Shown here: one piece after another, positions 1-64,000 of the stretch | How the letters are laid out: each line of letters starts with the position of its first letter | How positions within the stretch are numbered: position 1 is the stretch's first letter | Assembly: GCA_044892525.1 (NCBI GenBank) | Contig: CM097885.1 | Span: forward strand, 19,718,001 to 19,782,000 | Direction: 5' to 3' | Length of the DNA: 64,000 bases | Source: Schmidtea polychroa | Taxonomy: Eukaryota | Program-made: the position numbers and the translations under genes | Notes under the pieces: model-generated | The model's input: the letters and a program-made list of their open reading frames with translations, nothing else | Told to the model about the DNA's origin: nothing | The model's database searches: none

Positions 1-1033
1 TTGACTATTACAATAGATGACGAAAATGGTGAGGAGCTGTATCTGATTATTCCAAATTCTTTCATTGCCTTGATTTGTCGATCACTCTCGGTTTGATGGA
101 TGTATGGGATTCTGTACGGTTTTATTTTAATTGAGTTTCATCCAGCAACGGGTTTTCGTGCTCTATGATATTTGTTAGCTCCAAATCGTATTCATGTTTC
201 GCAAAAATATCTCGATATCTCCTCAACAATTTTGTAAATTCCTGTCTTTGTTTTTCGGTCAGGTCCTTGCTCACAACTTCGGGTTCCTTATAAATTTTTA
301 CGTTTCTGGGAATTTTCTTTTCTGTTTCTACCGACATGTGAGACAGTTTTCCCAATCTTGTCTGTGGCTTTAATCGAATTGATTTATCACCATAATTCGC
401 TATTCGCACTGGTAGCAATTGTTTTTTCACTTTCACGATTTCATCGCACATTGGAGTCTCGTATTTTTCAATTAACGTTTGACTGGGTTCAAATATGAAT
501 TCATCATCATTCACACTAGTCGCGCTTGCATAATACACCACTTTTGTTTGAGGTGGGATAGTTAATGATTGGTTTAGAAACACTTCTCCTGAATTACGAA
601 TGACTTCACCTATTTTCCCCACAATCAGGTTTCCCGTTTTAAAATCAAGTGAAATTCCGTCTAACAGTTGTAACACATCCATTCCAATCAAGCACAATAC
701 AGGACAGTTCAACTTCGATTTCTCCGATTACTGGTAGCACATTTCTGGACAACGATCTGATTACACTATCGGATGGTTGGATTCGTTTTTTCTCTTCCAC
801 CGACAGTATTTCTTCTGATATATTTGTATGACTCGATACAGAATCACCACAGCTTCAACTCTGTTTTTGTTTATTTGAATTACTATTCGTGGTTGTTTGC
901 CAATTTTCGCTAATGCCATTAGTACGTAATTGCCAGGTAGGTCTAACCTATTTCTTCTTTCAATTTCTGCGCTTGGTGGATCGATTCTCTCACACTGTAA
1001 CGCAATGTTCTCAACTGGCTTCATTTCTATCAA
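1..1033 (-). pseudogene. pol: pol: aspartic protease and start of reverse transcriptase
   Basis: Frameshifted protease site (VEAVV/DSVSSHTNIS), C-terminal CLIGMDVL, then LTEKQRQEFTKLLRRYRDIFA..IEH..PYRIP..GIIRYSSSPFSSSIVIV, typical of the gypsy pre-RT/RT start. Confidence 0.85.
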
Positions 1034-1287
1034 TTTATCGACCGGATATGCTGGTAGTGGTTGTATAAATGATTTTGGTATGCATAATCTAGTGAATGTA
1101 TCCTGGTTGCCATCATTAGAAAATGATTCTTTTATTAGTTGATAATTTTTCCATGTATCGGCTTGATTCCGTTCCTCCTCGTATGACGGTGCCGATTCCC
1201 CGATGTTCTCGTTGTCACTTTTGTCCTAATTAGAAGTAGTGGTTACATCAATATAACTTACCTTTCTCTTTTTCGTCAGTCGTGCTT

Positions 1288-3112
1288 TCAACGTTTCCAC
1301 TCTCGATATTGGTGATGTGTTATGAAAAATCTGGCTAACAATGGTATACATCTAATAACCAACTTCCACGACAGACCCGTAATAGTGTATAATCTGTGTG
1401 TTGATAACACCTGCGAAACTATTACTTTAATCATGATTCCAATCACATATATTCCGATTAATCCAGCACAGGCTTGCCCGATAAACATAAATTTTCCACA
1501 AATCTTTTTCATCGTATTATACGTCGCCTTTTTGTAATGATCCACCGTTAATAAATAATCGTAATTCACTTTCCCAGTTCCACTCGGGAGAATAGTGTCT
1601 ACTATTTCCGTTATTACCCTTTCCTTTTTCGAGGGGAATAATAAATTTCGACGTGCTGCTTCAATATCATCACTTGAATACATCCCACTTTGAGTCATGC
1701 TGTCTAGCGATGTAAAGTTAATTAAATATTCTAATTTTGTCAACTCCAATTTTTCTGGGACTTTCACCCCTCTATGATCAGGTAGTGCAATCCATGATTC
1801 GGGCGTCAGGCGGTATAGTGGAGCCAATAATCTGTTGCACTGCAACACTCTCGGTTTCGCGTCCTCCTCCAATAAAATTCGTGTCACCGGCTCCATGAAT
1901 CGCAGCTTTCCATTAACATTCACAGGCAGTTCGTTTGTGCATTGATTGTATTTCATTAATTTAATAGGTACTGCCTTGCATTTATAACTATATAATGCTT
2001 CACCAAGAATTCGAGCGAATACTCCGTTTTCCGATATCAACATTGGAGCAACTAAATTCGGGTTCGTAATAGCCATCGCCATTCTGTGTCGCAGAATTTC
2101 CTTGTTTAATTTGCAATCATTTAGTATGATTTCCCTGTACACACTTTCAATTGTATCTTGGCTAAAATGAAATAAATAGTCAATCTTATTATTGAAATAA
2201 TTCGTTAGTTTAATTTCCTCTGCGTACAATTTTGTTTGAGCTTCTTCGACAACTTTCTTGGATAAATAAATTCCTTTATAATTCGTCTCATAAACAGTTT
2301 GTCCACACTTCGTATTTACGCTCTTCCTCAAGAATCTCATCCCATCGTTTGATGACATTGCCATTAAAACCGTTGGCGTTTCCTTCAAGCGTATCGGTGT
2401 GAAGAGCGTATTGATTTTATTGATTGGCATTTGATTTTAAATGTGCCAAATTGCATTTTTTGGTATCAACTTCATATACCAGAATTGACTCACCTGTATT
2501 GCAGCTTTTTCCCTCATGTTACAAAATGGATAGGTTTGCAATTTTCCCGTATCGTCATCGAATGATCCATCAAGATACCTTAATTCGGTTTCATATTCTT
2601 CTATTACGACGGTTTTGTCAATGACTGTTTGTCCTACTTTATACGCTTCACCCTCGCAATCGCCATTTGCCTTGATTATCCCCTTAACTGCTATAGATTC
2701 ACGAATTTTATAGTTTAATTTAGCTTTCAAATTAATTTCTGAATTTATTTTCAGCTCTCCCGTTTGGAACGCTGCGAAACAGTTTTCCCGTGTCACTTCT
2801 ATTACTCTCGGAATTGAGTGCATTTTGATTAATGACGAATGGCTCCATTTCCCACAGAAATATAAACGTAGTTCTTTTTGCTGTGCATTCTCTCACTTTC
2901 ACTCGTCTAAATCCCGCTTCTTGGTATACGTGGTATGTCACTTCATTTGACCATTTTAAGTTGCTCGGATATGCGTCTAAACACTCTTCTACATCTACTA
3001 GCGAATATACTTTTCCCATTTCTGTCTGGGAGCAATCGTACGCTACCAACGACGTTGTGGTATTAATAACTCCTAAGATCACCAAAATAGACATGGTTAG
3101 CCATGGAAACAT
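1288..3112 (-). pseudogene. env: Envelope/fusion glycoprotein resembling chuvirus-type G, frameshifted
   Basis: Signal peptide MFPWLTMSILVILGV, then AYDC..YSLVDVEEC, CGKWSH in the shifted frame, Cys-rich ectodomain (CKAVPI..CTNELPV..FMEPVTRIL) and C-terminal TM (ACAGLIGIYVIGIMIKVIV). Spread over ORFs 2732-3229, 2437-2823 and 1288-2430. Confidence 0.75.
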
Positions 3113-3824
3113 TATTTTCCCTCTTTTCGACTCATAATTTCTTCCCATTGTCGCAGTCTCCGACTTTGGCACCAAGTTTTCCCATCCCCTATTATGCATA
3201 ATCCAACCCCTCACATATGTATTCGTCACTTCGGTGGCTTTTTCTATCCATTTTCCGATTTATCGCATTCCAAGCATCTATATAAACCAATTTCTAGAAT
3301 AATATAAGCAAGGACTGTTAATACCAAGTCTCTGTTCAGACCGTTACTAATTAATCTCTTGACTACCGTTTCATCGCAAAATACCCTCTACTACTGGAAT
3401 CCGACTTTTTAATACCGCTGCAAGCTGATGTATGAGTTCATCGTCACAACTATTTCCTTCTTCCAGTGCATATAATTCTATTACTAACCCTTTCAAAATT
3501 GATTCTGTTTGAGATATATTCTTTAGATCCGTTTTCTCAACCACATTGGAATCTGTTCTATCGTTCTCTTCGTTTTCACCCATTAACTCGCTTTTACGCC
3601 GCTTTCAACCATTCAATTTACCTTCCGCTTCTACAAAATTCGACTCACTTTTCACTCTTTCAATCACTGGTAGCTCGTCAGTTAAATTGTTAGTTTCCTG
3701 ATTTACTGCATCATTTTCGTCCACCTCCTCAATCATATTTTCGTTTTGCTCGTCATTTATACCTTCATCTCTTGGGTCATACTTTTCTAACTCGTAGTCG
3801 TTAGGTTCCTCAGCCAATTCAGTT

Positions 3825-4989
3825 TTAATTTCTTATTATACTCTCGGATACCTGACTCACCTGTTTCTTGGCTTCGATATTATTTATATAATTCGGACTG
3901 CATCCACAATTGATTAAATATTCATCGTCGTCTAACTCAACTCCCTTGAAAGTTGGTATAATAATTCCATCATTGCCCAACATTTCCACCGCTTTCCGTC
4001 GTACTTTCGACACATTCATGCTCCAGTGTTCTTGTAAGTACTCCACCTTTCCATTCATATTTAAGGCTATTACCAATGATCTTGGTATATCATCTGACTA
4101 TCGGTGCTCACGGCCCATTTTTCGTACTATTTCTTTCAATTTCGCCTGATAGTTCGTCGTTTTATGAGTATACGGTAAAATATTTTCAAATAATTGTTCT
4201 TTCGCTTTTTGATCCATCTCCGAACCTATCATCCGTTCCAGACATTTACTAACTTCTTCTTCATCTCCAATATACAGACTATCCCGTAAATCCTGTAATT
4301 TTCCATCCCATCCTTTAAAATCTGAATTTGAATGATTAATTACATTTAATATCTTTACCTCATTTTTATATCCAGGAATCAACCCACAATCGACCAAATA
4401 TTCCCGATCCGCCAATTGACCCATCGACTGGTTTTGAAATTTATTTGCACTTCATTTGCTTTATATTTCGACATAATGAGCTCCATCAAGTCCTTTATTT
4501 GCCCATTAGGTTTAATCGAAAATTGAAATTTTCTGCCATTTCTGTCTGTAGTTTCTACGAATATGTCGGTCAAACTCTCTGTGGATCTCAGTGCTTTTCC
4601 CAATGTCTTTATTAGTTTTGCAATTTCATTGTCTTGGTATTTATTGTAAACTTTAACACACATATTTAAAATAATTTTCAATTTTCTTTGGCTAAGTTGG
4701 ATTTGAGTTAGTTCGGTAATCCACTCTTTCAATCTCGGAAGGTCTGTTTCCATTCCGGTATACCATCTTTCTATTTTATTTATCAACAGAACAGCTTTTT
4801 CATTTGATAGATCATTTTTTGCTTTATCACCAAGATTTCCGCCCGCATCAGTCTCTTTTTCGTACACCATACAAGAATCTGCTTCCTCACCCGATTCAAA
4901 CTTTGACATAAGCTTGTTTAATTTCTGTCTCATTTCCCGAAATTCATTTTCCATTTTCTCGTTAAACTCCTCCTTTTGAGCATATGCAA
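3825..4989 (-). pseudogene. Gag C-terminal extension with two ubiquitin-like domains
   Basis: In frame with gag once the hATm element is removed (NVAY|AQKEEFNEKMENEF). Two segments have a ubiquitin-fold pattern: IFVETTDRNGRKFQFSIKPNGQIKDL..GQLADREYLVDCG and VIALNMNGKVEYLQ..TFKGVELDDDEYLINCG. Confidence 0.55.
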
Positions 4990-7168
4990 TAGGGTGGGTC
5001 GAAAAATTTTTTTTTCTCCAAACATGCCTAAAAAGTTGTCCTTATGCTAGAAAATGAAATATCCCTGCAAAAGACTGCTGTTTAAAAGGGTTTACAGGTC
5101 CCAACTTTTGTTTGTATGTATTAGTACTATCCCAGTAAAAATGCTCGCACACGTGCCATTGTTAGATAAGTTAGACAATTCAACAGAAAGCTCAGAGTCA
5201 AGCGTAGAAGAATGTGATGAATTTCAAAATAGAAGACATTATCCTGAATTAAGTAAAGCTGTTGACAGATGTGGTGTGAGCAACAGAGACACGTGTTTGC
5301 TAGTAAACGCTTTTCTGAAAGATATGGAACTGTTATCCTCTCAAACAATCATCGATCCCGCAAAATTACGGCGTCAGAGAAAGTACTGGAGGGAGAGAGA
5401 AATTGAACAGCATTCAGCAGAAGCGAAAAACTTGATTTGCCTCGGTTTCGACGGGAAACAAGATTCCACCTTACTTCATAGAAGGATCCTAAAAGAGGAG
5501 CATTATGTGATTGTCGCCTTTCCAGGGGATACATATATCGATCATGTTGTACCTCAAAGTAGTAAAGCTGTGGATATTGGCAAAGAAATCATGTCAATCA
5601 TCGTTAGCACGCAGTCCTCACTGACCCTTCAAGCAATTGTGTGCGATGGAACCAATACAAACACCGGAAAAAATAATGGAATAATCAAAAGACTCGAAAA
5701 AAGCCTAGGGCAACCTCTACAATGGCTGATATGCTTGTTGCATGCAAATGAATTGCCATTCAGGAAGTATTTTTCAGTCGTCGATGGTGGAGAAACAAAA
5801 GGTCCAAAAACGTCATGTGGTGAAATAGGAAGCGTTCTTGATTTTGATCCAAAAGACAAGCCCGTAGTAGCCTTTATGTCCCTTCCTGGAAAGGTCGTAG
5901 ATATTAGTGAAAATGTCAAGAAAGAATTGAACACTGATCAATTGTATTTCCTCAGAGTATGCTTGGCAGTCCAGAAAGGGTATCACAACAACAAGGATGT
6001 CCCTTTTCTACAAATGGCACAACCAGGAAATTTGAATCACAGTCGCTGGCTAACGAAAGCTAATAGAATTCTGCGACTATATATGTCCGAAACTGCTCCA
6101 TCTGAACCTCTCATGCGAATAGTGAAATTTATTGTCAATTTCTATGGACCGTCATGGTTTTATATAAAGACTCACTCGTCATGCCAAGATGGTGCAAGAA
6201 ATATTTTTTATATGCTCCAACTTCTGCAGGATTTGGATCCATCAGACCAAGAAATCATCTTTCCTGTCATTCAGAACAACAATTACTTCTCACATCCAGA
6301 AAATATACTCCTAGCTGCTGTTGGTGATGATGATGAAGAAATCAGAAAGTTTGCAACAGAAAAAATCATAACCTCAAGACAAAATTTTCTCCCTTCCGAA
6401 GTGATTCGCACTATGGACAAGAATACTGTCTTTCTTCAGTCGTCTGCTACATCATATGTTGACATGATTGACTGGACAAAATGTAATTTGACGCCTCCCC
6501 CTCTTTTATCTCATATATTGGATCATGAATTGAAGATGAATAAGAAAATTACATTAGAACAATTTCCCTGTCATTCTCAAGCCGTTGAAAGAGCCATCAA
6601 AGATGTTTCTTCTGCCAGTTGCAAAGTGTTTGGTCACAAGTCCAGACATGGTATGGTACTACTGTGTAAAAAATCAAGGAAGGAATTGCCCAAGGTGCAA
6701 AGCAAAGCTGATTTCATGTGACTTCTTTTTATGCCCTCGCTAATACATTTCTAAACTTTTGGCTGGATGTTTTTAATAAAAAATAATTTCGAAAGTTGAT
6801 TTTTGTCTTTGAAAAGGATAATTCAAATTTGGCCCTTCCTAATCACTGACGTTGTCAGGATATATTTCAATGCGGGATGAGGACACAGAATATACTATCT
6901 CAGCCCAAGAGAGTAAATAATATACTTATAAGCTCTTAAGAAAGCTACATCTAAATATGGACAAAGGCGCAAAACACATTCCGACACTAGCCAAATTACA
7001 TTGTTTTCACACTTATGTTGAACTGCATTTTCGGAGAAAAGTTGGGAGCAGTAAATGTCCATAAATCTAAGTAAAATGGTTTGATTCGATTTTTCTATAC
7101 CAAAATACAACTTTTTAACCATGTTTCCTTTCTTGAACTCAAAATTTATTAACATTCGACCCACCCTA
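4990..7168 (+). mobile_element. hATm-type DNA transposon inserted in the LTR element
   Basis: 14-bp perfect TIR TAGGGTGGGTCGAA (4990-5003 / 7155-7168) and 8-bp TSD ATATGCAA (4982-4989, 7169-7176). Confidence 0.92.
5054..6721 (+). CDS. hATm-like DDE transposase (555 aa, uninterrupted)
   Basis: Motifs LGFDGK, VCDGTNTNTG, WLICLLHANELPFR (CxxH) and PCHSQAVER. Lies between the TIRs. Confidence 0.85.
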   Translation: MKYPCKRLLFKRVYRSQLLFVCISTIPVKMLAHVPLLDKLDNSTESSESSVEECDEFQNRRHYPELSKAVDRCGVSNRDTCLLVNAFLKDMELLSSQTIIDPAKLRRQRKYWREREIEQHSAEAKNLICLGFDGKQDSTLLHRRILKEEHYVIVAFPGDTYIDHVVPQSSKAVDIGKEIMSIIVSTQSSLTLQAIVCDGTNTNTGKNNGIIKRLEKSLGQPLQWLICLLHANELPFRKYFSVVDGGETKGPKTSCGEIGSVLDFDPKDKPVVAFMSLPGKVVDISENVKKELNTDQLYFLRVCLAVQKGYHNNKDVPFLQMAQPGNLNHSRWLTKANRILRLYMSETAPSEPLMRIVKFIVNFYGPSWFYIKTHSSCQDGARNIFYMLQLLQDLDPSDQEIIFPVIQNNNYFSHPENILLAAVGDDDEEIRKFATEKIITSRQNFLPSEVIRTMDKNTVFLQSSATSYVDMIDWTKCNLTPPPLLSHILDHELKMNKKITLEQFPCHSQAVERAIKDVSSASCKVFGHKSRHGMVLLCKKSRKELPKVQSKADFM

Positions 7169-8300
7169 ATATGCAACATTAGTATTTGCTGATTCATCTT
7201 GAAATCTAATAGATTTCTTCAATATTGGTCTGCTGAATCTTTCTAAATTCCTGGGGCATGATCGAGCCATGTGGCCATAACCTTTGCATGAATGACATTG
7301 AATTTGTCCATTGGTGTTCACTTGGTGGTGATGGGGTACCTGAAAAACAATTTCTGCTTCTGTGGCCCTTTTTCCCACAACTATAGCATTTCAAGTCATT
7401 GCTAATTGACTTACTCTCTACAAACTTTCTTCTGGGGCTGGGGTCTCTTACATATTTAAACCAGCATTGGTTTGGATAGTGTCCCACTTTCTTGCAGTGA
7501 TCGCATACTATGCTGTTAGATCTCCCGGTCACCTTACTCCCAAAAGCTGCTTTATTAATTTCGACTTTATTACTTGGTCTCGGCGAACTGATTGTTTGGG
7601 TTGGTTTCTTTGATACCCATTGTTGTCGAACTGGAGTTATCGACCTTTCTCTTTTATCGGCATTTGCAGCAAATAATTTGGATTTTCTGGTACTTTTTAA
7701 GTTCAATTCAATTTTCATGGCCTTTTTCACAAGTTCATCAAAATTCGAGAAATCCGCGTAGCACAGTGCCTTTTTTATTTCAGGAAGGGCTACATTTATA
7801 AATTGATCTTGATTTGATCTCCACTTATAAATTGATCTCTGACTTGTTTTACCATCTCAACTTGTTCAGGCTTTGCTTCGAAGGCTTTGTCTGCTAAAGT
7901 CGTTAAATGGTATGCGAATTCACTTACCGATTCATTTGAATTTTGTACTTTGGCATAAAAATTTGTCGCATTATTCTTTCTATATCGCCTCCCACCAATT
8001 TCATTGCCATCGCATCCTTGAGTTTGGCCCAATCATTTCCAATTGCCTTTTTATCCACTTGCTGCCAAGCTTCTCTTGCGGCTCCTTTTAAATAGAGTGG
8101 GAATCTTTGTGCCATTATGGCTTGTGACTACCCATAGGCCGAAGCGTACATATAATAATCGCCCATGAAATCGGCAAACTCAACCGGGTCTCCTCCATAT
8201 TGATTCACCGGTAATTTTTGACAACTGGCAAAGTCTATCATCTCAGCGTTCTCTCTGGCTATCTTTACTTTTCGGTTTCTCAAATTGTATTCACTCACTG
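7169..8300 (-). pseudogene. gag: gag with three CCHC zinc knuckles
   Basis: CDHCKKVGHYPNQC, CYSCGKKGHRSRNC and CHSCKGYGHMARSC. Capsid-like FPLYLKGAAREAW and QNSNESVSEFAYHL. Confidence 0.88.
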
Positions 8301-8432
8301 CTAAATATTAAAATTAATAATCAATAATTACTACCTCTTCCAATTTCCCCAATTTCCAATTATTTTCAAATTTTTATTACTTTAATTTTCTTCGCCTCTT
8401 TTCACTCTTCAATATTCGCCCACCAACGTTTG

Positions 8433-8450
8433 ATCACGTCGGGCTCACTA
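8433..8450 (-). promoter_or_regulatory. Primer binding site, tRNA-Trp type
   Basis: TAGTGAGCCCGACGTGAT versus the canonical Trp PBS TGGTGACCCCGACGTGAT (16/18), 7 nt downstream of the LTR end. Confidence 0.8.
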
Positions 8451-8457
8451 AAATATA

Positions 8458-9449
8458 TGTTGGGTTTTATGATATCAAAATCAACCGTTGGTTACTCTGA
8501 CTCCACGTATTCCAAAATCAATAAACACAAACTCCCAACGAATATTTCTTTTATAACAATTCACAACTCTCAACAATTAATCACACTGTTGGTTAATCAC
8601 AATTCTCACACAATTTCAGATCGGAGTCCGCTCTGGAAGGTCTCAACCTTGTACGATTAAAAAATTAAGTTTCACCTTTTGATTTAGTTCAGCTCTCTGA
8701 TCCAGACTCTTTTGACACTTCTTGTCTAACTCTTCGGTTTTTCCTACAATTCTTTTTCTTCTTTTATTCTACTTCTTTAACTCCTACTGTCGTTTTCTTC
8801 TTCCCTACGTAAGGCTATCGCCGATTATGTGAATTTGGAGTTTCCTTATATAGTATATGTAAAATATATAATATATACTCCAATAATCGTTGTAATTGCC
8901 CTATTTTTCAACTAATTGGTTTTGACTTCCTTAGTTATCATTCCCTAATTAGCTATTTCTGTTGACTCTCTTCCTGATTCCCCTTCTTTTGTTTACCCTC
9001 ATTTATCCGGCTGTTTGGATAATTGCTCTCTGACTTCCCCATTTGTTTATCCTCCCAAATTGCCGCGCTCGGGTTTTCCATTGGCTAGGGCTTCCCATTA
9101 GCTCGGGTTTCCCATTGGCCAATTAATTAATTAATATTTTTTGTTTTTATTTGCCGGTTTTACGACCCTTTCTAAACATTTTCTAAAAATTTCTTGCTCA
9201 CTGTCTTCTTCACCATTCCCTAATCTACCCCTCTCCCGTTTTCCAGCTTCAATTTCGATAACTTTTCACTTTATTCCACTTCCTCAGGTTTGCGCATTTT
9301 TTCATTTCATGTCTGATTGCACCCTTTTCTAGTTCTGTTTTTATCATATCTTTCTATGCCATTGCTTCTCTGCTTGACCGCCATTCAATTTCGGTTTTCC
9401 TTTTAATCTGAACTATATAATTTAATAATTTACTTTCATAACCTCAACA
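8458..9449 (-). repeat. 5' LTR (~990 bp)
   Basis: Starts TGTTGAGGTTATGA and ends TCATAAAACCCAACA (imperfect inverted TG..CA termini), adjacent to the PBS. The second LTR is not in the window. Confidence 0.7.
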
Positions 9450-9881
9450 TTAGAAATAACAAATATCCCTTTTTTTCAATATTGAACATATTAAATGTTG
9501 TTTTCATTGTTTAACAGAGTCAATACCCGATATCAAAATGTACTTTGTTAAAAAATAAAAACCAAAATTTGCTGAGATGTTGACTAAATCAACACCTCAT
9601 TTTTGTATATATTTCGATAAATTTCAGATGTAACATGGCTTTTATTTAAAATGCATTTAAATGTACATAAAATGTTTTCACTAACAAAAAGCAAATATTA
9701 ACAAAATTTTTATAAGCTAGATAAATAAACCTTGTGTGATACTTTAAGATACTGAGGATTAAATAAGTTATTGTTTTACATTGAAGTAAACCGATATCTG
9801 GACGGTAATTTGGATCCTTCTTTATACAATGACTGAAAAAAGTTCGTAACTAGAAATGATATGCATATTTAACAATGACAC

Positions 9882-10248
<367 letters not shown>

Positions 10249-10979
10249 TACTACTACTACCACTACTTTCAATTTTTATTGAAAAGTGAGAATTTTCGAT
10301 TATGGAATTTATGGAAGCTTCAGAAAATATTATTGCATGGTTTTTGATGGTTTTGATATTTTCAATTGAATTATTTTACTTTTAATTGGATCATAATGTT
10401 TATCATTAGACATTCCATAATGTTCTAAGAATTGAGTACACATCTTTGCACTTAAATGTGTTTAAAAAAGAAATCTATATATTTTTAAAAACGTAACTCA
10501 TTTCATTAAAAAAACAAATTAAATTTTAAAAAACACTTCATTTAAACAAAAAAAATTAATTAAAAAAGTCCAATAATCAAAGTTCAATAATTCAATAATC
10601 TTAAAACGCGCATTATTGTCAGTCATTGTTTTATTGTGTTAATATTGAATCAAAATATATATTTGCATCTATTGTTTATATACTTTTACTGAAAAGTTAT
10701 TTATGAAATTATTTCAAGGACAAGTTAATTTTTAAAACATTTTTTAAAAACGCAACTCATTTCATTAAAAGAAAACAGATTAAATTTTAAAAACCACTTC
10801 ATATAAACAGAAAAAATTAATTAAAAAAGTCCAATAATCAAAGTTCAATAATTGAAAAAGCAAAGTTAATAAATATGTGGAAATTATACGCATTATTAAT
10901 TATTAAACAGTAGTGTAAACTATTACTTTTTTATATCAACCGACTCATTGACCAGCACTAGGTATTTGGTGACCTAATC

Positions 10980-12900
10980 CAGGGGTCGGCAAAATATGGC
11001 TCTTGAGCTAGACCTGGCTTTTTTTGTACCCAAATATGGCTCTTTTTGATATTTGCAGGAATGTACAAATTTACAAAATCTCTACCACATAATATGAAAT
11101 TTAATACAGGAATCCTTCGGCTAATGCACGCTTGCTAAACAAAATTTTAATTTAATGAAAGTGATGAATTATGCAAAAATTCAATAACCAAATTCAATAT
11201 TCATTTTAAAATTTGAAATCGAAGCAGATCTCAGCTGATAAGGAAAATTACAAGAAATTTGTTTCACGAAATTCAAATGCAACAAATTGTTTCGTCTTGT
11301 AAATTATTAAGTGATAATCATCATTGCAGACAAGGATAATATATTTCTATACAATTTTATATAAATATGTAGGATTATTGTAGACAACTACCGTATTTCC
11401 CCTATAATAAGACCTACCTCGAAAATAAGACCTAGCATGAATTATTCGCCCACAAAAAATATAAGACCTACCCTGAAAATAAGACCTACCTTGAAAGATC
11501 TGTTTACTTATTTACATAACGAAAAAAATAGTAATTTTAATTCAAATTAGCCATAAATATATGCTTTAAAGTGTCAAATACTGGCAAATCTGTTAGTTAT
11601 TCAATCCCCAATCCAATGATCATGACCATAATTTTAAAATCACATGTGTCGGTTTTACATGGGTTTTTAGGTATTTTAATACATGTTCTGTTCAGATGTC
11701 TTACATACACCTCCTTCACGTGTAGTTTAGGTTCGAACATATTGAATTGCTCGGGCAATTGCATTTTAGCATATTGTTATAAAATTTATATTTTTTTTTA
11801 TTTATCCCTGGCACTTTCTTTCGATTTTACGTCATAAGGTTGTTATGCCCGAAAAAAAATAATTTTTTTTGACTGAAAAAAGTTAGTCACATTTATAAGT
11901 CACTATAAACGAAACATAAAGATATTAGACCATAAATCGTGATTCGCATGGTATACGGGCGTCACGCATGTGAAATGTGTGTTATTTATTTTTCATTAAA
12001 ATGAAATAATGTGATATAGATAAACTTTTCACAGTGGATACTTTGTTTCAACAAAAATTGCATTTATATGATCAACAATCTAATTACCCGAAAATAAGCC
12101 CTAGGTAGCTTTTTTTCTGAAAATTTGAAGTAAGACAGTGTCTTATTTTCGGGGAAATACGGTATTCATTTCATAAACATGGAATTGAATTGAAATTATT
12201 ATTATGTTTGCTGAGCAGGAAATAGTTACGGTTTGTAAGTTACAGTAAGTCAAAAGCCCTTTATCTCAGCGCTGTCCAATATTTTGAGTTTTCGGAATTT
12301 TAATATATTTCAAATACTTCAAAGATAGCATTGACGAATTGAGAAATTCCTTACTCAAAAGGTTCCAAGACTTCAAGGATTACAAAAATTTATTGTCATT
12401 TTTGATAAAACCGCTGAGATGTGATTTAGAATATTTTGATTTTTCAATATTATCTAATATTAATTGTACTGCTTTTGAATTGCAATTTACTAATCTAAAT
12501 TCAGAGGAAATGCGTACGTCAAAATTTTATGATTATGGACGCAAATTGGAAGAGCGTAATCAGGAATGCAGTAAATTGATTTCAGATCACAAGTGGACTG
12601 AACTTTAAGACATTACACTTATTGACAAAATTGTGTTCGAGACAAGGAACAGCCTTCCTGAATCATATTATTCTCTGAAACAGTGCGCATATGCCATATT
12701 GACTATATTCGGTTCAACATTTTGCTGCGAGCAAACTTTTTTCTACTATGAACCTGATAAAAAGCAAATTCAGATGTTCACTGACAGAAGAGAGTCTCCA
12801 AGATTGTCTGAAAATGAAAATAACGGAGTACCAACCGGACATCGAAAAATTATCAAGTGAGATGCGGTGACAAATTTTAGCCTCAAGTTCATTAAAAGTG
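10980..12900 (+). mobile_element. Decayed hAT (Charlie/SPIN-like) transposon remnant
   Basis: Terminus CAGGGGTCGGCAA at 10980. Dimerisation-domain fragment LPESYYSLKQCAYAILTIFGSTFCCEQTF at 12650-12745. Right end not found. Confidence 0.7.
11391..12162. mobile_element. Non-autonomous Tc1/mariner(pogo)-like MITE
   Basis: TIR CCGTATTTCCCC..AATAAGAC / GTCTTATTTTCGGGGAAATACGG, TA on both sides, repeated subterminal TAAGACCTA motifs. Confidence 0.85.
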
Positions 12901-14559
12901 TATTTTTTTTTAACTTGGAATATGTTCAGTCTTATATATATTATGATAATATTATCGTAATGAATAATTTTTTTGTTGTATATGCACTTTCTTTAAATTT
13001 ATTAGCTTTGTATTCAATTGGTATGTATTTTTAGCCAAATTTTTATATGGCTCATCTAAAAGTAAGGAACATTTCCCGTTTCTATGCATTTAATGACCTT
13101 ATATGTAATTTTTAAGCAAGAGCACATGCCCAATTTGAAAAATGTCCTTGATTTTGCGAATGCCAGATAAATCAAACGCAAGTTTTTTCAGTTATTTTTG
13201 TAAAATGCGTAAGCTTATAATGAATAAATAATAAAAAGTCAATATAAATTATCATAAGTTTTCTGCGGTATGTCCTATTTTAGAATATTAATAAAAATCT
13301 ATAAATTATAATTAAAACAGTCAATAATGGTAAAAATAAAAGGTTAAAATTTTAAATTCGTGTAATTATGCATTTAATTACTATCAATGTCATCGCCTGT
13401 CACAGCGAAGTCTACAGTAACAAAACCTACGCTATAGGAAACTTTGATATAGGGTGTAAATCTATAGAGGGGTTTACTCCAGGTTTATTCCAGCGTTTCC
13501 CAAAGTTTTTTCACCGCGGCACCCTTTTTGATTTCAAATTTTTGACGGAACCCTTTTTACAAAAATCTTAGGCATGTTAGTTTGGTCGTATTACTTATAT
13601 CGAATCACCATCAAAAATTCATTTATTTGAGTAAATTAATCTCATTTTATAAAAATTCAGTTCAGTGACTAAATAATTTCAAATTTAGGTGGCGCAAATT
13701 TCAAAGATCTGTTGATAACACCATTTTTCAAAATCGGTAATGTATATACCTAAAGCGTAAATCACATTACACAAAATGGCGTTGATTACAAATTTGTAAC
13801 CCACGTTATAGAAATATTAATTTGAAGATTAGTCGAAAAATTTTCCCGGTTTTACAATAACAAAAGCATTTGTTTGTTGCGCTTTAACATCAGCAGATAA
13901 ATTTCAGATTGAAAATCTACACAGTCCATTGAAGGAATTCTGGAATGACTATTTTGATATCACTAGTTGCCTATCAAGATTTGCAAATGAGGTTGCCGCG
14001 AAGGGTGACTATTTCGAAACGATTTCCGATATAATGGAAAATGGTTTAATAAGTCCACTTGATCTAAGTAGAAAGATTAAATAAAGCTTATTTTACTGTT
14101 AAAAAAATAAAATAATAATGTAAGGCATTATGTATAAATAAATAAAAGCTGGATGGATTTTATTTTAGTACCAATAAATTAATAATTTATTTTTACAGTT
14201 TTTCAGGATTTTTTCAGAATCAAACTTTTAATTTCAATACAATCGAATAAAAGCCAAATAAACAAAATAAATTTTACGAAAAAATGAAAAAATAACATTC
14301 GATTAAAACCCATAGGGGTTTTATTCGAAAAGGGGTTTATTTGAGATTTTCACTTTTAAAAAATTATTAATTATTGCAATTCATCAAGCAATGTTAAAAG
14401 TTGACACGGAAAAATAGAAAAAATATTTTAAAATAATTAACAAATTTATTATTAATTATTAACAATGTAAAACAATAAAGTGATAATTGCAGCAAAAATT
14501 ATCACTTTATACTTATTAACAATGTATATTACTTAGAATATATTACAATATAATATTAA

Positions 14560-14900
14560 TTCATCTTTGTCCCTTCATTAATTCAGAAATTATTTCATCC
14601 GGACCTATTTTAATGTCTTGATGAATATATAACAAAGCCAACCCGTTTAACCTTTTTTCATCCATGGTATTTCTTAAATATGACTTCAGGTATTTAAGTG
14701 ATGAAAAAGAACACCCTGCTGTGCAAGTTGATAGCGGGAAAGTAGCAAATACTGTGAGAAGAATCTAAATATTTTTATAAAAAATTGGATCACATATTGC
14801 TAATGTATCTACAGTAGTAGTCGGTTTGATTTTAATTTCTTCAAATTTTTTTTTGTACCACATCTTAAACTCATATTTAAGAGTTTGTTTTGTTACAATC
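14560..14900 (-). pseudogene. hAT transposase C-terminal dimerisation fragment (Tip100/ZMYM1-like)
   Basis: Minus-strand translation ATFPLSTCTAGCSFSSLKYLKSYLRNTMDEKRLNGLALLYIH. Confidence 0.75.
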
Positions 14901-16097
14901 AATATCATTTTGATAGAAATCAATTAGGTTATTATAATTTTGAAGTTGTTCGTCCATTTTCTTTAGTTGTTTTTATTCTTATCTAATTCTCATAAGACAA
15001 CCAAAATAAAGGTTTTATTAAAATATTTTATCCGTAATTTATATTTAATAATTTATTTGGGGGGGGGGTCAAAATGCTCCCTATGCCCCCCCTAACTAAG
15101 TCCTTGAAATTAAAAACTCTAGTTTTATTTGTTAACTCTTGTCAATCTTACTACAAAATAAATAAAAATTTTATTACCTTTCCGTTAATTGATAAACTAC
15201 TAGCATGGTAATCAAACAGGGAATTTTTGCTTTGAAAAAAAATAATTAAAAGATAAAAATTTTTTAATTAATTAATTAATTAGTATTTTTGAAATATTTT
15301 CCACAAATATTGATTTATACATTTGCAATTCCATTAATCAATTTTCCCACTTTTGCATTAAATGGTAAAAATATTTTTTCCATATGTTAATTATTATAAT
15401 CGGTTTTTATTTATAAAATACTTTATTTAATTTAATTCTAAACCACAAACTCAATGATAAATTAAAAGATAATTAATAATAAGAAAATTAATAATTAAAT
15501 AGTTGAAAAATCTCACATCTCCTTTGCAAGACTTCGTTTTATCATCACCCCCATAACTAAGAGAGGAGTCATGGCCCTTTGAAGTCACGTATATATAATA
15601 AAAGTTGACGAAGAAAACAATGAAAAAGTTACTGAAGATTCAAGTTTTACAAAATGATTGAATCAACAAATAGCATGCAACTAATACAGATTATATACAA
15701 AAATAATTTAACAGTCTTCGATGTGTTGAATATCAAAGGATTCCACGAATAGAAAAACCTAACTGAAAAAATCATTTTCAGTTGATAAAATGAAAAAAAA
15801 TATATTAAAATTTTTATTGGCTTGATAGCCATGAGTACAATTATATTAAGGATGCAAACATCAATTTATTCAACGATTCAAATAGTCCATGTTCTAGTTG
15901 TATTAATTCTTTTCTATTAATTCATTGTCGAAAATAAATTGTCGAAAGTCTAATAATTTTCAATTTCTACACTTTCACCAATTCATTACGGAACACACTA
16001 ACAGATACACACCGACAGCAACACACATTCACGCTGTACTTGACATTGTATTGATTTGTTTGAATTCTTATAAAATTGAAATGAACTCTCTGTAAAC

Positions 16098-18146
16098 ATG
16101 GATTTTTTTGATTTTACTGATTTTCAGTTCACCAGCTCATTGGAAGCTCCTGTTTATTTGCTGTCTGCTTTATACGAATTGTATGGAATATTTCAAAATG
16201 TTTCTACCACTTATAGTGAAGACGGACACTTAGTCGAAAATGGTATAAAACTGAATTGTAGTCGAAAGTCTCCAGCCACAGAATATGCTGAATATGCCAT
16301 TGGTACATATTATGTTATTTGTATTATTATATTCTCCATGATGGTCAAACGAGTATCTTATAGACGGAATCAGTGTAACGGCAAGCCAGGACTTGTATTG
16401 CCAATGAACATGTTAAACAGTCACAATTACATCGTCGAATATACGTTGGTTTTTCTCTCTCTATCCGAAGAAATTTACGGCTACATTTTCGGTACGAAGG
16501 TAGAAGTTGGTCAATTAATTCCAATTGTTAAATTTTTTATTAAACTATGTATTGTTATCACATTTTCAATTATTTCTTATCCAATTTTTGCCGCCATTAC
16601 AAGTCGCCATTTGTTCGGCTATATCACTGTTATGCTGGCGTCAGTTGCCTTTTTTTTTCTCGGGGTTTCAGCAACATATACCTATTGTTTCTGTTTAGTT
16701 GGCGTAAAAATCGTTCCGTTTTTATTTGCAGCCGTCCTCTACAGTTCGATAGAAATATCTATTGTTGGGATGTTTGTTTGGAAAACTTTTTGTCACATAC
16801 GAGAAAACGGATTTAGAAATCGAGAATTAAACTGCAAATTGTCACCAGATAAGGAAAATTCGAAAATTTATGTTAGAAAATTGTTGAATGAAAATTTAGA
16901 CTTGAAGTCATTGAAAACAGAAAATCCGACAGAAGAAAAAGAAGAAGAATTGAAATTTATTGTCAGCCATTTTAAATGCGACGAATTGAAAAGTAAAATG
17001 AAAGAAAAGATTTATAGACCGATTCCTGGATTTGGATTCCCGCCACGATTGATGATTGGGATGTTTGTGGGGTTGTATTTTGCCTATAGGATTTTCATAG
17101 ACAATATTTTGGGACTGACTCCAACCGCGTGGAAGCTGCTAGATGTAATTAATAAAAAATATTTAACTACACAAACAAATATTAGTCGATCTTTTTACTT
17201 AATTTGGAGCAACTATTCTCTTTATTCAAAGTTGGAAATGCAAAATTCCTTTCGATATTTAACTTTCTCTTACACTCATCTTTTGATTTCCTGTTTTCTT
17301 GCAGCAATTTTTATCGCATTTATTAATTCCATTATTCAGTCCTTATTACTGTTGAGAAATTACCGACTTCATTTTCATCGAATAACGAGAAAGGGGTTCT
17401 CAACTTTCATGGACATCAAACAGGCCCCTCCTCCCTACAGTTTAGTACTCGGATATGTTCGATTCAGTGGTTATCAGGCAGCGTATACTTTGTGGGGAAT
17501 TTTAGTCGTGACGTTTTTTATGTTTATAGTTCTTTTTATTTCAATTGGTATAGTTCTGTGGCCTTTATTTTATATTGAAAATTCTTGGCCTAGGAGACTT
17601 CTGATTAACTATGGTCCGGTATTAGTCGTGACGATTATTTTTAATATTATTCAAACAACGATTGTGAAATATTTATTTGTCATGGAGAAAGGAACGATTA
17701 TGGAAGTGAACAATCGAAGATCATTTATAATTTATACGCATTGTGCATTTTTTCTAAATGCTATGATGGGCATTTTCAATTCTGTCAAACGTGTCATCAT
17801 CTGGGTATTTTCTGGAGTGTTTTGCTTTTCTAGAATAGATTTTAGTTCTTTGCCTGAATACTTGCACGGATTCGACAGTGGATACATGGCATATGTAGGA
17901 TTTGTTTACACAGAACAATATCATTTTAATCCTATTTTACTATGCTTTACGGATCTTCTTGTGGAAACGAAAAAAGAAAAATATATTAATACAAATGAAG
18001 ATCAACTCGACTTATTAAATAATGACAAAGGACGCACGAGGTTTAGAAATTTGTGGCGTGTCGCTGTTACTTTAATAAACAATCACCAGTTGTTATTAGA
18101 GAGGAAAAATATTTTGAAAAATAATGTTGTTTGTGATGGAGAATGA
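16098..18146 (+). CDS. STRA6: STRA6-family multi-pass membrane protein (retinol-binding-protein receptor-like), single exon
   Basis: 682 aa with many TM segments. Family motifs GKPGLVLPMNML, FSGYQAAYTLWG, NRRSF..FFLNAMMG, SRIDFS..FDSGYMAYVGF..HFNPIL and RFRNLWRVAVTLINN. Confidence 0.88.
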   Translation: MDFFDFTDFQFTSSLEAPVYLLSALYELYGIFQNVSTTYSEDGHLVENGIKLNCSRKSPATEYAEYAIGTYYVICIIIFSMMVKRVSYRRNQCNGKPGLVLPMNMLNSHNYIVEYTLVFLSLSEEIYGYIFGTKVEVGQLIPIVKFFIKLCIVITFSIISYPIFAAITSRHLFGYITVMLASVAFFFLGVSATYTYCFCLVGVKIVPFLFAAVLYSSIEISIVGMFVWKTFCHIRENGFRNRELNCKLSPDKENSKIYVRKLLNENLDLKSLKTENPTEEKEEELKFIVSHFKCDELKSKMKEKIYRPIPGFGFPPRLMIGMFVGLYFAYRIFIDNILGLTPTAWKLLDVINKKYLTTQTNISRSFYLIWSNYSLYSKLEMQNSFRYLTFSYTHLLISCFLAAIFIAFINSIIQSLLLLRNYRLHFHRITRKGFSTFMDIKQAPPPYSLVLGYVRFSGYQAAYTLWGILVVTFFMFIVLFISIGIVLWPLFYIENSWPRRLLINYGPVLVVTIIFNIIQTTIVKYLFVMEKGTIMEVNNRRSFIIYTHCAFFLNAMMGIFNSVKRVIIWVFSGVFCFSRIDFSSLPEYLHGFDSGYMAYVGFVYTEQYHFNPILLCFTDLLVETKKEKYINTNEDQLDLLNNDKGRTRFRNLWRVAVTLINNHQLLLERKNILKNNVVCDGE

Positions 18147-19319
18147 ACAATTTGAATTAATTTTATCTAATAAATTTTCAATTAAAATATTTTTTTAATT
18201 ATAGTTAGTTTATATGATGACTAGATTAACGTATAAGGACACTGGCAGTAAATTTCATTCAAGTCATTTGAAGTTTGGCAATAGTGGACTTTTATATGAA
18301 TGAAAATTATTTTATTATATTTGATGAAAATAACTTAAACATGTGCTTTGTGGCTGTTTCCGATGCATTTAAAAAGTGCCTATTACTTTCCGGAAAATGC
18401 GAACTAAATATAATTTGTGGCTCTTTGAATATTAACGGAATAAATTTGTGTTCGCCTTATAAGGAAAATATCTATTCACCTTTACCTCATGCCAAAGTCA
18501 CATTTCAAATTCTGAATATTATTATTCAAATAAATTTAATTTGAATAAATATATTATTAAAATTGGTTAGTTCTGGGTTTCCCAACCTTTGGCTAACAAG
18601 GACCCACTTGCCAAAATTAAAATCTTTGGCGACCCATTGACAAATAAAATTTGTGCCTTGGGGGACGAAGTGAGCGAAGCGAGTTACGGACGATTAGGGT
18701 GTTTGGGCGGAGATTCAGCCGCCAACGATTTTGGGAGTATTTAGGTGTAAAAGTAGTTCTTTTTGGCAACTTCAAAACAACAATTTTGACACCCATGGGC
18801 AAGCAAAAAACGAAAACGAAAAGTCAAAAAAAGTTAACAATGTTGTCGCAAATATTTAATTAGGTGTTTTATGAACTTGTATGGCAAACTTGAATACACC
18901 TAACAAGACGCTGGAACACGTCGTAAATTATGTATTAGTGTGCATATTCGATTGTAGTATTAAAATATTATTTTGGTTTGGATTCTGGAAAACCTGAATC
19001 GCGAACATTTTAAAAAAGCGCTCCGCACAGGCTGTAAGCTCTTATTCTTAATTTATGCGAATCGGATGACAGCGTACTTCGCAATGTTGTCAACCTCTTT
19101 TAGGTCCTTGGTGCGGGAGTCAAAGAAATTTTTTTTTATTTTAATTTTTTATTTTCTGATTTGGGAAATGATTGATAGATTCAATTTGCTCATTTATCTA
19201 TTTGACCGTATCATTTCTGACCCTGTCATTTATCTCGATATTCATCTGATCCAATTTGATCCACAAATTATTATTGCTATTTCTCATTATGGTTTTCAGC
19301 TCTTGATTTTCTTGCATTG

Positions 19320-19530
19320 ATTTCATTTCTTAATGATTCAATTGATTCATCTTTTCTCATATCATTTATCTTTAGCTCATTAATTTCATTTCTCAAAGAT
19401 GCAATTGATTCAACTTTCTATATATCATTTATCTTTAGCTCATTCATTTCCTTTATCAAAGATGCAATTGATTCAACTTTTTACATATCATTTATCTTTA
19501 GCGCATTCATTTCCTTTCTCAATTCTTCGA
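19320..19530. repeat. 63-bp tandem repeat (~3 copies), decayed coiled-coil coding on the minus strand
   Basis: Unit ATTGATTCAACTTTCTATATATCATTTATCTTTAGCTCA... recurs at 19341, 19404 and 19467. Confidence 0.8.
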
Positions 19531-19589
19531 TCATTTCAATTAAGATTTTATTGTGGTTGTCAATATTAGAGATGGAATACTCATTCAAT

Positions 19590-19980
19590 TTATCCTGATA
19601 CTCAGTTCGTAAATCTTCCTTTTCAAGCCTTTTATCTAAACTTCGCAGCCTATTCTCTGCCATTCTATCACTATTGGGCAAAGACGTTGGTGACTCTTTC
19701 CATGGCACTTTTACCTCGAAATGTCCGTCTATTTTTTCATCTCAGATTTTGTTTTCTCATAAATAACCTGGTCTTTTGCTGCAAATATATTTTCCTTTAA
19801 GCCACTTTCGTCAATCTCCCAAAATCGTTCCATTTGTCTTTCCAAATAATCGCAATTACCAAAGAACGTTCTTATGAAATTGCTTTGATGATTCCAAGTT
19901 CTTCCCACTGAGGTTCTTCCAACACATGTCCAGCCAAGTAGAGTTAAACGGGCAACTTACCATCCAACTTACTGTTGGGC
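19590..19980 (-). pseudogene. Bel/Pao LTR retrotransposon pol fragment
   Basis: VARLTLLGWTCVG, MERFWEID and GHFEVKVPWKESPTSLPNSDRMAENRLRSL are typical of the Bel/Pao protease-to-RT linker. Confidence 0.75.
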
Positions 19981-21498
19981 TAAATGTGGAGGTGGCGAAA
20001 ACTGGATCAAATAGGGAAACGCACCCCGGGGAAGAATTAAATGAAATAGAATAAAAAATAAATCACGAAATCCCGGTAGTAAATAGGGAGAAACAATAAA
20101 ATATTAATAAAAGAATAAGAATAAGCAACCAAATAAATAAAACCCCTAAAAGTTGAAAATAAGGCAAAAGGGAAACAATCTAAAACATACAACGGATAAA
20201 GTAGAAATAGGATAAGCAAAAGTGAGAGAAAATAAATGAGAAATTAAAGAAATAAATAAAAAAAAAACAAAATCATCTTTAAGTCTAATTAAAACAAAAA
20301 AATTGTATTACGATAAAGTAGCAGTGAACCCGCAGAAAAATTAGGAGAAAAATAGTAAGAATAAGAAAAATAAATAAAATAATAATAAGAAATAAGTCAA
20401 GTCATTAAAACTTAATATATTATGATAAAAACATAAAAATAATAATAAATAGTAAAATTACAAGCAAGTCGCGTCCTGATTGGACGAAAAATACTATATA
20501 TGCAACGTGGAAAATTAGAAAACTACCACTTTAATTTTCACGATTGCAGACTGCAGATCACAGGACTAGAAACTAATTTCCAAAACTACAGACTTCAGAG
20601 CCTTTAATTTCAGTTTAGCGATTTCAACTAAGGGATAATTACGACCAGTGACAGATTCATTCTAAATTTCAAACTAGACCGATTTTATCCAGTTTTCAAA
20701 ACTCAAGGTATGGGTCGATGGTTACTTATGGATGATTGGTATTTTAATTATTGTCAATACAAAATAATTTCATGAAATAAAATTATTAAACCAAGAACAA
20801 CCTTTCTTCATGGTGCCGGCAACTGTATCATCCGGACGTTCCAGGTATGATATGGACGAACAGGGGTATGCCACGGTGGAGAGCCTGTCACGAGGAATTT
20901 TTGTAGAATGCATCCATAAGATGTTGGGGAAATTTTCTTTTGATCCTTGGAGAGCATGATAGTGGTTGATGAGATAGTTATAAATGTGATGATCGAAGAT
21001 GCGATTTGATCGGAAGGGGATATCATACTTGGATGCCAGATGATATGGTCGCCGGGTAAAATTTTTTTATTATTCATTTATTTGTTCACCATTTATTGTT
21101 TTGTAATCATAAATTGTGCAAAATGTTGGATCTGAATGAGTCGATTGGTCCCTCATGACGGTGCAAGAACGGCGGCAGAGATGAATGCCTTCTTGGGTGT
21201 GTCACGAGGGGTGAAGAGACTCGGTAGCTGAAATGCGTTCGCGAAGTAAAATTGTTTCACCGAGCGCGATCATTCCTAGAGTACTTTCGTTTTCATGCAG
21301 TCACACCGGGATTTCTATCAGTTCAGAAGATAATGTAAATTCCAAAAAACGAAGACATTTGAGATCGACATCGACATTCGCATTAATTTAGTAGTCATCC
21401 ACACAGATAAGAGAGGATCTTCATGGCCTTCCGATGAGCGTCAGAGTATTTAAGAAAGGCATTTCTAACACTATTTCGTGAATAAGTTCAGTGACTTT

Positions 21499-22134
21499 AG
21501 TAGATGGATTGTTCACCGCGAAAACAGGTCACCGCCAGCACAAAGACATTTTTTACCCCCCCCCCCCCCCCCGCCGGAAAAATTAAAAAAATTTTTTTTT
21601 CAACTTGAGAACAAAGACATATGACTCATCCGATGACTCATCAAGCATTCAAGGTCAACTTGAGAACAAATACATATGACTCATCCGATGACTCATCAAG
21701 CATTCAAGGTCGACTTGAGAACAAAGACATATGACTCATCAAGCATTCAAGGTCGACTTGAGAACAAATACATATGACTCATCAATGATATATAATTATT
21801 ATTATTTTTAAAAATATTATTATTTCTAATGTCTTTGTGCTCGCGGTGACCTACTATTTGGCCTGCCAAAAGTTATCGTCCCCATCAACTTATTTCATCG
21901 ATCCATAGCTTATTTTGAAGCTTGGTGCAAGACCTTTCGAATGAGCTATTGTTGTCATCACCATCTTTAATATTGGCAAAGTTATTAACATTTTCCCAAG
22001 ACATTATTTGTATTATTATTATTATTATTATTATGACTATTAATCTATATACTCCGAGTTTATCCGACAAAATATTCTGTCCCCCTATGGGTAATGCTCA
22101 AAAGGGTACTGCTCACACTCAACAACTCACAAGG

Positions 22135-22140
<6 letters not shown>
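21499..22140. repeat. Polinton Q terminal inverted repeat with internal tandem repeats
   Basis: AGTAG terminus, C-run, ~55/43-bp repeats at 21600-21785. Inner part is homologous to 28300-28565 and to the reverse complement of 60130-60365. Confidence 0.8.
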
Positions 22141-22187
<47 letters not shown>

Positions 22188-22320
22188 AAAAATCCTATCA
22201 ACAGATAAATAATGTTGCGTGCCCACTGCAACACTATTACACAATAAAAATATAAAATTTCTAACAAAATTCTTTCAAAAGTTCTGTCATTAGGATCCAC
22301 ACGAATCTCAACATTAACAA

Positions 22321-22395
<75 letters not shown>

Positions 22396-25300
22396 AAAAA
22401 ATCCTATCAACAGATAAATAATGTTGCATGCTCACTGCAACACTATTACACAATAAAAATATATTATTATAAAAATTCTTACAAAAGTTAACACTTGTGT
22501 GAAATAATCAAATTTTTATATATTTATACAAGCGTTTAACTGTTGTAAGAACCTTGAAAACTATCACCAGTTTTCAATAAAACGAAATAAAACAATATAA
22601 AGACTATTTTTTTAAAAAATATATTAAAACACAAATTAATCTGATAAAATGACATCGTTAATATCGATGCCGATTTCTCTAATAAAAATGTCTGAGTCTT
22701 CATCAAAATCGGGGCTCAAGCCACCAAAAAGCGGGCCAATCTCTTCGAGTATCTGACCAGCAATATCAGGATTATCAGGATCCGAGTCATCGTCAAAGTC
22801 TGGACTCAAGCCACCAAAAAGTGGTCCTACTTCAGAATATACCTGACCATCATCAGTTTCGTCAAATCCTAAATAATGCCCATATGCCAGACTGAAATTA
22901 GGCCCCACCAATAGTCTGTTGTCATCGTTGTTCGACAAGGCTATTTTACTGTTCTTAAAAGTAAAGAGCTGGTGGTTACGCGTACCTATTCTAGTTTGTG
23001 GCACCGTATATACTACGCTGTTGTTGTAGCAGTCTAAATAAGACTGGTGCCCTATCTCAGTATTACCAAGCTGAACTCCCTTAGCCCTAAGTGTTGCCTT
23101 ATCTCCTAACAAACTATAACACTTAGGGCGCAAGAAAACCCACTCCTTATAACCAAGCCCTTTACTTTCGTCCTTAAATTTCCCTATCACAGAATCCAAA
23201 CTCTTTGAATACAAAGGATGAGCAGGATCATAATTGCTGGTATCTAGAAGATTATCACGAATCATTGCCGGTAAAAGAGTGTCAAGCTTACAGTGCTTTA
23301 TCTCTAAGAAAAAGGAGTCGGTGTCGCCGGCAACGATATTTATATCACAGTTAAACTCTAAACGATATTTTGCCAATTCTATATACTGTAACTGGTACAT
23401 CCTCAGTTTAGACAGGTCTAGCACAGATTGGCCAATGTAGCTAGGCCTGTCTAAACATATAGAATCCTTATTTAGATGTGCAGCAATCAAGTCATCAGCA
23501 ATTTTGATTGATTTCTTGAAAGTCGGCTTTGAAGCATATACAATCATCTTTTCAGCTGAATTGCATAGCCTCAAATTCATCCGTTTTTTAAGGTTTTCCA
23601 CGGATTTCCCATACAGACTATTATTAAATAATTTATATAAATCTCTGTGCAACTTGCATGTAGAATTTGAGCGCAAATTAGTATTAGTCGATATGTAATC
23701 TTTAAAAATGGGTGCATGTTTAAATTTAATTGCCCTATGTACATTTTTAATTACAGCCCCCAATTCTATATACAACTTGAGAAGTCGCCAATGAAGAACA
23801 TGGTTCTTCTTCGGCCAATGAGTGAGCATCAGCTTCTCAACTTTCGAATCTGCGGGCACATTTTTTCCGGAGCAATCGGAAAATCATTCAAAAAATCATG
23901 CAAACACTGAGGGATATCAATATCTACTTCCATTGTATATCCATATGGAAGATTTTCAATATCCTCATTCATACATTCATTCAAGACAGAATCAAGATCA
24001 TCATACACCCATTCAAAGTCAGCATACGGAAGCTTTTGGCTTAAGGCCCAACCATACAAGTTATTTATGTCAATATAAAAGAGTTCTGTGTCTTCAGAAC
24101 TTACAACATAATGTTTGTTAACAAATGTTAACCCACCCCGTATCCCTCCTTCATAGAAATTAAACATTTCCATGTCCTGCAGAAGTTCAATGGGTTCCGT
24201 TAATGTCATAAGCGCTGAGGCCCATGACATACCGGGAATGCCATAGAAATTAAGAGGCTCCAGACCATTGTAAGCAATGGCCTTTTCACGGAATTGTGTA
24301 AAATAATCTGCGAGGAGAAACACGTCTAATTTAAGGTAAGTTAACATGTAATCTTACATGTTGTTGCAATTTTGCCGAGTCCAAATAACTTGGGCTAATG
24401 CATACTCATCATTAGACACAGAATCCCAGATCGGAGGTAGTTCAAGAGTCGATTCCAGAACCTCAAGCGATGTAGCGAAGTCATAAGGGAAGATACCTTT
24501 GGCTCGAACAATTGCGCCATCAAAAACAGAAGAAGTTAAAGGCAGATCGGAAAGAGTCTTAACTGCTTTTGCTAGAGATGAATTAACAAACTTCATGCTG
24601 TCAATAAAACGAACAGGCAATTTGTTAATATACGCGATGAGGGAGATGAATTTCTCAGTAGTGGTCGGAATAATATTTAATTCCCAAGAAGGAAAATTAT
24701 TCAAACCATACTTCAAAATATGATGTAAATCATACCCCCTCAAATTGTGAAAGACAACCGGTAACTGTTTCTGAATTCGTCGCGAAACATTACAGTTCCT
24801 ACAGGCAGCACCAAGATACTTGCCTGTGAAGTGACAATGGTCCCTAACTCTATCTTTAATGAATTTTTTACAAAGGTAACAGGTTCTGGATTCTCGAAAG
24901 ACACGTTCTTCAGTGAAAGACAAGGTTTGCATGGGCTTTTTCCCATTAATTTCGTAATATGGCAGGACAATTGTGACAGCAATTTCCTCTACCTTACGCA
25001 AGAAAGACAACACACAATCATCCCCAACAAACTCATAATAAAATCTGGTATTATTATAATTATTAATTAATAACATGCCTGCTGTTATTGGCATATGTTT
25101 TTGGTGGTGGGTGATGTCTTCAGGTAAAATTGCCTCAAAATCGGCATATATCACGAATATCGGGGTTATTCTTTTGGAAAAATCTTTAAAAATTAAATTT
25201 TTGTCCTTAGGTAGGGTATACAATGTAGTACCTATTTGGTTCTTACTACATAAATCTACATGTATATTAAATATCTTATTATATCTAAAGCCATTAAGGC

Positions 25301-25628
25301 AATGAGGACACCATTTTACGCAAATTTGTATATCACAGGAATTATTACGATGACAATTCATAAGTTTTTGGAGATCAAAAACTGCGGTGTAATGAAAATT
25401 ACTACCATCTTCTAATAATAATAAATATATTGGTTCACCACCTATAACCTTAGAGCGGTGAATAATATCTAGATGTGGGTGATGGGGAATATAATCTATA
25501 TCATGATGTTCAATAGGCTTAGCTGGTTTATTCCTATAAGTTAAAACGTTAATTGCCAAGTTCAGTTCACTGTTTTTGCGTTCAAATTTGGGTATGTCAC
25601 ATAATTTCATCGGGCAATCACTAATAGG

Positions 25629-26052
25629 CAGTGCTCGAAGTGGAGCAAAATATGTGCCGGGATAGGCATGCTGTGGCACCCGGGATTCCAGGCTTTTATG
25701 CAGAAATTTTCAGTTGGGGGTGTTGCAAAACTTTGGGGGGTGTCCAACAAATTTTTTTTGGGGGGGGTGTTCACTCATTTAATCATAAGTTTCAGAATAT
25801 ACCTACCCATCCATTACTGCTGCTTGGGAAATTCCTAATTGAATAGAGAATAGAGAATAAAGAATATATATATACATACATATATGGATGTACTATGTGT
25901 GACCTTAATTGCAGTATTTGTGTGCCTATAAAATGAAATAAGTACCGGGATAAACCTATAGATTATATGAAATGAAGTGCCGGGATGCAATTCCGCCTAC
26001 ATAATCAATGCCGGGATAATATCCCGGCTATCCCGCCTCACTTCGAGCACTG
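25629..26052. mobile_element. hAT-type MITE inserted in Q pPolB
   Basis: TIR CAGTGCTCGAAGTG / CACTTCGAGCACTG and 8-bp TSD CTAATAGG (25621-25628, 26053-26060). Removing it restores FDPISDCPMKL. Confidence 0.93.
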
Positions 26053-26754
26053 CTAATAGGATCGAAATTGATCTCGTTTAAATAACTCTCATAAGCAGTA
26101 ACACGTTGCCTATTGCGGTGTATAACATCACGCTTTAAGAGGGCTAGAATACTATAGATGAAACACATATCATCTGTGTTCTGTATATTTACAATTGCGC
26201 ATTTAGACTTTAAAGCCGCTGGGGTGGGGATGTAACTATGGCCAGCTAATCTATTTATACATTTATATTTATTTATTATAAAATCTATTTCTTTTATCCT
26301 AACAACCCGCCATCCGCTTCCTAAATAGGTGAATTTTTCAATTTTATTATTTAACTTAGTGATACCCTCTAATAGAAAATTATCGGAAAAAACTTCGGCG
26401 TTATTGGAGAAAAAATTATCTCGGATTTCGCCATCTTTCTCAAATTGTATGAGAACAGTGAACTGTATTTTAACCGGCCCCATTCCTTTTATTTCAGCTA
26501 TTAACTTTTCTATAATTTTCGATGTTAACGATATTTGAACTAAATCGTTTTTCTCAACGTCAAACCTTAGATTTTTTCTAGCCCCCTTAAAATCTATTTC
26601 TATTTCTGGTTCGTCATCTATATCGACTGAACCGTGTATTGACCCACCTATTTGCTTATTAATTTGAATATTTATTTCATCACCACCATTAACTTTAATA
26701 ACTTTAGATGGTATACAAGAATCTTGAATAACAGCAGGCGGTTTATTATTGACA

Positions 26755-27120
26755 TTTTTTTTTACATTTTTATTTAGATTATTATTTACATTTTTAATTA
26801 TATGTTCTGCGCTAATCGCATCATTATTTACAGTTTTATTTACATTTTTATTTACAGTTTTATGTTCTGCGCTAATCGCATCATTATTTACAGTTTTATT
26901 TACATTTTTATGTTCTGCGCTAATCGTATCATTATTTACAGTTTTATTTACAGTTTTATTTACATTTTTATTTACAGTTTTATTTAAATTTTTATGTTCT
27001 GCGCTAATCGCATCATTATTTACATTTTTATTTGCATTTTTATTTACATTTTTATTTACATTTTTATTTAAATTTTTATGTTCTGCGCTAATCGCATCAT
27101 TATTTACATTTTTATTTGCT
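26755..27120 (-). repeat. Coding tandem repeat in the pPolB N-terminal region of Q
   Basis: Repeated TGTTCTGCGCTAATCGCATCATTATTTACA plus 12-bp units, reading NVNNDAISAEHKTVNK on the minus strand. Confidence 0.8.
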
Positions 27121-27600
27121 TTTTATTTATCCGTTTAAAGAGAGTAAGTTTCTTTATAAAAAACTGATTAAGATGGTTACTATGGGTTTTGTAAAAATCA
27201 GTATATTTTATATGTTGGGAAGTCTGGCATGATGGACATAAATAGTATTTGAGTCCATAGAATTTATGGCCATAATATTTTTTCATTGTCTTATGACAAG
27301 ATTTTGAATGCCCAGAAGCCTGGCAGTATCGTGGATATAATTTACCTAATAATGATAAATCCTTAAATATTATTTGAATATTTTTCTAAATATTTATTAC
27401 CAATTTTTAGTAGTTAATCCGTTTTTATTATATAATAATTATAAAACGGATTAATTATTAACAATAAATAAAATTTGGTATATTATTATAAGATAATGTA
27501 GAATAAAAGGTTATTATTATTATTATCATTATTATTATTATTATTATTAGAGATATATGTAGCTGCATGCTCACTGCAGACTACATTAAATGATGTAAAA

Positions 27601-27697
<97 letters not shown>

Positions 27698-28170
27698 ATT
27701 ATTATTTTAACTATTGTAGATGCACATTGCAAACTACAAGGAATATTTATAACTATAGTTTCGTAATCACTTTTTAACATTGTATAATAATTTCATTATT
27801 TTTCAGAAACGTAGTATTTTCTTAATAATAATTTCATAATTTTCGTCATTTTCATCATTTTCTTCATATTTTCATAATTTTCGTCATATTTTCATCATAT
27901 TTTCATCATCATAATTTTCGTCATTTTCATTATTTTCGGCATTTTCATAATCATTTTTATTTTCGTCATCATTTTCTTCATATCATCTTATTCGTCATAT
28001 CATCATTTTCTTCATATCATCATTTTCTTCATATCTTCATTTTTCTTCATATCATCATTTTTCATCATATTCTTCTTATCATCATAATTAATTAACATTT
28101 AATAACATTACAAAAATTTTTATGCAAATGTTTAAAAAGTGATTACGAAAATTGTTTAATTTTTAAAAAA

Positions 28171-28276
<106 letters not shown>

Positions 28277-28586
28277 TCAATTCTTACATTGAGATTCCTC
28301 AAAGGTTATCGTTCCAATCATTTTATTTCATTGTTCGATAGCTCATTTTAAAGCTTAGTGCAAGACCTTTCGAATGAGCTATTGAAGGTATCATCATCAT
28401 TAATATTGACAAAGTTATTATCGTTTTCCCGAGACCATTTTCAAGGTCATTTAATTATTATTATTATTAGTATTAATCTATATACTCCGAGTTTATCCGA
28501 CAAAATATTTTGTCCCCCTATGGGTAATGCTCGTAAGGGTACTGGTCAACTCGCAAGGGTATTATTAAACAAATCAATAAAACACA

Positions 28587-28634
<48 letters not shown>

Positions 28635-28785
28635 GTTTTATCACACACTCATTATACCAATATGAATATAGTTTTCATGGTGTATCAAATCAAAACTCCT
28701 ATTTTTATAGTCTATCAACCAATCAGAACATATGTTATTTCAGTAGTAATATAAATAAAGCAGTATATTAAAAATTATTATAAAA

Positions 28786-31700
28786 ATGTCTCAATTTAGT
28801 GAAAATGTTCTAAACGGAATTGTCACCGCGAATATAGTCGACAGCCTCAATTTCCTGATCAATCGAACTGAACAAATCATTGAAGGTGAACATATCGATT
28901 ATCAGCAAATGATGGAGATAGAATCCCTGGAAACCAAGAAGTATTACTTCAATAGAATATTTCAGTGTCTTTTCGATGAAGACATGAAATGGACAAGGAT
29001 AATTGTAGGATTCACCTACATGAAGATAATCATAGAAAAAAGTTTATGGGACTCCGAGCACTATTATCAGTGGTCTTTAGAAGTAAAATTAGTAGTGTGG
29101 TTATATACCCAACCAAAACAGCCCCCCAACAAAAACATGCCTCCAAATCACTTAAGCTATTAGAAAAACAACCTAAAACTTATACTTTTATAGTATTTTA
29201 ACCCTATATTTTGAAAACAACCACCCTTAATGACTCTAACTGTTTTAATCTTTAAAGCTTCAAACTCAAAAGCTTCAAACTAAAAAGAGAATAGAAAAGA
29301 AAATGGCATTATGAAAAAGTTAGAGGGCTATTTGATCTTTATCAGATTATTGATTTTAAATTATATAAATTAAAAAATAAATGAAAAATAGTAAAACTGC
29401 TCTGAGAGGACAGTGGTATTTTTTTTTTTTTTTTTTTTTTCACTGTCCCCTCAACAGTTTTTTTTGATCCGGATCATTTTTTTTTATTCAACCTCTTTCG
29501 TTTATCAAATCTCTTCCAATATACAAGCTGGCCAGGCTCATAATCAGAATCAATTCGATAATAGCAGCACACCTTATTATTCGCTTCTCGCTCGAATACG
29601 ATTTCATCGGCGTTTTAAGTGTGCTGCTCGAAAGTACAAATGAATTCGAAAGCGAATCCGAAAGAGGTCCGAAAACAACCGAGAAAGGGATCGATCCGGG
29701 GGTGTTCGAAAGACAGGTGGCGATAATTACCGGTTCGCCACCATCACCCGTTTCAATATTTTTTTTTCATATTTATGTTTAAAAAATAAAATAATAAATA
29801 AAATAAATAAAATAAATAAAATAAAATAAAATAAAAATAAATAAAATAAAATATAAATCTAAGATACCCACACTATTATTTTCAAATTTTTAATATTATT
29901 TTATGTTGAAAAAAAACTAACCTCAGATGTGATTTGAACCGCTAGCATTTTGAACCACTGTGTCAGTCTAGCCCACTGCGCTATCTAGGATTGGATTTTT
30001 GTCATTTTTTAAATTTTTATTATAAAAAATGAATAATATAAATCTTAAAAAATAAAATGAAAACAGGGTATCCAATAAAAAATTTTTTTCTAAAAATGAA
30101 TTGTAATATTTGCAATAAAGTTTTTAAAAATAAAACTGGATTAATTTCTCACTTAAAATCGAAAGCTCATTTATTAAAAGAAAATAATCTTAATGATACA
30201 AATTCAAAACTTTGTCTTAAATGTAAAGGAAGATTTCTACATTCTGGATATAATAAACATTTTGAAAATTGTATCGGGAAAAATAGAGAAATATTTACAT
30301 GTCCTCATTGTAACTTTTCAACAAAACTATATTTCTATTATTTAGAACATAGAAAAGAATGTAAAAATAAAAAACAAAATTCTGACGATGAGGAATGTCA
30401 TTCAGAAGGAGAGCCTGATCATGTTGAAAGAGAAAAATATAACTGGGATAATTTTAATCATATAGATGAATTTCAATTAAAAATTAATGGGCCTGCAACT
30501 CCTGGAGAATATATAAATAAAAATAAAAAAAATATTAAAAATTCTTTCACTGAAGCTTTAAAAAATTATAAACCGACAAGGTATAATGTTATAAATATAA
30601 AATTATAATCAAAGCAAAATACTGGCGAGGAGCAGAAGAAAAGACAACACCCTTAGATGTTGAAATTGGAATACCTTTTAAATATTTATTTTCAATTAAA
30701 GGATTTGATAAAACCATCAAAGAAATAATTAAAGCAGCAGAAGCAAAACAAGAGGAAGTAGAAAATGAATTAGGAGATTCAAACTTAGTATTCAACTCTT
30801 TCCAAACTTTAGTGATTGATTATTGGAGAGGATTACCACCCAATCCTAAATCTTATATTCCTACACCCTTTAAATCTAAAAATGTTATAAATGTACAGAA
30901 TAATGATAACAAATGTTTCATCTGGTCAATACTTGCACATTTACATCCTCAAGCAACAAATCCCCAAAGAGTTTCAAAATACAAACAATATGAAAATGAA
31001 TTAATATTTCCCAAAGGATTCAAACACCCAATGAAACTAGAAGACATTCCAGAATTTGAAAAATTAAATAATCTTAAACTTAATATTTATGAACATGTTA
31101 TAGGGAAAGAAATTATTCCAATTTATATTTCAGATAGTGGAACCAAGGATAACGGAGCACAGGACAACGAGATATATCTTTTAATCTTGGAACAAGAAAA
31201 TAATCAACATTATGTTTTAATAAAAAACTTTCAAGCTTTTACATCTCCAGAGAATCCAACTAGTGGAGGAGGAACATGTAAAAGATGTCTTCATTATTCA
31301 ACAACTAAAAACTCTATGATTAAACATACAAGATTTTGTGAAAAAGATGATCCAGCTTTAATTAAAATGCCTAATAATCCCAAGATGTATTTTAAAAACT
31401 TTTCAAATTTACTACAAACAGTTGGAGTTCTTTATGGTGACTTTGAATCTATAAACCATAAACAAGATTTGGTTTATCAATATTTAAAAATAATAGAAAA
31501 AAATAAACTCATGGATTTATGGAACTCCTCAGGAGAGAAGATGAAACCAGAGAGGATGAAAGCCTTTCTAAGAAAAAGAAATAAACCTAATAGTGTTAAA
31601 AAAACTAAACAATTACCATCTGCTTATAAATTATTATTTAAAAGTAATTATCCTGAACTCATAGAATCTAGAGAATATTCAATTCTAGGAGGTACCCCTG

Positions 31701-34700
31701 AAGAAGTCTTGAATCATTTTACTAAAAATATAAATGATCTAGAACATGAAATATTTAAAATATTAAAAACAAAGTATCCTCAAAATATTTCTAATCAACA
31801 ACAACAAGAATATGAAAATACTTCCAACTGTTGGATGTGTAAACAGAATATTCTTCCTGATGAAAAAGTTATAGATCATGATCATTTAAAAAAGGAAAAT
31901 AATTATCGAGGAGCAGCTCATAAAAATTGCAATCTTAATTGCCATACTCCTAAATTTATACCTGTTATATTTCATAATCTTTTTGGATATGACATACATC
32001 TATTTATTAAACACCTCGCAGCAAATGCTAAAAACTCTTTCAAAGTTATCGGCTTAACAAAGGAAAAATATAAATCAATTGAATATGGAAAATTAAAATT
32101 TATAGACTCGTTAAACTTTCTCCAAATGTCTTTAGATGCAGTAGCAAAAACAATGAAACCAGAAAATTTTAAAATCACTCGAGAATTCTTGGAAAAAAAT
32201 AATATTCCTCTAGAAGAATATCCTACATGTTTAGCAAAAGGAATATATCCTTATGACTATGTTGACTCGTTTGAAAGATATAATGAAACAAGTCTTCCTA
32301 ACAAAGAAGATTTCTTTTCAAACTTACTACAATCAGGGATTACAGATCAAGAATATTCTCGAGCATTAAAAATGTGGGAATTATTCAAGTGTAAAACTTT
32401 AGGAGAATATACAAGTATGTATTTATCCTTGGATGTTTATATTCTAGCAGATTGCTTTGAAGAATTTACAAACTCTTTTGTTCTTAAACCTTATAATTAT
32501 ATAACTGCACCCTCTTTAGCTTGGGATACTATGTTATATACCATTTGGACTTCAAATATAGAAGATGCTGATAAAATTATAGATCTTTTAACTAACCTCG
32601 ATATGTTTAACCAAATTAAAACAAACATTAGAGGAGGAGTCTCTTCAGTAATGGGGAATAGAGAAATAAAAGCTAGAAATGCAATAACTATTAGCCGAAG
32701 ACTATCTAAACACCCTGATGATCCATATATGAAAATTAACAATGAGGAATTAAAAGAATTATTAGAAACAATGAAAAATCCTATATTTATACTTTATATA
32801 GATGCAACAGCTTTATATTCAGGAATTATGACTCAATTTTTACCAATGGGTGATTTCACTGAAATAGAGAACCCAACAGATGACCTTATGAAAGAAATAC
32901 TTTCAACATCGAAAGATTCTCCAATAGGTTACTTTATAGAATGCGACCTCGACTATCCAGATGATATAAAATCAGGAACAAGATATTTTCCTTTAGCTCC
33001 CATAAGAAGAAAGATTGATATCAACGAACTTTCTGAATGGCAAATCTCACAAGATAAACCTCCAACAATGAAACTTCTTTGTGATCAAACAGATCGAAGG
33101 TTTTATCTTTGTCACTATAGACTCCTCCAATTTTATCTTTCACGAGGAATGATATTAAAAAAAGTTCATAGTGTCATAAGATTTAAACAAGCTCCATTCA
33201 TGAAAGCTTTTATCGAGGAGAACATTAGGTGCCGAAACATTGCAAAAAGAGAAGGTAATCTTTTTAAAGATAATAATTATAAAATTTTAAACAATTCAGT
33301 CTTTGGAAAAACAATGGAGAATGTTGATAAATATACTCATATTGAACTCCTAACAAATACTACCAAAGATATTAAGCGTTATAATCGCATGCTAGGAAAG
33401 CCTACATTTAAAAACGCACAAGTATTTTCTGAAAATCTTACTGCAGTAGAATTAAAAAATTATGAGAAAACATATAACAAACCAATATTTATAGGGTTTA
33501 CAATTTTAGAACTTTCAAAATTACAAATGTATGAAACATATTATAACATCTTACAACCTATATACGGAGCAAATATATCAATGCATGCAATGGATACAGA
33601 TTCAATGTTTTTAACAATAAGAACTCATGATTTACAAAAAGATATGAAAGAAAATCCTATACTTTCAAATTTAATAAATTCATCTGGAGAACTATTTTCG
33701 TTTAAAGATGAAAAACCTTTTACTCCTATAGAAAATGGAATATTTATTCGTGCTAAACAATATTCATACGAAACATTTAGAAACCCTGAATTTATAACTA
33801 GATCATTTATATTTAAAACTCCAGAAACAGAAGAAACCATTACACATAGATATCCTATATTTCCTAAAGGACCAGAGGGACAAGAAGAAAAACCTGTAAA
33901 GGATAACAGATGTAAAGGAATACAGAGAGTGGTTGCAAAGAATCTTTCTCATCAAGATTATATAGATACATTGAATCCAAATCATAAAGATAAAATTGAT
34001 GAAATACATCAACTTAAAAGCGAAAACCATGATATTCACTTGATAGAATCTCAAAAAATATCATTATCAAATTATGATGATAAGAGATTCATACTAAGTG
34101 ATTTAAAGACAACTCTACCTATTGGAAATAATTTAATCCCTATAATAAAAAATCTAGAAAAGTTGAATAAGTTATATGATACAAAGATTACTGATCTTGA
34201 TATTTATAATGTTGAAATTATTTATCCCGAGAGAGAAATCGAGAAACCTTTATATTCTCAAGTTTTTAATCCTATATGTTTAGAACTTAAATATTTTAAT
34301 ACTGATCCTGAATATATAAAAGGTCTAAGTGATAAAGAATTTAAAGATCATAAATTAATGATTCATAGGTTGGCTTTCAACCATAACTGAAACCAACGAT
34401 ATTTAATTTTTTAATAATAAAATGTCGACAATTAATTTAAGCAACTATAGCAACCTGATCTACTTTTTTAAAAATACACCCATTTTATAAGTAAGAATTC
34501 TTTAACCATTTTTCTCGAGATGTTTTTTTATTACTTATAACATTAGCCACCATGCCCTCCCTTTTTAATCTTATAACCTCATTCTTTATATCTTGTATTA
34601 TTTGATTTGATTTCATTATTTCTTCGTCTGTCAGGATTCCATCTTCCAAAGCTTTTAATTGAAATAAAAATAATTTAGAGATTCCTAATTCTATTGATAA

Positions 34701-37700
34701 ACAAACTTCTCTATAAAAACTTTTCTTTTTAGAAGTATAAGATAATGAAACTATTTCAGTTAAGAAACCATCAGCCACAGAAATACTTCCAAGTATTACA
34801 GGTGCAAGAGTAACAACTGGTAAAGTTATGGGTAAAATAACTGTTAATATTGCAGATGCAAATCCTAAAGAATAACCTATAACTTTTAAAACTGTATTCC
34901 CTTTATTCCATCTATTTTTAATTTTTTTATAATGCTTTAATAAATCTTGTAAATGTAAGGTTTCTGATTTAAATTCTTTTACTCTCATAATTTCAAGTTC
35001 TGTGGGAGCCGAGGCCTTGGAAGAATAATATCCTGATGATCTCAATTCTGGGTAAATATTTTCTTCTCTTACTTCTTCCATTTTAATAATTAAAAAAATA
35101 AGACTTTATTCTTCTGAGCACCATCTGGCACCAATACTCGGATATCAAAAGAAACTCTTGTTGAGAGGATATCTTTATACAATTCTCTCAATGCTTTACG
35201 AACTTCATCAACATCAACCTTTTTTTCATAAAATATTAAATCTATATATTGTACAAGTGAACTAGAGAAATGAATATTCTTACTTTTAACTTTATGTAGT
35301 CCATGTGAATGAGTATTAACATACCAATCTCCGTGTGGTAAATCATAACTAGTCATTATAACATCACCCTTTTCAAGCTTACTATTATAATCACATTTCA
35401 CAAACCATTTCATTCTTTCATTATCATCATCAAACAAAAAGAAATAAGGATCAATAATTTTTACAACCATAAAAACACCCCATTCTTTACTGTTTGTTGT
35501 TATTAAACTTGGTTCTATAAAATGTTTATATGTATGGGGTAATAATGTTTTATTCTGTTCTAATTCAGCAGCTCTTTTTCTAATACTATGTGTGGTGTTA
35601 ATGTGTGTTCCATGAGACTCTAAATTTGAAATTCTTTTATTAAATGATGTAATCATCTCATTTATTATTTTATATATTGTATTAAATTTAGTATTCATAA
35701 TTTGTTTATCTTTAGAATTTAATATAGCAGTATTTAACTTTACAACTTGTTCAGTTAACAGACTTTGTAACTTGTCAAATTTATCATTAAATCGTTGTTC
35801 GATATTATTAAGCTTTGATTCCATTGAATCAATTTTTGTTGTTAATGAACTTTCAATTCTTGTTGTTGTTAAATCAGTATATTTTTTAACACCATCTACA
35901 TATTTCTTATTAACTGCATCAGCTTCATCAGTTGGAAAAGATAATTCTTTTATCTTGTGTCCATTTAAAATTAAATCACCCTTCATTGAATCACCTCTTT
36001 CATTAATATATTTATTTTCTGTTAAAGTTAATATTTCTTCTGTATTAAACCCTGTTTTTATTGTTCCACCACCTCTATTACATGGAATATAAGAACTCAT
36101 TTATTAATAATTTAAAATGAATCTTCAAACTTGTTTCAAATGTAAATACATTGAAATCTCTTCTCCATTAAAATCAATCAATTCTCCTTCTTGATTAAGA
36201 ATTTTAAAATTAATATCCATAATATATTTTCTACATAAAGGTAAATAATTTGGAGGATTCATTCTTTCAACTATTTTATATCCCATAGGAACTGTGTTTG
36301 AGGGAAAGGAATATAAAACATTTGTTTGTTTACCATTATTATAAGAACCTGTTATACAATCGCAATGAATATTTATTGTGTTTGTATTTATTATTTTTAT
36401 AATATGTTCTGATGTTATTATTTTATCTTCTTTTATTGTTATATCCATAGGTTTAAATCCTAAAACTGTGTGAAAGAAACAATTATCTAAAAAACTAATT
36501 TTTATATTCTTCAAAGTCATTACACATTTTGAAGTTGGTATATCCATTTTAATTTTAATACCTTCATTTGTTTTTTTAGAAAGTATATCATTTAAATCTT
36601 TTATCTCATATGTCCCAGGTTCTATTGTTATAATTTCTGGTTTATGATCATCACGAGTTTGAATAGTAAATTTATTATTATCTTTAGTTATATTAAAAAT
36701 AGTATTATAAGCACAAAACCATAATAGCCCCAATTCATAATTTAAATTTTGATCTAATTTAATTGAATCTTGAAAGTTTATAGTAAACTCTGATTCTTTT
36801 GAATTTATAGATAAAGTTCTTGAATATTTATCTGACATTATGTTTACCATTTTTTTTAAATTATCTTCCGGAGGGTTGTGAAGCTCCATTTCTTTAGTAG
36901 TAAATTCATATAGTAAAAATCCTTATAGTAAAAATCCTTATAGTAGAGATTCTAGATCATTATAAATTTCTTGAATTATAGATTCAAAATCCTGCGTATG
37001 CCCCTTTCCCTCTCCCTTATTCAATCTATACAAAACATATAAACTTAAAATACCACATATTTTAGTATTCAAAGGTTGAACTTGTAAAGAGTTAAAAGTA
37101 TAACCATTTGGGGAATCAATCGGAGAACCCCTCAAGAGATAATCTTCAACTTCTTTAGTAGGTTTAATCCCAAAAGAATCAAAGTAGATAGATTTCTTAT
37201 ATATACAAACCCAATGAGATCCTTTTTCATTTGAATTTTGATAATTGATTATTATATTCAGGGGACTCTCCAGACTTGATAATTCATCATTCATTAATAT
37301 TTTAATTTTTAAATTTAAATAATTTGCATAATCTTTTAAATCAAAATTTGTTTTTGCATTTATTCCAAATGTTTTTAAAAAATCTAATATTGAAGGAGTC
37401 ATTTTGTATTTTAAAACTTCGTATTTATAACTTCGTATACTTATTAAATTTATCTTTTGAAATTATTCCTTGTTTTAACAAATCTTTAGAAATCTTTAAA
37501 ATATCAGAATCTAAATTATTATGTTCTGCTTTCCTTGCAGCTAATAGTTTTCTTAATTCAATAAAAAGATTGATGGGATTTGGTTTACCACCTTCACTAA
37601 TTAATCCCTCTCCCTCTGTAACAACATAACCCTTTTCATTTTTATTTAAATAATTCTTTAAATCTTGAATATATTTTGCTTTAGAACTAGCTCTTATTAA

Positions 37701-40700
37701 TCTTATTAAATTTAAATATTTTTTAATTTCTTCAACATCATCTGAAGAATATCCACAAAGTAATCTATAAAAATCATCTGTAAATTCAAAGTCTAAATAT
37801 TCATTATTATAAACATTTTGTGAATGAATACGTGATTTATTTTCTGAATTTTAATATAAAGTAAAGTTTTGTTTATTAATTGTTATTATTTGATATCCTT
37901 CAGTATTAGTATTAAATGTGGGTCTAATTGAAGGAGGTAAATCATCTCTAATTTTAGGATCAACTTTAAGAGGTTTTGTTTTTAAAACATTTCTTCTTCT
38001 TCCACATTAGAAATTCTTCTGCGTTTTCTTTGATTTCTTTCAGAATGGTTTTCACTGGATTCTTTTTCTTTATCCTGCCACTCTAGTTCTTTTATTTTTT
38101 GTTTTTTATCTTCTAACTCTTTAAATTTTGCTTGCTCATTGAAATCTTCCAACTCTTTTATAGCTTTAATTGTTGGCCCCTGTTGTTGTGTTATTACCTC
38201 ATTTAATATTATAGATTCAGCATGTTGAGTTGTATCTTTTTTATTATATTTATCTTGTTCTGATTGTAATTTTTTTAAAAGTGCTAATCTTTCTTCATAT
38301 ACCATTTTAATGGTATCAAAAATGGTATCATAGTTCGAAGGGCTTCAAGTATAATCCTTTACCATTTTTAGTTTTACAAAGGCATCCATTCTTTAAAGAT
38401 TTACATATTTTTTTTAAATCTTCTTTATCTTTTGAAGATAAAGATTCAGAAGTAGAAATTTGATTTTTTAAAAAATCATTTAAACCTCTACCTTTATAAG
38501 GATCAAGATAGAGACCTTTGCCCTGAGACTTTTGCCGACTCCCCTCATATGGATTAAGATAGAGACCCTTTCCAACGGACACTCCCCCTTTAGCTTGCCC
38601 TACCTTCTTCATTGAATCGATTTCAGTTTGTAGTTTTTCTTTTTCTAGATTCTTTAGCTTTTTGAACTGTAGTTGCAATTCCTCCAGCTATTCCAGCAGC
38701 ACCTGATAAACCAGCAATGATTGCAGGTATTAAAGCAGCTAATGGAAGAATGCCACCTTCTTTAGCTTCGTGGAGCTTCGCTCTAACTTGTTCTTTTACA
38801 TGTTTTCCAATAAAATATTTTTTACCATCATTTACTACTGATTTATTTTTATTTGAATTTATTAATTCTTGCAAAGATTCTTCAGTTGTCATTTTATAAT
38901 AAACAAAATGGATGTTTGGAAACCAATTTTAAATAGACATAAGAGTAAATTTAATAATAAAGTATTTCCTGATAATTTTAGATTATTAATTGTTGGTTCT
39001 TCTGGATGTGGAAAGAATGTACTTGTTTTGAGAATGTTACTTGAAGATGATTTTTTAGATTATAATAATTTAATCTTTTATTCTACAACCATAAATCAAC
39101 CAGAATTACAACTTTTGAAATGTGGATTTGAAAATAAATTAACTAAAAAAGCAATAATTGATATTTTTAAAAATCAACATAGGTGTCCTGAAGAAGTTTT
39201 TCAACCTTGTGATATGGTTGATTGGCATAAGGAAAAGATTTTAGAATCAGATATTAGTAATAAAAATGATTATATTTGTGAAGAAGGGCAGGAGGCAATT
39301 CAAGTTTTATTCTCTAATAAACCTGAAGATGTTTTACATTGTGATTTACTTCCTAAAGATAAAAAGAATCTAGTTATATTTGATGATGTTGTTAATATGA
39401 AAAATCAAGAGATTCAAAAGAGTTACTTTACACGAGGTCGACATAATAATTGTAATGTTATTTATATATCTCAAACATATTATGCTTTAGATAAAAATTC
39501 AATAAGAAATAATTCCAATTGTTTTATATTTTTTAAATTAGATCGCCGTGATAAGAATATGATTTATAATGATTTATTTTCAAATGTTGAACCTGATAAG
39601 AATATGTTTGATATGTTTGTTGATAATCATTGGAAAGAAAAATATAATTATATTTATTTGGATAGAGAAGAAGCTGAAATATGGAAAAGTTTGTTTTAGG
39701 GCTTGTCGACTTAAAAATCTGTTTTCTGTAGTTCATTATTATAAAATCTACCTAATATTTTTTCATTATTTAAATCAAAGATGCTATATGTTATTGGAGT
39801 TGTATAATGTATTTTATTTATAATAAAAATTTCATTTGTCCATCTTGCTGTGAATCCTTTTTCAAATTTATTTTTATATTTAAATATTCTTACTCGGTCA
39901 CCAATTTTAAACTTTGGTTTTTCAATAACATCATTTTCAATATTTACCACTTTAATGGTTTCAGGCTTCATGGAAGCATTTAAAGGTGTTAATTTTATAG
40001 AACTATGTACATCATTATTATATTCATTTACAATCTTTTGTAACAATTCATTATTCCATTTTTGTTTTCCAATAGCAGTAAAATATTTCCACATTTTATT
40101 TTTTAATGTTCTATTTAATCTTTCAACTACGACTGCTTTTCCTTCGTTTTCTGTTGAATATAATTTAATATCATTTTCATTTAAAAACTTTGTAAAAACT
40201 TTGTTATAAAATTCTGTTCCTTTATCACACCATAAATATTTTGGGATTCTTTGATTTTCTTCAAATATATTTTCAAATGCTTCTGTAATAGAATATCCTG
40301 TTTTATTTTCTAAACATCTTGCAGAAGCAAATCTTGTATATAAATCTATTACAGTTAAAATTATTTTATATTTTTCAGGGTCTGATGATTTGGGCATAAA
40401 GACTAAATCTGCAGACCATGTTTGATCTTTTTCATGTACTTGAACTTTTAAATATTTTTTATTTTTTCTAAATTCATGGTGTAATTCCTTTGCATATTTT
40501 ATTTCTGATTCTGTTGGGGTTTGTAAACTAGTCTTGGCTGTACTCTCGAGGGATCTTTCAATCTCTGCTTGTTCGATAATCTTTTTATAAGCAACATCTT
40601 TTGCTTTCCTAGGAAGTCTTGCACCCATGGTGATCGGACTGTGTCCTAAGCCTATGAAAATCTTACCTTTCATTGCTAATTTAACTAGAGCTCTTTGAAT

Positions 40701-43700
40701 CTTTTCTTGGGTTGATGGATTTTGGATACTATTTAAATCATGTATTAAATTCACATCTGCAACATGTCTATCTCTAAGATTTGTTGAATTGTATGCAATG
40801 TCATGTTTTAAAGCTGCTTGATCAATTCTATTTATTGGTTCTTCTCCTTGTTTGGGATTATTATTTTCATCTAATCTAATATCTAGACGTGTTCCTGGTC
40901 CAGTATAGTTGTGTTTAAATAAATGTCTTTCACCTGGATATTTTTCTGTAGTAAAAGGTTTTAATATTGAAGATGTTGTTTTTGAAGATTGCAAATCGCC
41001 TCCAGCTCGTGGAATTAGGTCACCTACTGTATGTTTTTTAGTTTTAAGATGACTTGGTTTATGATGTCTTGTAACTTGACAATTACAAGTTTCACATCTC
41101 CAATAGGGTTTATTTAAAGACATTTTAAAATGTCAAAATATCAGGGATTATATCAAGAATCTCCCCTAACATTTTCGATTATTGAAATCTTTCCACCATA
41201 TAATTTCATTTCTATTTTCTTTTCTTCTAATATTAATGTATATACTTTAGCTTTAAAATTAGAATCCTTTGTTACATGAAGTGTAACATCAACATTATTT
41301 ATGGCTAATCGATCATCTTGGTCTGATACATTTATACAAAATATAGAATATAAATTTTTGAAATCTTCTAAACTTAATTGCGGTTCAACATTGAAATCAT
41401 AACATGTTTCAATATAATTTAGATATGGGAATATGTTTTCATTATTTTCAATATTAAATTCCATTCTATTTATTGGATAATAAGAACTATTTAATTGAAT
41501 TTGGATTGTTTTTAAATTATCATCTCCAATCTTTTGAATAAATAGATTGTTATTTTTTTGGAAAGATGAATCTGTTTCTTTGAATCCAATCAAGATATAT
41601 CTTGGTCGGTATGCTAAATTTGCTACCTTTATAGAATATGTTGAACCCTCTGTCATACTAAATTCACTACAGATTCTATTTAAATAATTTACATTTATAG
41701 ACTTGTTGGAATTTAATCTTTCAAGGAGTTTGATTTCAGAATGTGGGTTTAATGTCCATTCAGGTATATGTAATTCAAGTGTTGATAATTTTAATTTAGC
41801 TTTTGTATCTACAGCTCCATAGAACAATCTTTTATCACCTTCTACTCTATTACAGATGAATTCTATAAAAACATTATGAAGTATACGATTATAGTTTTGA
41901 AGGAATCCAAACAAGTGTTTTAATTCAAAATAACCTTCAAATTTTTTAGATTTATAAAGTTCAGCTCTTTTATGGTAACCATGGTTTACATCTAAACCAT
42001 CTTTATCTAAATCCCCTTTATTAACATCAGGAATCCAACCTGTTAATTCACCATATTCGTTTTTATAATCACAACCAGTCAAAATAAAATTTAACATTGT
42101 AGAATATACTCCCGGATGCAAAACAGTTTCAATTTCTGATGATCCTAGTTTTAATCTCATGTTGGAGAATAAATTTGGAAAGAAATTATTTTCTAGGGTT
42201 ATATCTTTGTTTGCTTCAATTTCTAATTCGATTTTATAATATAATTTGGCATTACAAATATCTATAGGGTTTGATGTTTGAAGAGATTGAAAAACTATAT
42301 CACCCCTACGATTTAAGTTTGCAATAGATCCTGAAATTGGAGAGATTTTTAAAATATCATTTTTTTTAATTTCATGAGTAAATTCTTTATTATAATCAAG
42401 ATTTAATTTATTTTTTTCTTGAATTTTAAGATTTATGTTATTCATTTTTATATATTAAAATTTACACACACACAATAGGATTAATTAAATATATTATGTA
42501 AGCCATTATAGCGGAGTGGGAATAGGCTTCAATTTTATCACCGGGAGTACCGGGTTCAATTTTCGATTTTGGTCAATTTTTTTCGATATTTTTTTTCAAC
42601 GGAATCTGATTCAGCGTACTGATTTTAGTATATATTTAAATTTTCAGATCGATCTGAGTGGTAGTTGTCGAGAAAATGAATAATTAATTATTAATTTCAT
42701 CAATAAATAGTCACACATTAACAACTTATTTTATATTGAGTATAGCTTAGTGGTAATAGCACTCGACTGCATTGCCAATACCAATGGGTTCAAATCCCAT
42801 TTCGGTCATTTTTTTCAAATTTTTTTTTAACGAAATATTGATCAGCATACTCGATTTAGTACTTGTACAAATTTTTAAGGAGATTGGTCAACGGCAACCT
42901 GTCTTTCGAACACCCCCGGATCGATCCCGGTAATGTGCACATTTATTTCTCGGTTGTTTTCGGACCTCTTTCGGATTCGCTTTCGAATTCATTTGTACTT
43001 TCGAGCAGCACACTTAAAACGCCGATGAAATCGTATTCGAGCGAGAAGCGAATAATAAGGTGTGCTGCTATTATCGAATTGATTCTGATTATGAGCCTGG
43101 CCAGCTTGTATATTGGAAGAGATTTGATAAACGAAAGAGGTTGAATAAAAAAAAAATGATCCGGATCAAAAAAAACTGTTGAGGGGACAGTGAAAAAAAA
43201 AAAAAAAAAAATACCACTGTCCCCTCAGAGCAGTTTTACTATTTTTCATTTATTTTTTAATTTATATAATTTAAAATCAATAATCTGATAAAGATCAAAT
43301 AGCCCTCTAACTTTTTCATAATGCCATTTTCTTTTCTATTCTCTTTTTAGTTTGAAGCTTTTGAGTTTGAGGCTTTAAAGATTAAAACAGTTAGAGTCAT
43401 TAAGGGTGGTTGTTTTCAAAATATAGGGTTAAAATACTATAAAAGTATAAGTTTTAGGTTGTTTTTCTAATAGCTTAAGTGATTTGGAGGCATGTTTTTG
43501 TTGGGGGGCTGTTTTGGTTGGGTGGAGATAGAATCCCTGAACATATCGATTATCAGCAAATGATGGAGATAGAATCCCTGAACATATCGATTATCAGCAA
43601 ATGATGGAGATAGAATCCCTGGAAACCAAGAAGTATTACTTCAATAGAATATTTCAGTGTCTTTTCGATGAAGACATGAAATGGACAAGGATAATTGTAG

Positions 43701-44000
43701 GATTCACCTACATGAAGATAATCATAGAAAAAAGTTTATAGGACTCCGAGCACTATTATCAGTGGTCTTTAGAAGTAAGATTTCTTTTATAATCTACATT
43801 TTAATAATATTAATTTCTAGATAATCAAGTCCAAGTTTACCCCATGGATAGAAGCCAATGGCGGATGGGGTGTATTAAATAAACTGGCCTGCAATTTTAA
43901 AGAAACTGATGAAATCAAAAGAAAAATGAAAAACTATATAAAACTTACAACTGGAGTTGTTATAATGTATATTTTCTGTAGATATATGAATAAAAATTAA
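28786..44000 (+). CDS. Bcl-2-family protein of P2; exon 1 28786-29082, exon 2 43821-44000; P3 sits in the intron
   Basis: BH1-like LFDEDMKWTRIIVGFTY, BH2-like PWIEANGGW, C-terminal hydrophobic tail LTTGVVIMYIF. The phase-0 GT..AG join gives 158 aa. Confidence 0.8.
29909..29990 (-). ncRNA. tRNA-like Pol III-type unit 1 (P3)
   Basis: A box TAGCGCAGTGG, B box GGTTCAAATC, T8 terminator. No convincing anticodon stem. Confidence 0.55.
30057..34390 (+). CDS. polB: Protein-primed DNA polymerase B of P3 with N-terminal zinc fingers (one frameshift near 30600)
   Basis: C2H2 CNICNKVFKNKTGLISHLKSKAH. Motifs LYGDFES, IFHNLFGYD, KGIYPY, YIDATALY, KILNNSVFGK and MDTDS. The frame of 30812-34390 is open back to ~30595. 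Confidence 0.92.
34485..35081 (-). CDS. P3 membrane-associated protein with central hydrophobic hairpin
   Basis: 198-aa ORF with hydrophobic segment VIGYSLGFASAILTVILPITLPVVTLAPVILG. Function unknown. Confidence 0.7.
   Translation of the reverse strand: MEEVREENIYPELRSSGYYSSKASAPTELEIMRVKEFKSETLHLQDLLKHYKKIKNRWNKGNTVLKVIGYSLGFASAILTVILPITLPVVTLAPVILGSISVADGFLTEIVSLSYTSKKKSFYREVCLSIELGISKLFLFQLKALEDGILTDEEIMKSNQIIQDIKNEVIRLKREGMVANVISNKKTSREKWLKNSYL
35090..36100 (-). CDS. P3 fibre-like/coiled-coil virion protein
   Basis: GDSMKGDLILNGHKI..DEADAVNKKYVD fibre-type motif followed by a coiled coil. Confidence 0.6.
   Translation of the reverse strand: MSSYIPCNRGGGTIKTGFNTEEILTLTENKYINERGDSMKGDLILNGHKIKELSFPTDEADAVNKKYVDGVKKYTDLTTTRIESSLTTKIDSMESKLNNIEQRFNDKFDKLQSLLTEQVVKLNTAILNSKDKQIMNTKFNTIYKIINEMITSFNKRISNLESHGTHINTTHSIRKRAAELEQNKTLLPHTYKHFIEPSLITTNSKEWGVFMVVKIIDPYFFLFDDDNERMKWFVKCDYNSKLEKGDVIMTSYDLPHGDWYVNTHSHGLHKVKSKNIHFSSSLVQYIDLIFYEKKVDVDEVRKALRELYKDILSTRVSFDIRVLVPDGAQKNKVLFF
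36125..36889 (-). CDS. P3 minor capsid protein (penton-like)
   Basis: YNTIFNI, IEPGTYEI, INIHCDCITGSY..VLYSF and IDFNGEEISMYLHLK. Confidence 0.8.
   Translation of the reverse strand: MELHNPPEDNLKKMVNIMSDKYSRTLSINSKESEFTINFQDSIKLDQNLNYELGLLWFCAYNTIFNITKDNNKFTIQTRDDHKPEIITIEPGTYEIKDLNDILSKKTNEGIKIKMDIPTSKCVMTLKNIKISFLDNCFFHTVLGFKPMDITIKEDKIITSEHIIKIINTNTINIHCDCITGSYNNGKQTNVLYSFPSNTVPMGYKIVERMNPPNYLPLCRKYIMDINFKILNQEGELIDFNGEEISMYLHLKQV
36938..37402 (-). CDS. P3 adenain-type cysteine protease
   Basis: GSHWVC, YFDSFG, Q..CG catalytic pattern. Confidence 0.9.
   Translation of the reverse strand: MTPSILDFLKTFGINAKTNFDLKDYANYLNLKIKILMNDELSSLESPLNIIINYQNSNEKGSHWVCIYKKSIYFDSFGIKPTKEVEDYLLRGSPIDSPNGYTFNSLQVQPLNTKICGILSLYVLYRLNKGEGKGHTQDFESIIQEIYNDLESLL
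37410..38305 (-). pseudogene. P3 ORF of unknown function, disrupted
   Basis: ORF 37982-38305 continues through a frameshift and stop to ..LRKLLAARKAEHNN..LLKQGIISK. Confidence 0.55.
38328..38892 (-). pseudogene. P3 core/membrane-lytic precursor-like protein (frameshift near 38650)
   Basis: KEGGILPLAALIPAIIAGL and repeated GKGLYL, consistent with adenain-cleaved virion proteins. Confidence 0.6.
38908..39699 (+). CDS. P3 A32/FtsK-like DNA packaging ATPase
   Basis: Walker A IVGSSGCGKN, Walker B LVIFDD, FTRGRHNNCNVIYISQ. Confidence 0.92.
   Translation: MDVWKPILNRHKSKFNNKVFPDNFRLLIVGSSGCGKNVLVLRMLLEDDFLDYNNLIFYSTTINQPELQLLKCGFENKLTKKAIIDIFKNQHRCPEEVFQPCDMVDWHKEKILESDISNKNDYICEEGQEAIQVLFSNKPEDVLHCDLLPKDKKNLVIFDDVVNMKNQEIQKSYFTRGRHNNCNVIYISQTYYALDKNSIRNNSNCFIFFKLDRRDKNMIYNDLFSNVEPDKNMFDMFVDNHWKEKYNYIYLDREEAEIWKSLF
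39711..41123 (-). CDS. int: P3 zinc finger-phospholipase A2-retroviral-type integrase fusion
   Basis: NYTGPGT..NRIDQAALKHDIAY (parvoviral-type PLA2) followed by WSADL, WCDKGTEFY and VERLNRTLK (DDE core). Confidence 0.9.
   Translation of the reverse strand: MSLNKPYWRCETCNCQVTRHHKPSHLKTKKHTVGDLIPRAGGDLQSSKTTSSILKPFTTEKYPGERHLFKHNYTGPGTRLDIRLDENNNPKQGEEPINRIDQAALKHDIAYNSTNLRDRHVADVNLIHDLNSIQNPSTQEKIQRALVKLAMKGKIFIGLGHSPITMGARLPRKAKDVAYKKIIEQAEIERSLESTAKTSLQTPTESEIKYAKELHHEFRKNKKYLKVQVHEKDQTWSADLVFMPKSSDPEKYKIILTVIDLYTRFASARCLENKTGYSITEAFENIFEENQRIPKYLWCDKGTEFYNKVFTKFLNENDIKLYSTENEGKAVVVERLNRTLKNKMWKYFTAIGKQKWNNELLQKIVNEYNNDVHSSIKLTPLNASMKPETIKVVNIENDVIEKPKFKIGDRVRIFKYKNKFEKGFTARWTNEIFIINKIHYTTPITYSIFDLNNEKILGRFYNNELQKTDF
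41153..42445 (-). CDS. P3 major capsid protein (double jelly-roll)
   Basis: 430 aa. NNFFPNLFS, LKHLFGFL, RPRYILIGF, QLNSSYYP and LYSIFCINVS pattern, plus genomic context. Confidence 0.8.
   Translation of the reverse strand: MNNINLKIQEKNKLNLDYNKEFTHEIKKNDILKISPISGSIANLNRRGDIVFQSLQTSNPIDICNAKLYYKIELEIEANKDITLENNFFPNLFSNMRLKLGSSEIETVLHPGVYSTMLNFILTGCDYKNEYGELTGWIPDVNKGDLDKDGLDVNHGYHKRAELYKSKKFEGYFELKHLFGFLQNYNRILHNVFIEFICNRVEGDKRLFYGAVDTKAKLKLSTLELHIPEWTLNPHSEIKLLERLNSNKSINVNYLNRICSEFSMTEGSTYSIKVANLAYRPRYILIGFKETDSSFQKNNNLFIQKIGDDNLKTIQIQLNSSYYPINRMEFNIENNENIFPYLNYIETCYDFNVEPQLSLEDFKNLYSIFCINVSDQDDRLAINNVDVTLHVTKDSNFKAKVYTLILEEKKIEMKLYGGKISIIENVRGDS
42502..42583 (+). ncRNA. tRNA-like Pol III-type unit 2 (P3)
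   Basis: A box TAGCGGAGTGG, B box GGTTCAATT, T7 terminator. Confidence 0.5.
42735..42815 (+). ncRNA. tRNA-like Pol III-type unit 3 (P3)
   Basis: A box TAGCTTAGTGG, perfect T-arm ATGGG-TTCAAAT-CCCAT, T7 terminator. CTGCATT occupies the anticodon-loop position but its stem is unpaired. Confidence 0.62.
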
Positions 44001-44044
44001 TGTTATTGTTTTTAATAGTATATTTAAATGAAAATAATTCAATT

Positions 44045-44391
44045 TTAAAATTTATTAACACATTCGCAATCATCATCTCCACATTTCATTATATTTTCAA
44101 CGACATGATCAATACAATCATTCGTAATATTATCTTTAGGTTCCTCTATAGGTTCATCTATAGGTTCATAGATTTCGTCATCAATTTCTTGAGTTTCTTC
44201 CTGATCGTCAAATCCTGAATCTTGACTCTCAACTACCCAGCCGATATTTAATGCATTTGTAACAGATAATATATCCTCAATTTTTACCCCAGATATTTCA
44301 GCTAATTTTGCCAACAAAAAGTTGATTACAAATTCTAAATAATAAATAATTTGGAAATTAATTAATCATGTTAACCTTTTTCTGTAGTCAT
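44045..44391 (-). CDS. P2 small acidic protein, two exons (intron 44335-44375)
   Basis: MTTEK|EFVINFLLAKLAEISG..; a 41-bp GT..AG intron supplies an ATG for the ORF (101 aa). Confidence 0.65.
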
Positions 44392-44525
44392 TATTAACAC
44401 TTTAAAACTATATTATAAGTTTGTTTATAGATTTTCTTTGTTAAATTTGCATGTCATTTGCATTAATGTTGCAATTAATAAAGAGAAAAAAACAAATATG
44501 ACTAATACATTTATTAAATATCACA

Positions 44526-44945
44526 TTAAAATAGTTGTGAAAGTCTAGCAGACATAATTTTCCAAATTGGAGAATACACATCATTATTATCAACTTTATA
44601 TCCTTGGATTGCAATTGTTATATACCAATTTTCGTTTTCTTTGAAGCTGATTTCATCAAAGGAATCATAAAATCTTGCATATCGGTTGTTGAAAAATGCA
44701 TGTTGATTACAAGATAGATTCGTATTCAACCGTTTGAAAACCTCATCAATAGATTTAACATCTATCGTTGAAAGCGTGCCGGATAAAAATTGAAATTGGG
44801 TAAGAATTAGCTTGATCGGTGACACCAATTTCATATTGATTTCTTCTTTTAAAAAATACATTTTATAGTTGTGGAACATTTGAACAGGTTGTACAAGTTC
44901 TGGAACAACTTTCCGCTTTTCAGTGCTTGAAATTTTCTTTGTCAT
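44526..44945 (-). CDS. P2 hypothetical protein (139 aa)
   Basis: ATG-started, complex-composition ORF in a co-oriented cluster. Confidence 0.65.
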   Translation of the reverse strand: MTKKISSTEKRKVVPELVQPVQMFHNYKMYFLKEEINMKLVSPIKLILTQFQFLSGTLSTIDVKSIDEVFKRLNTNLSCNQHAFFNNRYARFYDSFDEISFKENENWYITIAIQGYKVDNNDVYSPIWKIMSARLSQLF

Positions 44946-45224
44946 CGTGAATTATGATTAAAATGAAATGTTACAGGGATTTTATACCTATGACTAATGT
45001 TTATCAACCAATCAGATTGCTGCATGTCTTTGTTTAAATTGCATGTCTTTGTTTAAATTGTATGTCATTTGCATTAATGTTGCATTAATGTTTTTATTAT
45101 AAATATTGTTTTTATTATTATTATTTCTAATATTACTATTATTACTTATATTATTACTATTTCTATTATTATTTCTATTTCTATTATTTCGATTTACAAA
45201 AACAAAACAATTCAACATAAAAAT

Positions 45225-45631
45225 TTATTTTGATACAATCTGACTCGAGTGGTTATTTCTCAGAGTCTTCACCAAACACCATTCAACATATTGTTGATAA
45301 CGGAAATTGCAGCAGCTACATCCGAAAATGCAAGGAGCCTCTGGTTTCATTTCTTTCATCACCCTTCCTATCTTGACATCCCATAGAAAGGTGTTTATTA
45401 TATCGAATATCCAGATTCGTGTTTGGTTGTATACTAAATCCGGAATGATAGCTGGATCTCTATCTTGTAGAATTTCATTTAATTCCGGATAATAGAAGCA
45501 TAATCTTTGCAGGATAATTGATTGATATTCATCTGTAAAAGTATATATTAATGTAATAATAAAAATTTGAAATTACCATAATTTGCATGCTCTTTCATTG
45601 AGGTGATTGCGGAACTTTGTATGTTGTACAT
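45225..45631 (-). CDS. P2 hypothetical protein, two exons (intron 45533-45576), Cys cluster
   Basis: MYNIQSSAITSMKEHANY|DEYQSIILQRLCF..PCIFGCSCCNFRYQ..VSK*. 44-bp GT..AG intron, 120 aa, absent from the ORF track. Confidence 0.65.
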
Positions 45632-45706
45632 TTTTGTTGAATAAATGATTTCTAAACAGAAAACATATTGTTTAAAACAATCATTAACCAATTAGAAATT
45701 AACCAA

Positions 45707-46144
45707 TTAGAAATTGACCAATGAAATTATCTCATTTCGAACATTGTCAACAAATTCCCTATACTCCAAATTTCTCAACCCCAGCATGACAACCTTTCCA
45801 CTAGCAAACACGTTGACACATATAGGGTTATATTTTAATAGTCTTAGTGCCGGAAACAATTCCGGTTCAAACATACAATCACATTTTTTCGACATGTTAT
45901 ATAGATTGATACTATGTCCCATATCCATAGTAACGGTAATTGATTGGATTTTAATATTATTTATTCGATATTGTAATTTATTAATATCCAAGGGTTTCTT
46001 ACATCCCATGATTCTACATTTACCAGTCTTGAAAAATATTATCGGGTATTTCCCGCTTCTATCGATAATTTGCTGGGGTTTTCCTGGTGGGAACCTCATA
46101 TTTGTTACATCAAAATTTCCTCGATAATTTATATTTGCTAACAT
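45707..46144 (-). CDS. TBP: P2 TATA-binding-protein-like protein (145 aa)
   Basis: Two TBP repeats: ANI..IIFFKTGKCRIMG and IQSITVT..INL..FEPELFPAL..VNVFASGKVVMLG. Confidence 0.85.
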   Translation of the reverse strand: MLANINYRGNFDVTNMRFPPGKPQQIIDRSGKYPIIFFKTGKCRIMGCKKPLDINKLQYRINNIKIQSITVTMDMGHSINLYNMSKKCDCMFEPELFPALRLLKYNPICVNVFASGKVVMLGLRNLEYREFVDNVRNEIISLVNF

Positions 46145-46247
46145 TATTAAATCATTTATGAAAATTAGTCTTTATATACAAATTAAGTACGAGTTCATTA
46201 AATCATCGAATATAAACAAATACACATATATTTTTAAAATTTTTAAA

Positions 46248-46874
46248 ATGGAATTAAGAAATGATGCAGTATACCAAATCGTTGGTCCGAGTGGTAGTTG
46301 AAAAACATTATTTGTTTGTAAATTACTAAAATCAAATTTATTCAAATCAAAATTCAACAGGATTTATTGGCATAGGGGTGCTGATGAAGAACATGGATTA
46401 ACTCAATCAAGTTTCTGTAAATTAAAAAACATGAAAATAGTAAAGGGATTCGATAAAAACTGGTCCAGCCGATTAAAGAAAGGTGATGTCATTATTATCG
46501 ATGATTTGTATCAAGAAGCTAATAAAGAAAAAGATTTTAATAATTTATTTACAAAGATCAGCAGACATGTCGGTGTTACAGTTATTTTCATAACACAAAA
46601 TCTTTTTCATCAAGGTGGGGCACATCGAACACGTAATTTAAATGTACAATATTTAGTTATTTTCAAGAATCCTAGAGATGCAACAGTGATTGATTTTCTT
46701 GCACGTCAAGCATACCCTAACAATCGTAATTTTCTTATCAGTGCATTTCAAGATGCTACAAAAATACCTCATGGATATATATTTCTTGATTTCACACAAC
46801 AATGTCCCGATGATTTACGAGTAAAAACAGATATTTTCAACCCAAAAGGTGCCATGGTTTATAAACAAATTTGA
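46248..46874 (+). pseudogene. P2 packaging ATPase with a nonsense codon in Walker A
   Basis: MELRNDAVYQIVGPSGS*KT (TGA at 46299), in frame with VIIIDDL, FTKISRH, IFITQNLF and FKNPRD. Confidence 0.9.
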
Positions 46875-46892
46875 AAACCTCTATGAATAATA

Positions 46893-47420
46893 ATGTTTCT
46901 AAAAGCAAGGGTGAAAAATATTAGGAAATTAAGAAAAAGTATTAGAAAGAGTATTAAAGTTCCAAAAGTTCCACCAACAACTAGTTATACACCATCTAAA
47001 AAACTTGTAACTGAAAATTTCTCTGCAATGAATCTTATTTCGAAAAATCCTAAACCTAAACGTAAAACCCGTAAAACTCGTAAAACCGGTAAAAAAGTAG
47101 TTAAAAATCATCGCAGTTTTCCATTTTTTAATGCATTGTTAAAGGCCCCGAGTATGAAAAGAATGAATATATTGCAATCATTCCCAAACTTTGTTGTCGA
47201 TGATTTACTCAATATTATACTTAAAGTAGTCAAAGGCAAAATTAAAATCAGTAAATCAAAAAAGCATTTATTGAGCAAACATAGAAAACCATTGTTATCT
47301 TTAGTAAATAATAAAAATCGTAAGCAAATGAGTAAAATTATATATAAACAACAAGGTGGATTTATTGGTGCATTGATACCTCTGGCATTATCATTATTAG
47401 GTGGGGTTACACAGTCATAA
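46893..47420 (+). CDS. P2 basic core-like protein
   Basis: Very K/R-rich, ending QQGGFIGALIPLALSLLGG (putative protease site plus amphipathic tail). Confidence 0.7.
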   Translation: MFLKARVKNIRKLRKSIRKSIKVPKVPPTTSYTPSKKLVTENFSAMNLISKNPKPKRKTRKTRKTGKKVVKNHRSFPFFNALLKAPSMKRMNILQSFPNFVVDDLLNIILKVVKGKIKISKSKKHLLSKHRKPLLSLVNNKNRKQMSKIIYKQQGGFIGALIPLALSLLGGVTQS

Positions 47421-47423
47421 ACA

Positions 47424-47651
47424 ATGGGTGCTAATCCTTCATTGCCCGACATTAAATTTAATTTTAAATCTTCTTGTTGTAATGGAGAAGATTTGGACGA
47501 ACCCAGAAGACGAAGCCGGTTTCGGTGGAGTGGCAAAATTAAACAAAAGAGTTCCGAATTCGAAAAAAGAAACCCAGAAGTGGTTATCAGATCAGCTTGC
47601 GTACAGTTTGAACAAACCAATGCGGAAAAGATTTCCAACAAGAGCCTATAA
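47424..47651 (+). CDS. P2 small ORF overlapping the integrase start
   Basis: 75 aa starting MGANPS, identical in Q (63482-63709). ATG follows directly after the previous stop. Confidence 0.4.
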   Translation: MGANPSLPDIKFNFKSSCCNGEDLDEPRRRSRFRWSGKIKQKSSEFEKRNPEVVIRSACVQFEQTNAEKISNKSL

Positions 47652-47869
47652 AACATTTGGTATTGACGATTTATGGCAAATGGATTTGATGGAGATGATA
47701 CCCTATTCGAAAATTAACAATGGGAATAAATATATTTTAACATGTATTAATGTATACAGCAGATTTGCACGAGCAATACCAGTCAAGGCAAAATCTGCAG
47801 AAGAAATGTCCAAGGCAATTAATATTTTATTTAAAGATGGACATCCTAATAACTTGCAAACAGATTTAG

Positions 47870-47928
<59 letters not shown>

Positions 47929-48570
47929 GTTATTATTATTTTAGGTAAAGAATTCTACAATAGCAAAGTTAAGCAAATCCTCGATAAACTGAAAATAAAT
48001 CCTTACTCGGTACATTCTCAATACAAAGCTGCCCATGTTGAAAGATTTAATCGAACATTGAGAGATAGATTAAAGAAATTGTTCGTGCATCAAGGGAATA
48101 AAAAATGGGTAAATGCTTTACCGAAAATAATAAAAAGTTATAATCATTCATCACATCGAGGACTGAATGGATTGAGACCGGTTGATATTACATCAAAAAC
48201 ATTCTATTCTAAGAAATCTGTAAAAATTGCAAAACCTAAATATAAACTCGGTGACCATGTTAGAATTAGTAAAATTAGTGCATCACCATTTATTAAAAAT
48301 TTTGATACAAATTGGAGTGATGAAGTCTTTGTAATTTCAAAAATAAATACTAAACAGAATCCTGTAATGTATGTCATCAAAGACAGTGATAATAATATTG
48401 TACAAGGGAAATTTTATGAGCAGGAATTACAAGTCATTCCTCCTCCAAAAGTATTTAGAATTCAAAAAATATTGAAAACTAAAAAGGTCGGCAAGGATAA
48501 ACAATACTATGTCAAATGGCATGGTTATCAAAACCCGTCATGGATATCAGCAAAAGACCTAGTAAAGTGA
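47482..48570 (+). CDS. int: P2 retroviral-type integrase with chromodomain; intron 47870-47944
   Basis: WQMDL, QTDLG|KEFY, VERFNRTL and YYVKWHGY. Confidence 0.92.
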
Positions 48571-49589
48571 ATTTTTATACTATTTTACCGAGCAATAGTT
48601 GTCCATTAATTCATCCAGACAATCAAGCCAGTAAATTCATGGTCAATCTCCAGAATCCGATTTCTTTAAATGGTGACTGGGAAGTTGCACTGCAAGATTT
48701 TACATTCGTGTACAACACATTCCCATTTTATAGTCAATGTAAGATTGATTTCAAAAGGAATATTGTGAAAACATGTAGTGGTATCTTTGTTATCAGTAAT
48801 TATGATAAAACATATCATATTCCGAATCAAATATTAGATTCGCATTGCTATATGTTTTACAAGGAAGGATTAAATATCAGTTGTGATTTTAAACCATTTA
48901 CAATAACATTCGAAACTATTGAAGATGCCAAACGAATGGGTTGCAATAAGTTGAAAAATATTGTTACAGAGACCGAGTATTTATTACGTTTTAATCTATT
49001 TGAAGAAAACAGTGTAATGAAAGAAGAAATCAAAATATCGGTCTCGTATAATGATGAAGTTGAAGAATCATTTACCTTTGCTGATGAATTATATTTTGAT
49101 AAACTCGATGTATTACTTAAATATTTAAAGTTCAATTGTTCACACATATTTAAAAATTTGGAAATTGTGAAAGATTTGATGTTTACCTTCAGTTTGAATG
49201 AGGATATTTGCGAAGTTACATTTGATAAAAATTTGGCAAATTCACTTGGATTAGATAAGCAAAAATATCGAGAAAAATCGACTGGTATACGTAAACCAAG
49301 AATACTAGAACATCATCAACAAATGTTCATATATACTAACATTATCGAACCCATAATTGTTGGTGATTCCAGTGTTCCTCTTTTGAAATCGGTATGGATT
49401 GGAAAATATGAACATGATGAAGTTGTCAATATAAATATCGATAATCCCATGTATTTACCAATAGCAAGTTCATGTATAAACAATATAGAAATAAATATTC
49501 ATGATGATAGTGGAAAACTTATAAACTTTCCAAAAGGTTCAAAAACTCATTTGACATTACATTTTCGTAAAGTAGATGGCAAATTCTGA
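48516..49589 (+). CDS. P2 minor capsid protein (penton-like)
   Basis: FYTILPSNS, WEVAL, FIYTNIIEPIIVGD..PLL and LTLHFRK. The true start may be near 48567. Confidence 0.85.
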   Translation: MAWLSKPVMDISKRPSKVNFYTILPSNSCPLIHPDNQASKFMVNLQNPISLNGDWEVALQDFTFVYNTFPFYSQCKIDFKRNIVKTCSGIFVISNYDKTYHIPNQILDSHCYMFYKEGLNISCDFKPFTITFETIEDAKRMGCNKLKNIVTETEYLLRFNLFEENSVMKEEIKISVSYNDEVEESFTFADELYFDKLDVLLKYLKFNCSHIFKNLEIVKDLMFTFSLNEDICEVTFDKNLANSLGLDKQKYREKSTGIRKPRILEHHQQMFIYTNIIEPIIVGDSSVPLLKSVWIGKYEHDEVVNINIDNPMYLPIASSCINNIEINIHDDSGKLINFPKGSKTHLTLHFRKVDGKF

Positions 49590-49944
49590 TATTATTAGTA
49601 TGTATAGTGGTAGCCAATCTGGCGGTGAATTACCATATTTTATTGGTAAACAGTACGGATCGGGATGGTTGAGAACAATTGGTAGATTTGCATTGCCTAT
49701 TCTTAAACGTATTGGTAGTTTTGGTATGAAAACTGCAAAAGATGTTATTATGAATGAACAGAAAATATTACCATCTCTAAAAACAAATGCTTTAGCTGAA
49801 TTAGGGAAAGTTTTACCAGGGGTTGCAGGTATGTTTCAAAAAGAAAAATCTTCAGCTCCAGCTCATGCTCCAAAACGTAAAAGACATGGAATATCACGTA
49901 TAAACAAACGAATGAAAGGACATGGAACTATATTTGCAAAATGA
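49576..49944 (+). CDS. P2 small virion protein with amphipathic helix
   Basis: QYGSGWLRTIGRFALPILKRIG and a basic tail. Occupies the usual position before the capsid gene. Confidence 0.75.
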   Translation: MANSDIISMYSGSQSGGELPYFIGKQYGSGWLRTIGRFALPILKRIGSFGMKTAKDVIMNEQKILPSLKTNALAELGKVLPGVAGMFQKEKSSAPAHAPKRKRHGISRINKRMKGHGTIFAK

Positions 49945-51133
49945 TTTGTGGTAATTCTGAATTATGTATATTTGATAGACCATCGCCCCAGGCTGTAATA
50001 GAATTTGGGGCATTTGAGGAAGTTTTTCCTATGAATTCAATTACCGATAGTAGAAATGATATAGAGTTTTATATTAATGGTTCGCAAACTGAATATTTAG
50101 ATTTGAACGATACTTTATTGACTGTTCAGATCAAGGTTGTAGATAGAGATAGAAAGGTTTTGGATGCCAATGGAGATGTATTACCAAACAATTTCATGTT
50201 TCATACTCTGTTTAAAGATGCAGTGTTGGGATTTAATAATATTAAGATTGAGGGCGGAAATAATACATTCATTCACAAGGCATTAATAGAAACTATTTTA
50301 AATTACAATTCTGATACTAAAAATACCTGTCTTACACCTATGGGTTATGCAGCAACAGATGATGAAAGAAAAAAGTGGGTTAAAGGCTCAAAAATATTCA
50401 CCATGTGCTCTTCATTACAACTCGATTTTATGGATCAACCGAAATATTTGCTACCAGGAGTTAATGTACACATTAGATTGAAAAGGTCCGATTCTGCATT
50501 ATCTCTTACTAGTGCAACTGGTGCACCAATATGTCAATTAGTTGATGCAAAATTATTGGTGAGAAGAGTTCGAGTGGACCCCTCAGTATTAGCTGGTCAT
50601 CAATTGGGTCTTAATTCAAAACATGCAATTTACTATTGCTAAAAGGTGCTTCATCATTCTATAAAGAACAAATATTTGGTGACAGAAGAATGCCTTATTT
50701 TATTCTGATAACATTTCAAAGTGAAACACAATATAATGGATCATATACTGCTTCCAGCTCAATTTTCAAAAACTTTAATGTTACATCATTGACTTTGTCG
50801 AAAAATACTGATTATAGAGAAACATATATTCAAGATTTCGAGAATGACAATTACTGTGCGACATATATGCAGAGTATTGTTAGAAATCTGGGTTATTTAG
50901 ATAAAAATTTGAATTGCGGAATAACTCTAGAAGATTTTAAAAGCAAATACCCATTTTTTACATTTGTTTTAGCCCCTGATTTTGATTTAAATCAAAGTCA
51001 ATTACCTCAAAATGGAAATTTACGACTGGATATAATGTTTGCAAAAGCTATTACTGAACCAGTACATGTTATAATATATGGAGTATTTGAAAATGAAGTT
51101 CAAATTACTGCAAATAGAACAGTGTTGGTATAA
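49941..51133 (+). pseudogene. P2 major capsid protein (frameshift or deletion near 50635)
   Basis: SELCIFD, IEFYING..YLDLNDT, QPKYLLPGVNVHIRL, GNLRLDIMFAKA..VIIYGVFEN. Confidence 0.88.
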
Positions 51134-51563
51134 ATGTATATTGAAACACAAAAAGTTGTCATGGAGTAAGTTGTTTTTTATACTCTGGATTTATTTAAGT
51201 AGTTCTGTTCAGGTCAATAAAATCGGAAAACAGATGTTGGGAAATGAATTTGCTGGAGTTTTTCCTCTTGATAAAATTCCATATTTGAGCAATAATCAAG
51301 CAATAATCGTCAATACTCAATCGTCTCATCTTGGTGGAGAACATTGGATAGCTATATACGTTAAACCTGGTAATATATTAGTGTTCGATCCTATGGGTTT
51401 TTATTACCCGGCTTTGTTGATATCAAAACTACAAACAATGGGAAAACCTATTGTGTATAATAAAACTATGTTTCAAAATCCATTGACCCAAACATGTGGT
51501 CAACATTGTTTAGCTTGGTTATTGTACAAAAAATTTGATGTTTTAAGAAAAATGGATGTTTAA
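51133..51563 (+). CDS. P2 adenain-type cysteine protease
   Basis: FAGVFPLD, NTQSSHLGGEHWIA, FDPMG and Q..TCGQHC. Confidence 0.9.
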
Positions 51564-51630
51564 TAAAATTTGATGTTTAATAAATGTATCCTTTCCTTTG
51601 TTGTTGTGATTAATATTATTAATATTATTA

Positions 51631-51665
<35 letters not shown>

Positions 51666-51686
51666 TTTATATTATTATTATTATAA

Positions 51687-51744
<58 letters not shown>

Positions 51745-51755
51745 CATTATTATTA

Positions 51756-51808
<53 letters not shown>

Positions 51809-52037
51809 ATTATTATTATTATAATTATTTACAAAGTTGTATTATTAAATGCGTGATCAGTGCATAAAGAAAATGATTAATAACAAAGACAGTGCATGAT
51901 CAGTGCATGTCAGATAAAGAAAAATAATGACTCGTACATGTCCAGCTCGTCTGTGATTGGCTGTGACCGGTTTCTTTATAAACATTGACAAATCTCAAAT
52001 CTTTCACAATTTTTTCAAAATTATTCAAAATCACAAA

Positions 52038-52583
52038 ATGGCTAACCGAAACAATTATATTTTGTCAACTGGTAATTTTATTATATTTTATTTTATTTTA
52101 TTTTATTTTATTCTTTTAGTTGTGTTCGACTGGTATGAAGTGACCGAGAACGAGTCGATTTTAAATGTGGATCGAATTTTTGGTAAATTTTAATATTTTA
52201 ATTTTTATTAAATTAATTTTTTTTTCATTTTGGAATATGTTGTTATTAGCGATGATGTTGCTCCAGCTACTAATGATTATGTCCCCACTCAAGACGAAAC
52301 TGATATTCCAGTTACCGAGAACGAGTCGATTTTAAATGTGGATCGAATTTTTGGTAAATTTTAATATTTTAATTTTTATTAAATTAATTTTTATTTCATT
52401 TTAGAATATGTTGTTATTAGCGATGATGTTGCTCCAGCTACTAATGATTATGTCCCCACTCAAGATGAAACTAAGATTCCTATGCAGGATGTCCCTATGA
52501 GTGATGTCCTCTCTGAAGAGGAATATGATGCCCCCACTACTATTTGGGATGAATCTGAAACGGATTCAGAGTCTCAATGTTAG
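52038..52583 (+). CDS. P2 small acidic spliced protein with an internal exon/intron duplication
   Basis: MANRNNYILST|VVFDWYEVTENESILNVDRIF|EYVVISDD..ETDSESQC*, joined through GT..AG introns. Direct duplication of ~170 bp at 52143-52455. Confidence 0.6.
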
Positions 52584-52994
52584 TTTTTATATATTTATTT
52601 TTAATATTTATTTTAAACATTATGTTTAAAAGTTTATTTTTAATATAATTATTTTTTAACATTTATGTTTAAAAGTTTATTATTATTTTCGTAAAATAAC
52701 ATGAAAAAAAAAATTTAAATGAAATTATATGTTCCTGAAATTTTGTTATGAAACTATGAATGAAACTATGAAAATGTTCATGAAAATTTGTTACAGAAAT
52801 TTATATGAAACTAAGAATAAAACTATGAAAATGTTCCTGTAAATTTTTACGGAAATTTTGTTATGAAACTATGAAAATGATCATGTAAATTTTTACGGAA
52901 ATAATAATAATAGAAATAATTACCCCAAGTAGTTTGCAACTAAATCAAATATTATTAATAATAATAATATCACTACATCTCTTTATTTCGATTT

Positions 52995-53200
52995 CATCAA
53001 TAAATGTAGTCGGCATGCAGCTACATATCTCTTTTATTTTGAATTACCCGATAAATGTAGTCTGCAGTCAGCATGCAGCTACATATCTCTTTTATTTTGA
53101 ATTACCCGATAAATGTAGTCTGCAGTCAGCATGCAGCTACATATCTCTTTTATTTTGAAATAACCGATAAATGTAGTCTGCAGTCACCATGCAGCTACAT
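52995..53200. repeat. 58-bp tandem repeat with palindromic TGTAG..TGCA..TGCAGCTACA motif
   Basis: About 3.5 copies visible. Confidence 0.85.
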
Positions 53201-53203
53201 GAC

Positions 53204-53280
<77 letters not shown>

Positions 53281-53294
53281 TTATAATAATAATA

Positions 53295-53336
<42 letters not shown>

Positions 53337-53363
53337 TTATAATAATAATAATATAAAAATAAT

Positions 53364-53421
<58 letters not shown>

Positions 53422-53688
53422 ATAATAATAATAATAATAATATTAATAATAATAATAATAATAATATTAATAATAATAATATTAATAATAATAATAAATA
53501 TTCTTCTTCTTATAATAATGTTCAAAGTAGTTTACAACTATCTTTGAAAAAAAAAAAAAACGAATATTATAGATTATTATTTTTAATGGTTATTAGTTAA
53601 TCCTTTTTTTTATAATGATAAAAATAGACTAACTAATAACAATTGATTATAATATTTTTCACCATCTTTTATAATTTCTCGTTAACAG

Positions 53689-56600
53689 GTAAATTATATC
53701 GCAAATATTGCCAATCTTCAATAGGCCATTCCAATTTATGCCATAAGACCATGAAAAAATACTACGGTCATAGATTCTATGGCATCAACTACTATATTTG
53801 TCCCATATGCGAGACATCCCAAAATATAAAATATAAGTGTTTTTATATGACCCATAAGACTCATCTTAACCAGTAAACAATAAATAAAAAGAAACTTTTT
53901 AATAAAATAAAAAGTAAAACACCTGCAAATAATACACATGTAAATAATAATTCGCGACCTATAACAAAAACTGCAAATATTAGACATGTAAATAATAATT
54001 CGCGACCTATAACAAAAACTGTAAATAATACACATGTAAATAATAATTCGCGACCTATAACAAAAACTGCAAATATTAGACATGTAAATAATAATTCGCG
54101 ACCTATAACAAAAACTGTAAATAATACACATGTAAATAATAATTCGCGACCTATAACAAAAACTGTAAATAATACACATGTAAATAATAATTCGCGACCT
54201 ATTACAAAAACTGCAAATATTAGACATGTAAATAATAATTCGCGACCTATAACAAAAAATATCTCTACAAATACTTCGCCCGTGATTATATCTTCTCCAG
54301 TGAATATAACTGCTTCTGTGATAAAACCTTCTGTGATAAATAATAAACGGCCTGCTGTTAGTTTTGGGTCTGGTATTCCCTCTAAAATCATTAAAATTAA
54401 TACAACTGGTGATTCCGTATATAATCAAATAGGTGGTTCGATCGACATTAACGATGAACCAGAAATAGAAGTCGATTTTAAGGGAGTGAGAAAAAATTTA
54501 CGCTTTAATATGGAAAAGGATAACTTGGTGCAAATTTCCCTTACAAATAAAATTATAAATAAATTAATTGCCGAAATCAAAGGTATGGGCACAGTTAAAA
54601 TACAATTCACCGTATTGATTCAATTTGAAAAAGATGGGGAAAATAAAGATAATTTTTTCTCTAATAGCGCAGAGGTTTTTTCAGAAAATTTTTTAATTAA
54701 TGGAATCACCAGATTATATAATAAAATTGAAAAATTTACGTATTTGGGTAGCGGATGGCGGGTGGTTAAAATCAAAGAGATAGATTTTATATTAACAAAA
54801 TTTACACATATGAATAGGCTAGCTGGACATAGTTATATCCCCACCCCAGCAGCTTTAAATTCTAAAAAAGCAATAGTAAACGTCAAAAACACTGACGATA
54901 TGTGCTTTATATATAGTATTTTAGCACTGTTAAAACGCAATGTAGTACATATAAATAGAAATCGTGTTAGTTCCTATGAAAATTATCTTGACGAGTTAAA
55001 TTTTGACCCTATAGATGATTGCCCCATGAAATTATGTGATATCCCCAAATTCGAGAGGAAAAATAAAGAATTAAATTTATCAATTAATGTATTAACTTAT
55101 AGGAAAAACCCAGCTAAGCCTATAGAAAACGATGATAGTAACTATATTCCCCATCATCCTCATTTAGATATTATTCACCGATCTAAGGTTATAGGTGGTG
55201 AACCCATATATTTATTATTATTGGAAGACGGTGATAATTTCCATTATACCGCAGTTTTTAACTTACAAAAATTAATGAACTCACATCCCAGTAGCTCCTG
55301 CAACCTTTGGATTAGAGTGAACTGGTGTCCCACTTGCCTTAATGGCTTTAGATATAAAAATGCATTTGATATTCATGTAGGTCTATGCAGTAAGAACCAG
55401 CTAGGCACTACATTATACACCCTACCTAAAGAGAAAAATTTAATTTTTCAAAATTATGCGAAGACAATCACCCCGCCATTCGTGATATATGCCGATTTTG
55501 AGGCAATTTTACCCGAGGATATAATACACCATCAAAAGCACTTGCCAATAACAGCAGGCATGTTATTAATTAATAATTATAATAACACAAAATTTTATTA
55601 TGAGTTTGTTGGTGATGATTGTGTGTTGTCTTTCTTGCGTAAGGTGGAGGAAATTGCTGTCAAAATTGTCCTGCCATATTACGAAATTAATGGGAAAAAG
55701 CCCATGCAAACCTTATCTTTCACTGAAGAGCGGGCTTTTCGAGAATCCAGAACCTGTTACCTTTGTAAAAAATTTATTAGAGATAGAGTTAGGGACCATT
55801 GTCACTTCTCAGGCAAGTATCTTGGTGCTGCTTGTAGGAAATGTAATGTTTCTCGGCGAATTCAGAGACAGTTACCGGTTGTGTTCCATAATTTGAGGGG
55901 GTATGATCTCCATCATATTTTGAAGTATGGCTTGAATAATTTTCCTTCTTGGGAATTAAATATTATTCCGACCACTACAGAAAAATTCATCTCCCTCATT
56001 GCGTATATTAACAAATTACCTGTTCGTTTTATTGACAGCATGCAGTTTGTTAATTCATCTTTAGCAAAAGCGGTTAAGACTCTTTCCGATCTGCCTTTAA
56101 CTTCTTCTGTTTTTGATGGCGCAATTGTTCGAGCCAAAGGTATCTTCCCTTATGACTTCGCTACATCTCTTGAGGTCCTGGAATCAACTCTTGAATTGCC
56201 TCCTATTTGGGATTCTGTGTCTAATGATGAATATGAATTAGCCCAAGTTATTTGGACTCAGCAAAATTGCAACAACATGTTAGATTACATGTTGACTTAC
56301 CTTAAATTAGATGTATTTCTCTTTGCAGACTATTTTCAACAATTCCGTGCGAAGGCCATTGCTTACAATGATCTTGAACCTTTAAATTTCTATGGTATTC
56401 CCGGTATGTCATGGGCCTCAGCACTTATGACATTAACGGAACCCATAGAACTTTTGCAGGACATGGAAATCTTTAATTTCTACGAAGGAGGGATACGGGG
56501 TGGGTTAACATTTGTTAACAAACATTATGTTGCTAGTTCTGAAGACACAGAACTCTTGTATATTGATATAAGTAATTTGTATGGTTGGGCCTTAAGCCAA

Positions 56601-58021
56601 AATCTGCCTTATGCTGACTTTGTATGGGTGAATGATGATTTGGATACTATACTTTCTGAATGTGTGAATGATGATATTGATAACCTTCCTTATGGGTATA
56701 CTATGGAAGTTGATTTCGAAATTCCGGAATGCTTGCATGACTTCCTTAACGACTTTCCTATTGCTGCAGAAAAATGTGTCCACCGAACTCCAAAGTTGAG
56801 AAGCTGATGCTCACGCATTGGCCAAAGAAGAACTATGTTCTTCATTGGAGACTTCTTAAACTTTATCTTTCACTCGGTGTGACGGTGGTTAAAATTTATA
56901 GAGCAGTTAAATTCACGCAAGCACCCATTTTTAAATCGTACATTGATAAAAACACAACATTAAGAGCACAATCCACCAGTGAGTTATATAGAGATTTGTT
57001 TAAGCTTTATAACAACAGCTTATATGGGAAATCCGTTGAGAACTTAAAGAAAAGGATGAATTTGAGGCTATGCAATTCAGCTGAAAAGATGATTGTATAT
57101 GCCTCAAAGCCAACTTTCAAGAAATCAATCAGAATTGATGAGAACTTGATTGCGGCACATCTGAATAAGGACTCTATATGTTTAGACAGACCTAGTTACA
57201 TCGGTCAATCAGTACTAGATCTGTCTAAACTGAGGATGTATGAACTTCAATATAAAGAACTGGCGAAATATAGGACAGAGTTTAATTGCGAAATAAATAT
57301 TGTTGCCGGCGACACTGACTCCTTTTTCTTAGAGATAAAGCACTGTAAGCTTGACACTCTTTTGCCGGCAATGATTCGTGATAATCTTCTAGATACCAGC
57401 AATTATGATCCTGCTCATCCTTTATATTCTAAGAGTTTGGATTCGGTAATAGGGAAGTTTAAGGATGAGAGTAAAGGGCTGGGATATAGCGAGTGGGTTT
57501 TCTTGCGCCCTAAGTGTTATAGTTTGTTAGGAGATAAGGCAGCACTTAGGGCTAAAGGAGTTCAGTTAGGCAACACTGAGATAGGGCACCAGTCATATTT
57601 AGACTGCTACAACAACAGCGTAGTATATACGGTGCCACAAACGAGAATAGGTACAAGAAACCACCAGCTCTTTACTTTTAAAAATAATAAAATAGCCTTG
57701 TCGAACAACGATGACAAGCGCCTTTGGGTGGGTCTTAATACCAGTCTCGCATATGGACATTTTTTAGGAGTCGATGATCCAGATGTTGACCAGGTATCTG
57801 AAGTTGGGCCACTTTTTGGCGGAATGAGTCCGGATTTCGATGATGATGATTGGACCGAATCACAGAACAATACATTTCAAGTTGGACCACTTTTTAGCGA
57901 AATGAGCCCGAGCTTTTGTGATTCTGATGACAATATTGATTTTGATGTAAATATTGATATGAATATTGATGTGAATATTGATAATGACGTCGATATCGAC
58001 GATGTTTTATTAAGCGATTAA
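53689..58021 (+). pseudogene. polB: Protein-primed DNA polymerase B of P2 (stop at 53874, frameshift near 56775)
   Basis: IYADFEA, FHNLRGYD, KGIFPY, YIDISNLYG, KLYNNSLYGK and AGDTDS. Upstream Cys/His segment and 48-bp repeats are in the same frame as 54282. Confidence 0.92.
53929..54258 (+). repeat. 48-bp coding tandem repeat (~7 copies) in P2 pPolB N-terminus
   Basis: Unit encodes HVNNNSRPITKT(A/V)N(IR/NT). Confidence 0.9.
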
Positions 58022-58340
58022 TAAATCTTTTAAAAACATTTATTTTGGCGTTCTATTTCATATTGTAGATAATTTTTATTTTCGAAAACTCGTTATAGTT
58101 TTCATTACTTTTTTCATCATTAGATATATTTTATAATAATATTGTTAGTAAAAAAAAAAAATAAAACTCTATAAGTATCTAATGATGGAAAATGTAATAT
58201 GGTTTAAAACTTTTTACAATGTGTATTTGAAAATGTATGTTACAGTCAGCATGCAAATACATATATCTATAATAATAATAATTATAATAATACTCTTGCG
58301 ACTTGTTGATAATAATAATAAATTTGAAAATATCTTTGAA

Positions 58341-58373
<33 letters not shown>

Positions 58374-58657
58374 TATAATAATAATAATAATATCAATAAT
58401 AATAATAATAATAATGATAGTAATAAATTCCCAACATAGTTTACATTGCGCAACAAATGATATAGTCTGAAAATAATATTTAAGATAATTATGAATGATA
58501 TTATAATTTATATATTTTATCAGTGTAGAAACCTCCCAAATATAATAATGATAAACTTAAGCGAAAAATACTAAAGCAATCCATCAATAACAAATTATAA
58601 ACCATAAATAATGTAAAATATGCTAAGTCAAGTTAATAATATCGTTATTTAGATAAA

Positions 58658-59479
58658 ATGTCACAAGATAGAACTGAAGCCCCAAACAATGAAACAACAA
58701 TCAATAAAATACACAAAGAAAAATGGGTCAAAGTAATGATTCAACTAGCGAATCAGTCCCTGAATTATATTGAGGAAGCAAGAGAACGGGAGAACCATCA
58801 ATTCCAGTGGTTAGTACAGAATCTAAGAGCAGAGGCAGAGGACTGTAAAAGAGCAGCCAAGTGGTCTGCCTTGGAAAGCATTCGACAGGAGGCACACGGC
58901 CACTACTTGAAACAACTAGTGCAGGAGTCGAGGAAAAGGTTAACCGACGAAAATAAAAAACGAAAAATAGAAAAACAAAAGGAGGAGAGAAAAACCAACC
59001 AACTATTGACAGAAGCCCGGAAATGGAAGCGACAGAACAGAGAGATAAAGAAGGAAATGAGAGAATTACCACAGCGACTGAAATATGAAGGCCAACAAGG
59101 AAAATGGGAGGAAAATTTAGATCAAAGAGAAGAGCTGAGAAGGCTCAGAAAAATCGTCACCCGCAGTCAATCATGGCAGACCAAAGCCAAGGAATTCGAG
59201 AGGCACCTGGCGATGAAAATAACATTAAAGGAACAAGAAAACGCTGCCATGGAGGAAATGATCCTACAACAGTCAGAAAGGATCGTGGAGTTAGTAAACA
59301 ATGCAGCAGACCTGGAGCGAGACAATAACGGCTATAAAGGAGTATTAGAGCAGAGGAACATAATGCTAGCCGGAAAGAACAAAAAACTCGAGAATGAGAG
59401 AAAGATGTACGACGAAAACATCAAGAATCTTGAAAAAGAACTAAAAATGGGCAAACGGCGAAAAGATCACGGAAGTTGA
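58658..59479 (+). CDS. P2 coiled-coil protein of unknown function (273 aa)
   Basis: Intact E/K/R/Q-rich ORF, visibly more G-rich than its neighbours. Confidence 0.75.
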   Translation: MSQDRTEAPNNETTINKIHKEKWVKVMIQLANQSLNYIEEARERENHQFQWLVQNLRAEAEDCKRAAKWSALESIRQEAHGHYLKQLVQESRKRLTDENKKRKIEKQKEERKTNQLLTEARKWKRQNREIKKEMRELPQRLKYEGQQGKWEENLDQREELRRLRKIVTRSQSWQTKAKEFERHLAMKITLKEQENAAMEEMILQQSERIVELVNNAADLERDNNGYKGVLEQRNIMLAGKNKKLENERKMYDENIKNLEKELKMGKRRKDHGS

Positions 59480-59694
59480 AAATAATAATATTGATAATGA
59501 TGTCGATATCGACGATGTTTTATTAAGCGATTAATAAATCTTTTAAAACATTATTTTGCATTCTATTTTATTATGTAGATAATTTTTATTTTCGAAAACT
59601 CGTTATAGTTTTCATTACTTTTTTCATCATTAGTTACATTTTATAATATTGGTAATTAAACTCTTTAAGTATCTAATGATGGAAAAAGTAATAT

Positions 59695-60100
59695 GGTATG
59701 TTTTTGTGTATGTTGCAGTCAGCATGCAGCTGCATACAGTATCGTTTAAAGGTTTTTGTGTATGTTGCAGTCAGCATGCAGCTACATACAGTATCGTTTA
59801 AAGGTTTTTGTGTATGTTGCAGTCAGCATGCAGCTACATACAGTATCATTTAAAGGTTTTTGTGTATGTTGCAGGCAGCATGCAGCTACATACAGTATCG
59901 TTTAAAGGTTTTTGTGTATGTTGCAGTCAGCATGCAGCTACATACAGTATCGTTTAAAGGTTTTTGTGTATGTTGCAGGCAGCATGCAGCTACATACAGT
60001 ATCGTTTAAAGGTTTTTGTGTATGTTGCAGTCAGCATGCAGCTACATACAGTATCGTTTAAAGGTTTGTTTTTTTTGTGTATGTTGCAGTCAGCATGCAA
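59695..60100. repeat. 52-bp tandem repeat (~7.5 copies)
   Basis: Unit GTTTTTGTGTATGTTGCAGTCAGCATGCAGCTACATACAGTATCGTTTAAAG. Confidence 0.95.
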
Positions 60101-60129
<29 letters not shown>

Positions 60130-60135
<6 letters not shown>

Positions 60136-60690
60136 CATTGCGAGTTGCTGAGCGTGACCAGTACCCTTACGAGCAGTACCCATAGGGGGACAAAATATTT
60201 TGTCGGATAAACTCGGAGTATATAGATTAATACTAATAATAATAATAATTAAATGACCTTGACAATGATGATACCTTCAATAGCTCATTCGAAAGGTCTT
60301 GCACTAAGCTTTAAAATGAGCTATCGAACAATGAAATAAAATGATTGGAACGATAACTTTTGGGCAAACGAAAACCAGGACTCCGCTAGATCACTAATAA
60401 TATTTTGAATAATAATAATAAAATAATAATATTTTTTAAAAATAATAATATGGCCTTGATGAGTCATCACGATGAGTCATATGACCTTGGGATTGACCTT
60501 GGATAAGTCACGCGACCTTGAAATGAACTTGAGAATGGCCTTGATGAGTCATGGTCTTTGTTTAAAATTTGACCTTGAAAAAAAAATGTACTTTTAGACT
60601 TAGAAAATTTTTTAAAAATTTTCCGGCCGGGGGGAGGGGGGGTATGTGATCTAGCGGAGTCCTGATCTAGCGGTGCCCCATCCATCTACT
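60130..60690. repeat. P2 right terminal inverted repeat
   Basis: Reverse complement begins AGTAGATGGATGGGGCACCGC. Inner part matches 28300-28565. Confidence 0.88.
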
Positions 60691-61111
60691 CATCATCACT
60701 ACCATAACCCATAGGAGTAAGACATGTATTTTTAGTATCAGAATTGTAATTTAAAATAGTTTCTATTAATGCCTTGTGAATGAATGTATTATTTCCGCCC
60801 TCAATCTTAATATTATTAAATCCCAACACTGCATCTTTAAACAGAGTATGAAACATGAAATTGTTTAGTAATACATCTCCATTGGCATCCAAAACCTTTC
60901 TATCTTTATCTACAACCTTGATCTGAACAGTCAATAAAGTATCGTTCAAATCTAAATATTCAGTTTGCGAACCATTAATATAAAACTCTATATCATTTCT
61001 ACTATCGGTAATTGAAATCATAGGAAAAACTTCCTCAAATGCCCCAAATTCTATTACAGCCTGGGGCGATGGTCTATCAAATATACATAATTCAGAATTA
61101 CCACAAATCAT
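60691..61111 (-). pseudogene. Major capsid protein 5' part, truncated by the P2 end
   Basis: Matches the first ~140 aa of 49941-50642 and abuts the AGTAG terminus. Confidence 0.9.
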
Positions 61112-61476
61112 TTTGCAAATATAGTTCCATGTCCTTTCATTCGTTTGTTTATACGTGATATTCCATGTCTTTTACGTTTTGGAGCATGAGCTGGAGCTGA
61201 AGATTTTTCTTTTTGAAACATACCTGCAACCCCTGGTAAAACTTTCCCTAATTCAGCTAAAGCATTTGTTTTTAGAGATGGTAATATTTTCTGTTCATTC
61301 ATAATAACATCTTTTGCAGTTTTCATACCAAAACTACCAATACGTTTAAGAATAGGCAATGCAAATCTACCAATTGTTCTCAACCATCCCGATCCGTACT
61401 GTTTACCAATAAAATATGGTAATTCACCGCCAGATTGGCTACCACTATACATACTAATAATATCAGAATTTGCCAT
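61108..61476 (-). CDS. Small virion protein (copy of 49576-49944)
   Basis: Identical translation. Confidence 0.75.
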   Translation of the reverse strand: MANSDIISMYSGSQSGGELPYFIGKQYGSGWLRTIGRFALPILKRIGSFGMKTAKDVIMNEQKILPSLKTNALAELGKVLPGVAGMFQKEKSSAPAHAPKRKRHGISRINKRMKGHGTIFAK

Positions 61477-62481
61477 CTACTTTACGAAAATGTAATGTCA
61501 AATGAGTTTTTGAACCTTTTGGAAAGTTTATAAGTTTTCCACTATCATCATGAATATTTATTTCTATATTGTTTATACATGAACTTGCTATTGGTAAATA
61601 CATGGGATTATCGATATTTATATTGACAACTTCATCATGTTCATATTTTCCAATCCATACCGATTTCAAAAGAGGAACACTGGAATCACCAACAATTATG
61701 GGTTCGATAATGTTAGTATATATGAACATTTGTTGATGATGTTCTAGTATTCTTGGTTTACGTATACCAGTCGATTTTTCTCGATATTTTTGCTTATCTA
61801 ATCCAAGTGAATTTGCCAAATTTTTATCAAATGTAACTTCGCAAATATCCTCATTCAAACTGAAGGTAAACATCAAATCTTTCACAATTTCCAAATTTTT
61901 AAATATGTGTGAACAATTGAACTTTAAATATTTAAGTAATACATCGAGTTTATCAAAATATAATTCATCAGCAAAGGTAAATGATTCTTCAACTTCATCA
62001 TTATACGAGACCGATATTTTGATTTCTTCTTTCATTACACTGTTTTCTTCAAATAGATTAAAACGTAATAAATACTCGGTCTCTGTAACAATATTTTTCA
62101 ACTTATTGCAACCCATTCGTTTGGCATCTTCAATAGTTTCGAATGTTATTGTAAATGGTTTAAAATCACAACTGATATTTAATCCTTCCTTGTAAAACAT
62201 ATAGCAATGCGAATCTAATATTTGATTCGGAATATGATATGTTTTATCATAATTACTGATAACAAAGATACCGCTACATGTTTTCACAATATTCCTTTTG
62301 AAATCAATCTTACATTGACTATAAAATGGGAATGTGTTGTACACGAATGTAAAATCTTGCAGTGCAACTTCCCAGTCACCATTTAAAGAAATCGGATTCT
62401 GGAGATTGACCATGAATTTACTGGCTTGATTGTCTGGATGAATTAATGGACAACTATTGCTCGGTAAAATAGTATAAAAAT

Positions 62482-63651
<1,170 letters not shown>

Positions 63652-63712
63652 TACAGCAAGAAGATTTAAAATTAAATTTAATGTCGGGCAATGAAGGATT
63701 AGCACCCATTGT

Positions 63713-64000
63713 TTATGATTGATTTCCTACAACTCCACCTAATAATGATAATGCCAGAGGTATCAATGCACCAATAAATCCACCTTGTTGTTTATATATA
63801 ATTTTACTCATTTGCTTACGAATTTTATTATTTACTAAAGATAACAATGGTTTCCTATGTTTGCTCAATAAATGCTTTTTTGATTTACTGATTTTAATTT
63901 TGCCTTTGACTACTTTAAGTATAATATTGAGTAAATCATCGACAACAAAATTTGGGAATGATTGCAATATATTCATTCTTTTCATACTCGGGGCCTTTAA
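63713..64000 (-). CDS. Basic core-like protein, 3' part (copy of 46893-47420)
   Basis: Near-identical translation but ends GGVVGNQS. Runs off the window. Confidence 0.7.
   Translation of the reverse strand, partial: LKAPSMKRMNILQSFPNFVVDDLLNIILKVVKGKIKISKSKKHLLSKHRKPLLSLVNNKIRKQMSKIIYKQQGGFIGALIPLALSLLGGVVGNQS

What the first reader, a model, noticed from the sequence alone, without database searches (positions are those of the whole stretch)
28786..44000. Polinton-encoded spliced Bcl-2 homologue, hidden by an intron and a 14-kb insertion
Seen: exon 1 ends ..HYYQWSLE|GT. Exon 2 after TTCTAG reads IIKSKFTPWIEANGGWGVL..LTTGVVIMYIFCRYMNKN*. The original 46-bp intron survives at 43775-43820. Known: BH1 (NWGR-type), BH2 (WIxxxGGW) and a tail anchor define Bcl-2 proteins, and adeno-, herpes- and poxviruses use them to block apoptosis. 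Inference: P2 is a virus-like element with an apoptosis modulator as its first gene inside the TIR. The BH1 G-to-T change (KWTR) may alter partner binding.
Basis: partly seen in the sequence, partly recalled or inferred. Interest (0 to 1): 0.82.

Follow-up and report, generated by a model that had tools for sequence, protein, structure and literature searches.

The report
Spliced Bcl-2-like gene in nested Polintons
A virus-like Polinton/Maverick element in what is probably a planarian genome carries, just inside its end, a small two-exon gene of the Bcl-2 cell-death-regulator family that would likely keep infected cells alive; here the gene is split by a second Polinton sitting in its intron, and cargo of this kind has already been noted for such elements.

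Summary
Exon 1 (28786-29082), the 46-nt GT..AG intron (43775-43820) and exon 2 (43821-44000) give a 158-aa product. A 14.4-kb Polinton (29091-43523) lies 8 nt into the intron, beside a 204-nt duplication of target sequence.

The gene is the first gene inside the left terminal repeat of an outer Polinton (28300-60362). Of 19 uninterrupted copies examined, 18 are intact. Paralogues 69-72% identical pass Pfam's Bcl-2 cut-off (34.4 and 34.7 against 31.4 bits). The window's spliced product scores 24.9-48.9 bits against my own profiles of the host's Bcl-2 genes; the best of 2000 shuffles reached 9.7. dN/dS between Polinton lineages is 0.07-0.18. Contigs of two probable RNA runs from one study carry exactly the predicted splice.

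The fold models were inconclusive. The anti-apoptotic role is inferred, not tested.

Bcl2 homologues in adintovirus-type Polintons are in print (PMC8502044), and so is a BCL2-like motif in planarian Burro retroelements (PMC6431247). This scan had already noted the same gene family elsewhere in this genome. Verdict: real, a new member of a known kind, of moderate interest.

The parts
28300..28634 (+). Left terminal inverted repeat of the outer Polinton (P2); terminus CAAAGGTTATCG at 28300
   Evidence: Similarity of other copies starts at 28300. It matches 60362-60127 inverted at 80% and 21867-22185 direct at 81%. The two termini were compared letter by letter.
28786..29082 (+). Exon 1 of the Bcl-2-like gene (99 codons; BH1-like KWTR)
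   Evidence: Translation. Pfam Bcl-2 E 0.0023, 18.9 bits, profile positions 7-66 of 100. Conserved in 19 copies.
29083..29090 (+). First 8 nt of the intron (GTAAAATT), left behind by the insertion
29091..43523 (.). Nested Polinton P1: C2H2 zinc-finger ORF, protein-primed polymerase 30587-34390, A32-type ATPase 38866-39699, PLA2-like domain plus rve integrase 39711-41132 (-), double-jelly-roll capsid protein 41153-42454 (-); right arm lacks its outermost 16 nt
   Evidence: Terminal repeat arms. Pfam hits. Terminus and abundance: 1994 first-look candidates, 40 scored at 98-99% identity.
43524..43578 (+). Junction filler: partial and whole 41-nt repeats of exon-1 sequence
   Evidence: family D5.
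43579..43774 (+). Duplicated 3' part of exon 1, with an in-frame stop at 43739-43741
   Evidence: (family D4).
43775..43820 (+). The 46-nt intron, GTAAGA..TTCTAG
   Evidence: The same intron (46 or 52 nt) is in 19 copies. It is skipped in contigs of runs X1 and X2 laid on copy L009.
43821..44000 (+). Exon 2 (59 codons plus stop): BH2 WIEANGGW and a hydrophobic C-terminal tail
   Evidence: It scores 12.6 and 23.1 bits against the two host Bcl-2 profiles.
44045..46171 (-). P2 accessory genes on the minus strand: ORFs 44045-44365, 44526-44951, 45225-45572, and a TBP-like ORF 45707-46171
   Evidence: Pfam TBP E 1.5e-15. Conserved in other copies.
46302..51563 (+). P2 core genes: A32-like ATPase pieces 46302-47420, rve + chromo integrase 47401-48570, ORFs 48501-49589, 49881-50642, 50615-51133, adenain-type protease 51075-51563
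53877..58021 (+). P2 protein-primed DNA polymerase B with an endonuclease-VII-like insert, in two overlapping frames
   Evidence: 28% identity to the P1 polymerase, E 5e-63 and 3e-34. The homologous copy at 22636-25709 hits Pfam DNA_pol_B_2.
60127..60362 (-). Right terminal inverted repeat of P2

Best explanation
This is a two-exon, 158-aa gene of the Bcl-2 family carried as the first gene inside the left terminal repeat of an adintovirus-like Polinton/Maverick in a probable planarian genome. Its tail-anchored product would likely bind the host's pro-death Bcl-2 relatives at the mitochondrial membrane and so keep the cell alive while the element is expressed or replicates.

Shown here: the gene structure, its place in the element, family membership by profile, purifying selection between Polinton lineages, and a splice joint in probable RNA contigs.

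Inferred: membrane targeting (from the hydrophobic tail), the pro-survival direction and the binding partners (by analogy with viral Bcl-2 homologues and from likeness to a planarian Bcl2-like protein).

The copy in this window is most likely dead. A second, very abundant Polinton sits 8 nt into its intron, with a 204-nt duplication whose exon piece holds a stop.
For: Structure.

Copies: at least 40 places at 96-100% identity, from 1512 first-look candidates. 18 of 19 uninterrupted copies are intact, and the intron is kept.

Element: termini at 28300 and 60362, with polymerase, integrase and protease. A complete copy on C4 has the same gene order between its own terminal repeats.

Family:
- Pfam Bcl-2 at 34.4 and 34.7 bits (cut-off 31.4; E about 3e-8) for two paralogues 72% and 69% identical, read through their in-frame intron with X at the stop.
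- Window exon 1 alone scores 18.9 bits.
- The window's spliced product, joined inside a script, scores 24.9 bits against a profile of host Bcl-2 genes without the closest relative and 48.9 bits with it. The best of 2000 shuffles scored 8.9 and 9.7. Both exons contribute.
- BLASTP to Schmidtea 'Bcl2-like protein' P0005: 24% over 140 aa, 71.2 bits, running into the tail.
- phmmer against PDB: all 60 listed rows, of 109 at E up to 10, are Bcl-2 family; best E 0.008.

Selection: dN/dS 0.07-0.18 between lineages at dS 0.55-1.76.

RNA: the joint 1696>1743 on L009, skipping exactly the 46-nt GT..AG intron, is seen in 1 contig each of X1 and X2. It is absent from X3 and X4 (28 and 1762 contigs laid). 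X2 has almost no cover on the intron. X2 also shows poly(A) loose ends elsewhere on P2.

Precedent: adintovirus Bcl2 and IAP homologues (PMC8502044, passage read; map labels in its supplement). Planarian Polintons are transcribed and silenced by SMEDWI-2 (PMC8532177, passages).
Against: - No function was tested. The Bcl-2 fold is shared by killers (Bax, Bak, Bok) and protectors, and sequence cannot decide between them.
- The window's own exon 1 alone is below Pfam's cut-off (18.9 against 31.4 bits). Exon 2 alone gives no Pfam hit. The spliced product could not be sent to Pfam or to the folding tool.
- A single-sequence phmmer of exon 1 over 1.84 billion representatives found only one unspliced read-through ORF, P0003.
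- Fold models are weak. The read-through paralogue gave pLDDT 51 and pTM 0.32. Exon 1 alone gave pLDDT 70 and pTM 0.53. Foldseek E values were at best 0.038 and 0.48.
- In the search independent of Foldseek, unrelated helical bundles (Z up to 6.9) outrank the 14 Bcl-2-family rows of the 50 shown (Z 5.1-5.7).
- That X1 and X2 are RNA is the tool's guess. Both come from one study.
- BH1 lacks the canonical Gly.
- The tree does not resolve the donor (61/26 support).
Confidence: 0.6

Rival explanations
1. The protein belongs to the Bcl-2 family but acts as a killer or pore-former (Bax/Bak/Bok-like), or in a non-apoptotic role such as autophagy or calcium control, for example to release particles or to punish loss of the element.
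For: The fold and the BH1/BH2 motifs are common to both classes. phmmer alignments to BAX cover more of the protein (residues 35-134) than those to Bcl-xL (101-143). Bak and Bax are among the Foldseek rows.
Against: No Bax/Bak-type BH3 (L...GDE) is visible in the helix-2 region by inspection of the translation. That motif is recalled, not tested. The closest cellular relative is a 'Bcl2-like protein', not the Bok-1 and Bok-2 proteins of the same host, which match the profile but not this protein best. Every viral Bcl-2 homologue I recall is pro-survival.
Confidence: 0.17
2. The gene is a captured host fragment that merely rides along and does nothing for the element.
For: This copy, the neighbouring copy to the right of the window, and 1 of 19 other copies carry stops. 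Polintons pick up passenger DNA.
Against: dN/dS is 0.07-0.18 across lineages whose synonymous sites are near saturation. The position next to the terminal repeat is the same in four lineages. The splice sites are kept in 19 of 19 copies. A spliced form is present in 2 runs.
Confidence: 0.05
3. It is a cellular planarian Bcl-2 gene that happens to lie between transposon insertions, not a Polinton gene.
For: The host has many Bcl-2 genes.
Against: There are at least 40 near-identical copies on four chromosomes, always with the same flanks out to the terminal repeat. It lacks the canonical intron after GGW that cellular genes of this genome have (L028, L032, L033, L034, L035).
Confidence: 0.02

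Closest known systems
Bcl2 homologues of adintoviruses / animal Polintons-Mavericks (Starrett et al. 2021, PMC8502044)
   Same: A Polinton-class element with protein-primed polymerase, integrase and adenain that carries a Bcl2 homologue as an accessory gene near a genome end. [quoted passage not shown] Map labels 'Adintoc5:Bcl2' and 'Bcl2' appear in Supplementary Fig S2.
   Different: No flatworm, Schmidtea or Platyhelminthes word occurs in the text or in the held part of the supplement, which was cut when stored. Here the gene is spliced and present in several diverged lineages. I made no sequence comparison with the adintovirus genes, because none was to hand.
BCL2-like motif in the ORF1 polyprotein of Burro giant Gypsy-like retroelements of Schmidtea mediterranea (Grohme et al. 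2018, as cited in PMC6431247)
   Same: A mobile element of the same kind of host carrying a Bcl-2-like sequence (passages read). The same genome shows many hits at profile positions 16-100, about 29 bits, inside open frames of 1000-3090 aa.
   Different: In Burro it is a domain inside a giant retroelement polyprotein with no tail anchor of its own. It is very divergent (GVNRDK in place of NWGR). Here it is a free-standing tail-anchored protein in a DNA element.
Schmidtea mediterranea 'Bcl2-like protein' C9WPR4 (P0005) and its counterpart in this genome (L032, C1:268544203)
   Same: Best cellular match: 24% identity over 140 aa, 71.2 bits, of similar length from the BH region to a C-terminal hydrophobic tail. 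BH1 has a small hydroxyl residue instead of Gly (RWSR against KWTR).
   Different: The cellular gene has the canonical intron right after GGW (GGCTGG|GTGAGT). The Polinton gene has none there and has one 14 codons upstream instead. The tree leaves the relation unresolved.
Viral Bcl-2 homologues (adenovirus E1B-19K, herpesvirus M11/BHRF1, ASFV A179L, poxvirus DPV022/ORFV125)
   Same: A small tail-anchored Bcl-2-type protein encoded by a DNA virus. A179L, M11, DPV022 and ORFV125 are among the structural rows for the exon-1 model at Z 5.2-5.6.
   Different: Those Z values do not stand above unrelated helical bundles. The functional likeness is recalled knowledge plus inference.

Membership tests
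Bcl-2 family (Pfam PF00452) | Profile match at or above the curated cut-off (31.4 bits) | tested here: met
   Paralogues L036 and L039 (72% and 69% identical) score 34.4 and 34.7 bits over profile positions 6-100 of 100, even with 16 intron-coded residues inside. Window exon 1 alone scores 18.9 bits and exon 2 alone gives no hit. The window's spliced product could not be sent to Pfam. Against my own host-gene profiles it scores 24.9 and 48.9 bits, against at most 9.7 for 2000 shuffles.
Bcl-2 family (Pfam PF00452) | BH1 motif (NWGR-type) | tested here: inconclusive
   The sequence reads KWTR: Trp and Arg are kept and Gly is replaced by Thr. The closest cellular relative reads RWSR. The motif definition is recalled.
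Bcl-2 family (Pfam PF00452) | BH2 motif (W..GGW) | tested here: met
   WIEANGGW in exon 2 aligns with WVRENGGW, WVSSNGGW and WIFQHGGW of host genes.
Bcl-2 family (Pfam PF00452) | C-terminal hydrophobic tail anchor | tested here: met
   LTTGVVIMYIFCRYM lies between basic residues at the very C-terminus and aligns with the tail of P0005. This is by inspection only; no membrane predictor was run.
Bcl-2 family (Pfam PF00452) | Bcl-2 fold (helical bundle around a central hairpin) | tested here: inconclusive
   Both models are all-helical. The read-through paralogue gave pLDDT 51 and window exon 1 gave pLDDT 70.4, pTM 0.53. Foldseek rows are nearly all Bcl-2 family, but E is at best 0.038 and 0.48 and TM at most 0.52. 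With VIA-align, 14 of the 50 rows shown are Bcl-2 family at Z 5.1-5.7, below unrelated bundles at Z 6.9.
Bcl-2 family (Pfam PF00452) | Binds BH3 helices / controls mitochondrial permeabilisation | not testable with these tools
   No assay was possible, and no complex prediction was run.
Polinton / Maverick (adintovirus-like) | [quoted passage not shown] | tested here: met
   P2 53877-58021 is 28% identical to the P1 polymerase, E 5e-63 and 3e-34. P1 and the P2-like copy at 22636-25709 hit PF03175.
Polinton / Maverick (adintovirus-like) | Retrovirus-like (rve) integrase | tested here: met
   P2 47401-48570: rve 25.3 bits (below the 32.6 cut-off) plus a chromo domain. It is 33% identical to the P1 integrase, E 1e-31, which passes at 43.9 bits.
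Polinton / Maverick (adintovirus-like) | Terminal inverted repeats | tested here: met
   28300-28634 against 60362-60127, 80%. The first 61 nt of the two ends differ at 1 place.
Polinton / Maverick (adintovirus-like) | Adenain-type protease | tested here: met
   51075-51563: Peptidase_C5, 23.9 bits against a cut-off of 21.3.
Polinton / Maverick (adintovirus-like) | Double-jelly-roll major capsid protein and packaging ATPase | tested here: inconclusive
   For P2, the ATPase scores only 16 bits (cut-off 22.8) and no capsid family was hit for ORFs 48501-51133. For P1 both are met: DJR-like 94.4 bits and Pox_A32 35.2 bits.
Polinton / Maverick (adintovirus-like) | Short (5-6 bp) target-site duplication | tested here: not met
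   The P2 flanks are ATTCCT and GGCAAA. P1 is flanked by a 204-nt duplication and has a truncated right end. Both junctions look rearranged. This bears on how these two copies arrived, not on what the elements are.

The most novel reading that the evidence does not exclude
Planarian mobile elements of unrelated kinds have each taken up a Bcl-2-family gene: at least two Polinton lineages (the spliced P2 type and an intronless 152-aa type that is 40% identical to the host Bcl2-like protein) and the Burro retroelements. After capture, the P2-type gene lost the canonical intron behind GGW and gained a new spliceosomal intron 14 codons upstream. That would point to apoptosis of differentiating or stem cells as a main host barrier against integrating virus-like elements in these animals. 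It would also give a dated case of intron gain inside a virus-like element.
Probability: 0.3. Interest if true: 0.6.

Novelty: new member of a known kind. Interest (0 to 1): 0.4.

Why it matters
Bcl-2 homologues are classic tools of large animal DNA viruses. Finding a conserved, spliced and selected one in abundant, young Polintons of a regeneration model supports the view that these elements behave as viruses that must manage host cell death. In that model, cell death and stem-cell turnover are central, and Polintons are known to be held down by PIWI. The gene also offers a tractable handle, by RNAi or expression, on element-host conflict in planarians. The principle is already in print for adintoviruses and for Burro, and the same gene family was already noted elsewhere in this genome by this scan. 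The gain is therefore detail and breadth, not a new kind of thing.

Tried and rejected
- Sequence searches with exon 1. The search for homologous proteins gave only two unspliced read-through ORFs, P0003 and P0004. phmmer over 1.84 billion representatives gave only P0003.
- Profile search with alignment A1 added only Schmidtea Bok-1 and Bok-2, so no deep alignment could be built for folding.
- Viral-contig scan with exon 1: no relative.
- Pfam on exon 2 alone: nothing.
It was repeated with X at the stop.
- In one search my slice of L009 (1400-1702) began two codons after the ATG and ran two codons into the intron. Its 20.4 bits is for that slice.
- Folding: both jobs gave low or middling confidence, and the structure searches were not decisive.
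- RNA: no listed holder is on record as RNA. The RNA label of X1 and X2 is a guess.
- Laying the runs on window:43530-51700 gave a joint table that was cut (190 rows not shown). It does not list the 43774>43821 joint among the rows shown.
- Tree of 17 Bcl-2 domains: the P2-type clade is solid (98/99), but its link to any cellular gene is unresolved (61/26, long branches). I left out L033 and L035 (partial domains) and all but two P2-type copies.
- No tRNA in the window.
- No further Bcl-2-like sequence in P1 or in 21867-27122 by tblastn at E up to 1.
- Literature searches for Polinton/Maverick together with Bcl-2, planarian, anti-apoptotic or transposon terms found no paper describing a planarian Polinton Bcl-2 gene. 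Subscription journals are not covered.
Full report
**1. What is in the sequence**

The window is AT-rich animal DNA with 22-38% G+C. It holds a single-ORF STRA6-like gene at 16080-18146. It lies on the largest of four chromosome-sized contigs (about 272, 190, 145 and 93 Mb) of a 781-Mb assembly.

- An ATG at 28786 opens 99 codons ending ..HYYQWSLE, followed by GT at 29083.
- At 43775-43820 lies a 46-nt GTAAGA..TTCTAG intron.
- 43821-44000 reads IIKSKFTPWIEANGGW...RYMNKN*.

**2. The interruption**

Between the two exons lies a complete second Polinton, P1.
- Its arms are 29107-29686 and 42946-43523, 99-100% complementary.
- It encodes a protein-primed polymerase (30587-34390), an A32-type ATPase, an rve integrase whose ORF also has a PLA2-like domain, and a double-jelly-roll capsid protein.
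- Five other copies fix its left terminus at 29091 (AGTAGTG...). The family is very abundant and young: 1994 first-look candidates, with 40 scored at 98-99% identity.

P1 therefore sits 8 nt into the intron. The junctions are not canonical.
- 204 nt of target (28887-29090) are repeated at 43579-43782.
- The right arm lacks its outermost 16 nt.
- 16 + 41 + 41 nt of exon-1 sequence fill the joint.
- The repeated exon piece has an in-frame stop at 43739-43741.
- The splice donor beside the full exon 1 reads GTAAAA.

This copy of the gene is most likely dead.

**3. The carrier**

Other copies begin to resemble the window at 28300. 28300-28634 recurs inverted at 60362-60127, and the two termini (CAAAGGTTATCG and CAAAAGTTATCG) are nearly the same for 61 nt.

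Between them, leaving P1 aside, lie:
- the Bcl-2-like gene;
- three small minus-strand ORFs;
- a TBP-like gene (Pfam TBP, E 1.5e-15);
- ATPase pieces;
- an rve + chromo integrase;
- three ORFs without a family;
- an adenain-type protease;
- a polymerase B with an endonuclease-VII-like insert.

A complete copy on C4 has the same order between its own repeats, about 14.5 kb in all.

The flanks show no target-site duplication. The sequences at 21867-27122 and at 60703 to about 4.8 kb beyond the window's end look like the two halves of one reversed P2-like element into which P2 is inserted. That nesting is an inference.

**4. Is it a real gene?**

- The region has at least 40 places at 96-100% identity, from 1512 first-look candidates.
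- In 19 uninterrupted copies the exons, the GT..AG ends and the intron (46 or 52 nt) are kept. The only other indel is an in-frame 6-nt one near the start. 18 of the 19 give an open 158- or 160-aa product.
- More distant Polinton lineages carry the same gene at the same place with the intron at the same codon: L036, L039, and the copy to the right of the window.
- Between lineages dN/dS is 0.07-0.18 at dS 0.55-1.76, and 0.25 within the P2 type. That is strong purifying selection on the protein.

**5. Is it a Bcl-2 homologue?**

- Window exon 1 alone hits Pfam Bcl-2 at E 0.0023, 18.9 bits, below the 31.4-bit cut-off. Exon 2 alone gives nothing.
- The joined product could not be sent to the outside tools.
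- In two paralogue lineages the intron is 45-48 nt and in frame. Read through with X at its stop, they score 34.4 and 34.7 bits over profile positions 6-100 of 100. A six-frame scan of the genome lists about 30 such copies among its 150 scored rows.
- Inside a script, the window's spliced product scored 24.9 bits against a profile of seven host Bcl-2-family sequences. It scored 48.9 bits when the closest relative was added. The best of 2000 shuffles scored 8.9 and 9.7. Each exon scored about half of the whole, so the match runs across the splice.
- The best cellular match is L032 (C1:268544203). L032 is 89% identical to the UniRef entry 'Bcl2-like protein, Schmidtea mediterranea' (P0005). Spliced product against P0005: 24% identity over 140 aa, 71.2 bits, running into the tail.
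- phmmer of a paralogue against PDB lists only Bcl-2-family chains among the 60 rows shown; best E 0.008.

Fold evidence is inconclusive.
- The read-through paralogue folded poorly: pLDDT 51.
- Window exon 1 alone folded moderately: pLDDT 70.4, pTM 0.53.
- Foldseek rows are nearly all Bcl-2 family, but at E 0.038 or worse and TM 0.52 or less.
- In the Foldseek-independent search, 14 of the 50 rows shown are Bcl-2 family at Z 5.1-5.7, below unrelated helical bundles at Z 6.9.

**6. Is it spliced?**

Contigs of four public runs were laid on the uninterrupted copy L009 (ATG 1394, exon 1 to 1696, exon 2 from 1743).
- One contig each of X1 (depth 46) and X2 (depth 18.2; 39 and 75 letters on the two sides) joins 1696 to 1743, skipping 46 nt with GT..AG ends.
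- X3 and X4, with 28 and 1762 contigs laid, do not show it.
- X2 has almost no cover on the intron.

X1 and X2 are only guessed to be RNA, and both come from one study. X2 shows poly(A) loose ends at three places on P2.

**7. How it most likely works**

Shown: a conserved, selected, spliced, tail-bearing Bcl-2-family gene at the edge of a Polinton.

Inferred: the product anchors in the outer mitochondrial or ER membrane by its tail, holds the host's pro-death relatives in check, and so delays apoptosis during expression or replication of the element. This is what the Bcl-2 homologues of adeno-, herpes-, asfar- and poxviruses do (recalled).

In support:
- The nearest cellular relative is a Bcl2-like protein rather than Bok-1 or Bok-2.
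- RNAi of planarian bcl2-1 is reported to cause lysis (PMC4993586, passages). I did not establish which named gene P0005 is.

The cellular relative has Ser and another Polinton lineage has Ser/Lys at these places.

**8. What is known**

- Starrett et al. 2021 state that adintovirus homologues of Bcl2 and IAP were observed (passage; map labels). No flatworm is mentioned in what I could read.
- Burro retroelements of S. mediterranea carry BCL2-like and BIR motifs (PMC6431247, passages). The matching hits are plentiful in this genome.
- Planarian Polintons are known, transcribed and PIWI-silenced (PMC8532177). Mavericks are expanded in Dugesia (bioRxiv 10.64898/2025.12.11.693146).
- Four literature searches found no paper on a planarian Polinton Bcl-2 gene.
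- Earlier notes of this scan describe the same gene family elsewhere in this genome, and a palindromic Bcl-2-bearing Maverick in another genome. My own calls agree with them.

**9. Beyond the finding**

- A second, intronless 152-aa Bcl-2-like gene, 40% identical to P0005, sits in another Polinton lineage beside polymerase, protease, integrase and TBP genes.
- Cellular genes here keep the canonical intron right after GGW. The P2-type gene lacks it and has its intron 14 codons upstream.
- The tree does not resolve whether the two Polinton genes are one capture or two.

**10. Verdict**

The feature is real and correctly read. It is a new member of a known kind and of moderate interest.

Noticed in passing
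window 45707-46171 (-): P2 encodes a small TBP-like protein (Pfam TBP E 1.5e-15, one repeat matched). It is kept at 54-60% identity in two other Polinton lineages.
   Followed up: partly
window 39711-41132 (-): The integrase ORF of the nested Polinton P1 carries a phospholipase-A2-like domain (PF08398, E 4.6e-9, 36.9 bits) ahead of the rve core. That is the kind of domain parvoviruses use on their capsid protein.
   Followed up: no
window 21867-27122 and 60703-64000, continuing in L052:1-4780: These look like the two halves of one reversed P2-like element into which P2 is inserted, which makes a three-deep nest. Its own Bcl-2-like gene (L052, about 3606-4123) has an in-frame stop in exon 2.
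   Followed up: partly
window 47139-50349 vs 60703-64000: A 3.2-kb inverted repeat at 99-100% identity, although the neighbouring parts of the two elements are only 77-87% alike. The cause could be recent gene conversion, recombination or an assembly effect.
   Followed up: no
window 29035-29065 (exon 1 codons ~84-93): The window's copy reads EKSLWDSEHYY where all 19 other P2-type copies read AKGQHDSEHYY, 12 substitutions within about 30 nt. The neighbouring reversed element shares the window's version exactly, and the L039 lineage nearly (EKSLCDSEHYY). This looks like patch-wise conversion.
   Followed up: partly
L043+L044 (C1:224243000-224261000); L045+L046 (C1:203689000-203705000): Palindromic Polinton derivatives: two inverted arms joined head to head, with the Bcl-2-like gene at both ends. 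Further inverted gene pairs 7-9 kb apart were seen at C1:11095256/11101948 and C56:196861/205895.
   Followed up: partly
L053:930-1361 (C1:247541729-247542160) and at least 8 like it: An intronless 152-aa Bcl-2-like ORF (Pfam 33.5 bits), 40% identical to the Schmidtea Bcl2-like protein, lying in a different Polinton lineage.
   Followed up: partly
G000 C4:89.95-90.83 Mb (L021-L027): Seven near-identical Bcl-2 genes with a canonical NWGR (68 bits) lie within 0.9 Mb. They are either a tandem or segmental cluster of cellular genes, or cargo of yet another repeat.
   Followed up: no
many places, e.g. L055 (C1:6418985), L056 (C4:6617148): A Bcl-2-like domain (about 29 bits, profile positions 16-100) inside open frames of 1000-3090 aa. 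It fits the published Burro retroelement polyprotein.
   Followed up: partly
window 46918, 47548, 48469: Contigs of run X2 end in poly(A) runs at these places inside P2. These are possible transcript ends within or after the ATPase and integrase genes.
   Followed up: no
window 16080-18146 (+): A single open frame of 688 aa matching the retinol-binding-protein receptor (STRA6) family, E 7e-60. It is the only clearly cellular gene seen in the window.
   Followed up: no

Follow-up and report, generated by a model that had tools for sequence, protein, structure and literature searches.

Two questions are raised by this locus: why the ends of a Polinton should carry tRNA-like Pol III units, and whether such units work through their RNAs or as DNA. 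The window, by which we mean the whole 64,000-nucleotide stretch of Schmidtea polychroa DNA that was analysed, contains such an element, P3. The initial annotation had described three units there (U1 to U3), each with an A box, a B box at tRNA spacing and an oligo-T terminator and each pointing outward, and had proposed that they encode VA-RNA-like small RNAs or form chromatin barriers. We found all three at the positions given, together with the diverged tandem duplication of ~235 bp that holds U2 and U3; however, a further unit (U4) in the terminal inverted repeat (TIR) had been overlooked, and the units had been placed just inside both TIRs, whereas U1 lies within the TIR, which in its family form runs through U4 and U1. 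The features of the element are as follows.

29091 to 43523, no strand assigned: P3, a Polinton/Maverick of the PLA2-bearing (alpha-adintovirus-like) type; left end (AGTAGT...) intact, last bases missing on the right.
29091 to 30050, no strand assigned: left TIR in its full family form, aligned to a cassette-free right end.
29385 to 29752, minus strand: left copy of U4, with a tRNA-type head (A box 29740-29730, B box 29697-29687).
29909 to 29991, minus strand: U1, tRNA-derived, in the TIR (A box 29983-29973, full B box 29940-29931, T8 29916-29909).
30057 to 34390, plus strand: zinc-finger ORF and protein-primed DNA polymerase B, beginning ~65 nt from the 5' end of U1, head to head.
38908 to 39699, plus strand: A32-type packaging ATPase.
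39711 to 41123, minus strand: retroviral-type integrase fused with a PLA2-like domain.
41153 to 42445, minus strand: double-jelly-roll major capsid protein, beginning ~55 nt from the 5' end of U2, head to head.
42457 to 42898, plus strand: rDNA-spacer-homologous cassette with U2 and U3; AAAATT microhomology at the left junction, right side cut by the deletion in this copy.
42502 to 42583, plus strand: U2 (A box 42509-42519, degenerate B box 42553-42562 missing its terminal C, T7 then T8).
42735 to 42815, plus strand: U3 (A box 42743-42753, B box 42787-42797, T7 then T9, T-arm intact).
42899 to 43260, plus strand: right copy of U4, of which the B box (42918-42928) and tail remain.
43071 to 43131, plus strand: pre-miRNA-sized, G.U-rich hairpin (61 nt) within the tail of U4; as RNA, only its outward strand is stable.

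The Polinton/Maverick gene set is complete in P3 (protein-primed PolB, retroviral integrase, packaging ATPase and double-jelly-roll capsid), with Pfam matches to PF03175, PF00665, PF04665 and PF21738, a PLA2-like match (PF08398) and a weak pX match. The family termini, AGTAGT...ACTACT, have the AG...CT form that defines Polinton ends, and a 6-bp target site duplication (TSD) was found for one of the four end pairs tried (L340/L341), the terminal motif being absent from the other three. The family numbers roughly a thousand copies in the host genome, and the closest capsid relatives are 73-75% identical. The left TIR spans U4, U1 and the first 7 codons common to the capsid gene start (MNNINLK at both ends). 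On the right the copy in the window is truncated, with a direct repeat of ~200 bp flanking the element, and ~0.3-0.8 kb has been deleted at 42898, so that the right-hand U1, a short ORF and the A box of the right U4 are gone; 28 of the 29 other right ends bearing U2/U3 have one to three U1 copies at this site.

We scored the units against the type-2 promoter consensus of PMC12498455 (A box TRGYNNARNNG, B box GWTCRANNC, spacing 30-60 nt). Both boxes fit in U1 and U3; the B box of U2, which had been listed as equivalent to the other two, lacks the terminal C, and the A box of U4 has one mismatch. The offset from A to B box is 43-44 nt in U1-U3, each of which ends in a T7-8 terminator, and all units face outward. 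The A-box/B-box/T-run motif occurs four times in the element and nowhere else in the window; 100 simulated sequences of matched composition gave 0.01 on average and never more than 1.

It had been anticipated that the units would score poorly as tRNAs, and they did. ARAGORN reported no tRNA over the window, the Rfam tRNA model scored U3 alone among the units (26.7 bits, below the 29-bit cut-off), and the cloverleaf of U1 was 46% paired; tRNA genes were therefore rejected, although two rDNA-spacer copies of U3 do exceed the cut-off (38.8 and 32.4 bits). SINE heads were also rejected, as the copies examined included no dispersed ones with their own body, tail and TSD outside the carrier. All 30 position-ordered matches to one allele class of U1 sit in P3 ends, U1 is present in 86 of 90 right ends, and copies of U2-U3 outside P3 are confined to the rDNA spacer or spacer-derived repeats; the assignment of the units to the P3 family thus held. 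The analogy with VA RNA was not supported for U1-U3, which are ~75 nt long and have no Rfam VA match at E<=1. Relative to shuffled sequences U1 (z 0.86) and U2 (z 0.27) fold no better, and U3 does fold (z -2.5); the stems of U1 are free to vary, and U2-U3 form a host spacer segment present in only about half of the sampled ends. We conclude that the flagged units are decayed tRNA-gene promoters of Pol III type 2, as predicted from their sequence signals, and that U1, U2-U3 and U4 are not equivalent to one another.

U1, which also carries a partial duplicate B box, occurs as one to three tandem 233-bp copies per end. These counts come from a capsid-ascertained, non-random sample of 90 ends taken from the best 97 capsid matches, and the sample is not uniform, with U2-U3 in 6 of the first 30 ends and U2 in 44 of the next 60. 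Wherever the TIR core is retained (83 sampled ends), one or more of U1-U3 is present, and many such ends have two to four units. Over 105 copies of U1 the full B box had a per-site diversity of 0.002 and the A box one of 0.059, due to a single R position; the acceptor-stem and T-stem halves, with 0.276 and 0.245, carry many haplotypes while the boxes remain fixed. However, the AT-rich flank immediately behind U1 varies as little as the A box does (0.057), so that conservation is not unique to the boxes. No double-sided changes were seen in the U1 cloverleaf, and with the register slid by one the terminal stem was paired in 58% of cells. The distance from the capsid start codon to the first A box was measured in 86 ends: it is 40-79 nt in 69 of them, and in 15 a short ORF places the first unit at least 300 nt from that codon.

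The U2-U3 cassette is optional, U2 being found in 50 and U3 in 48 of the 90 sampled ends. Identity to the rDNA-spacer copies is 97-100% for the cassette, 99-100% for U2 and 96-99% for U3. The pair was present in every rDNA spacer examined (14 stretches), facing against Pol I; in the seven stretches that also contain the 18S 5' end it lies at a fixed position ~3.1-3.3 kb upstream of that end, and the 28S end is likewise present in two (L283 and L280). The cassette entered the P3 family with at least two sets of boundaries and sits at at least two places within the ends, and its paralogues retain spacer flank that is absent from the main cassette type. From these sequence relationships, U2-U3 were probably captured by P3 from the host rDNA spacer. 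Inside P3 the diversity of U2 (0.006) and U3 (0.005) matches that of the intervening spacer (0.0045), indicating no unit-specific constraint, which fits hitchhiking. U3 is nevertheless identical at 66 of 66 positions in a spacer paralogue whose flanks match at 52/81 and 103/114, and this identity, taken with its intact T-arm and its fold, points to constraint at the RNA level or driven by conversion. Among the four host isotypes compared, tRNA-Cys was closest to the 5' half of U3; tRNA-Phe as donor was no better supported than Cys or Lys.

U4 has a different organisation. Downstream of its head, which is not a cloverleaf, the left copy has one internal T4, a structured tail, a terminal hairpin and T-runs, and it folds with z -7.8 outward and -6.0 inward. 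For the 61-nt hairpin the outward RNA has z -4.17, the inward RNA +0.19 and the DNA form -1.08; a DNA-hairpin role was rejected. Across 43 copies it is 99.9% paired, with one-sided variation in 7 of 25 pairs and no double-sided compensatory change; all five common changes preserve pairing, which is not significant under a transitions-only null (p about 0.1). A single T4 precedes the final terminator region in 73 of 81 U4 copies, a T4 scarcity that is not significant given the region's own composition (P 0.32). There are 2,180 exact genome copies of the 3' arm, and of 30 position-ordered hairpin matches 29 retain the U4 head and U1, the remaining one retaining the outer TIR. No Rfam family matched U4 or the hairpin, and the hairpin words were absent from the miRNA supplements of PMC5671611 (8 files) and PMC3840308 (4 of 5 files); a search of the worm's own genome for mir-754 matched neither mir-754 nor the control. 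We predict that U4 is a genuine RNA gene with a Pol III transcript of ~365 nt. The small-RNA proposal made for the flagged three finds its better fit in the unflagged U4, which is a better candidate than U1-U3.

Among related Polintons we found no conservation of the units' position. A rare sister subfamily is unit-free at both ends yet integrates, leaving a 6-bp TSD (L359/L360); none of seven sister-type ends carries units, and the units are therefore dispensable. A second Polinton family in the same genome, which encodes its own TBP, also has none. No unit was found in 38 metagenome loci, a weak negative as these are at most 52% identical and mostly 1-4 kb, few having ends. Viral contigs yielded no capsid relative, no U4-head match and one chance match to the U1/U2 A-box motif. 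Contigs from runs guessed to be RNA cover U1 and the U4 tail (199 nt in X3 and 256 nt in X8, from the same sample), though contigs do not show strand, ends or level; in X1 and X2 many short pieces lie over the same region. One X2 contig, of only guessed RNA origin, has 18 A's directly behind U1, compared with none of 212 genomic U1 ends followed by A8. In X1 and X2 the summed contig depth over the U4 tail greatly exceeded that of the capsid gene, and in X4 it was flat; genes cannot be ranked by such depth, however, and coverage ends at skipped repeats. None of these contig data is taken here as evidence of expression.

The reading we prefer, at a little under an even chance, is that the flagged units act as DNA elements occupied by TFIIIC and Pol III at the P3 ends rather than via RNAs. 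Clustered tRNA genes serve as chromatin barriers. TFIIIC, TFIIIB and Pol III would dock beside the inward-facing polymerase and capsid gene starts, and their occupancy may keep a nucleosome-poor, barrier-like zone at the ends that slows the spread of PIWI-directed heterochromatin across the P3 promoters. Further units would be gained by tandem duplication of U1, and U2-U3 may be a ready-made Pol III cassette acquired from the rDNA spacer by template-switch capture; the ~75-nt transcripts would be by-products halted by the T-runs. In Schmidtea mediterranea SMEDWI-2 represses Polintons at the chromatin level (PMC8532177). The near-invariant boxes, variable stems and decayed cloverleaf of U1 support this reading, as do the shuffle-like folding of U1 and U2, the presence of a unit in every sampled end with a TIR core, the usual proximity of the first A box to the capsid start, the occurrence of U2-U3 in every rDNA spacer examined and the entry of the cassette with at least two sets of boundaries; the barrier idea of the initial annotation is consistent with the variation seen in U1. 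It is weakened by the equally invariant AT-rich flank, the lack of special constraint on U2/U3, the unit-free sister subfamily, the ends with a distant unit, the fold, T-arm and spacer-paralogue identity of U3, and the 58% pairing of the U1 terminal stem in the slid register.

That the ends are instead a battery of trans-acting small-RNA genes, TMER- or VA-like, is possible but on the whole unlikely. For U4 alone the case is about evenly balanced: an RNA of ~95 nt and a read-through RNA of ~365 nt would be made, with the hairpin diced to a miRNA or sequestering Dicer, Argonaute or PIWI-pathway factors. Its tRNA-type head followed by hairpins, the strand-specific and almost fully paired stem, the single T4 and the abundance of exact 3'-arm copies, nearly all with U4 head and U1, argue for this, but the hairpin lacks double-sided compensation, neither its pair-keeping changes nor the T4 scarcity reaches significance, the A box has its mismatch, and it was found neither in Rfam nor in the planarian/flatworm miRNA supplements searched. 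For U1-U3, short decoys with a 5'-triphosphate and an oligo-U 3' end seem improbable; terminators are conserved across all units and U3 folds, but U1 and U2 offer no conserved structure through which an RNA could work. It is distinctly improbable that all units are passengers, pieces of tRNA or rDNA spacer spread by a recent burst and homogenised in the TIRs without benefit to P3, although restricted to U2-U3 this becomes likely, to about an even chance. The absence of U2-U3 from about half of the ends, their lack of constraint, the normal integration of unit-free sisters, the unit-free second family and the huge donor arrays in the host (993 tRNA and 1,917 rDNA pattern matches) are in keeping with it. 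Against it stand the fixed boxes of U1 among many stem haplotypes, the orientation, spacing and terminators common to all units, the placement of the cassette at more than one site, the strand- and RNA-specific U4 hairpin, and the excess of unit-bearing ends over the unit-free motif (2,180 versus 7, for patterns of unequal strictness). In trypanosomes divergent tRNA-gene boxes serve as promoter parts of snRNA genes, and the P3 units could similarly be upstream parts of the inward Pol II promoters, with TFIIIC-loaded TFIIIB/TBP at the AT-rich stretch helping to start the polymerase and capsid mRNAs. The TIR does include the first codons of the inward genes within 40-79 nt of an A box, the inserted cassette puts U2 at the same position, and the unit-free family has its own TBP gene; however, given the 15 ends with the first unit at least 300 nt away and the sister elements without any, we regard this as very unlikely.

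More speculatively, and we think unlikely as a whole, P3 may have built its own Pol III toolkit, with a TMER-like RNA gene in each TIR giving a miRNA or a silencing-pathway decoy and a growing promoter-only insulator array beside it, partly harvested more than once from the rDNA spacer. This toolkit would have driven the spread of the family to about a thousand copies despite PIWI silencing.

A targeted literature search returned no account of Polinton ends that carry such units. Vertebrate viruses are known to have small-RNA genes transcribed by Pol III (VA, EBER, TMER, BLV); a unit of this kind in an integrated Polinton would, if true, place the strategy in a much more ancient branch of the lineage related to adenoviruses. 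With ~2,000 near-identical ends that differ in which modules they carry, this one genome would permit a direct test of resistance to piRNA-guided chromatin silencing. The tRNA-like Pol III units clustered in the host rDNA spacer, which face against Pol I, are apparently undescribed and seem to have been borrowed by P3.

Adenovirus VA RNA I/II and the EBV EBERs are likewise viral Pol III type-2 genes with A box, B box and oligo-T, the former from a virus related to the P3 lineage and the latter from an unrelated one. VA RNAs are ~160 nt long and bind PKR and Dicer through a conserved fold made up of an apical stem and a central domain, in contrast to the ~75-nt U1 and U2 with no stable fold. 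The layout of U4 (tRNA-type head, hairpin, single internal T4) is like that of the TMERs (tRNA-miRNA-encoded RNAs) of murine gammaherpesvirus 68, in which the tRNA-like 5' part contains a type-2 promoter with a triplicated A box and hairpins come after it (PMC8223928); the U4 head, however, is no cloverleaf, U1-U3 end right after the tRNA-like part and are hairpin-free, and the P3 carrier is an integrated Polinton in an invertebrate. BLV, also an integrating element, makes a Pol III miRNA cluster of hairpin RNAs from internal A/B boxes (PMC12498455), but there the hairpin is the whole transcript, whereas in P3 it lies ~200 nt behind a tRNA-type head and is a candidate small RNA only. Predicted tRNA genes occur in the Polinton-class genomes of MELD viruses and polinton-like viruses (PMC8502044). 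Those elements have other replicases, and the P3 units, by contrast, fail tRNA tests, lie in tandem in TIRs and in two cases match the rDNA spacer. Barriers formed by tDNA or TFIIIC are known at the yeast HMR tRNA, at ETC/COC sites and in mammalian tDNA clusters. These resemble the P3 ends in having clustered A/B boxes at an edge exposed to heterochromatin, with the promoter kept and RNA structure irrelevant, but they are host loci, whereas P3 is a mobile element carrying its own candidate barriers.

We found that the tRNA-like Pol III units flagged in the P3 element are real, family-wide and lineage-specific. The features concerned are:

29091-43523: P3, a Polinton/Maverick element (protein-primed PolB, A32 ATPase, PLA2-fused integrase, double-jelly-roll capsid)
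29909-29991, minus: U1, flagged unit
42502-42583, plus: U2, flagged unit
42735-42815, plus: U3, flagged unit
29385-29752, minus (partial right copy 42899-43260, plus): U4, a fourth, previously unflagged unit in the terminal inverted repeat (TIR)
42457-42898, plus: the cassette, a segment with U2 and U3 that is homologous to rDNA spacer

P3 has a weak pX match, and PLA2 marks the virion modules of alpha-class adintoviruses (PMC8502044). The family is young and abundant. Its ends are 97-100% identical (40 scored matches per end), and a 34-nt word of the TIR is found 2,180 times without mismatch in the host genome (781 Mb, four large contigs), which puts the number of elements at roughly a thousand. 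Its termini read AGTAGT...ACTACT, and one pair is flanked by a 6-bp TSD. The window copy is flanked instead by a ~200-bp direct repeat (28883-29090 and 43568-43782), which lies within an ORF of 125 codons that matches Bcl-2 weakly (E 0.003), and the last bases of its right terminus are missing. Elsewhere in the window are a split viral fusion glycoprotein gene near a zinc-knuckle ORF (1288-3199, minus; Pfam Monjiviricetes_fusion, E 6e-61), probably within an LTR element, and an intronless ORF whose 682-aa product belongs to the retinol-binding-protein receptor (STRA6-like) family (16098-18146, plus).

As initially annotated, all three flagged units have an A box, a B box and an oligo-T terminator and point outward. 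The boxes lie 43-44 nt apart, the terminators are T7-8, and the motif occurs four times in P3 against 0.01 expected. The predicted low tRNA scores were also obtained, ARAGORN reporting none and Rfam scoring U3 alone, under cut-off. Among four host isotypes compared, tRNA-Cys was closest to the U3 5' half. U1 and U2 have an unusual A-box extension in common, and the U2 B box lacks the terminal C described as critical in PMC12498455. The host carries very large tandem tRNA-gene arrays (L051, L074, L153, L294) with periods of 424 bp (Lys), 278 bp (Arg), 281 bp (Cys; 993 pattern matches) and 255 bp (Phe-type; 1,917 matches).

The window copy is atypical and misleading on right-end layout, having a deletion at 42898. 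When other right ends were picked by U2-U3 similarity, 28 of 29 continued with an optional 72-codon ORF and one to three U1 copies, then the TIR core. In 90 right ends picked by capsid gene (90 of 97 capsid-search matches), 86 had U1, 50 had U2, 48 had U3 and 45 had the short ORF, with at least one unit in all 83 that retain the TIR core. U1 is thus not absent from other copies. P3 ends are thus arrays of modules that repeat about every 235 bp. The units had been placed just inside both TIRs; their presence at the ends stands, but U1 is not outside the TIR, which extends through it to take in codons 1-7 of the inward-facing genes. These codons, MNNINLK, are common to both ends (30029-30055 and 42425-42445), and on the left belong to an 8-codon upstream ORF ahead of the zinc-finger/PolB start. 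The 72-aa product (L003:2043-2261; outward, between capsid start and U1) is charged and coiled-coil-like, with no Pfam match at cut-off. SINE heads are excluded, since 30 of 30 position-ordered U1 matches (out of 1,083 found with one allele class) sit in element ends.

Positional conservation in related Polintons, proposed as a check, was not seen. In six 30-kb regions of a second, TBP-encoding family, the U1 profile had no match and motif matches were chance-like, three of them at a single position within the polymerase gene. Rare sister elements, with identities of about 90% in the capsid and 73-74% in the polymerase, have short alternative termini without units, and one pair shows a 6-bp TSD. 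No units were found in 38 metagenome loci, few of which reach an end. Absence from sister elements and the second family makes the units lineage-specific and not required for integration. The sister ends (L142, L193, L347, L351, L356-L362) are ~200-250-bp segments, mostly small inverted repeats AGTAGTG...CACTACT, which suggests exchangeable termini. In the second family (window 44526-63651; L296-L313), which codes for a TBP-like protein, many copies have a head-to-head pair of PolB genes within inverted repeats that are kilobases long.

The U2-U3 cassette also lies outside Polintons, in rDNA repeats some 3.2 kb ahead of the 18S start (U2 99-100%, U3 96-99% identical to P3), and this identity accounts for two of the three flagged units. 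There it adjoins a further tRNA-like unit, U0, with U3 in 2-3 copies, all against Pol I, which makes four to five such units in the spacer (L283:4051-4855). No mention of spacer units was found in the papers searched. Transfer was probably from rDNA to Polinton, because the spacer has the larger number of units, because spacer flank absent from the main cassette type survives in diverged paralogues (one 80% identical, in a 1,245-bp repeat; the other 88-91%, on C2), and because the cassette joins Polinton sequence sharply, at microhomology, in no fewer than two arrangements, one on the capsid side and one past U4 in which the rDNA ends are longer. There may instead have been a single capture, with later trimming and a change of place. 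Beside spacer copies lie 28S insertions and a restriction-like-endonuclease retrotransposon fragment (L283:7720-10000; L270:2420-2700), which we take from their motifs to be R2/NeSL-like.

The anatomy, distribution and variation pattern of the units being established, we infer for their mechanism, tentatively, that the arrays are TFIIIC/Pol III-docking DNA elements that would keep the ends open. Clusters of tRNA genes have barrier activity. TFIIIC on the A and B boxes would load TFIIIB just upstream of the unit, within the 40-79 nt that separate it from the inward start codon in 69 of 86 ends. Arrays of such sites would resist PIWI-guided H3K9me3; in S. mediterranea this silencing acts on Polintons (PMC8532177). 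That the units are passengers is unlikely, and that they aid promoters is very improbable. Within P3, U2 and U3 are no more conserved than the spacer between them; in host paralogues U3 is identical at 66/66 positions on C2 (flanks 52/81 and 103/114) and at 51/66 in the 1,245-bp repeat.

Small RNAs acting in trans are doubtful for the units as a whole, and about an even prospect for U4 alone; these readings are not fully exclusive. U1 has retained its promoter and lost the tRNA fold. Across 105 copies of U1, diversity was 0.059 for the A box and 0.002 for the B box but 0.25-0.28 for the stem halves, and the flank behind its T-run was as invariant as the A box (0.057). The U1 cloverleaf is 46% paired, without compensation; folding is no better than shuffles, and pairing improves (to 58%) when the register is shifted by one. 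U4 is the best candidate RNA. The TIR core begins with its A and B boxes, which are separated by 43 nt and lead into a structured tail (z -3.67; whole 372 nt, -7.8 outward and -6.0 inward). Its 61-nt hairpin (43071-43131; z -4.17 as outward RNA, +0.19 inward, -1.08 as DNA) is predicted to be stable as outward RNA only. Across 43 copies its pairing stands at 99.9% and every change is one-sided, a pattern that by itself gives p about 0.1. One T4 precedes the distal T-runs in 73 of 81 copies, no significant departure from what the local composition predicts. No Rfam family fitted the hairpin, which may be a miRNA catalogued in supplementary lists. Separately, a metagenomic contig that resembles adintoviruses (capsid 50% identical) has, in a gap between genes, an Rfam mir-754 match (L082:5436-5515, minus; 48.6 bits, E 8e-7, under the 84-bit cut-off), possibly a Polinton-borne miRNA hairpin.

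No description of the P3 units was found in the open-access literature searched, mainly abstracts, on Polintons, adintoviruses, rDNA spacers and planarian rDNA. The proposed VA-RNA analogy fails for the three flagged units. U4, a tRNA-type head plus a predicted hairpin, resembles in layout the TMERs, in which hairpins follow a tRNA-like head (PMC8223928), although the U4 head forms no cloverleaf. We conclude that the P3 units belong with viral type-2 Pol III units, among which they are a new form.

Follow-up and report, generated by a model that had tools for sequence, protein, structure and literature searches.

The locus studied here raises the question of how the capsid genes of animal Polintons get switched on, and we address it with two of its components, i.e. 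a minimal gene for a TATA-binding protein (TBP) of 145 aa (45707..46144, minus strand) and a short box, predicted to be a late promoter, that precedes the virion genes. All coordinates refer to the window, i.e. the whole 64,000-nucleotide stretch of Schmidtea polychroa DNA that was analysed (contig CM097885.1). According to the available text of PMC8097293 and 10.64898/2026.06.19.733378, virions of animal Mavericks/Polintons have never been observed. The original prediction placed the TBP gene in a Polinton and proposed that it encodes either a late-gene initiation factor specific to the element or a dominant-negative for host transcription.

The ORF list of the window gives the gene as one intact reading frame (45707-46144), and the 145-aa ORF, as judged from its sequence and a predicted model, belongs to the TBP fold family without being a canonical TBP. 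Pfam TBP (PF00352) matched it in two stretches at E 1.6e-15 (57.1 bits; cut-off 22.9), and TBP sequences in the PDB were matched at E 2e-11 to 4e-6. The AlphaFold2 model, generated from a 97-row alignment (pLDDT 95.8), has the two-repeat saddle fold; Foldseek ranked TBPs first among PDB structures (best E 1.3e-9), and residues 1-145 of the model correspond to yeast TBP 66-240 (VIA, 1ytb; Z 13.2, rmsd 2.5, 145 aligned). Given this span the protein has no N-terminal extension, and repeat 1 is shortened since helices H1 and H2 are lost. Pfam, AlphaFold2 and VIA hence confirm what had been predicted, i.e. an intact 145-aa ORF with both TBP repeats, a short first repeat and no N-terminal extension, and comparison of an AlphaFold model with TBP, proposed there as a check, recovered the TBP fold. 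In a viral fold search the model gave TBP-like matches from Nucleocytoviricota/mirusviruses down to E 2e-8, and herpes entries were weak (E 4e-3 or worse).

The element that carries the TBP gene (element A) is bounded by a left TIR at 28300..28556 and a right TIR at 60145..60362 and measures 17,646 bp, within the 15-20 kb of Polintons, net of a nested, unrelated Polinton without a TBP gene (element B, 29107..43523), which served as control. The hallmarks of Polintons are present in element A, i.e. TIRs, pPolB, an rve integrase, an A32 ATPase, a cysteine protease and a double jelly-roll major capsid protein (MCP); the ends of the nested window copy showed no clear target-site duplication. The TBP gene lies head-to-head with the gene for the A32-like packaging ATPase (46248..46874, plus strand; Pox_A32 E 0.0098, weak; in-frame stop at codon 18), its ATG at 46248 being separated from the TBP gene by a 103-bp spacer. 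Two sequences stand back to back in this spacer: a canonical TATA box, TATATAAAG, at 46170..46178 on the minus strand (34 nt upstream of the TBP ATG), a host-type and predicted early promoter, and a YATAAACR box, TATAAACA, at 46211..46218 on the plus strand (about -36 relative to the ATPase), a predicted late promoter.

The remaining virion genes follow on the plus strand. A second YATAAACR box lies inside the 3' end of the ATPase gene (46860..46867), before a basic 175-aa ORF without Pfam match (46893..47420), and boxes at 47343-47350 and 47416..47423 precede a short ORF and the rve integrase gene (47482..48570), which has a chromodomain and a poly-Ile simple-repeat stretch. The next ORF (48516..49589, 357 aa, with GATAAACA at 48496) has no Pfam match, and from its position we take it to be a putative minor capsid, or 'penton', gene. 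Boxes at 49475..49482 and 49899..49906 precede ORF 49576-49944 and the double jelly-roll major capsid gene (49941..51133), respectively; the latter is in two pieces in the window copy. The capsid alignment gave no match in a sequence search of the PDB and a weak one in Pfam, and the identification comes from a fold search: the homologue L069, 58-59% identical to the window capsid, folds like the PBCV-1/mavirus capsid (Foldseek E 5e-16). An adenovirus-type cysteine protease gene (51078..51563; Peptidase_C5 3.8e-5), with no ATAAAC in its upstream 120 nt, closes the block, and a family B DNA polymerase gene, in two ORFs in the window copy (54510..58021, plus strand), was recognised from homologue matches, with Pfam weak. 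Among the element ORFs scanned none had a Pfam match to TFIIB, and no RNA polymerase gene was detected in element A; PF00382 had 21 matches genome-wide vs hundreds of elements. The three ORFs neighbouring the TBP gene had no Pfam match, which leaves room for remote homology.

The Bcl-2-like gene of element A (28786..44000, plus strand) is interrupted by element B; its exon 1 (28786-29094) is partly repeated at 43577-43786 and its exon 2 lies at 43821-44000. A host-control module formed by the TBP and Bcl-2 had been proposed, and our data do not bear this out: Bcl-2 was found in none of 80 TBP-bearing metagenome loci (many of them short contigs), its Pfam match in the window (Bcl-2, E 0.0023) is below cut-off, and the gene is broken here. 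It has a short GT..AG intron (43775-43820), and one contig, guessed to be RNA, joins across it, a weak hint; intact vertebrate Mavericks are reported to be without introns in the available text of PMC8097293. Within 21866-64000 of the window Polintons are nested: element B (29107-43523) sits in the Bcl-2-like gene of element A (28300-60362). Related sequences are a PolB arm at 21.9-27.4 kb and an inverted copy at 60.7-64 kb and beyond. Other features of element A include a 139-aa ORF of no known family (44526-44945), present near the TBP gene in many metagenome loci, for which Pfam and the protein atlas gave nothing usable; a CCAAT-type box together with TATAAACA (51977) within 51950-52110, ahead of a small, possibly spliced ORF from 52039; and a charged 273-aa ORF in the right arm (58658-59479), for which six other stretches have no counterpart that exceeds 55% identity and which is possibly a separate insertion.

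The TBP gene is a conserved Polinton gene under purifying selection, and its products form a Polinton-only clade. One 24-mer of the gene has 803 exact copies in the genome (control 0), and the 150 genomic matches that were scored, ranked by similarity from 4168 first-look candidates, are all 98-100% identical and stop-free. At genomic loci retrieved with the ATPase as bait the TBP gene is head-to-head in 30/30 and full length in 28/30, and 20/20 further loci from the list of Pfam TBP matches sit among Polinton genes. Between TBP alleles dN/dS is 0.17-0.32 over 16 measurable pairs (two pairs were saturated), three pairs within alleles gave 0.09, 0.37 and 0.66 with few changes each, and pN/pS is 0.29 among 28 full-length copies. 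In a tree of 58 rows (bootstrap not fully settled at 0.981, root for drawing only) the Polinton TBP family is one clade (100/100), six host TBP rows group with eukaryotic TBPs (98/96), and a giant-virus-like TBP (L031) falls outside the Polinton clade.

These data bear on the possibility that the gene is a decayed, one-off retrocopy of a host TBP gene that hitch-hikes in the element, for which presence and dN/dS across copies and a phylogeny against host TBP had been put forward as checks. The gene is intronless, as a retrocopy would be; however, its product is about 22% identical to the canonical host TBP exon and belongs to a separate clade, and purifying selection acts on a gene found as at least four alleles in the genome and in the best 80 of 182 metagenome loci. 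We regard a retrocopy as next to impossible.

Outside the genome we found 110 relatives (96-232 aa, 37-96% identity), and the TBP family has 112 representatives at E<=1e-10. Among the best 80 of the 182 confirmed metagenome stretches, 37 have a core Polinton gene and 55 a Polinton-associated gene, the other 25 being 1.0-3.1 kb long. Where a metagenome locus has both TBP and ATPase genes (n=25), the ATPase gene is downstream on the same strand in 22, divergent in 2 and otherwise placed in 1. The predicted head-to-head arrangement with the ATPase therefore holds for the window copy with its 103-bp spacer, but it is a trait of particular lineages, as is Bcl-2, and not a general layout. In IMG/VR the TBP-alignment query gave one locus only, the giant-virus-like contig outside the clade, and queries with MCP, ATPase and the ATPase alignment gave none, and hence there are few TBP-independent controls; the protein atlas returned TBP clusters for the query only.

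Within the genome, at least four TBP alleles are 53-62% identical to that of the window, and the adjoining ATPases are 86-97% identical in most cases (G000, L122, L123 and L141-L160). Given this difference, the left arm appears to have been exchanged as a cassette between Polintons. Coevolution of the TBP with the neighbouring ORF 45225 was considered and rejected, as TBPs that are 94-99% identical have neighbours whose identity falls to about 50%. The host itself has at least six TBP-family loci, of which two lack introns, as well as clustered intronless TFIIB-like genes of about 300 aa (both in G000, L112-L118; C1:23.8-24.2 Mb, C3:38-39 Mb).

For the promoter analysis, upstream regions were taken as the 120 nt before automatically chosen starts (some of which are wrong) from the best 80 metagenome loci, nine genomic loci and the window, and de-duplicated at 75%. 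The sequence ATAAAC was first noticed by eye and then counted and shuffled; the independence of the counts is overstated for this reason, and because the sequences are related and were de-duplicated only at 75%. In the block of genes from the ATPase to the protease ATAAAC is present on the sense strand in 73/85 upstream regions vs 6/78 for other genes, the top result among all hexamers, and on the antisense strand in 1/85. Before ATPase genes it occurs in 23/24 regions in sense and in none in antisense orientation (shuffle mean 2.1), mostly at -31 to -49 from the ATG. The frequencies for the other block genes are 8/10 for homologues of ORF-46893, 11/17 for integrases, 10/11 for putative minor capsids, 6/6 for homologues of ORF-49576, 11/11 for major capsids and 4/6 for proteases (shuffle means for block genes, 0.5-2.1). 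TBP genes are at chance level (4/59, shuffle 4.0), and homologues of ORF-44526 and polymerases have ATAAAC in 2/16 and 0/3, respectively. The extended motif is YATAAACR, with Y in 65/72 and R in 71/72; exceptions to the pattern are the protease gene of the window, which lacks the box, and the TBP gene of L089, which has GATAAAC at -63. The 8-mer shows no enrichment over the window as a whole (23 vs 19.2 expected), and the signal of the box is thus positional. The motif search upstream of structural genes that had been suggested with the original prediction hence yielded a common box.

The TBP genes have a different type of upstream sequence. TATAWAWR precedes 26/59 of them (shuffle 4.7), with 33/59 lacking a canonical TATA, and an Inr-like TCANT/TCATW at +22 to +37 follows 18/27 TATA boxes vs 6/73 late boxes. 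From these comparisons of upstream regions we show that TBP-bearing Polintons have two classes of upstream sequence, i.e. TATA (+Inr) for the TBP gene and YATAAACR for the block, which we take as putative promoters. Contigs from four sets, guessed to be RNA, span the TBP gene, the ATPase gene and the spacer, and yielded no start sites.

Conceivably, the box could be a polyadenylation or termination signal, or the by-product of a protein motif, with no role as promoter. TATAAA and CATAAA are variants of the poly(A) signal, and in many cases the box is close to the 3' end of the gene before it, where it reads Tyr-Lys-Gln, Ile-Asn-Lys or His-Lys. It is, however, often within the upstream coding region, ahead of the stop, and it is kept in non-coding DNA before the ATPase gene even where no gene on the same strand precedes it (window, L079, L122). 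Moreover, it occurs in different reading frames and codon choice is biased towards it: Ile-Asn-x sites are spelled as the box in 32/47 cases near ORF ends vs 12/99 internally, and Tyr-Lys-Gln/His sites in 23/25 vs 6/9, which argues that the box in coding DNA is kept at the DNA level. A role of this kind is in our estimate most improbable.

Polintons that lack this TBP family provide some controls. An ATPase-baited scan of prokaryotic assemblies identified five mis-binned Polinton contigs (L201-L205). One of these (L201) has a TBP of the Polinton family and a box at its ATPase gene (-37). In L202, L203 and L204 no TBP was seen and the ATPase genes have no box, and in L203 the box is also missing at the integrase, capsid and protease genes; in the assemblies of L202 and L203 no match to the TBP family was found (four of the five loci were submitted). 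These three TBP-less controls, two of which are from one assembly, are GC-rich (51-56%) and incomplete, and hence a TBP gene could lie off-contig. The fifth contig, L205, has an unrelated TBP, outside the minimal TBP family and with the stirrup glutamates lost, together with a TFIIB of its own, and the box is missing at the ATPase, MCP and protease genes. This 22.9-kb Polinton contig is binned in a bacterial MAG (G003:C86, 11777-13041; also L227-L229), and its divergent 189-aa TBP (Pfam 1.8e-11) is encoded beside a 251-aa TFIIB (repeat 4e-6, zinc ribbon 3e-5). Element B, in which two profiles detected no TBP, has ATAAAC before 1/11 ORFs, i.e. its ATPase gene, at -9, and for the B-type MCP (20 loci, 17 upstream regions, 16 readable) ATAAAC was found in 0/16. 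As a set, the controls are small in number, incomplete, and either GC-rich or distant.

To compare the DNA-binding face we aligned 27 TBPs in Polinton context and a cellular reference of 14 rows; residue numbers are those of the 145-aa protein, N69 being the yeast TBP number of N4. Three of the four DNA-bending or intercalating phenylalanines are kept (F38, F97 and F113, 27/27) and the first intercalating one is replaced by P23 (27/27); the central Asn pair retains N4 (N69) and has S68 as its second member. Specifically, N6, P23, R44, M46 and N111 are invariant in the Polinton set (27/27), the commonest cellular residues being V, F, V, T and L, respectively, and T70 (26/27), R101 (26/27) and S68 (23/27) are nearly so. 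Among these, N6, R44, M46, T70, R101 and N111 stand where cellular TBP has hydrophobic or Thr residues. With one of four Phe (P23) and one of two Asn (S68) lost, the 145-aa TBP may bind DNA poorly.

Other surfaces differ in how well they are preserved. The acidic C-lobe stirrup E93-P-E95-L-F-P is kept (E95 in 27/27, E93 in 25/27), and alignment and model indicate that helices H1 and H2 of repeat 1 of cellular TBP are absent and, with H2, the basic N-lobe surface used by TFIIA, TAF1, Mot1 and Brf1. The available text of PMC7221094 attributes TFIIB binding to the C-lobe glutamates and that of these four factors to the basic N-lobe surface. Deeper members of the family (L089, L095, L099, L104 and L201; 167-179 aa) retain H1 and a shorter H2 and agree with the minimal TBPs in their DNA-face residues and in the box, which suggests that the Polinton TBP family shrank stepwise.

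A protein that retains the TFIIB stirrup and lacks helix H2, one Phe and one Asn might be a decoy, dampening host transcription by sequestering host TFIIB or by blocking TATA promoters of the host. This dominant-negative role, the second one originally proposed, is not favoured by our data, since the DNA face is not degenerated but rebuilt to residues that are invariant in 27/27 Polinton-context TBPs. A decoy needs no such face and leaves the matching box unexplained, and, were it broadly inhibitory, the host would pay a high price for the hundreds of intact copies in its genome; we consider a decoy distinctly unlikely.

Instead, the first proposal, a late-gene initiation factor, is our favoured reading, and YATAAACR is its candidate target box: taking sequence comparison, the predicted model and analogy together, the minimal TBP is probably an element-specific late-promoter TBP that uses host TFIIB and Pol II, like the herpesvirus vTBP. 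At the TBP gene host TFIID would read an ordinary TATA (+Inr) promoter, such that the TBP is made early. The 145-aa protein would then bind YATAAACR before the capsid, packaging and integrase genes, with R44, M46, N6 and P23 facing the 3' half of the box, where its C departs from TATAWAWR; this orientation of the N-lobe residues is one that we assume from TBP-TATA structures. The acidic stirrup (E93, E95) would dock host TFIIB, proposed as partner because the element yielded no TFIIB gene, and thereby recruit RNA polymerase II. Without helix H2 the TBP may escape Mot1/BTAF1, TAF1, TFIIA and Brf1, and given this loss and late boxes without initiator, late initiation would be TFIID-independent. 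The predicted net effect is an early-to-late switch for the virion and integrase genes.

Alternatively, the box could be a real promoter element that is read by a host factor, i.e. TBP, a TBP paralogue or a forkhead protein, with the Polinton TBP doing other work, e.g. binding to termini or an origin. TATAAAC is TATA-box-like and one base away from TATAAAA, and therefore host TBP or one of the at least six, in several cases divergent, host TBP-family loci could read it. The forkhead site is RYAAAYA, which overlaps YATAAACR, and ATAAACA fits this consensus. On the other hand, the strand bias (73 sense vs 1 antisense of 85) and narrow position argue for a core-promoter element and not an enhancer-type site, and the box has C at its first position in 21/72 and G at its last in 10/72. 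The box also tracks the Polinton TBP family in the few controls, and the same invariant polar face accompanies the same box in elements that are about 40% identical in their ATPases. A host reader is thus unlikely in our judgement.

If the Polinton TBP is indeed the reader, a dedicated TBP and a matching late box would amount to a programmed gene cascade on host Pol II that needs no helper virus. On a broader view, about which we are evenly divided, a widespread clade of animal-type Polintons would run its own early/late cascade by means of one orthogonal 145-aa TBP that reads YATAAACR, borrows TFIIB and Pol II and bypasses TFIID/TFIIA/Mot1, as an independently evolved single-protein equivalent of the six-protein herpesvirus late complex; these elements would be helper-independent nuclear viruses, and a second lineage would have used TBP plus TFIIB. 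The Polinton TBP is also a natural experiment on the TBP core, which here is shorter by about 30 residues, lacks the regulator surface and has exchanged its DNA contacts; it might be of use as an orthogonal promoter factor. As the genome holds about 800 copies of one allele group, leaky expression could matter for the host.

A viral TBP with a private late promoter is a known kind of system that, in the literature searched, is not described for Polintons, and the parallel is mechanistically suggestive. The available text of PMC8097293 lists eight core Polinton genes, TBP not among them, in agreement with the original prediction; yet a 'TBP' label is present in the legend to Fig. 5 of PMC8502044, as available, which covers MELD viruses with adintovirus-like PolB from non-animal datasets. 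This entry indicates a Polinton-related TBP-like gene, and the legend gives no family, residues, box or mechanism; the available text of the preprint (10.1101/697771) has the same abbreviation, and one supplement file of PMC8502044 (3,999,981 characters, possibly incomplete) contains neither 'TBP' nor 'TATA'. In the portions available, PMC8097293 has no 'TATA', 10.64898/2026.06.19.733378 no 'TBP' and PMC7221094 no 'Polinton', and PMC6431247 and PMC8532177 add nothing further on TBP. Our search for Polinton TBP, TFIIB or promoter motifs found no description of this TBP family, the box or the promoter classes, and figures, Repbase or supplements may note the gene.

With its TIRs, pPolB, rve integrase, A32 ATPase, protease, double jelly-roll capsid and 17.6 kb, element A resembles other Polintons/Mavericks (Polintoviricetes, adintovirus). 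Its TBP shares with cellular TBP the two-repeat saddle (Z 13.2 over 145 residues), the EPELFP stirrup, three of four Phe and the first Asn, and differs in the loss of H1/H2, in a hydrophobic DNA face turned into N, R, M, S, T, R and N, and in an overall identity of about 25%. Like the TBPs of Nucleocytoviricota/mirusviruses it is a viral TBP whose regulatory N-lobe surface has diverged; according to the available text of PMC7221094, however, viral TBPs mostly vary at the stirrup glutamates and these viruses mostly encode their own TFIIB, whereas in the Polinton element the stirrup is kept and no TFIIB was detected.

The closest parallel in working is the vTBP of beta/gamma-herpesviruses (KSHV ORF24, EBV BcRF1, HCMV UL87; TATTWAA), in which a viral TBP fold has a polar DNA face; for KSHV ORF24 this face goes with a variant TATA box (PMC6541308 and 10.1101/2025.08.25.672222, available text). 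Both systems have a one-base TATA variant before structural genes, and the use of host Pol II is by analogy predicted for the Polinton. As to spacing, YATAAACR is mostly at -31 to -49 from the ATPase ATG, with the ATG and not a start site as reference in this comparison with herpes-type boxes, which sit about 30 bp ahead of start sites. No sequence kinship with herpesvirus vTBP was seen, and the likeness is one of working and not of membership. In the available text of the same two sources, ORF24 is large and made of several domains, binds Pol II on its own, depends on five partners, lacks the TFIIB glutamates and needs one Phe that the Polinton TBP has lost; the Polinton TBP, in contrast, is a bare 145-aa core without a Pol II-binding domain that keeps the glutamates and is accompanied by its own box, YATAAACR.
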